NCBI GenBank assembly: GCA_036172245.1
Contig: JAYWIR010000014.1
Coordinates: forward strand, 3,596,001-3,660,000
Source of the DNA: Raillietiella orientalis
Taxonomy: Eukaryota
DNA: 64,000 nt
Reading direction: 5' to 3'
Made by a program: the position numbers and the translations under genes
The notes under the pieces: model-generated
Database searches by the model: none
Told to the model about the DNA's origin: nothing
Seen by the model: only the letters and a program-made list of their open reading frames with translations
Part shown: positions 1 to 64,000 of the stretch, piece after piece
Layout: the number at the start of each line of letters is the position of its first letter
How positions within the stretch are numbered: the stretch's first letter is position 1

Positions 1-964
1 TTGATGAAAGATTCCTCAGTCTTCAGTTTTTTAAAAAAGTTTCAGATGTTGCTTGTTTTAAATTCAAGGCCCTTACAAGTACACAAATTACTAAGGGAAT
101 GCGTGTTTTATTTTTTATTGAATTAGTAGTCATAAAATCATGGCAAAGAGAAGTAGTGCCTTAATCAAATTACTCCTGTATTTCGGACGATTTTTTAAAA
201 GTAAGCCACATTTTCAAAAGACTTCTGAGCTATTTGTGGTAGATGAATCAGTAGGGTTAAAAATAAAATATTGAAATTTTGATCATGTATTCCTCGTTTG
301 GTGTTTAAAATGAAATTCTTTGTAACAGTTCTTTCTGAAAATACGCCAATCTTTAGATGTTAACTAGCATTTGCAGAGAAACAAGAAGCAGTTATTAATA
401 TGTCTTGTTTATGAAGGACATTTCAGTGTTGGAAATTAAGCAAAGTAATGGGAGTTTTGACTCTTGCTGGTGTCATGCGTTATCATTTATTCTTGGTGTT
501 CCGATCACTTTGATGCAATGACGTCAGATGTTGATTGTTTAAAAAAAGGTATGTGATAGAAGTGGCATTTCTCTTCGATCCAATTAATATGTGGTGTTTG
601 CTATTACCATGGAAGAAGAATACCACTTAAACGTGGAGCAACAAGAAGACGAACCGGTGAAATACTAAGTTCCTTTCATGGATAGATCCATCAGTCGGGG
701 AGAAAGCTTTCTTTACTCGCTGCCTCTGAGACCTAGTACATTGCAAACCCAAAACAGGAAGTGCGTTACACTGCCTAATACCGTTGGTACGGATGGTCAA
801 ATCCTGACGATGTAATAGTGCCCATATCGGAGCTCGGTAGCTCATTAAAATGTAAGGTATTGTAAGTCTGACTGGGAGAGGTTCTATTTCTTCTGTCTTC
901 ATTGTTTTCCTTCCAGCTTTTTTTTTTTTAAGAATTTTCTTTTTTTTGGTTCGCTAAGTACCTC

Positions 965-1654
965 AGAGCCGGTCGCGTGCCTCGCGGAGCACGTGGCTCT
1001 TTTTAAACATTAACAGTTTTGTTTCCACGCCTCTCCGCCCGCGGCAACCCGTAGGGGGGGCGTGTAATTCTTCAGGATAGGGGGCATCCCGGGATGGGGT
1101 TCCCCCTATGAATCCATGAAGGGCTCGGAGTCCGTTCCTCTCACGCTTGGGGAGGGATCGCACCTCCCACCCTCGTTGTCTCCGAAGGGGAACCCTGAAG
1201 GGAATCTCCTTCCTCATTCTCTCCGGAGGGACACCCCCCTAACGGGGGGTGGTCCTCTCCATTTCAACTTCTCCGAAGGGAACCCGGAAAGGATCCGCTC
1301 CTGTTCACTCCTCTGAAGAGAACCCCGAAGGGACGCTTCCGAAACTCAGAAGAGGCGCTGCAGCTTCCCGCAAGGAATCGCTCTCGCTTGGTTCCTTGTG
1401 CACTCTGTGAAGAGGCGATGACTCGGAGGGCCCCCGCAACAGGGGGGGTCCGCTCCTTTGAACAACTGGAGAGGTGCCCGTGAGGTCTCCTGCTCCATCT
1501 TGAAACTGGAGGCGGTCCCCCGGTGACGGGGGTCCTCTCTCCGTTGCACGACCGGAGGGATAACTCCCCACTCCTTTATTCCTGGGAGGACCCGAAGGTC
1601 GAATCCCATTGTTCCGGCCTTCATCAGGAGGCCTCCGGCTTTATCCACCGCCGG
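965..1654 (+). other. Array of ~14-15 tandem stem-loops (putative structured RNA or ssDNA element, non-coding)
   Basis: Consecutive hairpins at ~965-1000, 1026-1064, 1077-1109, 1127-1167, 1184-1212, 1225-1260, 1275-1301, 1315-1340, 1351-1384, 1425-1456, 1468-1496, 1508-1542, 1554-1574, 1584-1607. Most close with GGAG...CTCC (or GAAG...CTTC) and have a CCC-loop-GGG apex; linkers are mostly 9-14 nt. G-T pairs and GCAA/GAAA/GTGA loops favour the + strand. Confidence 0.7.
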
Positions 1655-1734
1655 GGCCACGCCCGAATGTCTCGGCCAACCAGCGCCGTTGCAGGAGAAA
1701 CTCGGAACTCAAACGACGCAGTGGCATCAGTTAT

Positions 1735-1810
1735 CTGCCGAAGTATTCGAACCCGCGACGCATGGTGCCACACGCGGAAGCCTTAACCACAAAGCCTCCG
1801 ACGCGGGCAG
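1735..1810 (-). mobile_element. tRNA-derived SINE-like head (Pol III A and B boxes)
   Basis: Minus strand reads GGAGGCTTTGTGGTTAAGG (A-box-like) ... GGGTTCGAATAC (B-box, plus 1743-1754) with tRNA-like spacing. It does not fold as a complete tRNA cloverleaf. Confidence 0.5.
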
Positions 1811-2519
1811 GGTTCTATTTGGAAGGCTTAGAAAAACGATGTCTAGCCATCCTCCTGGGAAGCTCAGAAATTAAGTTCTGCAATCAGTTTAGACTGCCAA
1901 AGAGAGGGGGGCAGGATTGGAAAGAGCGGGAAAGAATGAGTTGAGAGCATACTTGGGGTGGGATGACTTCGCAAGGTCACAGCAAGTTGAAGTCTTGGAG
2001 AAAAATTGCCGCATGCAAGATGCGTCTCTTGACATCCATATGCTCAATACATATTTTATGGTGAACACGAATCACGATTCTTCCACAGCTATTCCTTACT
2101 TTCTCATTGTAATTTTTGGGATTTTCAGGTAAGATTAATGTTTGGGAATGTAGAAAGATATCTAAGCATGGGCAATACCCTAGTTTCCGATAACACACTC
2201 AAGTCCTTTGTTGAATCAGTTATCCATAATAAGCCAACAAAGCATCAGGTAGTCAGGGGGACGTGTGAGCCGTGAATTTGGGTGCATACGAATGCTCTCG
2301 TGGGAATTATTGGGCCAAAGCTTGCCCTAACTGGGAAATTCCCCCCCCCCCCGGAGGAAAACGAATTTACTTGAACCACATAACTGGAGAGGAAAATTCC
2401 TGACATTCTCCTGACAATTTTATTATACTCTTGCACAAGTATCTTCCTTGCGAAGTATGCTGCCAATCATCATGGTTATCAGGACATATCAGTAAAGCAG
2501 TGCCAAGTCATTTAGCCAC

Positions 2520-5500
2520 TCATAGTTCCAAATGCAGCATTCCTTTCGTGTATTCTTCCTTATCCAAAAACCCGTCATCATTCTTATCAGCTGAATTGAA
2601 AAAATATTCAGCCTTCTTTTCTGGTTCTCCATCTTCAGGATCCTCATCACCGTAGATGAAACTTTCTCGGGGAGACTTGGTCTTTAAGAGACCCCGGATG
2701 GCAAGGTAACGCATCTAGGTAAACAAATGTCTTCTTGATTTGTATAATGAAAAGGTGACTGAATTCTTAGCATGCAAAGATGAAGACGGAAAAGGCACAG
2801 ATCTACTGAAGATTTTTCGAACGAGTAGTCAGATTAGAGCCGAAATTTAGTCCCGAGGAGGTCGTGCGATAAAGTTTGCTTCATCCGGCTTTCGACCCCA
2901 ACTGGAAGGACACGCGGTAGGCTAAGAACACGAAGCAGGTGCTTCGGGAAACACATGCATGCAAAAGTGAGAAACTGCTATTTAAGAAGAAATCTGTGGA
3001 TATGACAGTGATCTTACTTCTTCACGGCTTATCTTGAGATCTTCATTGACGTCAGCATCGCTGAAAGTCTCCCACTCATTGATGGACAGAAGCTCAACAT
3101 CAAATAACACTGTTGTATCTGTATCCATTGCGATGAGGATTGGAATGCTGCTTAAATCATTGAAATTCTGAGACTCACTTGGAGGAATCTTATCTAAGTA
3201 TCCGCTTTCTCCATATGCTTTCTCTGGAGGCAAGGTCAGCCTGCGTACTTCCCCAACACACATCCCCAACAGAGCACTGCTCCATGCAGGAGACTGTTTA
3301 CTATTAAGTTCAAAGCTGTAGGGTTTTCTCTTATCTGTGCTGCAAAAGAGTCCAAAGAAAAAAAGGTATTCGTTAACGACATACGTTGACATTATTCAGC
3401 TTATGTAATACCACGTGTTGCATACGCTGAATAAATACCTGGTCTGAGGTCCTTGACAAATGCAATTTCGTGTTAAGCAACGAAAATATGGATCTGAAAG
3501 TGGTCAGGTAGAAACCTATCCTACTTCCAGATTCAGATCGACAGCATCCTCTACAGAAGCAACACCGACATATACCCCTTCTTCCTCCTCCCCTCCCATT
3601 ATCCTGCTGCTCCACGGCAGTGCCCAAAACAGCCATTCTCTTGAGGTATCCTAGGAAATTTCATTCCAACTGGTGTATGGTTACTTTGCTGTCTCTATGG
3701 CGGGGCAAACGCCGCAGAGGCGAACGGTGCCAGCAGTGTATCCCTATCAACAGAAGGGAATGAAACCGAAAAAGAAAACACATAACCGATCAGTTGTTCT
3801 GCAGCTTTCAAAACGGGATGCGTTCCAGAGGGAAGCTCATCTTAGCTTTTTTTTCAGTACCCTCTTTAAAGGATTGGTTTTGCAGTGCATTTCACGAAAC
3901 TTCTACCTGGATCGGGAAGTGGCAATCATATTCAGGGCGAAAGTTTCTCATTTGCTCCACACCATCTGCGCACCACTATAGTCGTACTGTTTCCATCCTC
4001 TTGAATCTGTAAGAATAGTTGCCGATGCTAGTGCACTGCACTCCTCGGTACTCTTACATCTTCGATTTTATTCTTCGAAACCACACGAAACTTTCGATCT
4101 CTTCAGAATTTCATATCCTGTGTCTCGGTTCCCCCAAAGCTCTATGCATGCCGATGCTCACTCCGATTTTGTCGGGTGATGCAATGTATACTATCCATCT
4201 ATAGTCACTTAGAGTCAGAAGAGATTCGTCTATTCTCTGCTCTGCTTGAAACATCCTTCCCTTTTCAGGAAGATATGGTTCACCCGATCATCGTTTCGAC
4301 CACATCTAGAATGTCCCTATTTATCACAGGACACTCCAATCAGTCACAAGTTAAGCTCAATCATGACTGAATTTTCTGTACTAATGAGACACGCTTTGAG
4401 TTGTTCAAGGGTTGGATCCAAGAGGGTCCACCTCAATGGCAAATCTCCGTAGTGTTGCGTCAATACATTTAAGATTGCTCCCAAATCATCAAAAATTTTT
4501 TGCAACGAAGAGATCAGAACCTATTACGAGTGAATTCCGAGACTGAAGAGCTTCCAGTCATGCTTACATCGCTCTCATGGTTATGAGCGTCCAATGGCTC
4601 AATATATTTTGCTGGTGTGGTGGGAAGCAGGTGGGGATCCTCGGTACTCCACACTTTCGCTCATGCACCGATCTTTCATTTTTCTGGATACCGTTCGAAT
4701 GCCTCTGTTTGAGCAAAGCAGAGAAGGTTTTCTTATCGAAAGGGAAGGGAAAGGGGGTGGGAAAGGGGTGCATGCTGAGGGAGATTGCGAGTCTTAAACT
4801 TGAAAGGTTCATTTGCAGAAGAACAAAGATTTGGTCTGTCCAAGTCAGGCTACTCTCGAACAGGACGTTAGCATTCTCTTGGACAAACACCGGATACTAT
4901 GCGATTCCATTTTGATCTAGATGTACTTGCCGCAGGCATTGTAAGAAATCAGCTTACTTTGAGAGGCACAAGACTGTGCTGAGTATTTCAAAGTCAAAAT
5001 AAGGAAGACAAGAACATGATAAGCGGCACCTTGAAAACAGGAGTTCTCGATCGAGGTCACACGAGTGCACTGGAGAAAAAACGAGTAGATCGGAGCGATC
5101 GGAACGATGGATGGAGCTCAAGAAGGGTTCCTCAGAGAGGAAGTTCCAGTGTTCAGATGCATAACTCGGTCTCTGTCTGACCGTTTGTCACTCACAAAAA
5201 AACTCAAAAGCAACGGATGGTTTTCCTTGCTTCTTATCCTTTGCTGTTATCTATGTTTCTCGAAACAGGAAGCAAGCATGAGCTGACAATATCTTTGTGG
5301 ATCTGACAGCACTCGAAATTCATCACTCATCTCTGACACAGGAAGAGCGGAAGAAGAGAAATAAAGGATGCCAACAGGCAATTCAAAGACTTGCTTTTTG
5401 AGCCGGAATTGATTCCTTAAGGTGCTGAGCTCAGACAAGTTCGAAAAGGTGGGAGATTCGTACCAGAGGACCCTCCCTTGTTGGTTTCCACTGAATTTAT

Positions 5501-6177
5501 CAGTTATTGGCACTGGACGTCTGGGTCGCATTTCGAGAACCCCCGATCCTCGATTGCAAGCTCGCGAGACCAGGTTGATATTCAATGAATGTAAGGCAGT
5601 CGATCTAGAAATTTCAATTCCGAATCCTCAGATAGAGAAGAGGAGCTTCAAGGGGCGCAAAAATCGCATTCCTCCTTCAACAGAAGCATCGTATGTGGCT
5701 TGTTCGTCTGTATCATTGGAAAATCAGCATTTTCCTTCCCGAAATCAGGATCGGTTTGGGGGATAGCACTCGGAAAGTCTATAGTTAGCTGGCGTCAGAA
5801 CGATCGGTTTAGAACCACTATGCAAGGCGCACTCATTCAAGAACTGAATATCCTAACGACCGACCAAAAAGAAAGAAACAACGAATTATCTGCGTGATAG
5901 GAGACAATTTTTATATCTATTTATTTTCTTTTAAAATATTTTTTGTAAGGATGTTCCGGGGATATTTTAGAAGGTCATCTTGTACTTACAAGGAACCCAC
6001 GTACGTTCCGTTTTCTAAGCGCACGATGTAATTTATCGATATGTAATCCTGAGCTTTTGATTTTACTTCACATTTTTTCGGTTTCAGAACCTGCACGCTC
6101 ATCTTCTTAGGAGGACGTTGCTCTTCGATGCTGCTGCGAAGAATGAGTGCGGTTGCCAAAATGCGTACGAATAACAT
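2520..6177 (-). CDS. FKBP14: ER-luminal FKBP-type PPIase with two EF-hands (FKBP7/FKBP14 family), paralogue A, 214 aa
   Basis: Exons 6177-5990, 3339-3179, 3118-3018, 2714-2520; all introns GT-AG and phase-consistent. Signal peptide MLFVRILATALIL; FKBP motifs KCEVKSKAQDYISINY, LLGMCVGEVRRLTLPPEKAYG, IPPNTTVLFDVELL; EF-hands DVNEDLKISREE and DKNDDGFLDKEE; C-terminal HLEL (HDEL-like). Symbol is family-level only. Confidence 0.9.
2885..2940 (-). mobile_element. Degenerate second copy of the tRNA-like SINE head, in FKBP-A intron 3
   Basis: Minus GCTTCGTGTTCTTAGCCTACCGCGTGTCCTTCCAGTTGGGGTCGAAAGCCGG resembles the 1735-1810 head (shared GCTTYGTG...CCGCGTGT...GGG.TCGAA...CGG). Confidence 0.3.
3880..4720 (-). 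mobile_element. Decayed non-LTR retrotransposon (RTE-like) reverse transcriptase fragments in FKBP-A intron 1
   Basis: Frameshifted minus-strand motifs: I*NSEEI ... EYRGVQCTSIG (~4020-4050) followed by PEYDCHF..PGRS (~3900-3940), resembling NYRGISLLS...PESQCGFRPGRS. A second EYRG...SHHTSKIY occurs at ~4600-4650. Confidence 0.45.
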
Positions 6178-9100
6178 TTTGAACAGCCTTCAGTTTCACG
6201 CCCGAGTCTCTTCGTTCTCTTCTCTGAGAGATGGTTCCCAAGTTCGCCACAAAGTTCCTGCAGCTTTCAGCTTCTTTTCCTGCATTCCTCAGTGGGTCCT
6301 CAGATATCCATTCACTTCGAGATACTGAACACGTCCCCCTTGGCGATGAGGGCTTCGGAGCTCTGATTGCTAATTAAGATTGGTGCACCTGGGCTGGTTG
6401 CACAACACGCTTGCCCACGAAAACATGCTCTTTTCTCCTGGTCTTATAGTGAATCTGTTGGTCCCTGGGTCCATGAGGTCGGTTGGGTGCTTTCCCGAAG
6501 CTTGTTTTTACCAGGGTGCTCCGTCGCATGGGATAATTATTTTTCTGCGAACATCTTTCGTTGCCCGCCATTTGCGGAGATCTCTTATGCTCCAGGTTGG
6601 CTCCGTAGGAGTTAATCAAAGCTGGATGTTGGTAAGAGCTAATGATTTTCATGAGGACACGTGCTATCTCGGAGTAGCCCTGCTAATTGGGAAAATTCTT
6701 TTCTTTTTCAAACCCGGCTTCATGGTCCAGAGTTTTAGATCGTTCTCAAGCAGTCCTCAGAGTTCGCGCAAACACAAAGATGCACGATCGGATGAAGAAG
6801 GTTGGAATCTGCGTGCGCAAGGGAATCTCATGGGATGGAATGACGTGGGGAAGAGAAGTTCACAATTCGGGGATGGCCAGAAGGCTCCAGGATCACGTGA
6901 GGCTGTCGAGACTCATGCCGAGTGGGGCGCTTGTTGTTAAAGGATCTCGGAGGCATTCGGATCTAACAATCCTACAAAATCCCTCCGCAGTTCGCACATC
7001 ACCAGCGATGGGGTAGAGAGCACAACCTGCTCCAAAAATAAAACAAGAAAACCTTAGGACAACAACATAGGGCAGCTGACTAGCAGCTGGGAAGCTGTGA
7101 AAGCTGAGAGCCCTGAAGACACAGTTATATGTTCCATTCGGAGCTGCTGCACGGGAAGCTTTCAAAAATGGGTTGTCTGCTCTTGCAGTGAAAATCAAAC
7201 GTGGATGAACCGAGAACAGGGACGCACTAAGGTTGAGACGGCAACGGGAAACTCATCCCAGTTTCCAAGGTCACCCGTAAGAAACGCGTTCAGGCAGAGA
7301 AAAAATAAACAGAATACTCTCCTCGCTACCCCACAAGGGAAAAAAGATGAGTATATTTAAGTATTTAAGGTAGGTATTTAAGTATTCTGCTTTTGTTTTC
7401 AGTTTTTTTTTGTTGCTGTATTTAGAGTACCTGCCAAACATAAGCAACATAAAATTCGATCAGCAGCGAAAAAGAAGCAAGCAAAGCAGGGTTTGACAGT
7501 GACACTCTCCTTCGCACATTCCTGGCTTCGGATGCCAAAGCTGTGAGTGCTGGCAAGTCGAGCCCAGGAAACTCAAGAAAGTGGGAAGCGTCCTGGAATT
7601 CACTAATGAAGAGCCATTGGTAGCTCTGGGATGAACGACGGATGCCTCTTGAAGAGCTGAATGTCCTTCCTTCAGTGAAGCAAAACAGGAAGTTTCCTGA
7701 CTTTGCTGCATCTACTATTTCTAGTCCTTTACGGTGATCTGTACCATGGGGCTTTCCTTGTAGGAGCATTTGCTGCACTTTCGGTACATGTAACTGACGC
7801 ATTGGTGCACCTGGATGCGTGTTATATGCATTCGTATGTCTGGAATGTACGTGCAATATGACGGAAATGTGTTTTAAGTCTTTAGAAAAGCCGTACTAAT
7901 GTAGCTGCGTGTGCGCATGCGCGTACGTTCCAATTTCCAGCAACCTTCCCTTTCGGAGGCACTCTTTAGCCTAGGATCGTCCTTCTGAGCCAGAGAATCC
8001 CTTTTTGCAGTTGCAGAAATCGCTTTCGGGTACAACACCATCGAGCCTCGGGCTGCAGTCCCAATCCGGATATGGCTCCTCATTCGCTATGCACTCCATC
8101 CGCAAGCACTCTTCCAGAAAATGAGATTCTCTTTCTGCACTCCCAGACGTAAAAACTTAGACTTGGAGCGACCGCTGAGGCTTTAGCTTTGTCCTGCACA
8201 ACGGAGCTGCCTCGATACTTGCCTTCATCATAAAACATTTAAGTAAGTAAGAGGAACCGGCGTCGGATCATGAGATCCAGAAGACGACGAAGTGGAGAAA
8301 GAATGAAAGACACATAGGAGATAGGAATACGCATAAGCAAAGAAACGAGTAGGTCCGAACATTCAGTACTCCCAAGATATATAGCAAAAGCATCGGATGG
8401 GCTAACCTCGCACGAACCCACAGCTTCCACAGAAGGATGAGATGAAGAAGAACAGCTGTCAAAACTCTCTCTATCCTCTCTTTGAATTCTCTTAAAAATT
8501 CCTGCCTTCCTCTTTGGCAATCTCTGCCCCTGTGTTTTCCTTCTGATTGAGCCGTCACAGGAGGAGACCGACTGTGAGAGCGAAAACCGCAGAGTAAAAC
8601 AGTTAATCTGGAAGACAAAGAAAAGCACGCCAGAGATGGAATAGAGAGACATCAGTAGGCATGGAACGAAAGCAGCTCTTGATTTCTGCTCGAACGAGAA
8701 AGACGAAAACAATCCCAAGCAACAGACTCCAAACTTTCGATTCATGGTCTTCAACAACTTCAGGTCTTATAAGGACTGTCAATCAGTGTTTGAAGATCTC
8801 AACTGAAGCATCTCGGTATTTGCCGTGTTTTTCGGAAGAGAGAACATTTCGTTTTGAGCTGGGAAGTCGGAAGCAGTCTCTTCTTGGACTCTGCGACCAT
8901 TTGCATTACCCATTCCCCCCCTTTGCGAAACGAAGCTCGCGGTGGGAAAAGTCCAAATCACCAGGCCGATCCCTGTTGTCCATTTTCTTCAAACCAGACC
9001 GAGGCCAAGTAGGAAGGAACATCCATCAATCATCTTCTCGACAGAATGGGGGGGGGGGGAAAGGGGCTTGATTTGCAGCGGATCTCGGCAAGATGTCCGA

Positions 9101-9439
9101 CAACTTTCACGCTTGTGCAGAGCGAGGCTTCTTGTTGGTTCCGCACAGGGAGAGGACCCATGCGCCTGTCCGGGATGAGACTTCGTGGGGTCGTTGGGCT
9201 TTGTCTTTCCTGAAGACGAATCGAAGGGAAACTGCACTGTTGATCGTGCACGCCATCGGGACACACCAGTATGAATGAAGCATACGGCGTGCCCCTGCAG
9301 AATCTTCGCCTCCTGCTGCAGATGTTCGTTTTTTCCTTCTCGGCAGCCTAGCGGATCCCCAAGTCATACCTAGTTATTCGTTCCCCGAACTGGAGGACTG
9401 ATGGAATTGACATCTGTGCGCGGTCCGTTTTCCGTGAAT

Positions 9440-12400
9440 ATGAGTTACTTAATTTTTTTGATCATTTTCGGTGGTCACGTAGCTCAGCAGCTCGAAGAGG
9501 TGAAGAAGCTCAGAATCGACTTCAGCCACAAGCCGTATTATTGCACGAGGAAGACGAAGGCTGGGAACATAATCACTTTCCACTACATCGCCACCTTCTT
9601 GAACGGGAGCAAGTTCGACTCCTCGTGAGTATTGACACTTTTTGGCAATCTGACCCACGGGCGTGTTCGCCTAGTAGCGATAACGTCACTGAATAGTCTG
9701 GGTCAAAAACTTTATGTTTTGAGGAGGGGGGGAGAGGGGGAGGAGATCGATTTTTCGAAATGATCTTTCCAAGGTTCTGCGAGAATTTCTATGCCACCGA
9801 TGGCTGCAACAGTATTTTTGGGCTCATTTTCTTCTGCCTTAAATGGTTTCTCTCTTCGTTCGTGAAGCAGGGTGATTCTGGAGGGCATAATGTACTCAGA
9901 CCCAGGCGACGAAATGATGGGAACGCAGATCCGGTCACTTTTTCCCAGGAGTCTTCCTCGTACTCCTTCTCGGAAGTTGGCGACTGGAAGAAAAATCCGG
10001 AGGCATCAGATGCATCAGAACTGGAAACCCATCTTACCTTGGAGTGCATCCTTCGTCCTTTCCTTCTTGAAAAGATGGCGATGCTATCTAGATAAGAAAT
10101 TCATTCGCTTAACGAACAGCTCTGAACTACCGATCCGCATGCTCTGGAGGAAGTTGGTCTTCAGTCTCGCAACCTTGCTATGGCGATGCAGTGTCTCCAA
10201 TTCAAGAACCGCAGCTACTTTCAGCCACTGACGACAAGGCGTTCTGAGCTACCATCTTGGTGCTCTTGCACGGATGGAAAAAACGCACACCACCATCTGG
10301 GATTCTTCCATCTTTTCTTTGGTTCGATGTGCAGCGGTGGCTCAGCGAATGCTTTTTTAGCTGAGCACGATGGTAGGGAGGTGTTTACATTCTCCTATGA
10401 ATCCTCAAGGCTCAGCTTCTCGAAAGATCTTACATAGCTGCCAGAGAAGGCCAGACCTATTCTTTGTACATAAGAGTCGACAGGAAGAAATGCAATCTTG
10501 CTATGTGCGACGCGAGGTTCCCATTGGGCCTTGGCTTGCTCTCGGCTGACGGGCTGATGCCCTTGACTCGCGCGAGGGGCTCTGGGTAGCCGAGAAACCC
10601 AGAAACCCAGTCTTGTTTACTAGAGATGCTTTCCGTCCCCAAAAAGATAAGTGAGCTTAGCATGACACCAAGTCATATCCACTGTGCCTTTAGGCACATC
10701 CGGAAACCATCCCACAGTCCCACTTCTGAAGTGCTAAACTTTTCGGGGACTTCACGCAGTGCCACAGCTTTCAGCTCTCTTTTTACTCCTCGTCACTTTG
10801 CAAAAACCTTGCTCACTCGCTCAGAATCCCTCCTGTAGATCGAGGCTTCAGTGGAACAAGCTTAAAGAAATTCAACTACAGTTGATCATCCCAGTTCTAA
10901 TAGAATTTCTCTGCTTGTAGCCTGTGCTAAGGCATTGGCATCCATTCATAGTTGGCACCAAGAAGAGGTTTAGTGGTTGTAGGTGAAGAGGGCTTCTCTC
11001 ACGAGCTCCGATAATCCATCACTTCCAGCTGCGTGATTTCTACAGGAAGAATTCTCTCGAAGTTGTGATGGGACTTATTACCAATCTAAGGAGCCAAAGT
11101 GCCTCTTTCTTTGATAGTCTTTGCTCTCGAGATGGAGAATGAGAAGGATAGCGCGGTTTCTCCAGAACACGATGAACTGTTATCTGTGCCATGTCAGTCT
11201 TTGAGTAGACAAGATAATTGAAAGTAAGAATCCACAATAGCACTTTTTTTCTTCTTATTTCAGTATCCTAGGAAAATTCCGACATTTAATGGTGCACGCA
11301 AGCGTGCCTGCCGTTTGTTCGTAAGGGTAGGATGTTCCAGTTGCCTCATTCTCGAGTCATGAATCCCCATCCGTCTGAGAATTTCTTCTCAGTCATGAGA
11401 AGCCTTTCGAAGTCTTGAGAATCTGTTCTGTTGCTTCTACTATGAATGAATAGATCCAAATGAGGTTGAAATAAATAAGATGATTCAGTCAATAGGTAGT
11501 CAATAGGTCAAAGGGAAGCAGTAGTATCAGTAACGGGTGAGTGGAAAAAGAACACACTGTTCACTTCGCTGCGATTGGAAGATTTATGATAGTCGGGATG
11601 TTAGGCGTGAGGTGATAGAATGATGAGGAGGATGGTCCTGGTTTGAGAATTCGCATTCCCTTATTATAGTGCTTCCTTATGACTACAGCAGGGGTGGATT
11701 CAAATGGATGGAGGAGACTGGAGATGGGATTTAGATCTCGAATCTTAATTGCCATTCATATCTGCCATCGCACTCACCCGAGTCCGGCGAAACGCCCCAA
11801 AGTGCTTGAACTGCTGGTGTGACTGGAAGATAGAGGGATCTTACATTCTAATAAACAGGGTGGATGTGGGAGGCATTCTTCACTATTTCCAGCATTTTTC
11901 ACGCTGTCAAAAGCACAATGATAGTTGTTCATCCTGATCCAGTAATCCTCAAAGATAACATGTCCTTAGGGACATGTTGGACATTAGTTCATGTCATCGT
12001 TCTCACGTTTTCTGTTTGAATGCGAGGAATCCAAAGTTCTCCGAGGACCTCGTCATTTTTCGAATTTCAAGCTTTGACATGAGTGCTTTCGTAGAGACCG
12101 GTTCGTCAGCGAATGGGAAGGGCAGTTTCCTATTTTGGGTTTCTTGTGTGTTTCTCCCAATGCTGCTGCCTGCCACGTTCTCATCTGGGTAGGCGACTCT
12201 GAACACTGTTAACTCTCGTTCTGGAGCACATGAATTGGTGTGTACAGGCACCTGGGTAGGCTTGAAACCCCGACCGGAGCTGCCGCTCAACCCTCTCTAT
12301 TCTGGACTGGCACCTGCTATCTAATTCCGATATGTGAAGGCTCCCCACGTAGAACCTGTTTCAATGGAAGCTTGTGTTGTTCCAGGAGAGTCTGATCTTT

Positions 12401-14320
12401 TTGAATAAGAGAGGAATTTTTCTTCGCTCTTAATTGCAAATGAAGCTTCTCTAGAATCCGGAATTTCATCTACGATCCCCTGCTCGCTTCCGTTCACGTC
12501 ACTACGAAGTCGTAGTTGACACTCCGTCAGAAAGAAAAATTCGTGGGAATTTATACGCCCCCCCTGTATTCTTTTCTCATTAGTAATTATTTCCAAAGAA
12601 TAGCGTTGCTAATTTTAGCTAAGGACTGATTTAGACATTACAAGTTGGACTAAACCAGAGAAGGTGGGAGAAAACTTCTTCCGACAAATTCATTAAAGCA
12701 ACTTTCTCACACACGTGTTTATCTCTGCCTGTTCTTCCTTTGAAGCAAATGCTTAAGATTTTCTGCCGATAACTTCCTCGTCTGCAATAATTTCATCTGA
12801 AATTTCTATCTGTTATTCTTGCCCTTAGTGAGAAAATCCCACGATGTCTGTTCCGGTGAATTCTTCTCTCATTTGGGTTGGGTTCTTCTGCTTTTCCAAA
12901 AACCCTTTTCATGCTGCTATGGGTGTCCATTGCTTACAAACTCGTCAGGTTTAATGATTATTCGTCATACTAGGTTCTCTATTTTATTCTATGAGATCAG
13001 TACCGCATGCTTTCTACTGATGAAACCATATGAGACTTTCAGAGGGGATTTGAAACTTGAGTATGTATATTATTCACAAGTATTTGTATGTGTTCATGTG
13101 CATATGGCGTGGCAGTGTGCTGGAGTGATGATATTTCAATCTCGTGCCACTACTACGATGGTGCTTGATATTTGGTTCTGCTCCCGAATCATGGTCAACT
13201 CCAGTTAACTCTAATGAAAGAACAAAGAACTGTGTCGCGGTCTGCTGGGGAAACCTGGGAGACGGAATTTGCACGTAATCGGGATCGGAATCGTGAGAGA
13301 ATGCATCAGTGTGTTCTCGGTGAATGCTTGTCTCACTTGTTGGAGCATTTTGGGCGATAGTGATTGCCGAGGGAGCACCAGAGTTTCTATTCTCTTAAGC
13401 TTCAAAGTCACCAAGAAACCACTGAGTGGCTCTTGCCATCGATGATCGTAAGAAAGAGTGCAACATTTCATGAGTAGAGAACACAAGAACACTTCTCTAT
13501 GCTCCTTTTTCCTCTTATGTACACAGAACTGGGATTTATACCAGCCAAATTGTTCACATGGGATGGAAATAATCAAAAGCGTAGTAATTCTTGCTGAAAA
13601 GAGTAAGTGGCTCAGCATGGGGGTCGGTTATGTTTAGTTTAAAATTGAATTCTTTAGATTCAAGTGCTGTACTATGCTTTGCTGACAGGCCCTTTTCCCT
13701 ATGCCTGCCTCTTCACGTGAAAGCAAATCCTTGAATTTTGCTAAAGTTTTCAGAATGGACATCCCTTCACAATGACCCTTGGTGGCGGGGACTTCATCCT
13801 AGGATTACATGAAGGCATGAAAGACATGTGTGTAAACGAGAAGCGCAGAATCATAATTCCTTACAGACTGGCCTTCGGTAAAAAAGGATTCCGCTCCGTT
13901 CCTCCAGGTAAGAGACCTCCAGTATTGTGGCGATTAATTTTTCCATTCGCATTTCGGCATTGCCCTGAAAGAAACGCCAGTGATCTACGAAGTAGATCTT
14001 GTAGAGATTCGTAAAGGAATACCCCCTCTGGTGTTTCCTAGCTTCGATGAGATCGACCTGAATGGGGATTATAAACTGGACAGGAGTGAAGTATGATGCT
14101 TATTTGACTTGGACCCTTGTTGAACATCTTCGAATTTCAGTATTATGTGTTCTTCGATAAAAAAAGACCTCAAAAGAGAGCTCCTTTTTCGGATGTGGAA
14201 ATTTACAGCATGATCGACACAGTATTTGCAGGTGAAGATCACAACAAGGACGGTCACATCTCGTATTCAGAATTCATGAGAAAGGTGAAGAAGCACCAGA
14301 ATACTAAAACTGAGCTTTGA
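9440..14320 (+). CDS. FKBP14: ER-luminal FKBP-type PPIase with two EF-hands (FKBP7/FKBP14 family), paralogue B, 214 aa
   Basis: Exons 9440-9624, 13747-13907, 13972-14090, 14141-14320. Signal peptide MSYLIFLIIFGG; CTRKTKAGNIITFHYIATFLNGSKFDSS|FQNGHPFTMTLG, MCVNEKRRIIIP, PPETPVIYEVDLV; EF-hands DLNGDYKLDRSE and DHNKDGHISYSE; C-terminal KTEL. Symbol is family-level only. Confidence 0.9.
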
Positions 14321-14881
14321 AGTCCCATATTTCATCGTGACAGCCCTTATCGCGAGAATTAAACCATAAATTGGTATTTGATCAAAATTTTCTTTGATTT
14401 GCTGTCATAAAGTCCAGCGGCCTGTTATCGAATTCAGATTAAACGGTCATGTCTGTCAAGAAAGGCATTCAAAAGAGCAAGTGCAAGAATGCATTTCATT
14501 ACAGTTCATTAAATTGGGTTGGCACGGTGCTAGTGAAAGATAAAATAATTGATCCAAATCGAAAACGATCTGTGCATTAATACAGCAGTTCATTTTCTTT
14601 GATTTTTTCTTCTTTCTAATCTCAGTCATCTAATAGACACCATGGCAGAAGAGTACAAATGTGTGCAGGAGTGCTTTTTACATCCTTCTGTCTCCCATTT
14701 TAATTTTGAATTTTCAGAAACATGGCTGCACTGTTTGTGTCTTAGCATTATCCAGTAACCAATTCAGCGCGTTTACTGAGCAGCGTTTGGTTTGGCGCGC
14801 GATTTTGTTCGTAACTGCGCGTCAAAGTTTGACGAGTGGCATGCAATTGAGCTCATTAAGTGAATTTGGGAATCCATCTGA

Positions 14882-15860
14882 ATGAAAAAGATATTTTTAT
14901 TCATGCAATTTATCGAGATATTGCAGAAAAATGTCCAAGATATGTGGGACAGAATTTATATTTACGGAACTTCCCTTCGTGCGTCCTTGAAAACTAATAG
15001 GCCAAGATATCCTACTTCCATAGATGAGATTCCTGAAACTTTAAAGCAAATATTATCACTCATCCCAGAAAAAAAAAATCAAATGAATATCAAGAATTAA
15101 TACCAATATCAATAACCGATTAAAAATATGCACATTTGAGGTTTGGATCCAACTCCCATCTAGTAACGGTACCTAGGTCACGTTTGTACTTGGTTAAACT
15201 ACACTTCTCTCCCTTTGTATATTTAGCAAGCATCTGAATCTACAAGGTGAAACACATATGATTCAAAAGGGAAGGACTCTGAATGTTTCATTTATACTAA
15301 GAGCTTCACTCTCTCATGTGACACGGCTCGTTGAAAACTGTATGAAAAACTCAGCAATTTTTTTTTTTTTTTTACTAATTTCAGGAAAACCAAGCGAGAT
15401 AAACGTGTCAAGCATTCCTAGAAGATCGGTGCATCTTATTTCCTTGATTTTTGGAATCATTTTGTTCTGTAACTGTTTTTATCGGTGGTTTGCAAACAGA
15501 AACCGCCATTATTCCGTTATTTCTTAGACCAACTCTCAAGACATGAAATTCGAATACTCGTTGCTGGAAGAGAAACCACAAATGACCTTGCTCCCTTCGC
15601 ACTGTTGAATTGACACAGGAGCTTTAGGCAATTCCGTTCAGCCTCTTTGCCCGTGATTTGTTGAGAAGTAAAACAAAACCCGATCCCTTTCATCATAGTT
15701 CATTCATTAGAATGAATGATTTTTTTCCTATTTCCCTTCAAAATACAAATGATCCTCAGCAGTTAAGATGCATCATCTCTTTACAAACATTTGCTCTCAT
15801 TCTAATAAAGAACTCAGTGAGATCTCTGAACCCTAGGAAACCAAATCTTCATTAATTCCA
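14882..15860 (+). mobile_element. Possible decayed Mutator/MULE transposase remnant
   Basis: Scattered colinear motif echoes: RASLKTNRPRYPTSIDEIPETL, GIILFC, LLRSKT, LNPRK. Many stops and frameshifts; weak. Confidence 0.25.
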
Positions 15861-16039
15861 CCGAAGACCCTCTGCAATTGAGAAATGTTGAAAAAACAAT
15901 CATAAAAAAACCCAGAAAGATGCTCTGCAAATGGCCCCCCAGATTTGTCTTACGCTCTGACGGTCTAATTCAGTTTTTTACCAGAACCAGTTGTTATTAA
16001 CTGATGTCTCCATGTTAAAGAGCGGAATGCATTGACGGA

Positions 16040-16350
16040 AACTGGACTCGCATACTAGCGAGCTCTCTGTCCCACGGATGTTATTCGGATGAAAAACGCA
16101 GATCGAACTCTCAGGGCAGTGCATCGGCTGAAGCCACATGATCCGTTGGTTACTCCCGAGAGCAGCACTCTACCAATTCAATGGGAAAGCAGCAGACGCT
16201 CTGGTCACTTGGAGACGACCCGTTCGAGAATGGCCAACCGATCAAATGCTTTCATTGAGAGCCGAAGAATTTCATCAAAACCATGACAGCTCCCAACCCT
16301 CAATACCAAAGACAGTTGGCTGGAATCGCATGGGGAAGAAGCTGGAAAAA
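16040..16350 (+). mobile_element. Decayed pogo/Tigger-like transposase (CENP-B-type HTH) remnant
   Basis: ADALVTWRRPVREWPTDQMLSLRAEEFHQNHDSSQPSIPKTVGWNRMGKK resembles the CENP-B HTH pattern (AL..W....R...P.....L...A.EF......GW..RFKK). No DDE domain or TIRs seen. Confidence 0.4.
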
Positions 16351-18651
16351 TCGTCGTGCGGTACGAAGTTTCGTCTCATGATCGTGCGTGTTCGATTGGA
16401 ATCATCATTCTGATCAACACTTTCACTTCATACTTGCAAATATTCACATCTTCCTCAATGGTGTTTTCCCAGGTCTTTTCTTGGATCCTCACTAAAAAGT
16501 GCAAGTGGCACTTTTTAGCGAAGGATAAGTTAGAATCAGAAAAGAGGTGCTGCCTCTGGACATCTTGATAGTAAACAGGAAAACTTCCACAGCAAAACAG
16601 CGCTTCCGTGTCGTTCGCAGAGAACACGAAACACGACGAGTAGTATGCAGCGCCCGTGGGAAATTTCGCTCCAGGGTTACCCTCTATCGGTTGCGGTGCA
16701 CATTTGCGAATTCTATTCCCGGTGCTTCCAAGCAAGTCAAACGCGCGGTCGACTTGGAGTACTTTTTCTTTTTTTCTTGCTGCCGAATGAATTCTCTTCC
16801 CGACTCTGGACAGGATAGTGACGTCCGGGATGCCGGCGGAAGAAAAAGGAAAAAAAATGCAGATGCAAAAAGGAGATACTGTCCAGAAAATCGTTTGACC
16901 TGGTCGATCGTTTACATAATTTTCACGGTTTTAGATCCATTCAAATGAATCTAAAATCCTCTTTGGGGATTTTAAACGGAAAAATTCTCACCGTGATTCA
17001 TTCTTGCACTGTGACCATCTATGAAGCGATCTATGGTGCATGCATGGGTTTGGAAAATTTATTTGATAAGATTTTCTGATAATTGTGATGAGTTTTTAAT
17101 TTGACCCAGAAACTTTCAGAGTCACTCTCTGCAAGGTTCTTTACCTACTTAAGGAAACATAGACTCTACGCAGATGAAAGTTTTTTTTTTTTTTCTCTCT
17201 GATTACATGATTCTCACGATAATTCATCGCAACATTGAAATTATTAATCAATTTTTTTTCAAATTAGCAGACATTTATAAATTTCGTGTTCGAATGAGCT
17301 CCCTTTTTTGGTTCAAATTATCACTTGTATGTGATGACTGTAATGCATCTTGTATTCTTCGGGTGTTGCACCACCTATAGACATTATGTTTTCAATTTCA
17401 AATCTCCAGATGTAAGCTACATTTCGAAAAGTCTGCTATAGAGTGCCTTATCACATTCTTTCATAGAACGATCTGTACATTTTTTTTTTGCTATGTTTTC
17501 AATCGTTCAACATTGAACTGATTCAATTCTTAAAAGTCGTGAAATTGGGAAGTTTACAACTGACTGCAATCATTCTTTGCATCCTTCCATGAGTTTCTCA
17601 TCAAAAGAAGAAACACGAAGTGTATTTTTTTATCTTCCAAGAGTAAGAGTATAGCGTGGTGGCCGGAGACCAGTTTTTGATCTCTGGTTCTCGCTCAAGC
17701 AGGTTGCGTGAACCGCGCGCAAGAACACGTAAAAAACACACACATTTTTCTTCGCACGCTGTTTTCCTCGTTCCCAACTGTTTTTTATTTTTAATATTTA
17801 GGAATGCATGTATCAATTTTATCCTTTTCGATTTCGTTTTCCTTAACCACAAGTGGGAATCGCTGAAACGTCCCATTACGATAGAGTTGTCAGCAGCCCC
17901 CCTGCAATCCATCTGCTGAATGGGCCTTCTTGTCTCGGGTCGAGCATCCTAAACGAAAGAACTTCTACTTTCAGAATTTGCAATTTGCTGCTGGCTACTA
18001 TCAAGGCCGCCGCTGCTGCTGTACGGTCATCACCTCCACGTAAATGTGAAAAAAACGAGCCCCGGTTTCTCCAGCTGTGAGTTCTCAATATGCCTATGCT
18101 GTGTTTGTCGGGCGACCATTTTCCGTGGGAGATGGCACAGATCTGTAGCAATCCGTCCAGGAAGCAACCAGCAAGGCTTTCGAGTTTCTTTATAAATGAA
18201 CAACTGAATGTTGCTATCGCATGCTGAGAATGCTTACCTTCGTTCTGATGCATAGGTAACAAAAATCATTTCAGAATACTAGCGAGAGTGTTCGTTTATG
18301 TACCATATTATGAGTCTTGTTTGTACAGAAAGTAATTCTTTTTACGTTGCCAGCACGTTACGTTTCTGTGTTTTTTGTCATGTTATGAGGTCGAAGGAAC
18401 TTTAAGGCAGGAATCATTTTAGGGTTATTAAAATGCCATATTTTAAAATAAAGCACTTGATCCAGCTTTGTGAATTTTAGTCAGTTTGCATTGCATTATG
18501 CACGTATAGGAGTAAAGTGCAGTGATTGTGATCATGCTGTAAAGAATGTTTCAATTAAGTCTTTTGTGAATGTATTTGCAAGACAAACCTTAAAACCCCC
18601 GTAATTTGTTCCAATTGATCAATTTAACAAGGATGGATACCCCTAAACATC

Positions 18652-20673
18652 ATGTTTAGGATTTTAAGAGAGAAAGTGCAAGCTGAAGCAAAAGAAAGGA
18701 GTGAAATCATTAAAACTCAAAAAGGCATTAATAGCCACACGTTGTTAAAAAGTACGCTCCGCCAAAACCGTGTTTATCAGGTAATTTAATTCAGAATTTG
18801 AATTCGTGTGCAACATTAGACAATTATTTTATTAGAAAAACGAAAGTACACCGTCATCTTCTCAAGATGATATTTCCGATTGTGAACAAAAGTGTATTGT
18901 GAGCCCAGGCAGAGGAATAACCGGTAATTAACATTAATTTCGGAAAAAGCAAAAAAATGCTTTCAATTCCAGAGAATCAGAAGCTTGACCGAAATGAATG
19001 TGATGAAGAAAACGGTGCCCCGAAGAATGATTTCCCAGAGGATTTAAATGTAAGGATTCATATAACAGATTTGCACTTAATTCAGAATTTACATTTACAT
19101 GTGATATAATAGATTTATGCAAGCAATTCAGAATTTAAATTTGCATGTAACAATAGATAATTATTTTATTAGAAAAAAGAAAAAACACAGTCATCTTGTT
19201 TTGGTGATTTTTCCAATAGTGAACAAAAGTGTAAAGTGAGTCCAAAAATAGGAATACTTGGTAATCAAAATTAAATTTGAAACCAAAAATTGCTTTTAAT
19301 TCTAGAGAATGAGAAGTTTAACCACAATGAATGTAATGAAGCAAATTGTACTCTGAAGAATGATTTGACACAGAATCCAAATGTAAGGATTGTTACAATA
19401 GATTTACACAAGTAATCTGATTTTAGCAATTTGGGATACTGAGCATTTTCATCACAGGTTTCATGGCAGCCATTTCTTATCATTATGTTTAATTCATGAT
19501 AAGAGATGGTTGCTTGGAGTTTTTGTTTGAGTGTTTGTTTGAGATAATCAATCTTTTCAGGAAGGATTAGATGAGGAACTCACTAATAAAGATGTGGGGT
19601 CTCCTGTAGCAAGTGGCTTTCTTGGCAGGTTTGATGCAATTTTTTTATTTGATTATGCTAAGAATGAAATAGCATAGAAAGTAAAAAGTCTGCAGACATG
19701 TATGATGTGTTCCAGCAGTTGAAAGAGAATCTTGTTCAGAAAGATGAAAAACTTTGTTCTCTTTTGAATGAGGTTTGTAATTAATGGAGATCAATATTAT
19801 GTGGAAAATTAATTACCTATTAGAAAGAAGAATTACTAAAGAAAAAGCAAGAGGTTGAAGAACAGCTAGGAGCCATAAAAAGAAAGTGGCAGAAACAAAT
19901 GATCCATTTAAATGAAGAGATCAAGAATCTGCATAGTGAGATTGCTCAGAAGCAACAACAGATTGTGTCTCTGAAGAATAGTGTGCATAAAGATGCATGT
20001 GATGTAGGAATCCAAGTGAGTGCAAGATTTTATTACCTTTATCTGTGCAGGTAACTCAAATTCTCTATTAAAGAATATTGTGTAATAGGTCTCTGGGGAG
20101 CAACCAATAACTCAAAAAAATCAGGAAGTCTCTTGTGATCTAATTAACAACACACCTATGGAAAATTATGTGACTTCAGAAGAAGTGCTTTCTCTGCAAT
20201 TACAGCTTAAAGAGTTGGAAGAGCAGTTACAGGAAAAAGACAAAGTAAATTGGTTTCTTCAGTAAACTTTATAGTTGTTTTAGTACCTTAGGATACAGCA
20301 GCAGCGGCTTTCTGATTTAAAGAAAATTATGCAGCGAGAACTAAGGCTTAAAGAGAGCTATTCTCCTGCTGGTGGTGCTTGCAGTGATTCTGAGTGCTCC
20401 CAGCGCCTGGTTCCAGCACCTTCTCTGTCTGCTTCCACTCCAGCTCTTCACCACAGCCAGGATCCTGTTGACATAAACACTCAATATTTAAAGCACGTTG
20501 TTTTCAAGTTTCTCACAGCCAAGGAGAGTGAAGTGAGTGGATATCAATATTTTGCCCCTTACTTCCTATAGGCACCACATCTTGTGCGAGCCATAGTCAC
20601 ATTGTTGCACTTGACTCCAGAAGAAGAATCACAACTCAGGGAGTTTCTCAAATGGAGGACATCTTGGTTTTAA
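18652..20673 (+). CDS. GOLGA1: Golgin-97-like coiled-coil GRIP-domain protein, ~441 aa
   Basis: Exons 18652-18780, 18836-18923, 18973-19049, 19173-19260, 19306-19382, 19561-19628, 19673-19772, 19824-20015, 20089-20244, 20284-20532, 20572-20673 form one open frame. N-terminus MFRILREKVQAE (cf. MFAKLKKKIAEE); coiled coils; GRIP domain DINTQYLKHVVFKFLTAKESEAPHLVRAIVTLLHLTPEEESQLREFLKWRTSWF. Confidence 0.88.
18789..19420 (+). repeat. Tandem duplication (~335-nt period) of a two-exon cassette within the golgin gene
   Basis: 18789-~19085 aligns with ~19126-19420 (e.g. ATTATTTTATTAGAAAAA, GTGAACAAAAGTGTA, GAAGAATGATTT, AAATGTAAGGATT in both copies). Exon sizes are 88+77 nt in both. Confidence 0.85.
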
Positions 20674-23600
20674 ATAGTTTTTAATTGACAAAATCCGAGT
20701 TTATAAGGTTTGTGCTTTGTGATCAGTATGGTTTATTCTTGCTAGGTCATGATGACTTGTGCCTATTGTTAAGTGCAGTTTGCCAACTGCATTTGCTCAT
20801 CTTTTAAAATACACTGATATTTTGGCATGCTTTGGCTGGTCACCCTATAAAATGCAAAGTTGCAGGTTGCTGCTGACAAATAATTTGCAGTCAGTGTGCA
20901 TTTATGAGTGAGCTTTATATTCAGAAAGACAAAAAAAGTTTGCATAATAAATCAGAGTCATAAAGGTGAAATCCAGGTGCTGAAGGCAAAAAGCCAAGAT
21001 TTTAGCATGGACTTATTTGTGTTGAATTTTTCGTAAGCATCACATACTTGATGCTTCAGAAATAGTCATTTATGCCATTGCATTGAATACAGGACTTTGG
21101 CTTTAGTAAATAAATAAGAGCTTTATTTATAGTTTTGTATTTGGAAAGAGCATGTGCAACAACCTGACTGGAGTCACTAAAAGATGCTGTAACAAATGTG
21201 CAAGAAAACATTCAGAATTAAGGAAAGTTTTCAATATATGTTAATATTAAAGCCTTTAATGGGAATTACAGCCAGTCTCAATAATAATCAATATAAAATG
21301 TGAAGTTTTCAAGTTTTAATTGCACTTGGGGTGTGCAAAATTAAATATTTTTAATGCGACTTGCTGTTATTTGTAAACTAGAATGTAGGTGTGACTCTGG
21401 ATAGATTGACAGAAGTAGTGAATGTTTTGTGCAGTAGTGTTGAGACTAATACCCTCCCCGACATAAGGAAGAATTTAAGGGACATATCACCCTTACTCAT
21501 GCTTGAAAGTTTCTCATCCACTCATGGGATTAGGCTGTGCATTACATAAGTGGGTGTACGGGTTTAGTTTCTGTGGTTGGTGCAACTTGAGAAGTCATCT
21601 TTCACATGTAAGACTCAATTTTCCATAGTTTTCCAAAAAGGAGCAGTCCTCTTACATGCGAAAGAACTGTAATACCGGTAGTGTATAGTCAACACGCTCA
21701 CTGTATCTAAAATTCAATTCATTATATCTGAATAAGTTAAACCGAGTTAATGTACAAGTAAAACAGAAGTAAAGATGAACAGTAAAGATGAACAAAAAGG
21801 TCTGGTTGTTGCGTAGGAACAATAAAAGAAACACCCCAGGGTGAAATTGAAATACAGGTCACAGCTACATTTGCCAACCCAAACTCTATTTTTTTTCACT
21901 TTATCGTGCAGGAATATGTTACAAGCTTTGCTTTTTTGAGGGCGCACGATCTACCGGTGTTCATGGCAACTAGCAGCAAAAATCGGAGATGCGATCAGTT
22001 TTTTCGAATTTTTTTTTCTTGTAAACATCTTAATTCAGTGTTCGTACAGCAAACAGCATCCAACAAAAATAATACGTAAGAGAAATGAAATCCTTTCTGT
22101 TTTTTCTCTCTAAATGCTTCGGATACATTTTATTCCTTCCCAATCTAGTAGACTCACAAAACAAATATAGCAGTAGTACTGTGGCCAAAACAAGGGTGGA
22201 ATTTCAGGTGTTGAGAAAATTTGTTCCTTGTTTAGTCCTAAGTAGAGAGCGATAATCTGCCTTACAGGGATTATGTTTTTCACCTGATTGTTAATTAAGC
22301 AATCCTTTTTTTCATTGGCAATGTAATTATGAAACGGTGAAGAAATCAAGTTCCCTTGTTCGATGAGGAAAAGTCATCTAGTAAATTAATTAGGAACTAG
22401 CTCGGCATAAATGAAACTAACACATCGTATCAAGCTGCCTTCACGTCAATGAGCCAAACCAAATGATGCAACTTTTTAGGGTCATGGCATATGATCTTCA
22501 GAATGTGATATCTTGTCTTAAGACATGCTAGTAGAAGGGGACTCCAATTTTCTTCGTCCGATACGAACATCTCCAGTTCCTGTTTTCGTTATTCTGCACC
22601 GAGTTTGTGAATAGATGGTTTGGAATAAGAGTACAGAGAGAGCTATTGTCTTCCTAAAATGAATTCCTCTATTGATATGTTTAGAGTTGTTTCTGATGTG
22701 TTCTCTCAAGGTTCGGAATCAACTGGTTTCTTGTGACTGAAATAATAATTCTTTCCCTGAAAACTACAAAGAGAAGCATAGCTCATCAGGCAACAAACAT
22801 TTTGATTCATTACTAATAGCGAGCTTCCCCATGAACAGGAATTGAATCTCTTTGAAGACATGACTCTTCAAGAATTTTCGGAATGTGACCGGAAGTCAGG
22901 ACTCTTCGTTGCATTGAGATGAAACCAAACTATTTTGAAAGCATGTTTAAAACCAAGATTTCTTTCAATGGCAGCTTTCGACTTTGGGAAGCAGATGCAA
23001 ATCGCAAAAAGCTTCTGAAAAGGGACTGGAAAACATAAGCCAGCAATCAGTCATAAGAATGTGTTTTCTTCAGGCCCTACTAAACTCACACGAGGAGTTT
23101 GAAAACTTGATGTGATGTGCTCTTTGGCCAGTTACCGTCACTTACACGAAATGGTTCGTGCTTGTCAAAGTTCCCGTTTCATCCTGATTCAATATACACA
23201 GTGGTTGCAGTTTGCTTTCCTTGATATGAATCAGTTCCACATTAGATCTACCAAACTAGATAAGCAGATTACCAAAAGTGAATTTTGCTCTTGTTAAGGT
23301 TGACCAATGGAACTTCCCGTCAATGAAAGCTTTGCCTTCGACCTAGAAGCAGCGAGACAGAGCCCCTGCTCACTCTGGAAGTGTGCTGACAATTATGAAC
23401 CGTTTCATTAGTATTCGACAGCGCCTGTGGAAGCAACTAAATTGCCTCAACCATTTCTGGAAGGGTAGCATTTCTGTGGACGAGAGGAAGCAGTTTTGTA
23501 TGCCTTAACTCTGGTTCTTATAAAGAGGCGAAGCATGAACTTGAAGATTCGGCCACTTTCCCATGAAGCATCCAAGGACGAAGAGAGTTTTCTTTCCTTT

Positions 23601-26600
23601 TTATGTTTTTCAACTGTCGAGCGCTCGATAGCGCTCAAGTCCTCACAATTCTACAGGATTGACTTCTATAGGATCGGTGTGGCATCTCCCTCTGATGACC
23701 ATCTATTGAGAGGACGATCGTGTTGAGTACAAGGGATGAAGAGGTGTGGAGATGCGGAGATTCGAGCACGTTGCTTCGGCTGCAGAAGAAATTTGTTTTA
23801 CTCGGAATAGAGAGGGATGCGTCGTGTTTCTCTTCTAGTGAGAACTCTGTTCTCACTTGAAAGACAATTCTCTTTCTATCGTGGGAACAAAAAGTGCAGT
23901 GCGAGCGAACATCTGAGACACTCCAGAAATGCTAGACATTTCTGGAGTGTTTCGTCCGGTAGGTTCTCGAGATGCTAAGTCCTCTACTTCGCTGAGCCTC
24001 TGCAATGCTATAGATGACTTGGAGCGGCTTCCGATTCCATTCATGATTCCCTCCTCTTCGCACTTTTCTAAATCACTCCAGGACAGAGAGAAGAGGCAAA
24101 GCAGGACTAGGTCCAGCTTAGGCGTCTTCCACTCATCGATCATGCTCTCCGCTGATAGCTCACAAAGCCTCAAGAGGTAGTGTGTCTAAAGCATCTTATT
24201 CTTGGATCCGGTGCATAGGCAGTTATCGAGAATAGGGAAACGCTCCATGAGGAGTGCGATTATTTTATATGCATCCCTTATTAATAAATATTCCCTGGAC
24301 ACTCACGGTCACGTCTTTTCTCCTCGGTAGCCTCGTCATCTTCTCTTCGTCTATGACCTTGTTCATTGAGACCAAACAGATGGCAAGTACGGAAAGTCTA
24401 ATTGAGAAACTTATTCTTAGGAAAGCTCAACCTTCGGTGCACCTCAACGAAGGAATCCAAATTCCATGTGCTGAAAGGCAGAGGCCAATTACAGAATTCA
24501 TAACTCATACTATTATCGACTTCCGTTAACGGCTTTACCCGCGCATGAATGATCAGAAAGGCTCGAGCCGCCAGATGCCTGCTAACATGCGAAAGATCTC
24601 ACTCACACTTATCGGATTTCAAGGCAGCTAAGGTCAGAATTTCACATAAAATCGGACAGAAGCCGCAGGACATCACAAGGAACACTTCGATCACCGCTTA
24701 GAAGATGCACAAATTAAAAGCAACCCAATTCCTCAACGAAAAGGGATCGTAAACCAAGATTAGTAGTCTTCCACTTCTCTATACAAAGATGCGAAATACC
24801 TGACTGAACAAATGTCAAACCTAGTCGAATGAGGTAGAGACCAGTGTACACTAAATGTGTCTGCCTGTGCTTTAACTCCGACTTTATTGTCAAGTTCCAA
24901 ATACCCAATCATTTCGTTCTAGATTCTAGGTTCGAAAGCTCGATGTTCAAGGAGAGTCTGGGACGGCAAGAACAGACCAGCTATCTACGTACATTAAATG
25001 GCGAATGCCAAACAACATGTAGGCCCTAGGAAATAGTCACCAATCTGCTTTCACACATATCGATGAGCTTACTCAATCCGTCAAAATAGTTACTATCGTT
25101 TTTACCAAAACATTCTTTTTCCATCGGAAAGCAATGTCTATACACTCTGTATAGGCACAAGGTACGGTACACCCATACAGGAGGCAGCATTCAGAAGAGA
25201 TCCTATATAGCAGATTTTGGTCACTAATAGGCGTCCGGCCGGAAAAGCAGTGGTTTCCTTAAATGAGCTTCGTGTCGTCGAGCGACTGACAGCAAGACAC
25301 CCATGTCTTTGACTGGTTGAGGACTCTACGACGAGACGTATTGAGACTGTCGCAACAAAAAAAATGTTCTAAAGAATTACACCTCAACAACTACCAGGCG
25401 TTCTAGTCAGTTGGGAGTGCCCAATGTATGATCAATTATGCCTGCTAAGTGTCCTCCTCTTCTGGAAACCACACCGAAAAGTACCATGCCCAGAATAGTT
25501 CTTTCGATAAAGAATGCTTTATAGACCACACCATTAAACAAGAGAAAGCTTTTTATTTTGTTGTTATTAGTAAAGAAGTACACAGATTCGAAGAAAGTCG
25601 TAAAAAGTTACGTGTCATCTGCATGAAAATTTTCTGATAAAGAACTTAATGATATCTGTTAAACTGATAACTTCTCATACCTAAAAAACAAGTAAGTTGC
25701 CTACTGAGCATTGGACGCCTCTATGGAGAGCATAAATGAATAGAAGTAGGAAAGATAGGCATCACTACTGTAAAGACAAACAGAGTGAGATCGAGTAATC
25801 AACAGCATATCTTTGGAATCAGTATTCAATAAGTAATAAATGTGTCCATAAGCATTTTATTCCATTTCATTTTTAATGCGTTCTTTATATAGTTTACATG
25901 CATATATGTGCAAGCTAATATGTGTAACTTCACAAGAGTTTTTTTCTAGACAAATGCAGCCATATGTAAATGAAAGTGTATTTAATATTTTGAGATATTT
26001 TCACAAACCAACCACATTTTATTTAACATTCCACTTTTTTGTTTGTTTGCATGTGAAGACATGTTACGTGTCATTAAAGAATTGCGTTCATTCTGATTTG
26101 ATTACAATCATAGTTCATAGCGTGAGAATCGGTTTCAACGTATTTTTTTTCAAAAAATATATACATTTCGTTTTCCCTGAATCTCCAATGGGATGTGCTA
26201 CACACCATAGGCGTACGTAATGCTGTAATATTAATAATAGGCATTTTCCATTTAATCACGCCAAGGTTTGCGAAAAATTGGTATAAATGGAAACTGCAGA
26301 AGTGCCAATGGTTCGTCAGCATGGAGAAAACCCGACTCCTGCAGCCGTTGCATTTTCCGTGTAGAAGTGCCTCACTTGTCCGGGGTTGCCAATGACTTCA
26401 ACTCACGCTGGCTTGCGTTGAAAGAAGTCATTCTTTTGCACTAAGCAGACTTCTTATTTATGCTCCAACGCGTGCTTACTCTGACTATGTGTTTCGCATT
26501 CATGAACATTTGAAAGGTTTGGGAACATGAAATTATTAATTGATGCGGAAAGTATCCACTATGTTTGTCGTCTTGGGAAGTGTAACAGCACGAGCTGCGA

Positions 26601-27357
26601 TGTGTGTAAACAAAACAAACATAACACGCTGGGTTTGCTTACGGATAGTGTGACTGCCGATTTGTGAGCAGGTGAAGTCCGTTTAAAAACAGAATGATTG
26701 GAGTTGCCCCACCAAAGGAAAAAATTCTTCAATGTTGGTCTCCGTAATTTTTTTTTTTAAGTATATTACCCTGTTAAAACTGGTATAAACTATTAATTGT
26801 AACACTTCATGGGTGCCAAGTTGTGTGTATACGTTCCGTGTTAAGTGAAGAATTACAGGGGGTGTCAAACGGAACACTTATTGCAGACCAACTTTTAAGT
26901 ATGGAGCATCCACTGGCCACAGGCCATGATAAACAAAGTTCATTTCTTGTCTTTTGGAAAGTATTAAATGGTACAGGGGCACATAATGTAACAGTTATTG
27001 GCATCTTGGGAAGTAATTACAAATAATTTCTTTGTACTCAGACTTATGCAAATAGTAAGTCAAAGTTAATTTGGACACCAAGCAAAATGAAGGATATTGA
27101 AAGCCAACCTAAGAATTAGTCTTACATGGGCCTCCTGGTGAAGCAATAAACATGCTTTCAGCCATCATTCAAAAATTTTTTCCTAGTACACTACCATTTT
27201 GGAGCAATTCTTTACAAAATTGTCTCAAAAATAGCTACTTGTTCATTTATATTAAGTTTTGTGTGGAACCTTTTTACTTAATCACTGTTATGCATTCATT
27301 TCTAGATTACATTAGCAAGTGCTTTAGCAATGGCATAACCAATGCTGAGTGCAAGCA

Positions 27358-28887
27358 ATGGGTGAAAATACTGATGATCACAAAACACTGCAATGTTTGA
27401 AAATTGCAGTTGTAGGTTGTGCACATGGGGAGCTTGAAAAAATATATGGCACTTTGCAAATTCTTGAAAAGCATTATAATTTCCACACAGATCTCTTATT
27501 GTGTTGTGGTGACTTTCAAGCTACAAGAAATTTGGATGATCTCCATTCAATGGCTGTGCCACCAAAGTACAGAAGAATGTGCTCGTTCCATAAGTATATC
27601 TAAATTGCTTCCAGCAGTATTAATGCATCTACTAGAAGTTCTTGCTGTTTAATCAGGCAATAAATTTGTTTTCTTAGGTATTACTCAGGAGAAAAAGAAG
27701 CACCTGTGCTCACAGTTTTTATAGGAGGAAACCATGAAGCATCTAATTATCTTCAGGAATTACCCTATGGAGGTTGGGTAGCACCAAAAATATATTACAT
27801 GGGATATGCAGGTAATAATTTAGTCCAACAGGGAAGGAAAAAAAGCACTTTTAGGAGTTGTGAAATTTGGCAATATTCGCATTGCTGGGTTGTCAGGGAT
27901 TTACAAAAGTCATGATTATACCAGGGGGCACTATGAGGTGCCTCCTTATAACAGATCTAGTATCAGGTCCGTGTATCACATACGGCAACTTGAGATGCAG
28001 CGTCTTTTGCAGCTGAAACAACCTATAGACATATTTCTTAGTCATGATTGGCCAAAGGAAGTGACACAGTTTGGCAACACTGATGATCTTATATCAAAGA
28101 AACCATATTTCAGGTGTGCAATACATATTCATATTGAATTTAACATATGTACAGAAAGGAGGTAGCATGCTGTGAATTGGGTAATCCAGTGACAGGCCAG
28201 CTGTTATTCCAGTTAAAACCTACTTACTGGTTTGCAGCACATCTTCATGTGAAGTTTGCAGCCCTTGTGCCACATACAAATGTAAGTAATCAGTACAATA
28301 AAGGAAACAAGCCGTCTCCTAGAGCAATCAGTACACACGTTTTTTGGCCCTAGATAAGTGTTTGCCACACAGAAATTTCCTTCAGGTGAGCAGTTTTGAC
28401 ATTTGGATAACTGTTGCATGCATAAGCATAGATCTTAGATATTCCTTGCAAAGGTTCAGCACCTTTAAAACTCCAATATGACCATGAGTGGTTGCACATC
28501 CTCCAAGCAACAGATCATTGGCTAAGCACTTCATGTGTTTCATGTGACATCCCAACCAGCATGTTCCCACCCACACTTAAGCAGCTTGCAGCAGTTTCCA
28601 CTAGACAAGAAATACCCTGCAATTTTAAACCTAACTGTTCACTATATAAGAAATGTGACAGGACTTCAAATGCAGAGCTAGAGACATTATTGGAAAATCC
28701 ACAGACAGTAGAACTTTGTTCTTGGTTAGCAATAAGACATCCTTTGAAAGAGGCTTGTCATGGAGTTTGCCAATCTGTATCTGTATCTGAATGTAGTTTT
28801 GTGAGTGAACAGTCCACCTGTTATTCTATGTCTTCAGAGAAAAGCACAATTAATCCCAATGAAATTTCTCTCAGTGATGATGAATAA
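27358..28887 (+). CDS. DBR1: Lariat debranching enzyme (metallophosphoesterase), 424 aa
   Basis: Exons 27358-27593, 27678-27811, 27855-28113, 28155-28281, 28323-28385, 28432-28887. Intact motifs [69 protein letters not shown]. Confidence 0.96.
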
Positions 28888-28892
28888 ATTTG

Positions 28893-30465
28893 TTATAATA
28901 AAACAATGGTTCGCTGCTGTCCTACTAAGCAGCGCTCCTGCAGAATTTGTTCCTTCTTGAAGGCTAATTTGTTTTGTTTCTTTTCTTGGCATCTCTCCTG
29001 AAATACCACAGTGAACCTCCCACCAAAAAACAAATGAACTGACCCTGCGCAATTGATGGATAGCCTTTTTGCGTACACGTCTCTCCTCAGGAGACTCATC
29101 AGATGGGCGAATGGATAGCTGTGAAAGACAACTCAAGAGATCAGAAGTAGGGTGTTTGCTGGAACTGGAACTCCTTGTGCTCTTTTCAAGCCATTTCACA
29201 TTTTGATGTGTTAACTTGCTGTCATCTGAAGCAATACCCTGTCTGTTCACGCGAATAAGACGAGGAGGCATTATAAGTTCAGGCAAATTGAAAGTTTTAG
29301 TGCCAGTGCTACAAATGGATTCACAATCCAGCTGGATACATTGCTGCTGTGGATCCCAAGCATCATCTGAATCTTGATTTTCTTCTGCATTTTCCTCTAA
29401 TGTAAACAACTTTCTCTCTGAGTTATCTGTGTCCTTTTCGTAACGACTACATGGTTTATCCACGAATTTCATAAGCTGTTCTGGAAGGGGAGCAATATAA
29501 CCCTCAATGTTTTCTCCATCCAAGGATCCAATTGCATCGTCTCTGTATTCTGCAAAGAACTACGTTTCACATTGTGGAAATACTGTACATTTTGTAATAC
29601 TTTTTCAAATTGTTCATCCAATGTCAGCAAGAGCTCTGATCGGGGCAAGATGGAACTGCTCAAGGAATAGTTAGTGAAGTGACTCTTGCTATCTTCAAAA
29701 CCACTGTTTTTATCTGATGAAAAGCTTGAAGTTTCATCATCTTTGGCAACTATGTATAGATGATCAACATCCTGACTTAATATGGTGGAAAGAAAAAAGT
29801 TGCTTGAGATGCTCAGTTCCAATACCAAAAAACTGGTTCACATGCTTCTTCTTCATTTGCTAATTGAATAAAGTTATCTTCGAGTTCGTTTTCTGGATCA
29901 CTATAATCGAAATCATCATCTAAAGCAGCAACTACATCTGGGTCCCAATCTGGTCTGGGTCCTTGAATGCTAAAGTAACTTTTGGCCAAAATATAATTAC
30001 AAACCTTTGTTCAAATAAGTAGAATCACGTTCCTTTATTGAACCAGGGAGAACTTTGGTTGGAAAATGCAATGAAACCTACATACCACGCAAACTGATGG
30101 ACTGAATTCCTTAAATCAGGTTCTGCAACCCCCACCCCCCGAAAAAAAAAAAAAAACTACCTAAGAATCCTTCCTACCTTTTTAGCAGTTTTATTCCTTT
30201 TTTTGCTTTCAACTGGTACTAGAACGAATTGTGGAGCATCGTCGTCATCTGCTAATTCATCCCTCAAGCTCCGGTGTACTACATCGAACGTTGCTTTATT
30301 TTTTCCAATGAACTTCTTTTTTTTTGTCTGGAACACGATTCGTCGTAATTAAAATGTATAGATTCCATATTTATAATGAACCAAAAAGTTATTGTGCGCA
30401 TCATTTTCTTCCATTACAAAGATATTAAAAAGCCTAAATCAAATCAATTAAAAGAAGCATACCAT
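28893..30465 (-). CDS. LTV1: LTV1 40S ribosome biogenesis factor, ~385 aa
   Basis: Exons 30465-30463 (ATG only), 30327-30178, 30077-30005, 29961-29826, 29775-29601, 29559-29044, 28997-28893. Motifs KKKKFIGKNKATFDVVHRSLRD, GPRPDWDPDVVAALDDDFD, SKSHFTNYSLSSS, LTLDEQFEK, DCESICST, ESPEERRVRKKAI, EKKQNKLAFKKE. Confidence 0.92.
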
Positions 30466-32458
30466 ATCCAAACTGCACTTTGGGAATCACAGTGTACTTG
30501 GTGAAACTACATACAGAAGTACCAGCTGGTTTATGTATTATTTGCAATTTTTATATAACGCAGCATCTGATGATAAAAATAGTTAGAAATGAGGAATTTA
30601 TGAATCAGAAAACCTTTTATGAATGTATGATTTTATAGTAACCCTAAAAATGATGCACATAACGGAATTTTATCTTTTCAGAGATTTTATTTAATCAGCA
30701 AAGTTTTGTTGAAGTTAGATTTGGAAATTATTGATGCAATTTGTTTTCTAATAAATTAATTTTTATATCTTCGTCCATGAAACAGTTTTGTGAATTGAAA
30801 ATGTGTCTTTAATTCACGTATATATGAGAACTACCCGAACCAATTTCTAATCATGTCAAATCCTAGGTTCATTGTCACATGTGAATGTTTAGAGCATGCT
30901 TTTTTCTTGTTGTTTAGCTGATATTTTTTAGCCTATGGTAGTTTCTACTCTCAAACTTGACTTATCTTTCAGCAATGAAACAATTTGTCAATATCGAAAG
31001 ATGAATTTCTGACTCTCCTCCATAATCTTCAATACTTATTCCAAAATTTCTGGTGTTATCTCAGTGCTTCATTTTTATTGATTTCTGAATTATTGAAATT
31101 AACAGTACCTATAATGTTTCCTTTTTAAACGATAACTCAAAACATTATAAAGGAGTGCAGTTAAAGTAAGCACATGCAATCATGCAATTAGCACAATTTA
31201 TACGTTTAGTTACTCGAAATGCTTTTACTTTTACTAGAATTTTGCTATCACTCCAACTTTCTTTTTTTACTCTCACATTTTTCAGAAGTTTCAAAGAAAT
31301 CATTGCAGTTAAGGCATTAGAAGGTGTGCTAGGAAATTAAGGAACAAGCTTCGTTTACTATTTTTCGTAAGCAATAACAACAGTACTTTTTTTGAAGCAT
31401 TGTTTGATAAGGTGTAGTTACAGTTGGAATTTTATATTTCAGCTTGTATATGTTAATTTATCATCACTTGGATCTTCTTATTTGAGATCTTATATGATGG
31501 ATTTTTTTCTACTTTTCATTTCATGATGTATTTTGTTTGATTTTATTTAGTAAAGTAGCGGTATAATGCAGAAACTAAATAAAAATTCAAAATTCGTTTA
31601 GAATGACTAAATTAGAAATCGATTCATGGGTTTATTAACGAATTAATTGAGATGTACAAGGTGTGTGTTCTATTACATAGAGCACAGCAATTTTTATGGC
31701 ACGAATTTCTACAGATTCCAAAGATGATCGATCTTATAAATATATAGATAAGAGATTATTTCAGGATGTAAAATGAAATCACAAGTAAAATTCCAGAGGT
31801 ATGAGGTAGAAGGCAGGAGGAAAGGGTACCCGTGGAAAACTCTCGGAAGCATAGATCGTTTGAGTTTGGGATTAGTGTGACATCCTCTCGCAGGGACTTA
31901 CAGCTTCAAGATTTTTCATCACTTGTCTAGAAGCAGCTGCTGTAATTACAGTTTCCTCTAGACCGATTCAAGGTGAGAGGTAGCAGATGGAGAGAAGTGA
32001 AACAAGAGGAGCCTGTCGATCTTTGGGGACAAGAAGATGTTCGAGCCATCTCATCCAAAAGCCTCTTCGGAGGTAAAAAAACAAAGTGAAGTATAATCGG
32101 ACTGTGTCCGTGGGTAACCAGATCTTTCCGATTTCCAGACAAATCTTCCGAAGCTCAATTGAGGCTCATCCCATAATTCCGTAAATTGTTTTTTTATTTC
32201 TGAGAATTGCTTTAGTATAACACTAATTAGTTGAAAATTATTTAATGCAACCTTCATGAGAAAAATGCTTAATAATGGACCTTTTTCTCAGCAAAATCTT
32301 ACCATTCAGCGAGATTAATACGAACTTCTAAGAGATCTTCAGGAGGCTGTCAAGCGACTCGAAGGCTCTCACCGGTCGGATGATACATTGCGGACTCGGA
32401 TGCTGCTCGCGAAGCTGCCACCCCAGGAAGAAAGCTGGACTTTCTCGAGTTCTCAGGC

Positions 32459-33418
32459 AGGCGACCCGTTGGACTTCCGACCCCGGGAGGCCCTACGAAG
32501 CCGATATCTGCAAGGAGACCCCTCCTGGTCTCCCTACTCTCTGTCCTCGGGATAACTCTTCCCCGAGTCCGAACTTCCCGGAGGTTCTTTTTCCGAGCGC
32601 CCTGTCGAACGGGCCGCTGCCCGAGCGGGGCGAGAAGGGGTGCGATGCGGCGCGAGCTGCCGGCACGGGAAACGCGATCCCGGCGATGCCGGGAAGCAGC
32701 GCGCCAACCCGTCTCAAGCCGGGTCCTCGGGACTGCCCGTGCTGTCCTCGAAGCTCGAGCATCGGCTGCCGCCACCCTGCTGTGGAGCACGCAGGGGCAA
32801 CCTCCCCCCTCCCCCTCCACGCGTTTGCACTCCCGTTCTCCGGGTGTCAATCCACTTTTCCTTCTGGCTCCGGGTGTCTGCCTGCGCCCCACGAACTCGA
32901 GGTCATATCCTGCGCGAGCTCGCTGCTCCGGGAGAGGCAGATCGACCGACCGGCGGGAGGCCTCGAAGTCTGGTGTCTTTGTGGGAACCTCTCTGGTGAC
33001 CCGAAATCCACGTGAGTCTTTTGCGGGAGAGTTCTGGACCCCCCACTGTCCGAGGCGTGCCCCGTGGGGGAGGATTGGGGATTCCTTCCTTCTTCCCTCG
33101 GCACGTCTTCCCGGTGGGAGGAGGAAGAGTGAATGAAGGGGGTGGGGTTTGGGGGGAGGACCAGTGGCTGGTTTCTGGATGCAGGTTTCAGGAGCGCGGC
33201 GAGAATGAGGGATGACATCATCTCACTTGCGGAAGCATAAGGATTGTCGGACCGACCACTCTTCTGGGATGGGAAGAACTCGGTGGTGCAACACTCTGTG
33301 GAAATGAACGGGGGATGCACCCGTGTCTGTATCGATCCGGGATACCGCAATCGACGGATGACCCGGGGCTGAATTTTCTCAGAGGTGTTACTGAATCCGA
33401 GCTGGGACCCCTTTCGAC
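32459..33418. repeat. 960-bp dispersed direct repeat, copy 1
   Basis: Identical to 54789-55748 (constant offset 22330) apart from 8 substitutions counted by eye; no indels. Confidence 0.95.
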
Positions 33419-34115
33419 CCGCATCCCTCCAGCCAATCAAGTTTCCTCGCGCTACCGCCGGAGCGATCTGCGGCGGTGCTGGGAGAGTCTTTCGGGAAGC
33501 TGGTAGCCACGCGAGTTTTCCCTGGAAGCTGAAGGGGCGAGCTGCACCCTAGGGAAGAAATTTAGGCGTTCCCCTCCCTCTCTTCCCCCTCCGCTGCCGC
33601 CATCACTGGCTGCGGGATCGGCACGCTCAATTCTCGTGCCTCGGGGTGATCTTGTGGGGGGTCTTCCCTTTCGCGGCACCTGCTGAGCGTCCTCAGACCG
33701 ACGGCTGCTTTCCTGCAGACAAGTCGGCTGCTCATTTCGGGACGGCCGATGTTGATACCCGCCGCCTCGTCCGCAGAGACTTGGGGACAGTCCGCGCAGT
33801 TTCTTCGTGCGGTCCACCCGGCGCTACTCCTCCTTCGGCAACCTCCCCGCTGGTCCGCCCCGATTCCAGAACCCTCCATCCCGTGCGCGCGCTTCGTCGT
33901 CCCGCCTCCTAAAGCTCCGAAAGGGGGAGTCGCCGGTCGGGTCGTTTGTCGTTTCCTCGGGCATTCGTCCAGAGGTCCTGAGCGTCCTCCTCCACCTCTG
34001 CGGGGAGAACCCGCGGATCCACCCACGTTCCTTCCCGCTGCTGCTCTCCCTTCACGAGCCATCCCGGAGCCGGCGGACGCTCCATCGCGATCGCCGGTCC
34101 TCGGCTCGCGCGAAG

Positions 34116-34273
34116 ACCCCATAGCATTGCGGGTCCCGTGTGGCTCCCGGTCCACGGAGAGCCCCCGCCAGGAGTCGCCCCTTCACCCGTAGGACGGTCT
34201 CGCTGGCTCCTCGAGATCGGGCGGAGGCTCTCCGTGGACCGCGAGCCACACGGGACCCGCAATGCTATGGGGT
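34116..34273. mobile_element. MITE-like element with 54-bp terminal inverted repeats
   Basis: Left arm 34116-34169 (ACCCCATAGCATTGCGGGTCCCGTGTGGCTCCCGGTCCACGGAGAGCCCCCGCC) is the reverse complement of 34220-34273 with 2 mismatches; 50-nt spacer. The CCCC...GGGG ends are flanked by GA and TA (possible mutated TA TSD). Confidence 0.8.
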
Positions 34274-37200
34274 ACGGGCGGCCTTCGAAAAAGGGGAGCA
34301 GGTCGGCGCGACGGAGTCGGACGGTCCTCCTTCAACCCGATAGGAGGATCTCGGAGTTGCCGTCTTCCACCGCTCCCCCCTTCCTCTTTCCTCCCTCCCC
34401 GGTTCCGCTTAGCGCTGCCTCTTTCTGCGCGCTGCCTCTCCCGCGCTAAAGGAGGTGTGGGATGCGCTCAGACCAGGATCTCCCGGGTGCATTCATCTTC
34501 TGGAGGACAAAGATTCCGACGAAAATAACTTGGCATCCCTCCTCATCGAGTCGGCTCCAGGAACAACGAGCTCTACGGAGGGGAGGTGCCAAGGAGGATC
34601 GCGAGCGACAGGACTTCCTCCGGGAGCCGTGACATTCCGGTGTTCTCCACCGCGAAGCACTTCCCAGGTGCTGCTTGCTCTCCTCCGGCGCGCGCCGCCA
34701 CCTCCCTCCATCGGATCTGGCTCGCGCGCGCGCGCGCGTGCGATCCCGGGAGCGTTTTTTATCTCGTTTCCGTTTCCTCTGGTGGTGGTCGCGCGTGGTG
34801 TAGTGCAACGTCGACGACTCCGCCCGCCCCCGTTTCGTTGCAGGACACGCCGCAGGATGGAATCCCCGGCGTCGGAACGAAGCGCATAGAGAGAACGGGA
34901 GGAGCGCGCGACCATGAGTGAGTACCTTCCCACCCAACCCCCAACCGCCCCCACCATCTTCTCGCTCCGCTCTTGACCTTCGGCGACTGCATTCACGCAG
35001 GTGGCCCGCGGTCTTTGCGGAAACCGCTGCTGTCGCCGTCCGGTGTGGAGTACCCGCGGCTACCAGCACGCGGAGAGGCGCCGTGCTCTCTGGTTGCTTT
35101 CTGCTGGTGGGTCTCTGTCGACTCCCAACCCATTCGGTGCCCGGGAGGAACGGAGAAGGGTCGGCCTGGACTCGAAGCGCGGGAAAAACTGCGCATCCGG
35201 CGGAGTGCGGGCATCGGCTCTCGTCGTTGCCCTGCCGCCGTCGTTCCTGCAGGGCTGGCTGCTCTCCTCCGGAACGGGGAAACCTTCCGGAAGACACCTT
35301 GCTTCCTCTTAGGTCGCAACTTCGTGCGCAGCAACTCTGTGACGGGAGTCCCAACGTGTCGGCGAGTGCCCACCAGCCACACCATCCGGGAGCTTCCGGG
35401 ATGCGGTCGTTCGACGGGAGGCCCTCCCCGTGCAGAGCTCGGCGGAGCGCTGGAAGAGGACCTCTCCCTCCTTCCCCGATTCTCCTCCTTCTGAAGCGGG
35501 CGGAGCGCTCCTCCGTGCCGCTCCCGTGGCCCGGAAGAATCTCGGCAAATCAATGCACGGGGAGAAGTCAAGATACATCCGGTTGCTATGCGTGGCTCCG
35601 TCCGCCTTCTCCTTTAGCAGCAGCAGCCCCCATCGTCCTCTCCTAACGCGTCCTCGCGCTTACTGCGTGCGATCCCTTTCCCCTTCCTCCTTGCCGTTCC
35701 CGCTTCGAGACGGCAACCGGAAGTTCGGCGCGGATTCCGGGCAGGCTCCTGGGATTCGCCGGGATGGACGCGCCCCGCGCCGGAGCAGCGCGAGGGACCC
35801 GCGGTGCGGCGCGCGTGCGAACGTTCCGGCAAGGGAAGCCTCTCCCGGCTCTGCTTGGCCGCTTGGACCGCATCCAGTTGTTATTTTCACTTTATCTTAT
35901 TTTGGAACCCGGAGGCGAGCGCGTGGGCACGCATCCTTTCCCGCTTCCGTGAGCGTCAGGAAGAAAGGAAGCGATCATCCACTTTCTCAATGAGGACTGG
36001 CGGGGGAGTTCGACAGGCTCACGAAAAAATAGAAAATGAGGGAGAGGGAGAGAGGAACGGCAGGGAGGAGGAAGCTTACGCCGAGGTTGCCAGTATCGAG
36101 GAGGTAATGGACCAGGGAAGAAGCGCGAGAGCGTCTCCTCGCGCGGCGTGTGTGTCTCCGTGCGGAGGGAGCTCTCAGGGAAGGGGAAGGGATGGGGGGG
36201 GGTCGCCTGTCTCTCTCGGATGCGCAGCCTCTCACGGCATCCGCTGGTCCCGGGTCAGAGGAAGGAAGGAAACCCTCCACACGAAGACAGGCACCACCCT
36301 GGAGTGTGTATTTGGGACTTCATTTTCCGGGGGAGAAAGCGCCCGCGAAATCCTTCCCAGCATCGCGTTGCCTTAAGCAGGCTGCAACCGCAGAGCTCGC
36401 TCCCTTCTTGGTGGAGGCCGCGACTGATTGGCAGCACCCTTTCTCGGCGTGGAGTGCGACCGCTGGCTTCGGGTGCGAAAAACGGGAGGACTGGATGCGA
36501 AAGACGGGGTGCCATCCGGTATTTGACAGCTGGCGACATGAGGAACCTTCGCCTCTTCCGCCCTCAACATGGCGAAGGGAACGAGCGAGCACTCTGAAAT
36601 GGGGGAGGAAGAAGGGGAGGGGGGCTTGGCGATTTTTCTCGAAGGCGGAGGGAGAGCGCCTCCCGCGTAGTTTGAGTCGGAAGAGCGGAAGTCCACCTGG
36701 ACGGAGGCAGGGGGCGTGCAGGGTCTGGAGCTTCCGGAAGAAGGGTCGAGGAGGAAGGAACTGGGGGGGGGGGGGCGCTGCGCGTACATGACGCACCGAT
36801 GCGACCCGCGAAAAAACCCCGGCCGAATCGTAACATTCCCGACGAGCGAACGGCGTGGGGGTAGAGAAAACTGTGGCTGTGTTTCCTCCGAAACGCAGCC
36901 GCCGCTGGGAGGAGCCACTTCCAAGTTCCGCCAGTGCGAAAGATTCGGGAAGGTGCAGCTGCCGTTCGGCGGCACCCCTATCCCTGGAGAGCCGCGCGGA
37001 AGGCACGCGGGACGTAATCGCGTGCTCAGCACCTACCATTCTGCGGTTTGAATGCGCAAGGAGCAACAGAAGAAGAGCCAGGAGGAAAGAAATGAGAAAG
37101 GATTTTTTTCCTGAGAGGCGCCTGCGACTGAATTCGCCGAAGGTTGCAATCCGAGGCTTGCCAGAAGAGGAAGAGAGGAAGGAGGAGTTCAGAGAGACAA

Positions 37201-37563
37201 AAAGGACCAGAACAACGGTGCCCGGTTGAATCTTTCCTTCCAATAGGATCGCATGTCACCAGGATAGCTGGAGACCCACGGAAGGCAGCACGCCGTTGGC
37301 AGGCTCGCTGCGATACCGGTGTGGCGTTGAGGATCATCTCCTAGGAAACGGGAGCCACCCATGAGCTCAACGGGGCGAGAAGAATCGGTACTGTTGCTGT
37401 CTAAGGCGAGAGTAAACTTGAGAACACGCGTGCCGACCGTGACCTACCTTGCTGGATGCAGCGCGTTTGACGCAGCGCGCAAATGCTTGGGTGGTTGCGA
37501 ACGGGTGGCTTGGGTGGGGCGGGTTGGGGTTCTCCTTCATCTCTCTCCAAGAATGAATTCCAG

Positions 37564-37715
37564 ATTTCTTCAACCACAGCAGCGGACTGAAGTGCGACCT
37601 GTGCGGGACATCCAAAGCCGTCGTCAGATGCGACAGGTGCAGCAATCAGATGTTTTGTCTGTCTTGCGACTACATGTACCACCAGCACCCCAAAAGGCAT
37701 GCGCATCTTCGAAAA
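37564..37715 (+). CDS. RNF31: HOIP/LUBEL-like gene: B-box zinc finger exon
   Basis: TTCCAG acceptor and GTGAGT donor; encodes [42 protein letters not shown]. Confidence 0.85.
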
Positions 37716-40700
37716 GTGAGTTAGCCGGTTTGAATCCTCCTCCCTCTCCCCGTTCTTCTGAATTTTCCTGCGTCTCGGAGCGCGACTCCGTCAGCGCCAC
37801 GTTCCCGAGTGGCTTCCCCTTCAAAGTTTTTTGGTCCTCGAGACTGGAATGCCAGGAAGCAGCGCATGCGTGAACGGGTGGCACGCTCCAGCGCCCACTG
37901 CTGCCCACCACAGGGTGACTGGCTTCGAATGGGAAGGTCTGATCACTCGGAAGCGGCCGGGGCTTGACGAACTCTCTGATCTTTGATTGTTGAGGCTTCC
38001 TCTGGTCCCAGGATTTGCCGCAAAGGCGAGATCGAAGTGGTGACGGCGCCTCGCATCACGGGCATGCGGATGGTGGTGATCCCTGCTACCGGCTGGGAGA
38101 ACAAGTCTCCTGAGGGGCGCTGCGCGAGCGGCAGTTCCCTTCTCCGGGATCGCTCCTTGACCCTGTCCTCAGCTCTGACATGGCGCCCTTTGTCCTTGAG
38201 TTTTTGAATCCGGAAATATCCTGAACCCGTGTTCCCTGAAGCCGTGCAGTAGTGCGGGAGAGCCTGTTCTGAGCTCGTGACGCTGGAGGATTTCTTTGCT
38301 CCCATCTTCCGACCGTACTCGGTAAAAGTAGCTGAAGGATTCAGGGTGAAGTTTCGGGCTGTTCTCGCCGCCGCCGACTCCGATGCTGACGACAGCCAGC
38401 CGTCTCACGGAGCACCGCCATCCGTGGGACACCCGTGCGATCCTTCCACTGACCATTCTGAAGCGAAATTTCGGTACTGGGGTCTTGCGAAAGAGGAAGG
38501 TCCTCTGGTTCTTTCACTGCATTCCTTGGGAAGGGGGCTATCGCGTCCTCCGATTCCGGTGCTACGAGGTTCCGGTCTCCGGAAGTTCTCAGCTGCTGGT
38601 GGCAGCAAGGATGCCTGCTGCAGGGTCACTGCGCCACACTTCTGTCCAGGACGGGCATTCGGACCGGGCGCTGTTTCTCTTGTCGTGTGGGTTCCTCCCT
38701 CCTGCCACCCTTCCTTACCTCTGGCGCTGCGCCATTACGCTCCCTATCATCTGCTCTTGCCCATCGGCAGTCCAACGGCCGTCGAAGATTGGCAGTGCCT
38801 TCCGGGGAAAGCGTTTCGAAGAACACTTCCCTAAGCGATTCCTGTTTCTCTCTTCCTCTGACGGTCCTCTTCCAGCTGGGTGTCTCCTCACTGGCCTACG
38901 GTGGGAGCCCGTGGGGAAGCAATCGCAAAAACTCTCTTTCTCGCCTACTCAGTGGATATTCTATTTATCTAATGTATTTTCTTTTTTGGGATCCCGCAGT
39001 AGAACGCGCCTTCGTGCGTTACAGACTGCCGCTTTCTGTCATCCTTCTTCTCGCATGTTGACTTCTCGCCTGGAAGTACACGTCCACGAGACCACACAGG
39101 GTGATCGAGGAAGAGGGGTGCAGGGCTATGGGAGAAGTCGGGCAACGCCGAACGGATGCCGACTCACTTACTCTTGAAGAAACCGAAGTTCCGGACTCCT
39201 CTCTTTTTCCAGCTCTTCGGGGGGAGAAGGGAAGAGGGGAGAGGGTGGGGAGGGAATCATGTGCTTTGCATGGGCGGGTGTAGGGAGGCACTGTCTCGTG
39301 CAGCAAGTGCGTCTGCTGAGTGCTTTCCCTGAGCTCGACCTGGTGGGAGCGTTCTTGTCTGCGCGCACAGCGCCGCTTCCAGTCCCCAATCTGCAACCGG
39401 CATAGACGTAGGCCGCGTCCGGCAAAAGCGAGATGACGCTCCATTGGAAGCTCCGGAGGACGCGCCAGAGGGTCCCATCTCTCCTTGCATATTCGGCAAG
39501 ATTCGTCCTTGCTCCATATTCAGCCGCCTCGATGGAAAATTCGCTGAGAGGAAGGAATCGGAGCCCGGGATTTTTCCTGGGTTGGAAGCCAAAGCGAAAC
39601 GAGAGGAAACGATGAATGAGCTTCGGTCCAGGCAAGAGATCTCTCTCGGCCATGCCGGTGAATTCCAGCGAGCCTCGACGGACAACGACTATCCTGGAGG
39701 CGTTCATCCAGCTGGCAGCGAAAAACCGAAGGAAGCCCTGGCGAAAGGATTCCGCTCGTCCTCAGATACGGGGCGGTGGGGGCATCCCCTTGAGGCTTTG
39801 ATTTCCTGCCGAAGGTCGAGAAGATTTTCATTTGGGAGTTGCAGACCCGCGGTCATGTCTTTTCCAAGCGGTGCTTAGGGAAAAGCTGAGCTTCTGGCGC
39901 GCTGGTCCCATTTTCGCCGTGCGAAGAAAGGAAAGCGGAATTTCGCTGGTGTGTCTCACCCGCACTTGATGGGGACGGTCTGATTAGGTCTCTCCTGAAG
40001 ATGCGTTTTCTTCCCTTGGCGACCCCCTTGCGGGCCAGGGTGCCAGGGGGTAAAAGACACGGATGCTTTGATTTCCTGATGTCCTTCCCGCAGCGAGCAT
40101 GTCGGGAAGGGTCGTCAGGGATGCTCCTCGGCGAAGGAAAAGGAACGACAGGAGGGGAAAGTTGCCTACAAAGAGGGTTCGTCTTTGCACTCAGTCTGGA
40201 AGAACCCCCCGGACTCGGCAGCGAAGCCGCGACGGCGTTCTTCGAGAGGGGGCGCACGCTTTTTCTTCTCTCTTGGAGTCTGGAAACGCCGAGAGGTCAG
40301 AGAGCGTAACCACGAGCGCTCGCTCGCAGGTCATCTTGAGCAGCCGCTTAATGCCGAGCGCAGAGTCCGCGAGATTCTATAGCGGGTAGTCAGGGCGGAT
40401 TTTCCAGCCGGAAAGGATGAAGTCAGAATATTAGTCGATGAATCCAAGGATTATTGGAGGCTAATCGATGAAGTAGCGAGACATTCTCAACACCACTTCG
40501 TGGTGTTTACCTACTTATGGTGTTATTATTCAACAAAATCGCGTATAGAACTGCATGTAATTTGATTTAATCAAACAATAATCATGACCAGTTACATATT
40601 GTGTACATATCTGTGATTGGTTTGACCCGATGACATATATTCGTACTGTTCCCGGCATTCCACAAAATACCTATAGTATCTTGGGGAAGGAAAGTCAAGT

Positions 40701-43700
40701 GTGCTCTTGATTTATGGCACCCCCAAACTTCAGACTATTTATAAACACATATATGGTAGGACTCGATAAAAATGAAATTGGAATTTATTTTACTCCAATT
40801 ATCAACCGTCGAACAGAAGGGGAACCAATGATTGAGGCTTTCTGTTTTTTTTGTTTTATTCCTCATTGCATATAACATTTCCATTGAGCAAAACGCACTC
40901 GAGCCTGACGTCTCCGGACAAAGAAGGCAGCCGACCCTGGAGACTATTTGAAATTCATTGGCCGTTGTTCCTCTCTTTTTGATTATTGCTTTTTGGCCAG
41001 GATGAACGCATGTGAGAATGCGAATGAGGAGGAAAAGGAATGAGGGAGGGAGGAGCCAGTAGACGGTCGGGTTAGGAGATTTCAAGGCCCGTCAGGTTTC
41101 CAAGGGACATTTCGTCCTACTGACCAACCAAGTGGCTGAACGCACGGGTGCCTTTCAGAGGCCTCCTCGCTTTGCGGAGAAACGGAGTCGAAGAGAGCTG
41201 GAAGGCGCTGCTGCGAATCTGGGAAGGAGAACGAAGGATTCCCTTCTGTTACATCCGCAGCGCGGAAGGAGTATTTGGTTCCCTTCGGTTTTCGTTTCCT
41301 CTCCAGCACCACCCACAGGGGTGAACGCGTCCCTACGTGAACCTCGTTCGGGACCGGCTGGGTCACCTCACGTGGCCCTTCGCGGAATCAAATTTGGTTC
41401 TGACGACCACCACCCGCAGGACCAAGGAATGAAAACAAGGCAACAGAAACAGAGAGTGCAGGAGGCAGATCAAAACCTTGGGCACGTGCGCTTCCCCCGA
41501 GGCATGGCTCGTTGGAAGCTTTGCAAGAGTAGGTAAATAGGGAAGGCGAAACGCACTCTTCGCTATGGGACGAATGCGTAGAATCCGCCGGCACGGAGAA
41601 GGAAAAAGTATCAACGGTGCACATTGCATCCGCTGTGAGATGAAAGCTCGATTTCCCTCTAAAGGAAGCAACGGCGACTCTCCGTTCGGATTCGCTCCTC
41701 GTGCTGTTTGCTCACAGCCGACCATTAAACAGATCGATACGTGATAAATCAGGGTAAGTGAGGCGAGAGCGCTAAGCTCCGGAAAGCGAATCGACGGGAC
41801 GCTTCAGGAGAGATTTTTTTTCCCAAAGTGCGAGAATTCTCTGGGACTCCCCCTTTTTGAATGGGTATTCCAGGGTACTCAGCTGTCTTCACTGAATTAT
41901 GCAGATGCTGGACCATGAGACTGCGATCCTTCGAGGAGCCTTTCCAAAGAATCGCGTCCGCGACGGTTTCTTCGGCAGCGAGATCCCCATCGATCTTCTC
42001 GCGAGTTGGGTTCTGATTAATGGGATTTTTCCATCCTGAATGAAGTGCATGAAGGAATGTTCCGGACACCTACCCGAACCTACTGCTTACCTCGTAATGG
42101 TGTCCATGGCGACACCGGGACAGGTCCTCTTTCCTTTGATGCCCGAGACCACTGCCAAGGGTGCCTCCCCTTCCCTGCGGCGCGTCCTTGCGAGAGAAAC
42201 ATGCCGATCCGGATCAGAACGACCTTCCCTTTCCTTGCAGGATTTGCTGTTTGTTTCGAGATCTCCTGCAGATCCCTGCTCCTTCCCTACCGGCACCCGG
42301 GTTGAGCGGAATCGGAGGACGCGGCTGCCCACCCCTCCTGAGAAAGTCAGTGCAGCTGCGTTAATCGATCCGGCTCGATTCGTCTCAAGGTCCTCCTCAC
42401 CGTGGGTGGGGCACACCGAGCCCAAGTCTGTCAAAGGTCGTCAAGGGATGCGTAAAGGAGAGCTCCCACGGGAACGCCATTCTGAGTTGTGCTTGGAGCT
42501 TTTCCATGCCAAAGACCCAACCGGCGGGTTCGCGTCCTCTCCTTCCCCCCTCCCGAAGCCTCCAGATCGGTTCCTGGAAAGGGGAAACGCCATTTCTCTG
42601 TGTCACCGGGAATTCGGTTCTCGGCTGCAGCTGGGACGCCCTCAGAAAAACGTCCACGTGGACGTATCTAAGAGCAGAACGTCCGCGTGGGCGTGCCAGC
42701 AGGAGGAGCAAGAGAGTGACAGGACGCAGCAGTGAAGGTGCAAGGCAGGCGCCGTCGTCCGTAGACTATGGTATTTTCTTTCTCTTGGGATTCTGGAAGG
42801 CACACATGCTCGATGTGTTGTGCAACACAGAAAAGGACATCCACAGTTACAGATGCAGCGCTTGACTCACTCCGTGCTGACCTACCGTGACTTCGGTTCA
42901 TCCACAACCACAAACGTGTAGCAGGAATCCGCCTCGATGCGCGGAGGTGCTCGTGAAATTTTCGTCCGTCCGTCAGGATACGCCCCCCGATCAGGGGAAT
43001 GACTCTGTTGAGAAAGGATTAGAAAAGCAAATGACATCTTCTCTTAGTGGAAGAAATGCCCAGAGTTCCAGGAAATGCTATCCGTGTTTGGCTTTCCTGA
43101 AAGAAGGGTCTCATCCGAAGGAATGGGGGGCGACGAAGTGCTGATGGAGCTTTCGCGAGTGGTGTGGAGGCTTCGCTGCAGTCCTTTCCAAATGAGGTTC
43201 TAACACTCGGGGTGGATCGAGCAAATGCATTTCAAGGATCCACAGCACGTTCGACTGATTTTTGTCTCGATATGCAGCGGTGAATTCTGCTTGGAAATGG
43301 CAGCAACCATGTTGAGTCGCACTGACCTCTATAATACCACTACAATGCTGCTCAAGATTTACTCTTCTTACGATGTGTCTGCAAAAATGCTTTCCGACAG
43401 TCCAGTCGGAAGAGGACTTTCCTTTTCCATGTTTTCAATTTTCGCTGGAAATAGAAACTTCCTCACGCAAGAAATGTGCTCCTCTCATGCTCCTAAGCTT
43501 ATCAATACATGGCTGGAGAGTATTCCATACGGTCTTCTGCATTCTTCTTGCTCTCTGGAGAATTTCCGGAAACCTCCAATCCTCAGAGCTGGAAGAGATC
43601 GGTGCTTTCAATCTCTCAAGCCGTCCTCCCCCCCCCCCTCTTTAAATTCATAAACGCCCGTTTGTCAGGGGTTTGTCTCGTTTGGAGACTTCTGGGTAAA

Positions 43701-46700
43701 AGAGGCCGAGGTAGTGCTCGTTCTCGATTTGCATTGCAGACTCACTCGCCAGGAAGTACACAGACGAGTTCAACAGATGATACACAAACCTCTATCCTGC
43801 AGCAAGTTTCCCCCAAGTGGCTGCTGTCGTCAGACGCGTGACGATCTGCACTCGATCAGGGAGATCTTTTACATTCTAGAGTTCTGCAAAGCACCTTTGA
43901 GGAAGTCGTCGGCCCAGATCGCACCGAAGGACTCCAAGATCCCTAGTGACTTGTTCAGCTACAGTGAATTATGGATCTTCTCAGATGAGCGCTTAGGCGA
44001 AGAATCGTAGTGAGCGAGGAACATTCTCCCAATGTGCAAGCACAGAAATGGGCGACCCAACCTGACCCATATTGCACAAGACGCGACGGGGTTTGCTGGG
44101 GGTTTTCCCAATCACTCTGTCGGATAGAAGTTGCTGGATTTCTCCAGAGCTGGGCTGACTTTTTCCGTCGCAAGTCGTATTGGAATTAGAATTTTCGGGA
44201 GAGGAAGGAAAATCTCGATTCCCAGATCCTGGCTTCTCGAGCAGGTTTCTGATCGGTGTGACGAATTGCTGCAGGAAACCACCACCAAATAAAAGCGAAG
44301 TGACGCAAAATGCAGGATGGATTTTCGCCTCGCGGGCACGCACCTTCGTGCCCACCCGTTTTCGCAAACCCTTAGTTGCAAAAGCTCAAGATTTCTCGCT
44401 CTTCGTCCACGCGTAGCTACCGCTGATCCAGAACCATCCGAAACCCAGTCTTCCAAGCCTGTCGGGGCTTTAGCTACGACTAGCTAAATGGCAGTTTGCA
44501 GCCCAATAGTGTTGCAGATGGGGTTCCTGATGGCCGTCCCTCATGTTTATGACGTATTTCCTGTACTACCAGAACCCCACTAAGTTTTCAGGATTCCAAA
44601 TTACAGTTATGCCGACAGGAAACAAAATGTCTGATCTCAGATGGAATGGATGAGGAATACATAAACTTGATTCCAGAATCAGAAACCTATCGAAATACTC
44701 GGCTAAAGGGAGAATCCGAGCGAAAGACATTGCTTCTTCTTGGTTCATGGCTTCTCAGTGAAGAGAGGCGCCGTCATATCTCATTTTTTCTTTATTTTTA
44801 TTTTTTTCATTTCTTTTTTTCTTTTTCTTTCATTTCACGCGTCTGTTTTCAATTTAGACGCGGAAGATCCTCCGATTGCGTGCAGCGAGCCCTTGCAATT
44901 GGGTCACCCCTTGTAATCGAGTACAATCGACAAGGGGACAGGGCTCTACTCTTGTACATTGCTTACGGCTAGAGGTCTAGAAAGGATTTAAGGTCGATGA
45001 AAGCGTAGTTGGCGTTGTGTGTTTGTGTGTGTCTGTGAAGGGGGGGACTAGAAGACCTGTTTCTAAACAGCCAAGGATTAAGGCAACTACGATAGTCGAG
45101 AGGGCTGGTGAAAGCGGATTCGCTTCGATTGCGATCTCGAGATCCAAATGGAACATTCATCTGTCTTCTTTCTCCCGGAAGAGAGCGAGCGCGAGAGAGA
45201 AACGGTCGATCTTCCCAGTTTCCAAGATCAACAAAGCAGATTCTGATTCGGTACTCTGAGGGCTGCATGACGCCTTCAACATAGGGTGGAACATTCCCAT
45301 TGCAATCTCAAGGGCAGTCGCCTTGGAGAGACTCAGTTTGCGAATGTTAACTCGGCTGAATACCTGCAAAGAAAGGGAAGGAGTCGTCTCTGCCTGCGAC
45401 GAGCAGTTCGGGGAACGAGACGCGTGCGTAGCCGTTCGAAATACATATGGGAAGATCATCCGAACGCTTTCTGGCTCATGTCGGAGACATCAAGGGATCG
45501 AGAGCAACAGACGCCGGATGCTGCAGGTCGCTGCTCACGGAAAAATGAGCGAACCTCCGCATAGTTTCTGCCGATTCAGGGTCACCTCGCTGCAATGGCT
45601 GTGACTGCACGTCATGGAGACCCACGGGATAAGTAGTCGCGATCTTCCTGAACTCAGGACTGGCTTCTTTTCCTTCTCCTCCTCCCTTTTCGGAACTTCG
45701 GCGCATCCAAACACAAATCGGGATCGTGCGGTTCACTCTCAATCACAGAGCTGCCGTCCCCGACCGTCTCCGATCTCCCGACATGGCGATCACACGTTCG
45801 AGACTTCGCAAATTCATCCTTTCAACAGGTTACTGCTGTTCCAGGCGGTGGATTTCCGCGCTGCTTTTCCTGCGCGCTACGAGGAAGACGAGGATCCGGA
45901 CATAAAACCACCCCTTCCGCCCAAGACCGCCAGTCTGTATCCTCCAGTGCCTCCTCCACGAAGAAACCGGAAGTTCGGAACCTTTCGTTCGTTGATGCCT
46001 GGGCCACTTTTCAGTAAGAAGGATTCAATTTCTTATCCCGGTGAACAAAAGGTGAGTCAGATTGAGGTGGTATTTCGTACATCTTCTAAGGGGGGGCTCA
46101 GAAACGGCAACCACAACATAACAAAAATGCTCTCCTCTGTTCACTCCATGCAATCCCATCCTTTCACCCACTCAGCGAAGGAACATCCCCTCCCCGACCG
46201 CTCGTGCATGACGGAACGTGATGTATTCTGCCCAGAGACGGCGCCATTAAAAAGGCACAAATGACCCATATTTTCTTCTCTTCGAACTCCCACGGGAGAA
46301 ACGGCTTCGTAGGTCGTTGTGGGATTAGCGCATCATGCCAGCAGGATCACGATTAGAGTGTCGATCCTGTGTCCCGAGCCCCGGTTGTTAGCAGCGGTTT
46401 AAGCAGCGCAGTCACGCATGAGCCCGCGTCCAAGCGCCGCTCCAACGTCGGCTCAGCGCCGGGACGCGCTACAGTTCGTGCCTTCAATTGGAGGAAAATT
46501 CCAAATCTGTGGTGCTCGTTCCATGTCTCAGCAGAAGAGGTCCGCGGCATGTCTGAGTCACATCCTGGAGGATTACCCTTATTTGCGAGGGAAAGAAGAC
46601 ATACTCTTTCAAAACATGCACCCCTGCCTGTGCGTTCGTGGAGAGGGGCTTTTGGAGACTCGGAAATCGTCGGGAGAAAAGGGGGACTGGGAGGAGCTTC

Positions 46701-49700
46701 TTTTTTCCCGACGTTCGTTTTTCCTTGCTCGCGTGCGTTTCATATTCCTGGATTGGGACCGTGTTTGATGACCCGTGACCAGAGAGGCTTCCCGTCTTTC
46801 CAGGCACCGGTCGCGGAACCGGGGAGCCTGTCCGAACGACAGAAAGATTACACCTTCGCTGCTTCTCCTCCCACCGACGAGGAAAGGAAGGAAGGAAGCA
46901 CGGCACGTTCTACTGCATACTGCCACCGACGAGCGACCTTCGTCGGAACACACGCTTTCACTCCTGCGGCCTCGTTGCGGTCTAAGAGGGTTTCCCTGAT
47001 GGGAAGGATCACTGCTGATCCGCCAGCTTCCTTTCCGTAGCCAAAGTGACGCGGTGTTTATCTTGGAGCCACTTCACAGGAGCCGGTTTGCTCGACTTCC
47101 CATGTTCTCCTTGTGGAGTTCTCGAGATCTTTATTCCTCCCTCGACTTTCAATTTCTACAGTTTCAGTTCGGGCGAAAGAATCCCTTTCGTCCTCGGGTG
47201 CACGCCTCGGGAGTGACAGCATCCGACGGGCACGCAGGTCCCCAAATCCGAACCATTCATTTTCACGACTTCCGCCTCCTCTATCTGAAGATGCTCGCAA
47301 AAGGGTGCCATTACGAGAGAAAGGCGCTCAGTGATCGTCAACGCCTTCCCCTTTTCAAAACCCTTCATCTTTATTTTTCCTTATCCAAGTGGAAAGAGAT
47401 CTGGAAAGGAAGGAAGTGGGATGCTTTGCAGAGCGTCTTTTCCCGCGCTGACCCCGGCGCAGAAGCCGTCGGGAGGATGCGAGTGGTGCGAAGGGACCGC
47501 GGCGAAGACCGCTCACTTTCCAAGAGAAATCTTTGGGGCCATATTAGAAAGGATGCGGAGCACGAGGAGAATAGGATGCCCTGGAGCCTCCTCGGAGGGA
47601 GTGCGGTTCAAGCTGGAGTGCTTTCGAGAGGGTTTCGAAGGCTCTCGGACGTGGCTTCCGGAGGGAGAGGATCTTCTCTCCCTCCTTTGACAAGAAGAGA
47701 GCGGGAGTCAGAAGGAAAGACACATCTCCTGCTGCAGGACTGATTTCGCCCAGCTGGTGACCACAACGCAAGAGCGGCAGGCGTCTGTGTTGGGAGCAGC
47801 AACGTTCGCGTGATCCGATGATCATTTCGCGAGCCGGGAGCGAACTTTCTCGAACGGAGGAGGAGACGCTCTCGAGGGAAATCGTGGGCGCCTCGCGTCC
47901 TGGAAGTGCGGCGAGGTTCGGCCGCCGCCTCCAAGCCGAGAAAATCTGCCACCAAAAATAAAATCGCCAACGGAGCGGCGGGTGCTGACAGGTGCTCGCC
48001 GCTTCCCATCTGGAATCCGCCTTAGAATGGCTCCAGACGCGAAGCCGTTCGGTTCAGCTCGAAGGTCACTGCATCCGCACAGGATGCGCCCCTGCACCGG
48101 AGTAGCGGGATCACTTTTCCTCTTTCCCTCTTTTCCTCTCTTCACGGTTGTTGCCGTGGTTGCTCCGTATCCATGCGGCCGATAATGAAAGAAGTGCGAG
48201 TGGACTGCAGCGAGTGGGAGCCTGGGATCCACGGACGTTCCAGGTTGCGTGGAATGGAGACAGTGAGAGAGAGTTTTCATCTAGTCCACGACTTCGTCTC
48301 GCTCGCTCGCCGGATGGGCCGTGAAGAGAGGACCAGCATAGGTGTTTCCCAAATTCCACCCCTAAGTAGGCCTCCTCACGAACCACAAGATGAGGAGTCT
48401 AGTGATGAAAGAGTGACCTGAACAAGTGACGGAAGAAATTCCATTCATCGGAGAAGCTCAACGAACTCGCTCATGGTCAGCAGATGATTACGTGATAATG
48501 ACATATTGGCGTTAGAAGTCACCATAGTTGTGCCAGGATATACGTTCGAGACGAACTCTGGATCTTTAACCAACCAGTAATAAAAAAAAAAATCAATAAA
48601 CCAAAATTGTGGATTGGGAAATAAAAATGGGAGAATCCGATTGCCCTATGAGAATCAACCTGTCTTTGAGTGTTTCGCATTCCAGAAGAAGAAGAAGACG
48701 AAGAAAACTCGCGAAATAATTGAAGGGAGCTCGTGATTTCAATGCTTCTCTCGTATTGCGACCCGCAGGTGACTTCAGGGTGAGATCCAGAGAAGATTCA
48801 TGTCAGAAGCGGCTCCAGCAGAATTGCCGTTGTAGTTGTTGCTGGCCGTTGATTTTCAAAGCCCCTCTCACAAAGCTGGACTTTCTGCCTGCGCGAGGCG
48901 CACTGACTCGGAATCGGCTACTGCTGTTTGGTCAATCTGCTTGCTGAGGGTCGAAATGCAGCAGCTAGCGCCTCTGCAGAGACAAAGTGATGCTTCCCCT
49001 TGCTACACCTGGAGAACAACATCCTGCTTTTGCCTGCGGGTTTCGGAAATTTTCTTTGCTGTGAAGAAAAGGATAACTTGATGAGGAGTGGTTCCGCTTG
49101 CCATCCTTCTGGTTCGTTGACCAACCTCCTTCCTCCTTTCTACCTCCCTGTTTGCAATGCTCTCCTCTGAGCCAATTTTGCCGTACATCCTAAACAGCCT
49201 GCTACGGCAGGATTTCAGACATCATCGAAGTTGCTCCCAATCCCAACACTTCCCTCGCAAGAATCGAAAGAAATACTAAAAGGCAACCAATAATGAATGG
49301 AACCTCAATTCGTTGCAGATTCCTTCCATGAATTTCCCTAGAAATACATCCCACTTTTCGTATTTAACCGTCCCTTATTTTGCAGTGCCACCTGGAGGGG
49401 GCGACCAGGATTTGTATACAGTTCTGTGGTTTTGGAACGGTGTTCCTTCACTACCTTGGAACTCTTTCAGGCATTGCCGGTTACCAGGACGGAGTCCTTT
49501 TTCAAAGAAAAGATGGAGAACCTCAAGAAGCTGGTGAACACAAAAAATTATTCCCGTAGCAGAGCCATCTATGAAGGTGAGAGGGAGTACGAGCGCGGCC
49601 GGCTCATCCACAGCCGAGGTCTCATTCAGACACGAATTTTCCAAGAAATTCCGGAGGCGATCTGGTGGGTGTTCCCGTTCCCTGTCCCGAAAGCCGAAGC

Positions 49701-52700
49701 GCTGCTTATCAAGCAAGGTACTTCCCGTCGTTCCCGGGACTGGGTTCCAGGAAGAGCAGCACATTCAAGAGGCCTTCCGAAAATACCATCCAAGGCAAGA
49801 AGGGCATTCCTAAGCACTGCTCCGAAGAAAAGATCTGCAACAGCGGTAGCAACAGCAACAAAGTATGTGCTCGAAGCTTCGTTTCTCTCTTCCCCCGCCT
49901 GCCGTTTTCAACGCGCGAACGAGCGGTGCAAGCGAGCTCTCAGCTCACGAAATGAGGGCACCTTTCTCTCATTGTCATCTTCTTCTTGCTGTTCTTCTTC
50001 TCTTTCCCTCTCTGGTTTTCCTTTTTTCCAATCAAGGAGAACGGGAGGGACTTCGATGAGGCGTCGTCGTTAAGGTGCAGATGTCACTCGTCTTCGTTCG
50101 ATCGAGACAGCTGGTTTTCCTCCCACGACAGCGGCATCATCCCCAGCAGGAAGGCATCCAGCACATGGAACGTCGGCATGTGTTCCCGGGAGACGAACCA
50201 GGTACGGCGCGACTGTCGTCCCTTGACTATCGTCCCTCCTTTCCTCCCCATCCCCCCGTCCTTCTTCACCCTCCCTCCCCTTCCTCTCCCCCATTCCGCC
50301 ATCTCCCCACCCAAGTTGCGCGCTTTTCAGACGCCGCAGTCAGCCGCCGCACATCTGCCGCACTGCCCGGGGATACGGGGCTTCTGGAACGATCACCACG
50401 ACTCTCGGTACTGCTACAGATCACACGCCGAAGCCGACAGGCAACGACTGATGAGCGCGGCGAGCCTCAGCAATTTCGGCTCGGAGCATGAAGGGTACTT
50501 CGTGTACCCGACTCCCCTGGGAATGTGGAATTCCGTTTCCGGTTCCTACGGGATGCCCATTCCCATGGCCCCCTTTTACGCCATGGGCATGAGAAACCCC
50601 TACTTCGGGGCGAACGGATCGACCCAGTCTCTGAATATCAACCCTGGCAGCTGCAAGACCTTTTACGGAAGGAAGTCGAGGAAATTCCACAGGAGCAAGA
50701 AACCCGACCGCAAGGCGTACTGCTCCCTATCGCGGCTGCCCACCGAGTCCGAAACGGACGGGCTGTCCTCTGAATCACGTGACACCTATTCCGGATACGA
50801 AAGCGAGGAGGAGGAGGTCCCCTTGAAGCCAGGGAGGGATGGACCCGCTTCCCAGCCGAGGAGGAAGGAGGTCTGCAAATACTGCACGTTCCAGAACCCG
50901 GAGAACGCGAGGATCTGCAAGATGTGCTCGAAGACGCTTCAGAGCGCCAAGAAGTCCTCGAGGAAGTTCAGGTTCTTCAAGCGCAGCAACCGATCTCAGT
51001 CTCCGAAGAGCACCAAATCCCTGGAGAAGCGTCTGGACGCCAACCTCACCATCTGCGAAAGCGAGGAAACCAGCGGGGACGAGAGGCCGGCCCACTCCTC
51101 TCCTCTCCTGAAAGAAAATTTCTCGCCCCCCAGGCAGATCGGGTCCAACAGAAGTTCCCCTCAAGGTACAAAGAACAACTGAGCAAAGCCTGGTTTACTT
51201 CAATAAAAGTTCGATGTGGTCACTAGTCATTCTTTCATTTGCCCGCCGGCATGCCGTTCCCGCTGCTCTAAGCCACGGGCCTCTGTCTCCTTGTAACAGC
51301 ACCTGCAGAACCTCCCCCCTATCCTCCCTCAAAACTAACCACTGCCCGGCGTTGTGCTGGCTTGTCGGAAACAGTGAATGATCCCTCGCCTCCCTCTTCC
51401 TTCTGTTACGCAAACTGTGAGGAATGCTTCTTCTGAAATTGGCTGCGAGTCTGACTGAGCACTCTTGAGAGACCATTCATCTCGAGTACTTTCAGATCGT
51501 AGGGAACTCGCCAGCTACGAAGACAGCCGCCGCTTTCCTGAAGGCTCCCCCGGCAGGCGAGGAACGGACTTCTCCAGTCGCGAAGGGAGCGTGGACGGCT
51601 GGCAGAGGCTGGCGGCGGATGGACACTCCCCCCAGCAAACGACAACGTCGACCCTTCCGGCCGCCTCTCCTCCCCCGAAGAACCGCGCACAGGTAAAAAA
51701 AAGAAAAAAAAAATGGACGAGTTCCCGCGTGCGGTTCTGGACTCTCGGTTGGTCTGCGAGGTGGTGCAGTATTCCTCCAAGGTCAGGACGCACTGATGGC
51801 GACGAACTCGCGCGTCGCAGCTCCTTCCGCGTGGTCCCGTCTTCGACGCGTACTGTCGTTCTACCGATCCCGTAGAAACATCACAGTTGGCTCGGGATCC
51901 ACTGATGTCTACCTATCTCTGAGTAAGCCCATGTAGGACGAATGTCCCGCACGTGCATCCGCGCTTGCCCGTGCGTCGGACTCGCACTCTGCCCTCTAAG
52001 CTTCGGATTTCCCCCGCGTCCTTCAGGATCCCAGCACTCCTGCCCCGGGCTGCTTTAAGGTGCCTGACGTCCACTTTGGTTCATGAATTTGTCAGCGGAG
52101 CTTTAGAACAAATCGATCTCTGTTTCTCGAAGAAGTACAGAACAAAAAAACGTCGAGAAATGATTTTGACGCAAGTTCGTTTCCGGATTCGTCGTGGCAA
52201 GGGTGTGAACAACCTGCGCCCCCGCGCGCATTTTCCAATCAACTGGAGTCTGTGAAGCGCCGTCCTCCTGGACCGGAAACTCCGCCGACGGGCGACTGGA
52301 GGCAGTGCTGTGGTCTGAAGCAAACTCCCGCGCAAGTTCTGTCCCTGACATTCGCTCGTGTGTTGTGCCTTCGGCAAGACCTGCAAGGGCTCTGCCCGTA
52401 GCGTGGTCTACCGTGGGAACACAAGCTATTCCTGTGCTACTGATCGGGGTGTCGCTCTCTGGAAGAGGTACGCTACTGCCGTGTCGCCCTCCCGTCTCTC
52501 GGGAAATCTTAGAGTTAGCCTCTTCGCTCCCATCTTCCATCGCCTTGGTTAACAGGGATTTCCGAGGGTCTGGATGAGGAGAGCGGGATTTTCATCTTGC
52601 TCCAGTTTCCAGTTTTTCCACGCGCCGTTCTTACCCCGCGGTTTGCTACCAAGAAACGCGCTCGACAGGTGTCGGGTTCTTGAGTTTTCGATCGCTTTGC

Positions 52701-55700
52701 ACTTTCGCTCCCTCCAGATCCTGGCCACACGTAGTCCGGTGACACGTGGGTCTGTTCCGTGACAGCCGCGTGGACGGATGCCCTTGAAGGCCCCCGTGGG
52801 TTCAGGAACACGTCGTGCCTCTGCTCGTCATCCCATGGCAGCAAAAGCGCTCTCGACCCAGTCCCGTGCGCGCATCGACGAGGCGCTCTGCAGCCCGGTC
52901 CCTGGGAGCGACACGATCGGTACGGACGTGGTCCCCGAGAGTGAGACGGTCAGCAAAAGCCAGTACTCACGCGGGAAGGATGAAAGCATCATGGGCGGAC
53001 GAGGCAAAGGCGCCAAGGGCCTCGGGAAAGGAGGCGCCAAACGCCACCGCAAGGTGCCGCGCGACAACATCCAGGCATCACGAAGCCCGCCGTTCGCTGC
53101 CTGGCCAGGAGAAGGAGGCGTCAAAAGCATCTTTGGGCTCATCCACGAGGAGACGCGCGGCGTGCTGGAGGTGTTCCTGAAGAACGCGATCTGCGACTCC
53201 GTCACGTACGCGGAGCACGCCAAGCGGAATACGGTGCTCGATCTCGCCGTTGTGCCCGTTCGGGGCACGAAAGCGTTCGCGCTTGCGAACACTTCCGTGC
53301 AAGGGGACAAGAGCACATGTGTTCGAGCACATTTCGTGCTTGCACGGGCTTTCGCGCAACAGCGCAGGTCGCGTTCTGGATGTCCTGTGCGCACCGCGTG
53401 ATGCTCCCGTTCCACGCGAGCGCGCGAGCCGCCGAACGCTCGTGCATTTTTTGTACACGGTGGGAAGGAGCGCCAAGAGCGCGGAACGCCATCGAGAGAG
53501 GAACGAGAAATCCTCGTGTCTCCCGGATTCCTTTTCTTCCTCCTTGCTGTCAAAAATAGACCCGAGTCGGGAGGAAACGCCGCAGACTCGAGGGGGACGA
53601 AGAGGCAGACGGGCAAAGTGGTCTGCGCTCTCTAGCAGCCCGCCTTCCGCCTCCTCACAGCCCAGATCGAGAAGGGGAAGACTTGAGCAGAGAAGGCTGC
53701 ACTGCAGCTCGGCGGCACAGTATACCTGCCACGTGTGCAGTACGGAGGAAACAGCTCAAGCAACCAAAGAGAGTTCCGGTTGCAGGAAGTAGAGAGGGAA
53801 GGGAGTACTCACGATGCCCATCAGGAAGTCGCACCTGCGAAAGGGAGGAGAGGAATTCGGCCTCCTCCCGGGAGGGCAGAACGCATGGGAACATCCTCTC
53901 CCCTCTTCTTCGCTGATCGCGGGAGGAAATCTTGAGCTCGCCCTTTTCTTGGAGACTCCATGCCCTCGAGCTCGTTCCGAAAACTCCCCGGAAATGTCGC
54001 CTCGTCTTCCTTACTCCGCCAGCCTCTTGCCGATTGGGAGTCGCTGCCGCTCCCGGAAGGATTTCTTTCTTGTTGGCTCCCAGGAGCAGGTCAGCTGCTG
54101 GAGAAAGGTCACACGTCCCGCTTTCCCAGGGCGGCATCTTCTCCGACGGGGCAGGCGACCTCGAATGAGCTGGTCGAGATGAGCACCTCCTCCTTTGGTT
54201 GGCCGCAAGGAACGAGGCTTGGAGTGGCCAGATGCGCAGCCGGCGTCTCTCTCGTGGGGACTGGGGGTTGCCCACTAGCACACTAGCATCGGTCCTTCCA
54301 GGAAGGAACGCTCGCGATGGTGGACAAGACGACCGGGGAAGTCGCCGCTCGGAGACACGACCTTCATCACGATCCCGAGCAGTGGCACCAGCAGGACTGG
54401 GAGCAACTCCTGGAAGCCGTCGTGGACATAAGCAACAGCCGCGGGTGGAAGAGTGAAGACTGGGTGGGGCAGATTCTTCCGAGAGAGGCCGAAGCAGCTC
54501 TGAAGGTGGCAAAGGGCGACATCTGGAAGGCGGCATCCCTGTGCCTGGAAGACAGGCGGCGCAAGGTGAGCCCTCTTCGACATCTGTTCGTACTTTGCTT
54601 CAGGGTCTCGCGAAAACCCGTATCAGGGTGCGTCGCCCTCTCCGGGAAGCCGGTAGGTGTCGTGGAACTCGAGCTGTCAGCCCAGGTCACGTCCGGGCTC
54701 CTCAGAAATCCTTCCTTCTTCTCCCTCCTGGGGGGAGTTCGCTGCGGAGCTCACGACGCGGGAGACCACCTTCCTCACGCACGCGGGTAGGCGACCCGCT
54801 GGACTTCCGACCCCGGGAGGCCCTACGAAGCCGATATCTGCAAGGAGACCCCTCCTGGTCTCCCTACTCTCTGTCCTCGGGATAACTCTTCCCCGAGTCC
54901 GAACTTCCCGGAGGTTCTTTTTCCGAGCGCCCTGTCGAACGGGCCGCTGCCCGAGCGGGGCGAGAAGGAGTGCGATGCGGCACGAGCTGCCGGCACGGGA
55001 AACGCGATCCCGGCGATGCCGGGAAGCAGCGCGCCAACCCGTCTCAAGCCGGGTCCTCGGGACTGCCCGTGCTGTCCTCGAAGCTCGAGCATCGGCTGCC
55101 GCCACCCTGCTGTGGAGCACGCAGGGGCAACCTCCCCCCTCCCCCTCCACGCGTTTGCACTCCCGTTCTCCGGGTGTCAATCCACTTTTCCTTCTGGCTC
55201 CGGGTGTCTGCCTGCGCCCCACGAACTCGAGGTCATATCCTGCGCGAGCTCGCTGCTCCGGGAGAGGCAGATCGACCGACCGGCGGGAGGCCTCGAAGTC
55301 TGGTGTCTTTGTGGGAACCTCTCTGGCGACCCGAAATCCACGTGCGTCTTTTGCGGGAGAGTTCTGGACCCCCCACTGTCCGAGGCGTGCCCCGTGGGGG
55401 AGGATTGGGGATTCCTTCCTTCTTCCCTCGGCACGTCTTCCCGGTGGGAGGAGGAAGAGTGAATGAAGGGGGTGGGGTTTGGGGGGAGGACCAGTGGCTG
55501 GTTTCTGGATGCAGGTTTCAGGAGCGCGGCGAGAATGAGGGATGACATCATCTCACTTGCGGAAGCATAAGGATTGTCGGACTGACCACTCTTCTGGGAC
55601 GGGAAGAACTCGGTGGTGCAACACTCTGTGGAAATGAACGGGGGATGCACCCGTGTCTGTATCGATCCGGGATACCGCAATCGACGGATGACCCGGGGCT

Positions 55701-58700
55701 GAATTTTCTCAGAGGTGTTACTGAATCCGAGTTGGGACCCCTTTCGACTCACCTCCCTCCCCTTCCTGGAGGGAGGCGGGAGAGAGGACCTTCTAAAGAG
55801 TAGAAGCAGCTGCCGTAAAACATGATTTCATTGTGCAGACGGGGGAGCTATCGTTTTCTGATTGGACCATCTCCAGGGCTTCTAACTGAACGGGTCATCC
55901 GTCGACTGGCGCGCAAGCATTTTCCCACTCTGGAAGGAAGAGAGGGATGACTCTTGCTTCTGCAAGAGTCATCCCTTCCTTCTGAAAGTTTGTACCGGAG
56001 GTTCTTCGAGCCATTCAAGAGGAGGTCACCTTTGCTCTTCTCTCGTTGTTTGGCTGGACAGGAAGGCTCTTGAAGCTTTATCTCTGGAAGCATGGCCAGG
56101 CTCTGGTGCTGCTTGCACCGCCGCTCGTGGCATTCGTGGGAAACACTTTGCCTAGGTCTTTGCATGAAAGACAAACCTCATAAAAGCTCTCGGGCATGAC
56201 CTTGCTCGTGCTGCTGCTTTTGTGGTTTCAGTCCCTCATGCTCCGTGTAGGACGGACTCTGCGAGGACGCAGTGGCGCTGTTCCCTCTTGCCGCTCCTTC
56301 CTCACCTCCAGGACGAGGGAAAGTCAGTATTTTCTCAACCTGTCCCCTTCTCGGTTCCATAGAGTTACTCGTTGAGAGGAAATGATAAGAGCCAGGGTCT
56401 CTTCAACACAATCATTAAATTATTTACTGTGCAGTGACAGATGAGGAGAGAGAGACGGGAAGAATTGTGGAGCGTTCTTTGAAGTGAAGATTCACGAGAT
56501 GAGCACCTATGAGTGCCATCAGCTGGCTTATTGGTTGCCTAGAAACACTTGTATCCGGATGCTGTTCGTGCTGCCCGTGCAATCTCCCATAACTGTCGAA
56601 AAGGTTCAAGTTCTTGGGACTCCAGGTAGGGCTGCATCATGCAGATTGAGGCAGTGCATGACCTCGTGAGCAATCCAGCCTCGGGTCGTGAGAGGATACT
56701 CGCGCGAGTGATCCGAAAGGCGGTCATTGTTAGAATTAAAAAACCGTCCTCAGAGGATTTTCGAGAGCACTATTACTCGCATCTCCTAGTGAGAAAAAGG
56801 ATATACAAAGATTACCAAATGCTCAAAGATGTGAAAACAAACATCAAGGACATGAGCGCATGATGCTTGACATGCTCCTCTAGCAAGTCCGGAGTTTCCT
56901 AACCATGAGGCAACTGAGGAATACACCTGTGCTTGAGTGCACAAGGCGAATCACCGATCTCAGAGTCAAAGGAAGATGAGGACCTCAGTACACAATTGGA
57001 ATTAGTCCACTTTGGATGCAGCATCCAGGGTGCTTTTAAGCATTGCAGTGCTGCAGTCGAATCTGGACGGTCAGGAGCAAAATGACCCACGGAGAAAAAA
57101 AGAACCACCCCCCAACGTCATCAATTATTCCCTAACCTGATCAAGATTGGTCAGCCGGAATCATTTGCAGCCTCTTAATTCTGCATGCGAGTTGCATCAT
57201 GTGGGGATCTTCATGGAGCGGACCTCACCGAATAGTGCCAACTCCAGAGAGAATCTGAGTGAGATATCCGGAACACTCCTGCTAGGATCTTGAGGCGATA
57301 AGGTGGGACATGCCTCAAACTCATTTGTTTGAGAGACGTCTGACAACACACTCGAACGAAGAAATAACCGGACTACAAGGAAGAGCAGGCTCAAGAATAC
57401 GAGGAGGATCTTTCCAAGTCGTCGAGAAGCATCAATGATTTCATTGGGTTGGACAAATCTTTTGCAAGCGGAAAAGAAACGAATAATTCAGAATCTCGAA
57501 AGCAGCAACAGATTTCTAGTTCCTGTCTAGAGAAAATCAGATTTCGAGATGCTCTGGAAAGCAACGCGACTAGCTATCAACGGTTTCTTTGAGGACACCC
57601 TTATACTCTACCTGCATTGGACCATGGAAGTCTTCTGAGTTGATAAGGAGCTCAGATTTTTTTAAGGATTAGTGGAAGGCTATTTACGATTCCAAGCTTT
57701 TAATCTACTCTGCAAGGAAAGAATAAGAATCATAAGAGGAGAGAAGGAGCTAATGGAGTTCACGAAAACACTTGGCAGGTTTCAAAGAACTCAAATCAAA
57801 AGACCACCTGGATTCCATACACGTCTGCTGAGTCGCGAGGCCAACTAATCACTCTGCTGGAGACCCGGTAACGCAGTTCTTAAGTTCTCAATATGGAAGA
57901 GGTCAAATTGATTGTGGAGGTCGAGAATCAATCACTGGCTAACCTTTGGCCTACCATTCTTGTTTCCATAGTGTGCGAAGTAGTTGTTCCTCTCCTTCTC
58001 TTCATGAGCTGTGTGAAGTGGCAGCAGAAGTTCCCTGATTCTCTCTATAGAGTATCAGTGAAGTCGGATGGCTGGAACAAGCCTAAACACTCCGACTTGC
58101 ACATCCTCGCCCCAATCTGCCCGATTTCAGGTTGTTTGATCCGTTGCTCTTCCGATACCACGTCCAGGCGCCTTCCCTATCCGACCTTTGCTGCTTGAAC
58201 GAGAAACCCACCTCCGGTTTTTTTTCCCACGCTGTTTCCACAAGAACGGACTTTTCCAAATCCTTGATTCGGCCCACCAGTGGAGCCGCGACTTCCGCCT
58301 GTTGCTCAATGCCCTCATAGACTATGGAGGGTTTGCGGCGCTTGGCAGGTGGAAGGAACGAGCCCTGAAATCGTTAGGAGGGGAACGAAAGTTTAGCTCG
58401 AGAGTACACACGCAAGGCAATGATTTCGAGTTCCAGGGTTTGTCCTACTTTTCCCGCTGCCGACTCCAGAGGCTTTCTCTAAGACAAGAATCGACGTTGA
58501 CGTGTTACCGTGTTCCCGCTCACCGAACGCATTCTTGGAAACTAAAAGTCATTCTATCTCACAAACTTTCTTACATTCTATAATTAATTCTTTTCTTGGA
58601 GTCCAAACTTTTTCATTGGTACATGCTTATTCTTTCTTTCTACTTCCATTGTGCTCCATACAGAAAGTTGGTTTCCACTTGAATGGGCCAACCAGTTGAC

Positions 58701-61700
58701 CGACAAGCTTTCCCGGCAAGATAGGCAAGAAGCAGAAAGAGGATCTGACTGTTGAATCGTAAACACCGCCAGATCACCTGAACGCGGAAACTGCCTTCTT
58801 CGAATCGAGATTATTTGCTGGAAGTCACTACGGATCCTAACTGAGAGTAGCCCGGGGTGTGGGGTGTCCGAGGAAGTTGTGATTCGTAGCTTCAAGAGCA
58901 TGAGTGTGCGGTATTGATGAGCAAGTAAAAGGAGGAGGGAGATTGCGAACACGAAGCAACACTTTTAACGCGAAGACCTTGGGAGTTCACCAGACGGGAG
59001 ACTGGAGCTCCACTTCAGCGCCAGCTCGCGAAGCACAGCTGAAACTGAAACTGCAGAGATCAGTGCACTTGGAAATTAGAATTCAAAACAGAGAAAGGTT
59101 CCATAATTTTTTTTGGCCATCGTTTGGAGCCTGACATTCCCAAGGATGACACTGAAGGACTTCTTATCTAGGGACTTTCCTGGTATCTAAGGACTTCCTT
59201 AGATACGAGGAACCCACCCCACCACCCACTTACATACAAACACATACAGTCATTTGGCCAGCAAGTAAGACTTCGAACGCGCCCCAGAAGAACGTTTACC
59301 TTATGTTTGCTTGTGGAAGAGCGTTAATGGTCTCAAAGAATCTTTTTTCAAAGCAAACAGCTGTGGTTAGAAGAGAGAAGAACAATGGTGCAAGCCAAAA
59401 AGTCAAAATACGAAATAATGATCCGGAAATACATGAACTGAGGTCACTCATCTCCTGTGTACAGATATGTACTTCTTGCCTAACCAAAATGGGAATAAAG
59501 GCAGCAGCGCAGGTAGTGTGCTGTCCCGAATATTTTTCCTCAAAAGCCGAAGATGCATCAACATGGGGATCGAAACCTTGAGGAGAGGTCATAGACTGGA
59601 AGTAGGTCCCTGTCCGTTGTTGAAAGAAAGAAAGGTCAGTTCGACCAGAAAGGGGTAAAAAAACTCACCCGTTTCGTGCATGCGAGCTCTCCCTGAAGTG
59701 GAGGCTTCGTCTCTCTGGCGGTGTGCAGGTTCGCAAGTTCCCGAGACGAAAAGGAAGACCAGGTGCCGATCGGTTCCTTCTGCACCTTGAAGAGACGACT
59801 CCCAGGGGGTTTCTTGCTGTCTCCTGGCACCGAACATGCCTGTGAAAGCTTCGAAGACCGTTGGCGCAAGCTGATGCTGATGAGACTCCTTGTGTGGTGA
59901 GAAAGGAGAGCCGGTAGCGGCAGAAGCACTCCAGGGAGCAAGAGATGAAGGAGGAAACAAGAAAGCATCCTCGGAAGCAGAAGACACTGGGCGGGGATGC
60001 GAGACGCGCTTGGGAAGCGACGATTACTAGGGAATTCGTTGGCCTGCACTACAAAGTATGTGCTCACCAGAAACTGTCTTTTAGGAAATCCTTCAAGAAA
60101 CCTGCCTCTTCCTCTGCTAATCAGAGGGAGAGAGTCTGCGTGCTTTTTTGCTTTCCCATCTGCGGTTTTTCGCTGCAGCTACGGATGGAGCAGCACTCGC
60201 GTGAGAGGAAAAACTGTTCCTCACAGCAAGAAGAGGCAGGAATCTGGAGGAGGGATCGATGGCCAGCAGACAAAAAAATCAGAACAAAATAAGCAACACC
60301 GAAAAGGAAAGGGAAGGGGCAGTGATGGAGAAGAGGGCGCCTTCCGATGTCCAAGAACGAAGAACTGTGGAGGGAGGTAGGGACTGATGCGGATGGATGG
60401 GTTTCGCATTCACGGATGTTCAGTTTCTCTCCTACGGGGAGCGCAGAGGCGGAACGATGCTTCGTAGTTTCTCGATTTCTCCTCGATGGCACCTGTTTTC
60501 TTCTGCTTTCGTTTTTACAGCGGATCACTGCGCGCGCGTGTACACGCTCAGGGCCTCTCATCAAGCGTTTCCTCGCTCGAGGGCAAGCTGCTCGTTCAAT
60601 CTCTTGAAACAAAAACAGGAAAACGGAGATGTGTTCAGGCCATTTTATAGGACTTGGACCACGAAAACGAGCTCGTCCGTGTGCATTAAGCATTCTTTGT
60701 GAGAGAGAAGAAGAAAATGGCTCAACTATGTTTGCCCCCCTCTTAGAGAAGATGGAAGCTGCTGTATTCTCCTCGTTGGCGGAATCCTATGAGAATGGAG
60801 CAGACCAGGAAGGCTTGAAGGATTTCGGAAACCAACAGGGAACCGCCTTCTACGGAGGCAGTTTTAACGGGAGAGGTCAAGAACGTTCCCAGTGAGGTCC
60901 CAGCATCAAGAGAAGGGGATGGAAGTGGGGAGCAAACTCATTCGAGATGGCGGTTGAGCCCGATATTTGGGCGCTCTCGGTCTCATAGGTTCTCCTTCGA
61001 AACTAGACCTTATAGAAGGTCCCTCAGGTGACTTTGATCCCGTGGCTCTTCCCCCTTCAGTGAACCTCGATTTCCTTAGACCAGCAGAGAGAAGCCTGCG
61101 TCCTTCCAGACGTTGCAGAAGCGCACAAGTGAAGCGGCAGTCATCTTAGGTTTCCATGTCTGATTTCTCACGAACTGTCTGCTGCCTCCTTCCACCTCGT
61201 CTCTCCCGACAGCCTTTCGCAATCTCCCATCGTGTCGCCGCAACTATGCACGAGAGCGTCAGGGACACTTGTGCGTGCACGGGGCGTTTCCTGCTCTTCC
61301 GATTCCCGACCTTCCCTCCAGGCGACGAGAGCGCTACCCGTGACCTCTGGTTCCCAGGCGCGTTCGAAGTTTCACTGGGGGTCGCAGTGGCGAGACGTGC
61401 GGTATCATGGCGATTTCGGTTCTCGGAGAGGGGCGGAAGAGGGAAGAAGGAGTAAGAGGGTGAGGGAGCTCAGCGGTTCGAAAGGGCTGTTAGGAAAGAG
61501 GTCCTCGGGGATACCGATTTTCTCCTGTTCCTCAGCGCCTAGAAGACCGTGTGTCTCCGGTCACCACATTCTCACCAGGAAACCTTTCTTCCCAGATGGA
61601 CATTCTGCTGGTGAAAGGTCAGTTCCCCCGGGAAGACATCCTGAAAGTATTGAAGGAGGAACAAGGGAATTGGAACAGAACCATGCTCAAGCTCCAGGAA

Positions 61701-62791
61701 ATCAGCGAATCCATTTCCAGGAGAACTTCCTGTTTTATGAATCAAGAGGGAGAAAGTCGAGGTAGGCAACAATCACATTAATAGTAACAACAATAAAAAG
61801 AACAATGGGAACAAATGGGAACATCAGAAGCAGAATACCAAGAGCAGTACCTATAAGCAAAAAGAATAACAGTAACAATGATAATAAGGCGAAGAATAAG
61901 AGTGAACATAATAAAAACAACAGCGATAATAATAATACAGTTGTAACGACAATATTAATCACAACAATTACAAAAACAATCATAACACTAGCCATGACCA
62001 CAATAAGGACGAAGATAACAATAGCAAGAGGAAGAAGTAACGGTGGCGAGACTGTGCTGCTGACAGCCAATTTGTGTTGTTCCTCTTTCGCTTGTTCTTC
62101 CGGCGCTTCCCTCACATCCCAGTACCCCGGTCCCCATTTCGAGTTCTCAGACACAGTAACCGCTAGCTCGTTACCGAAACCGCGGTACCAACGTCATCGT
62201 GCTTCGCCACCCCAGCAGGAATGGCTTCCCCGGAGTCGCTCCTCTTTGTCCACTCCCCGTTTTCCACCTTGTTGTGGACTGCTTGAGAATGCATATCTAT
62301 TCTCCCTCGGAGCCACGTCATTTCTTCTTCTGGAGATCGTCTGGTGCCGTGGATTTGAGCAGCGTCCTTTCTCTTCCTCTACCTTTCGCATCCTTGCCGG
62401 GCGCATGGTGGTCACGCTACCAGGTCGAGCGCCGCCAGAGATGAACCACCCTCTCTCCATCGCGCGGTCGCCGCTTCTCACCTTGTCCATTGTTTGAACC
62501 ATTCATCTCTCGAACCTGTCTTTTTTTCCCGTTCCAGGAGGACCACATTCCGTTAGCTCACCCCTTGGCACTGGGCTGCGTGCGAGCAGCCTGCAAGAGA
62601 CCGGGGAGGAGGAGGAGGAGAATGAAGAGGAGGAGGAGGACGACGACGAGGAGGAGAATGAAGAGGAGGATGACGACGAGGAGGAGGAAGAAGAAGGAGA
62701 GGAAGAGGAGGAGGAAGTAGAGGAAGAAGAGGAGGAAGAGAAAGAGGAAGCACAGGAAGAGGAGTTTCAAAAAGAAAGGGATGAGGATCAG
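37564..62791 (+). CDS. RNF31: HOIP/LUBEL-like linear ubiquitin E3 ligase, 5' portion (continues past the window; first exon uncertain)
   Basis: Phase-consistent exons: 37564-37715 (B-box), 45845-46051 (KPPLPPK...[11 protein letters not shown]), 49471-49664 ([11 protein letters not shown]), 49751-49862, 50037-50201, 50331-51165 (NZF), 51496-51692, [possible unresolved exon(s) ~53.6-54.1 kb], 54302-54565 and 61596-61761 (UBA region), 62538-62791 (poly-Glu). Domain order and motifs match arthropod LUBEL from memory; RBR not in the window. Confidence 0.8.
39150..39760 (-). mobile_element. Decayed LINE reverse transcriptase remnant in a HOIP-like intron
   Basis: Colinear minus-strand echoes [42 protein letters not shown] of the LINE RT motifs W..A.IV...KG / RPISLL / QFGFRP / LW..L..FG / GV.QG..LS. 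Confidence 0.45.
43000..44000 (+). mobile_element. Decayed LINE reverse transcriptase remnant
   Basis: Colinear echoes [11 protein letters not shown] (~43095), QGFVS (~43666), RDDL (~43836, YADD-like position), [14 protein letters not shown] (~43954, FKYLG...D..L-like). Confidence 0.4.
50331..51165 (+). CDS. RNF31: HOIP/LUBEL-like gene: exon with RanBP2/NZF-type zinc finger
   Basis: TTTTCAG acceptor, strong C/G third-position codon bias, [21 protein letters not shown] at ~50874-50936. Confidence 0.85.
52991..53236 (+). pseudogene. H4: Histone H4 pseudogene (3'-truncated, two compensating frameshifts) in a HOIP-like intron
   Basis: [28 protein letters not shown], 1-nt deletion (~53075), shifted-frame [12 protein letters not shown], 1-nt insertion (~53113), [41 protein letters not shown]. 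The C-terminal [21 protein letters not shown] is absent. Confidence 0.92.
54302..54565 (+). CDS. RNF31: HOIP/LUBEL-like gene: UBA-region exon
   Basis: CTTCCAG acceptor and GTGAGC donor; [20 protein letters not shown]...[34 protein letters not shown] resembles the HOIP UBA tandem and continues in frame at 61596 ([25 protein letters not shown]). Confidence 0.8.
54789..55748. repeat. 960-bp dispersed direct repeat, copy 2 (intronic)
   Basis: Near-identical (8 substitutions) to 32459-33418. Confidence 0.95.
61778..62040. repeat. Degenerate (AAY)n trinucleotide low-complexity tract, intronic
   Basis: Run of AAT/AAC/AAG-like triplets directly after the 61596-61761 exon. It explains the Asn/Thr-rich and hydrophobic ORFs reported here. 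Confidence 0.8.
62538..62791 (+). CDS. RNF31: HOIP/LUBEL-like gene: acidic poly-Glu/Asp exon
   Basis: TTCCAG acceptor whose phase 1 matches the 61761 donor; GAG/GAA/GAC run encoding [30 protein letters not shown]...; GTGAGT donor. Confidence 0.75.
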
Positions 62792-64000
62792 GTGAGTTGT
62801 CCCCGTCGTAAGATGCAGCTCGAATCGCTCTCTCTCTTCCTGCGTGTGCATGCAGCGTCCCCATGGCGAAACTTCCTGGAATGCAGAAAAACATCCAGGT
62901 CACCGGAGTATTCCCGGTTAGCCTCCTGCCTCTCCATTACTTCCTTTCCTTCACCTGTTCCTCTTCAAACACCCTCTGCGGGAAGCACCAATTCTCTCTC
63001 TTCATTCTGGATCGGCGGCGGGCACTACGGTGAGGAAGGACTCTACCGCAGTTTTCTATGGGGCGTTCCTGCTATCGTATCTTCGGGAAGCCTTTTCCTC
63101 CGAGGAACGGGTAGGGAGCGAAAGAGAAGGAGGAGGGAGACGCTTGGAGTAGTTTGCGTTCGAAAGGAAACACTGCAGCCATCTCCATTTCCATGCTTCA
63201 TTTCGTCGCGCACACACCTCACAGGCTGCCGTGAGCGTCCCGTGTGAGGTCTCCATGGTTGCAGCGAAGGGCAATTTCCGTTCTGAGGAATTCATCACTG
63301 AGAAGAAAAGGGCACGGAACTGGAATGCACGAAACACGGAACAGTGCCTCTCTGTTGGAGGGAAAGAAAGTGCTTTCAAAAAAGGGCAGCAAGAAGAAGG
63401 CTGCAGACTTGTCTGGGGGGCAGCACTATAAATAGCCTCAGGGGGCGATGAAGGGATAAAACACTCTTGTTCGAGATCCGCAATCTTTTCCCAAGGTAAC
63501 ATGGCTTCGCCTTGTTCCTTCATCCGAGGCTGCTGCTTCTGCTGCTTCCGCAGCTACTTCCAGAGCCACTGAGATTGCTGGCTTTATCGGAACTCTTGTC
63601 TCTCTGGAGAGGAATCACCTGCGGCATCTTCGCTCCCTAGACGGAAGCGCAGGATCGGGAGTTCCGTGCTTCTTCTCTTTCCGCAGTCACCGCCAGGTGC
63701 TTCCTTTTTACGTCACATCTTCTGAGCTAAACATAGCCTATCGCTCGCCCCGTTTTTCGGTAGTTTCTCTACGGGATGCGGGGTGTATTTCCTCCTGTGA
63801 GGAATTCTGAATCCGTTTGTCGTGACCAGGAAAAACTAACATGGAGGGGTAGCGTGCATCTGTGTATGTGTGTAAGGGGGGAGAAGCTGCCCCGGAGCCA
63901 GACCGCAGACTTTGGGAAACCACGATGCCGTTTCAGGCACGTAAAGAGTACCATTCCTTATCTGCTCCTCCTCTTTTCTCTCTATCTCCGAAATCTCGGC

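Follow-up and report, generated by a model that had tools for sequence, protein, structure and literature searches.

Locus layout and element boundaries

The window analysed here, by which we mean the whole stretch of 64 kb, is low-gene-density eukaryotic DNA composed of AT-rich stretches and GC-rich islands. One of these islands, at 950-1810, reaches 58% GC (bin 1001-2000) versus 37% in the preceding bin. An FKBP gene on the minus strand is marked by an FKBP_C exon at 3395-2985 (E = 3.9e-14) and by a last exon that encodes an EF-hand, ends in ...HLEL, and closes with a stop codon at 2522-2520. A homologue search with the FKBP exon was negative at E values up to 1e-10. The original prediction had singled out positions 965-1654 as an array of stem-loops and had read it as a structured RNA. 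We found that the hairpin array (~1065-1620) is the inner part of a larger unit of 921 nt, which occupies 890-1810 when the minus strand is read and upstream of which the FKBP gene ends at a distance of 710 nt, in the same orientation. The stretch 965-1654 corresponds to the repeat body (1065-1620) of this unit plus the hairpins of its 3' region. The features of the unit and its borders are as follows.

880..889, no strand: candidate target-site duplication, left copy (GGTTCTATTT); the same 10-mer stands at 1811-1820
890..949, minus strand: A-rich 3' tail, made up of A8, GAAAATTCTT, A12, and then 28 purine-rich nt
950..1064, minus strand: 3' region, in which long GC hairpins at 965-1000 and 1026-1064 flank an AT-rich stretch
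1065..1620, minus strand: degenerate tandem array of ~12-13 hairpin-plus-spacer units of 29-47 nt each
1621..1731, minus strand: non-repetitive stretch of ~110 nt between the head and the array, with small hairpins at 1616-1633 and 1635-1654
1732..1810, minus strand: 5' end, weakly tRNA-like, with box-A-like and box-B-like motifs
1811..1820, no strand: candidate target-site duplication, right copy (GGTTCTATTT)

On the minus strand, the element starts with GCCCGCG at 1810-1808, and the island ends in ACC-A8-GAAAATTCTT-A12 (949-918), followed by the 28 purine-rich bases; the A12 and A8 runs appear on the plus strand as T12 at 918-929 and T8 at 940-947. The stem-loops of the 3' region comprise 12-15 bp on either strand, with dG values of -15.8 to -22.7 kcal/mol. 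The left copy of the candidate target-site duplication sits 28 nt past the A12/T12 run, and a shared 10-mer or longer arose in 27 of 2,000 shuffles of the flank zones 821-960 and 1781-1900, which puts the chance of such a match at ~1.4%. The hallmarks of a non-LTR retroposon, namely an A-rich 3' tail and a target-site duplication, are present here, the duplication as a candidate only. Terminal inverted repeats, by which a DNA transposon or MITE would be recognized, are absent from 860-1860, where the only two inverted pairs are both single internal hairpins. The A-rich tail and the tRNA-like end suggest that the minus strand is the sense strand of the element.

No reverse transcriptase or transposase was hit among 250 translated pieces of the window (249 open reading frames of at least 90 amino acids plus one exon piece), so the element is non-autonomous and has no partner nearby. 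The comparison with Rfam that the original prediction had put forward did not connect the stretch with any family, as there were no matches at gathering scores across the whole window. The best sub-threshold hit, to the serC leader, scored 19.3 bits versus a gathering score of 35 (E = 0.22); this hit and those to the lincRNA-p21 region, CC2171, TLS-PK3, and RNase P were far below gathering scores and were set aside as chance. A viroid-like, ribozyme, or circular replicon was rejected on account of the lack of a ribozyme hit and the existence of A-tailed linear copies.

Folding of the array and symmetry between strands

Local folds were computed as minimum free energy (MFE) structures restricted to pairs at most 50 nt apart, with 100 dinucleotide shuffles per strand as controls. 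The plus strand of 965-1654 folds into 21 stem-loops with 204 bp, 11 of the stem-loops having at least 9 bp, and the minus strand folds into 20 stem-loops with 214 bp. The energy of the plus strand is -278.5 kcal/mol versus a shuffle mean of -228.0 (SD, 10.5; z = -4.8) and that of the minus strand is -275.2 kcal/mol versus -224.0 (SD, 12.2; z = -4.2); none of the 100 shuffles matched the observed value on either strand. The global folds were concordant (z = -4.27 and -2.16, with 20 shuffles each). The stretch is indeed packed with short stem-loops, as first described, and the proposed folding of both strands against dinucleotide shuffles places it beyond the controls on plus and minus alike. 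In the longer interval 940-1810, folding is slightly more stable on minus (-342.5 kcal/mol) than on plus (-326.5 kcal/mol).

Many of the sequence details in the original prediction are present at the locus. The GGAG closers start at 1127, 1225, 1425, 1468, 1508, and 1554; the variant closers GAAG/CTTC, AGAG/CTCT, and ATAG/CTAT exist; and the 11-nt linkers are found as TTTGAACAACT (1457-1467) and the ATCTTGAACT-type ATCTTGAAACT (1497-1507). The features that had been taken to mark the plus strand as a selected RNA did not hold up. G-T pairs had been said to work on the plus strand alone, and we counted G-U pairs at 12 of 204 on plus versus 13 of 214 on minus in 965-1654. GNRA caps had been taken as a further sign of selection on a single-stranded structure; of the 21 loops predicted on plus, just three are GNRA, all of them GTGA, and the minus strand has special loops of its own in GAGA, in GCGA, and in UUCG, which caps two unit hairpins. 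With 2-3 special tetraloops per strand, and with the CTTCGG motif occurring five times on the minus strand, neither strand stands out from the other in folding, G-U content, or special tetraloops. It is because of this symmetry that the arguments for a selected plus-strand RNA fail. What stands of the structured-RNA reading is that the hairpins are real and that their complementary arms are specific to each unit.

Repeat units of the array

The array is a decayed tandem repeat with a hairpin-plus-spacer unit of ~40 nt. We cut units from the minus strand at successive GGAG starts, which gave 14 units of 29-47 nt, and aligned them with MAFFT. Their consensus is nGGAGCGGnnCCCCnnCnGGGTnCCCCTCnG followed by a variable spacer of ~10 nt, with a mean column identity of 31%. 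The design that recurs is a bulged GC hairpin (GGAG-N-GG-A-Cn, loop, Gn-N-CC-N-CTCC) and then the ~10-nt spacer. Six short direct-repeat families (D1 to D6) lie within the array. TRF at its lowest score threshold found no tandem repeat in 965-1654; autocorrelation has a peak at 40-41 nt, with z values of 3.2 for 965-1654, 3.8 for 1170-1620, and 3.3 for 1120-1350. The attributes of a tandem repeat, which are head-to-tail units, a consensus, and a period, are thus present in weak form, and the regular spacing that had been claimed for the stem-loops survives only loosely, as a weak period of 40-41 nt among units that range from 29 to 47 nt in length and that TRF does not call.

A covariance model was built from the three best units and run unfiltered over the whole 64-kb window with E values up to 10. 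It gave 33 hits, 14 of them in the 690-nt stretch. Five units that were not used for training scored 10-15 bits on the minus strand, which does not exceed the 18.6 bits of the top unrelated hit, located in GC-rich DNA at another place in the window. The units of the array are related and heavily diverged.

Other copies and variable unit number

Contigs from two coded public runs (X1 and X2) match the locus at a likeness of at least 80%. These were the two runs listed for the locus, with a word share of 0.05 each and no RNA run among them. In X1, 116 contigs fall on 862-1833 with likeness of 80-99%, distributed as 1 contig at 99% or above, 13 at 95-99%, 50 at 90-95%, and 52 below 90%. Up to eight different X1 contigs lie over one position, a figure that is contig depth and not copy number, and half of the matched contig material continues into unlike sequence. 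In X2, a contig of 955 nt matches 940-1793 along its whole length. The ends of the element recur as well. One X1 contig (record 7; 222 nt) ceases to match at 1808 and has 50 letters of its own beyond that point, so this boundary is common to another copy. The tail is reached by X2 record 9 (917-947), X2 record 10 (from 940), and X1 record 1 (from 936). Between the ends, X2 record 10 extends over both the 3' region at 950-1064 and the stretch 1621-1731; X1 record 1 also covers the former, and X1 records 7 and 8 the latter.

The copies differ in the length of the array. Relative to this locus, X2 carries an additional 49 letters at 1299/1304 and, after 1149, a hairpin-like insertion of 21 nt, and X1 contigs skip 57, 76, 90, 126, or 150 nt of the locus. 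Tail, body, and head travel together and so form a single dispersed repeat in which the number of units varies, and the locus is almost certainly a member of a dispersed repeat family. The original prediction had counted a match to the interior of a known, untranscribed transposable element among the findings that would refute it, and as regards the interior position this is essentially what we see: the array lies inside a dispersed repeat, though one without a name.

There is no second copy within the 64-kb window. A 22-mer search of a genome contig collection gave no matches, and neither did a search of a viral contig collection. Two metagenome loci (L001 and L002) that were found with a 20-mer from the head were rejected as copies, as they have only a word of 20-21 nt in common with the element and a GC content of 69-72%, which we attribute to chance. 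The flanks at 700-861 and 1834-2300 are without contig cover in X1 or X2, and we draw no conclusion from this.

Interpretation as a probable SINE-like retroposon

The hairpin array is an odd-looking member of an ordinary class of sequences and not a new RNA machine. We consider it likely that the element is an A-tailed retroposon that reads on the minus strand. On balance, we favor the fuller interpretation that 890-1810 is an inactive copy of a family of non-coding, SINE-like retroposons of ~0.9 kb in the same minus-strand reading. The following course of events would account for the observations. Slippage or unequal exchange would have multiplied a palindromic unit in a master element. A LINE reverse transcriptase, priming on the A-rich tail, may then have copied the entire RNA into other places in the genome. 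The copy at this locus, 710 nt downstream of the FKBP stop codon, would do nothing in particular, and its hairpins would be inherited from the master sequence rather than maintained here. The term replicon-like RNA, which was among the original suggestions, is loosely right in that the stretch belongs to an apparent retroposon, which would copy itself via RNA.

The result is of use mainly for annotation, as what looked like a striking structured RNA array turns out to be mobile-element body. We advise that hairpin islands of this kind in the genome be treated as a single repeat family and masked before structured RNAs are searched for.

Pairing within units and selection on the fold

The same retroposon could instead owe its hairpin array to selection, the array being the working part of its RNA. 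It might then be a multivalent platform for the proteins of the partner LINE, or a fold that stabilizes an unusually long transcript, and compensatory changes in the master genes would preserve it, with dead copies such as this one merely inheriting the result. We regard this alternative as unlikely, and the evidence that bears on it comes from the pairing of the arms. MAFFT alignments of the units are not structure-consistent, and we therefore used arm-swap tests and the covariance model, both of which lean towards pairing. Among 16 hairpins, the duplex of a unit's own arms averages -13.4 kcal/mol on the minus strand versus -7.7 with other arms, and -14.3 versus -7.8 on the plus strand; none of 5,000 permutations reached these values on either strand, with the qualification that the arms were taken from each unit's own fold and that matched C-run and G-run lengths make up a large share of the own-arm advantage. 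For eight homologous units, the corresponding energies are -14.65 versus -11.88 on minus and -14.92 versus -11.38 on plus, reached by fractions of 0.00027 and 0.0012, respectively, of 40,320 permutations. In the model-fitted alignment, which leans to pairing in that it was fitted to structure and enters each hairpin twice, once per strand, 92.2% of cells pair versus 82.1% in shuffles and 58-78% with slid partners, both sides have changed in 23 cells versus 5.1 in shuffles, and 9 of the 11 pairs show two-sided change.

These figures are what a selected array would lead one to expect, and so are the varying closers (GGAG/CTCC, GAAG/CTTC, AGAG/CTCT, and ATAG/CTAT), the single G-U intermediate among them (GGAG/CTTC at 1301-1275, which pairs on the minus strand), and the five CTTCGG motifs. 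However, every measure is symmetric between the strands, as is expected of DNA palindromes, and the pairing figures are biased by fold-defined arms, by a structure-fitted alignment, and by the matching of run lengths. RNAalifold, given a structure-free MAFFT alignment of 10 units, predicted no pairs. The GAAG/CTTC closer is common to two similar units, H and K, and may represent a single event.

Comparison between copies also speaks against selection of the fold. For this test, we used 40 listed substitutions among 134 differing places, all of them letters of the X2 contig (45 other letters in all). Among these 40, 22 fall at positions that are paired on the plus strand (55%, versus 59.5% of positions that are paired); 14 of these disrupt the pairing, and in no case has the partner changed as well, in a test that is biased towards breaks because the structure was derived from this copy. 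With the minus-strand structure, 17 of the 40 are at paired positions and 12 of them are breaking. No compensated change was found among the 40 listed substitutions between this copy and the X2 contig, and these letters give no indication that the fold has been under selection after the copies separated.

Pairing has been kept while the units diverged, in a way that does not tell RNA from DNA palindromes. This leaves room for selection on the master RNA, and we think it improbable that the hairpins were selected there. The most specific form of the idea is a long retroposon of the pol III type in which ~12 bulged GC hairpins are a selected module that recruits LINE proteins or shields the transcript and is kept by compensation in the master genes; this seems to us decidedly unlikely. 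Were it correct, here would be a SINE body with a defined structural function rather than junk of unknown origin, and if selection does keep the pairing in master genes, the family would be well suited to studying the role of a SINE body.

The tRNA-like head and the pol III question

To return to the SINE-like interpretation, the question for its 5' end is whether the head could derive from a tRNA. On the minus strand, a box-A-like motif, AGGCTTTGTGG, is found at 1797-1787 and a box-B-like motif, GGTTCGAATAC, at 1753-1743. They lie 44 nt apart within the first 70 nt of the sense strand, with two mismatches in the former and one in the latter relative to the box A and box B consensus sequences. 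Matches of this kind occur no more often in the window than expected by chance (12 versus 15.1 expected, and 188 versus 235). ARAGORN called no tRNA at default settings; at a threshold of 80%, it reported a tRNA-Leu(aag)-like 81-mer at 1812-1732, together with two calls on the opposite strand. The Rfam models for tRNA, 5S, and 7SL gave no hit at E values up to 10, the tRNA model having been run on 111 nt. A T4 run is absent from the minus strand over 861 nt, a weak result since 763 of 2,000 shuffles likewise had none. A tRNA or pol III origin of the element is a possibility that falls a little short of probable.

An A-tailed retroposed element need not have such an origin. A non-autonomous LINE derivative or a 3' LINE fragment, transcribed by pol II, would fit this description, and so would a composite like SVA; we consider this explanation unlikely too. 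In its favor are the silence of ARAGORN at default thresholds, the chance frequency of the box motifs, and a length above that of all 175 SINEBase families. But the ARAGORN call at the 80% threshold falls exactly on the 5' boundary that X1 record 7 has in common with this copy (1808), the two box-like motifs stand 44 nt apart at the very start of the strand that the tail defines as sense, and the element holds no coding remnant.

Alternatives without retroposition

A palindromic minisatellite that arose locally, or a DNA transposon of the MITE or Helitron-like kind, would explain strand-symmetric palindromes and a variable number of units, both of which are typical of repeat dynamics at the DNA level. 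Such explanations are very unlikely here, given that array, head region, and tail are found together in other copies (as in the X2 contig that spans 940-1793), that terminal inverted repeats are missing, and that the A-rich tail is at one end only. A host gene for a structured non-coding RNA, or an ssDNA recognition array, residing at this locus (a protein sponge or a small-RNA precursor array) would fit the folding well beyond shuffles and the unit-specific complementary arms, but is extremely improbable for a stretch that belongs to a multi-copy element with ends of its own, has no Rfam match at gathering scores and no strand preference, differs between copies by uncompensated substitutions, and is unstable in unit number.

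Comparison with known elements

The SVA elements of hominids are non-autonomous, A-tailed composite retroposons with a GC-rich VNTR middle, whose units are tens of bases long and vary in number. SVA is not tRNA-headed, is probably transcribed by pol II, and is ~2 kb long. Its likeness to the element described here lies in the A tail and in a GC-rich tandem middle of variable unit number; no sequence relation between the two is known.

The closer comparison is with SINEs. As defined by SINEBase (Vassetzky and Kramerov 2013, PMC3531059), a SINE is an interspersed repeat of less than 1 kb that has at least 100 copies and, across 60 nt or more, at least 60% identity to tRNA, 5S, or 7SL RNA. The paper cautions that A and B boxes count as an indication only. 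Being 921 nt long and represented in X1 and X2 contigs, the element is a short (<1 kb), interspersed, non-tandem repeat. It resembles tRNA-derived SINEs, with their head, body, and tail, in being a non-coding interspersed repeat of less than 1 kb. Its 5' end carries motifs like those of box A and box B and folds weakly like a tRNA, the origin of its body is obscure, its A-rich tail is of variable simple sequence, and a candidate target-site duplication is present. Unlike in tRNA-derived SINEs, the likeness to tRNA cannot be demonstrated with ARAGORN at default or with the Rfam model.

The element also differs in size, at ~860 nt without the tail, from the 175 families of SINEBase, which span 75-662 nt (PMC3531059). 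In the partial full-text literature at our disposal, which included PMC11481361, we found no described SINE with a body of ~40-nt hairpin units. The family is mildly unusual in being longer than any of the 175 SINEBase families (2012) and in having a body of hairpin units. A precedent for a tandem-repeat body is CHRS, described in the SINEBase paper as a "quasi-oligomer" SINE in which a degenerate motif of ~20 nt is repeated more than 10 times (PMC3531059). On this description, the CHRS motif of ~20 nt contrasts with a unit of ~40 nt in the present element, which is itself a bulged GC hairpin plus spacer.

Array of the probable retroposon and the nearby FKBP gene

The copy of the SINE-like retroposon that comes from another organism, recovered in the coded public sequencing run X2, carries a 21-nt insertion after window position 1149. 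The insertion is a GC palindrome in its own right, which suggests that new hairpin halves arise inside the retroposon's array of decayed hairpin-plus-spacer units. Next to the retroposon lies a minus-strand gene for an FKBP-type peptidyl-prolyl isomerase, and a C12 homopolymer run occupies positions 2341-2352, between the stop codon of this gene and the retroposon.

2520-3395, minus: FKBP-type peptidyl-prolyl isomerase gene
2985-3395, minus: FKBP_C exon of this gene
2523-2705, minus: its last exon, encoding an EF-hand and a C-terminal HLEL

We take this EF-hand and HLEL end to resemble those of ER-resident FKBPs. A protein search with the window's FKBP exon at E values up to 1e-10 returned no homologues.

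Other ORFs and repeats in the window

Pfam matches marked four further exon-sized ORFs, and the window also holds a long direct repeat.

20284-20568, plus: GRIP domain ORF
28432-28884, plus: DBR1 C-terminal domain ORF
29472-29837, minus: LTV1 ORF
54287-54787, plus: HOIP UBA pair ORF
32456-33430 and 54786-55760: 975-bp direct repeat, two copies, 98.8% identity

The DBR1 and LTV1 ORFs are arranged tail to tail. The repeat copies are spaced 22.3 kb apart in DNA of 55-65% GC, whose ORFs gave no matches in a Pfam search, and the copy at 54786-55760 begins at the end of the HOIP UBA ORF. The two copies could be the LTRs that bound one very large element, or they could stem from a segmental duplication that took place recently.

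Two neighbouring copies of a repeat of ~290 bp (18788-19076 and 19125-19409) share 77.5% identity, and TRF reported two copies of a 46-nt repeat at 19060-19148. A GGA/GAG-rich triplet repeat of ~160 nt (62605-62764) lies within a plus-strand open frame (62498-63244) and encodes an acidic low-complexity stretch that has only weak Pfam matches.
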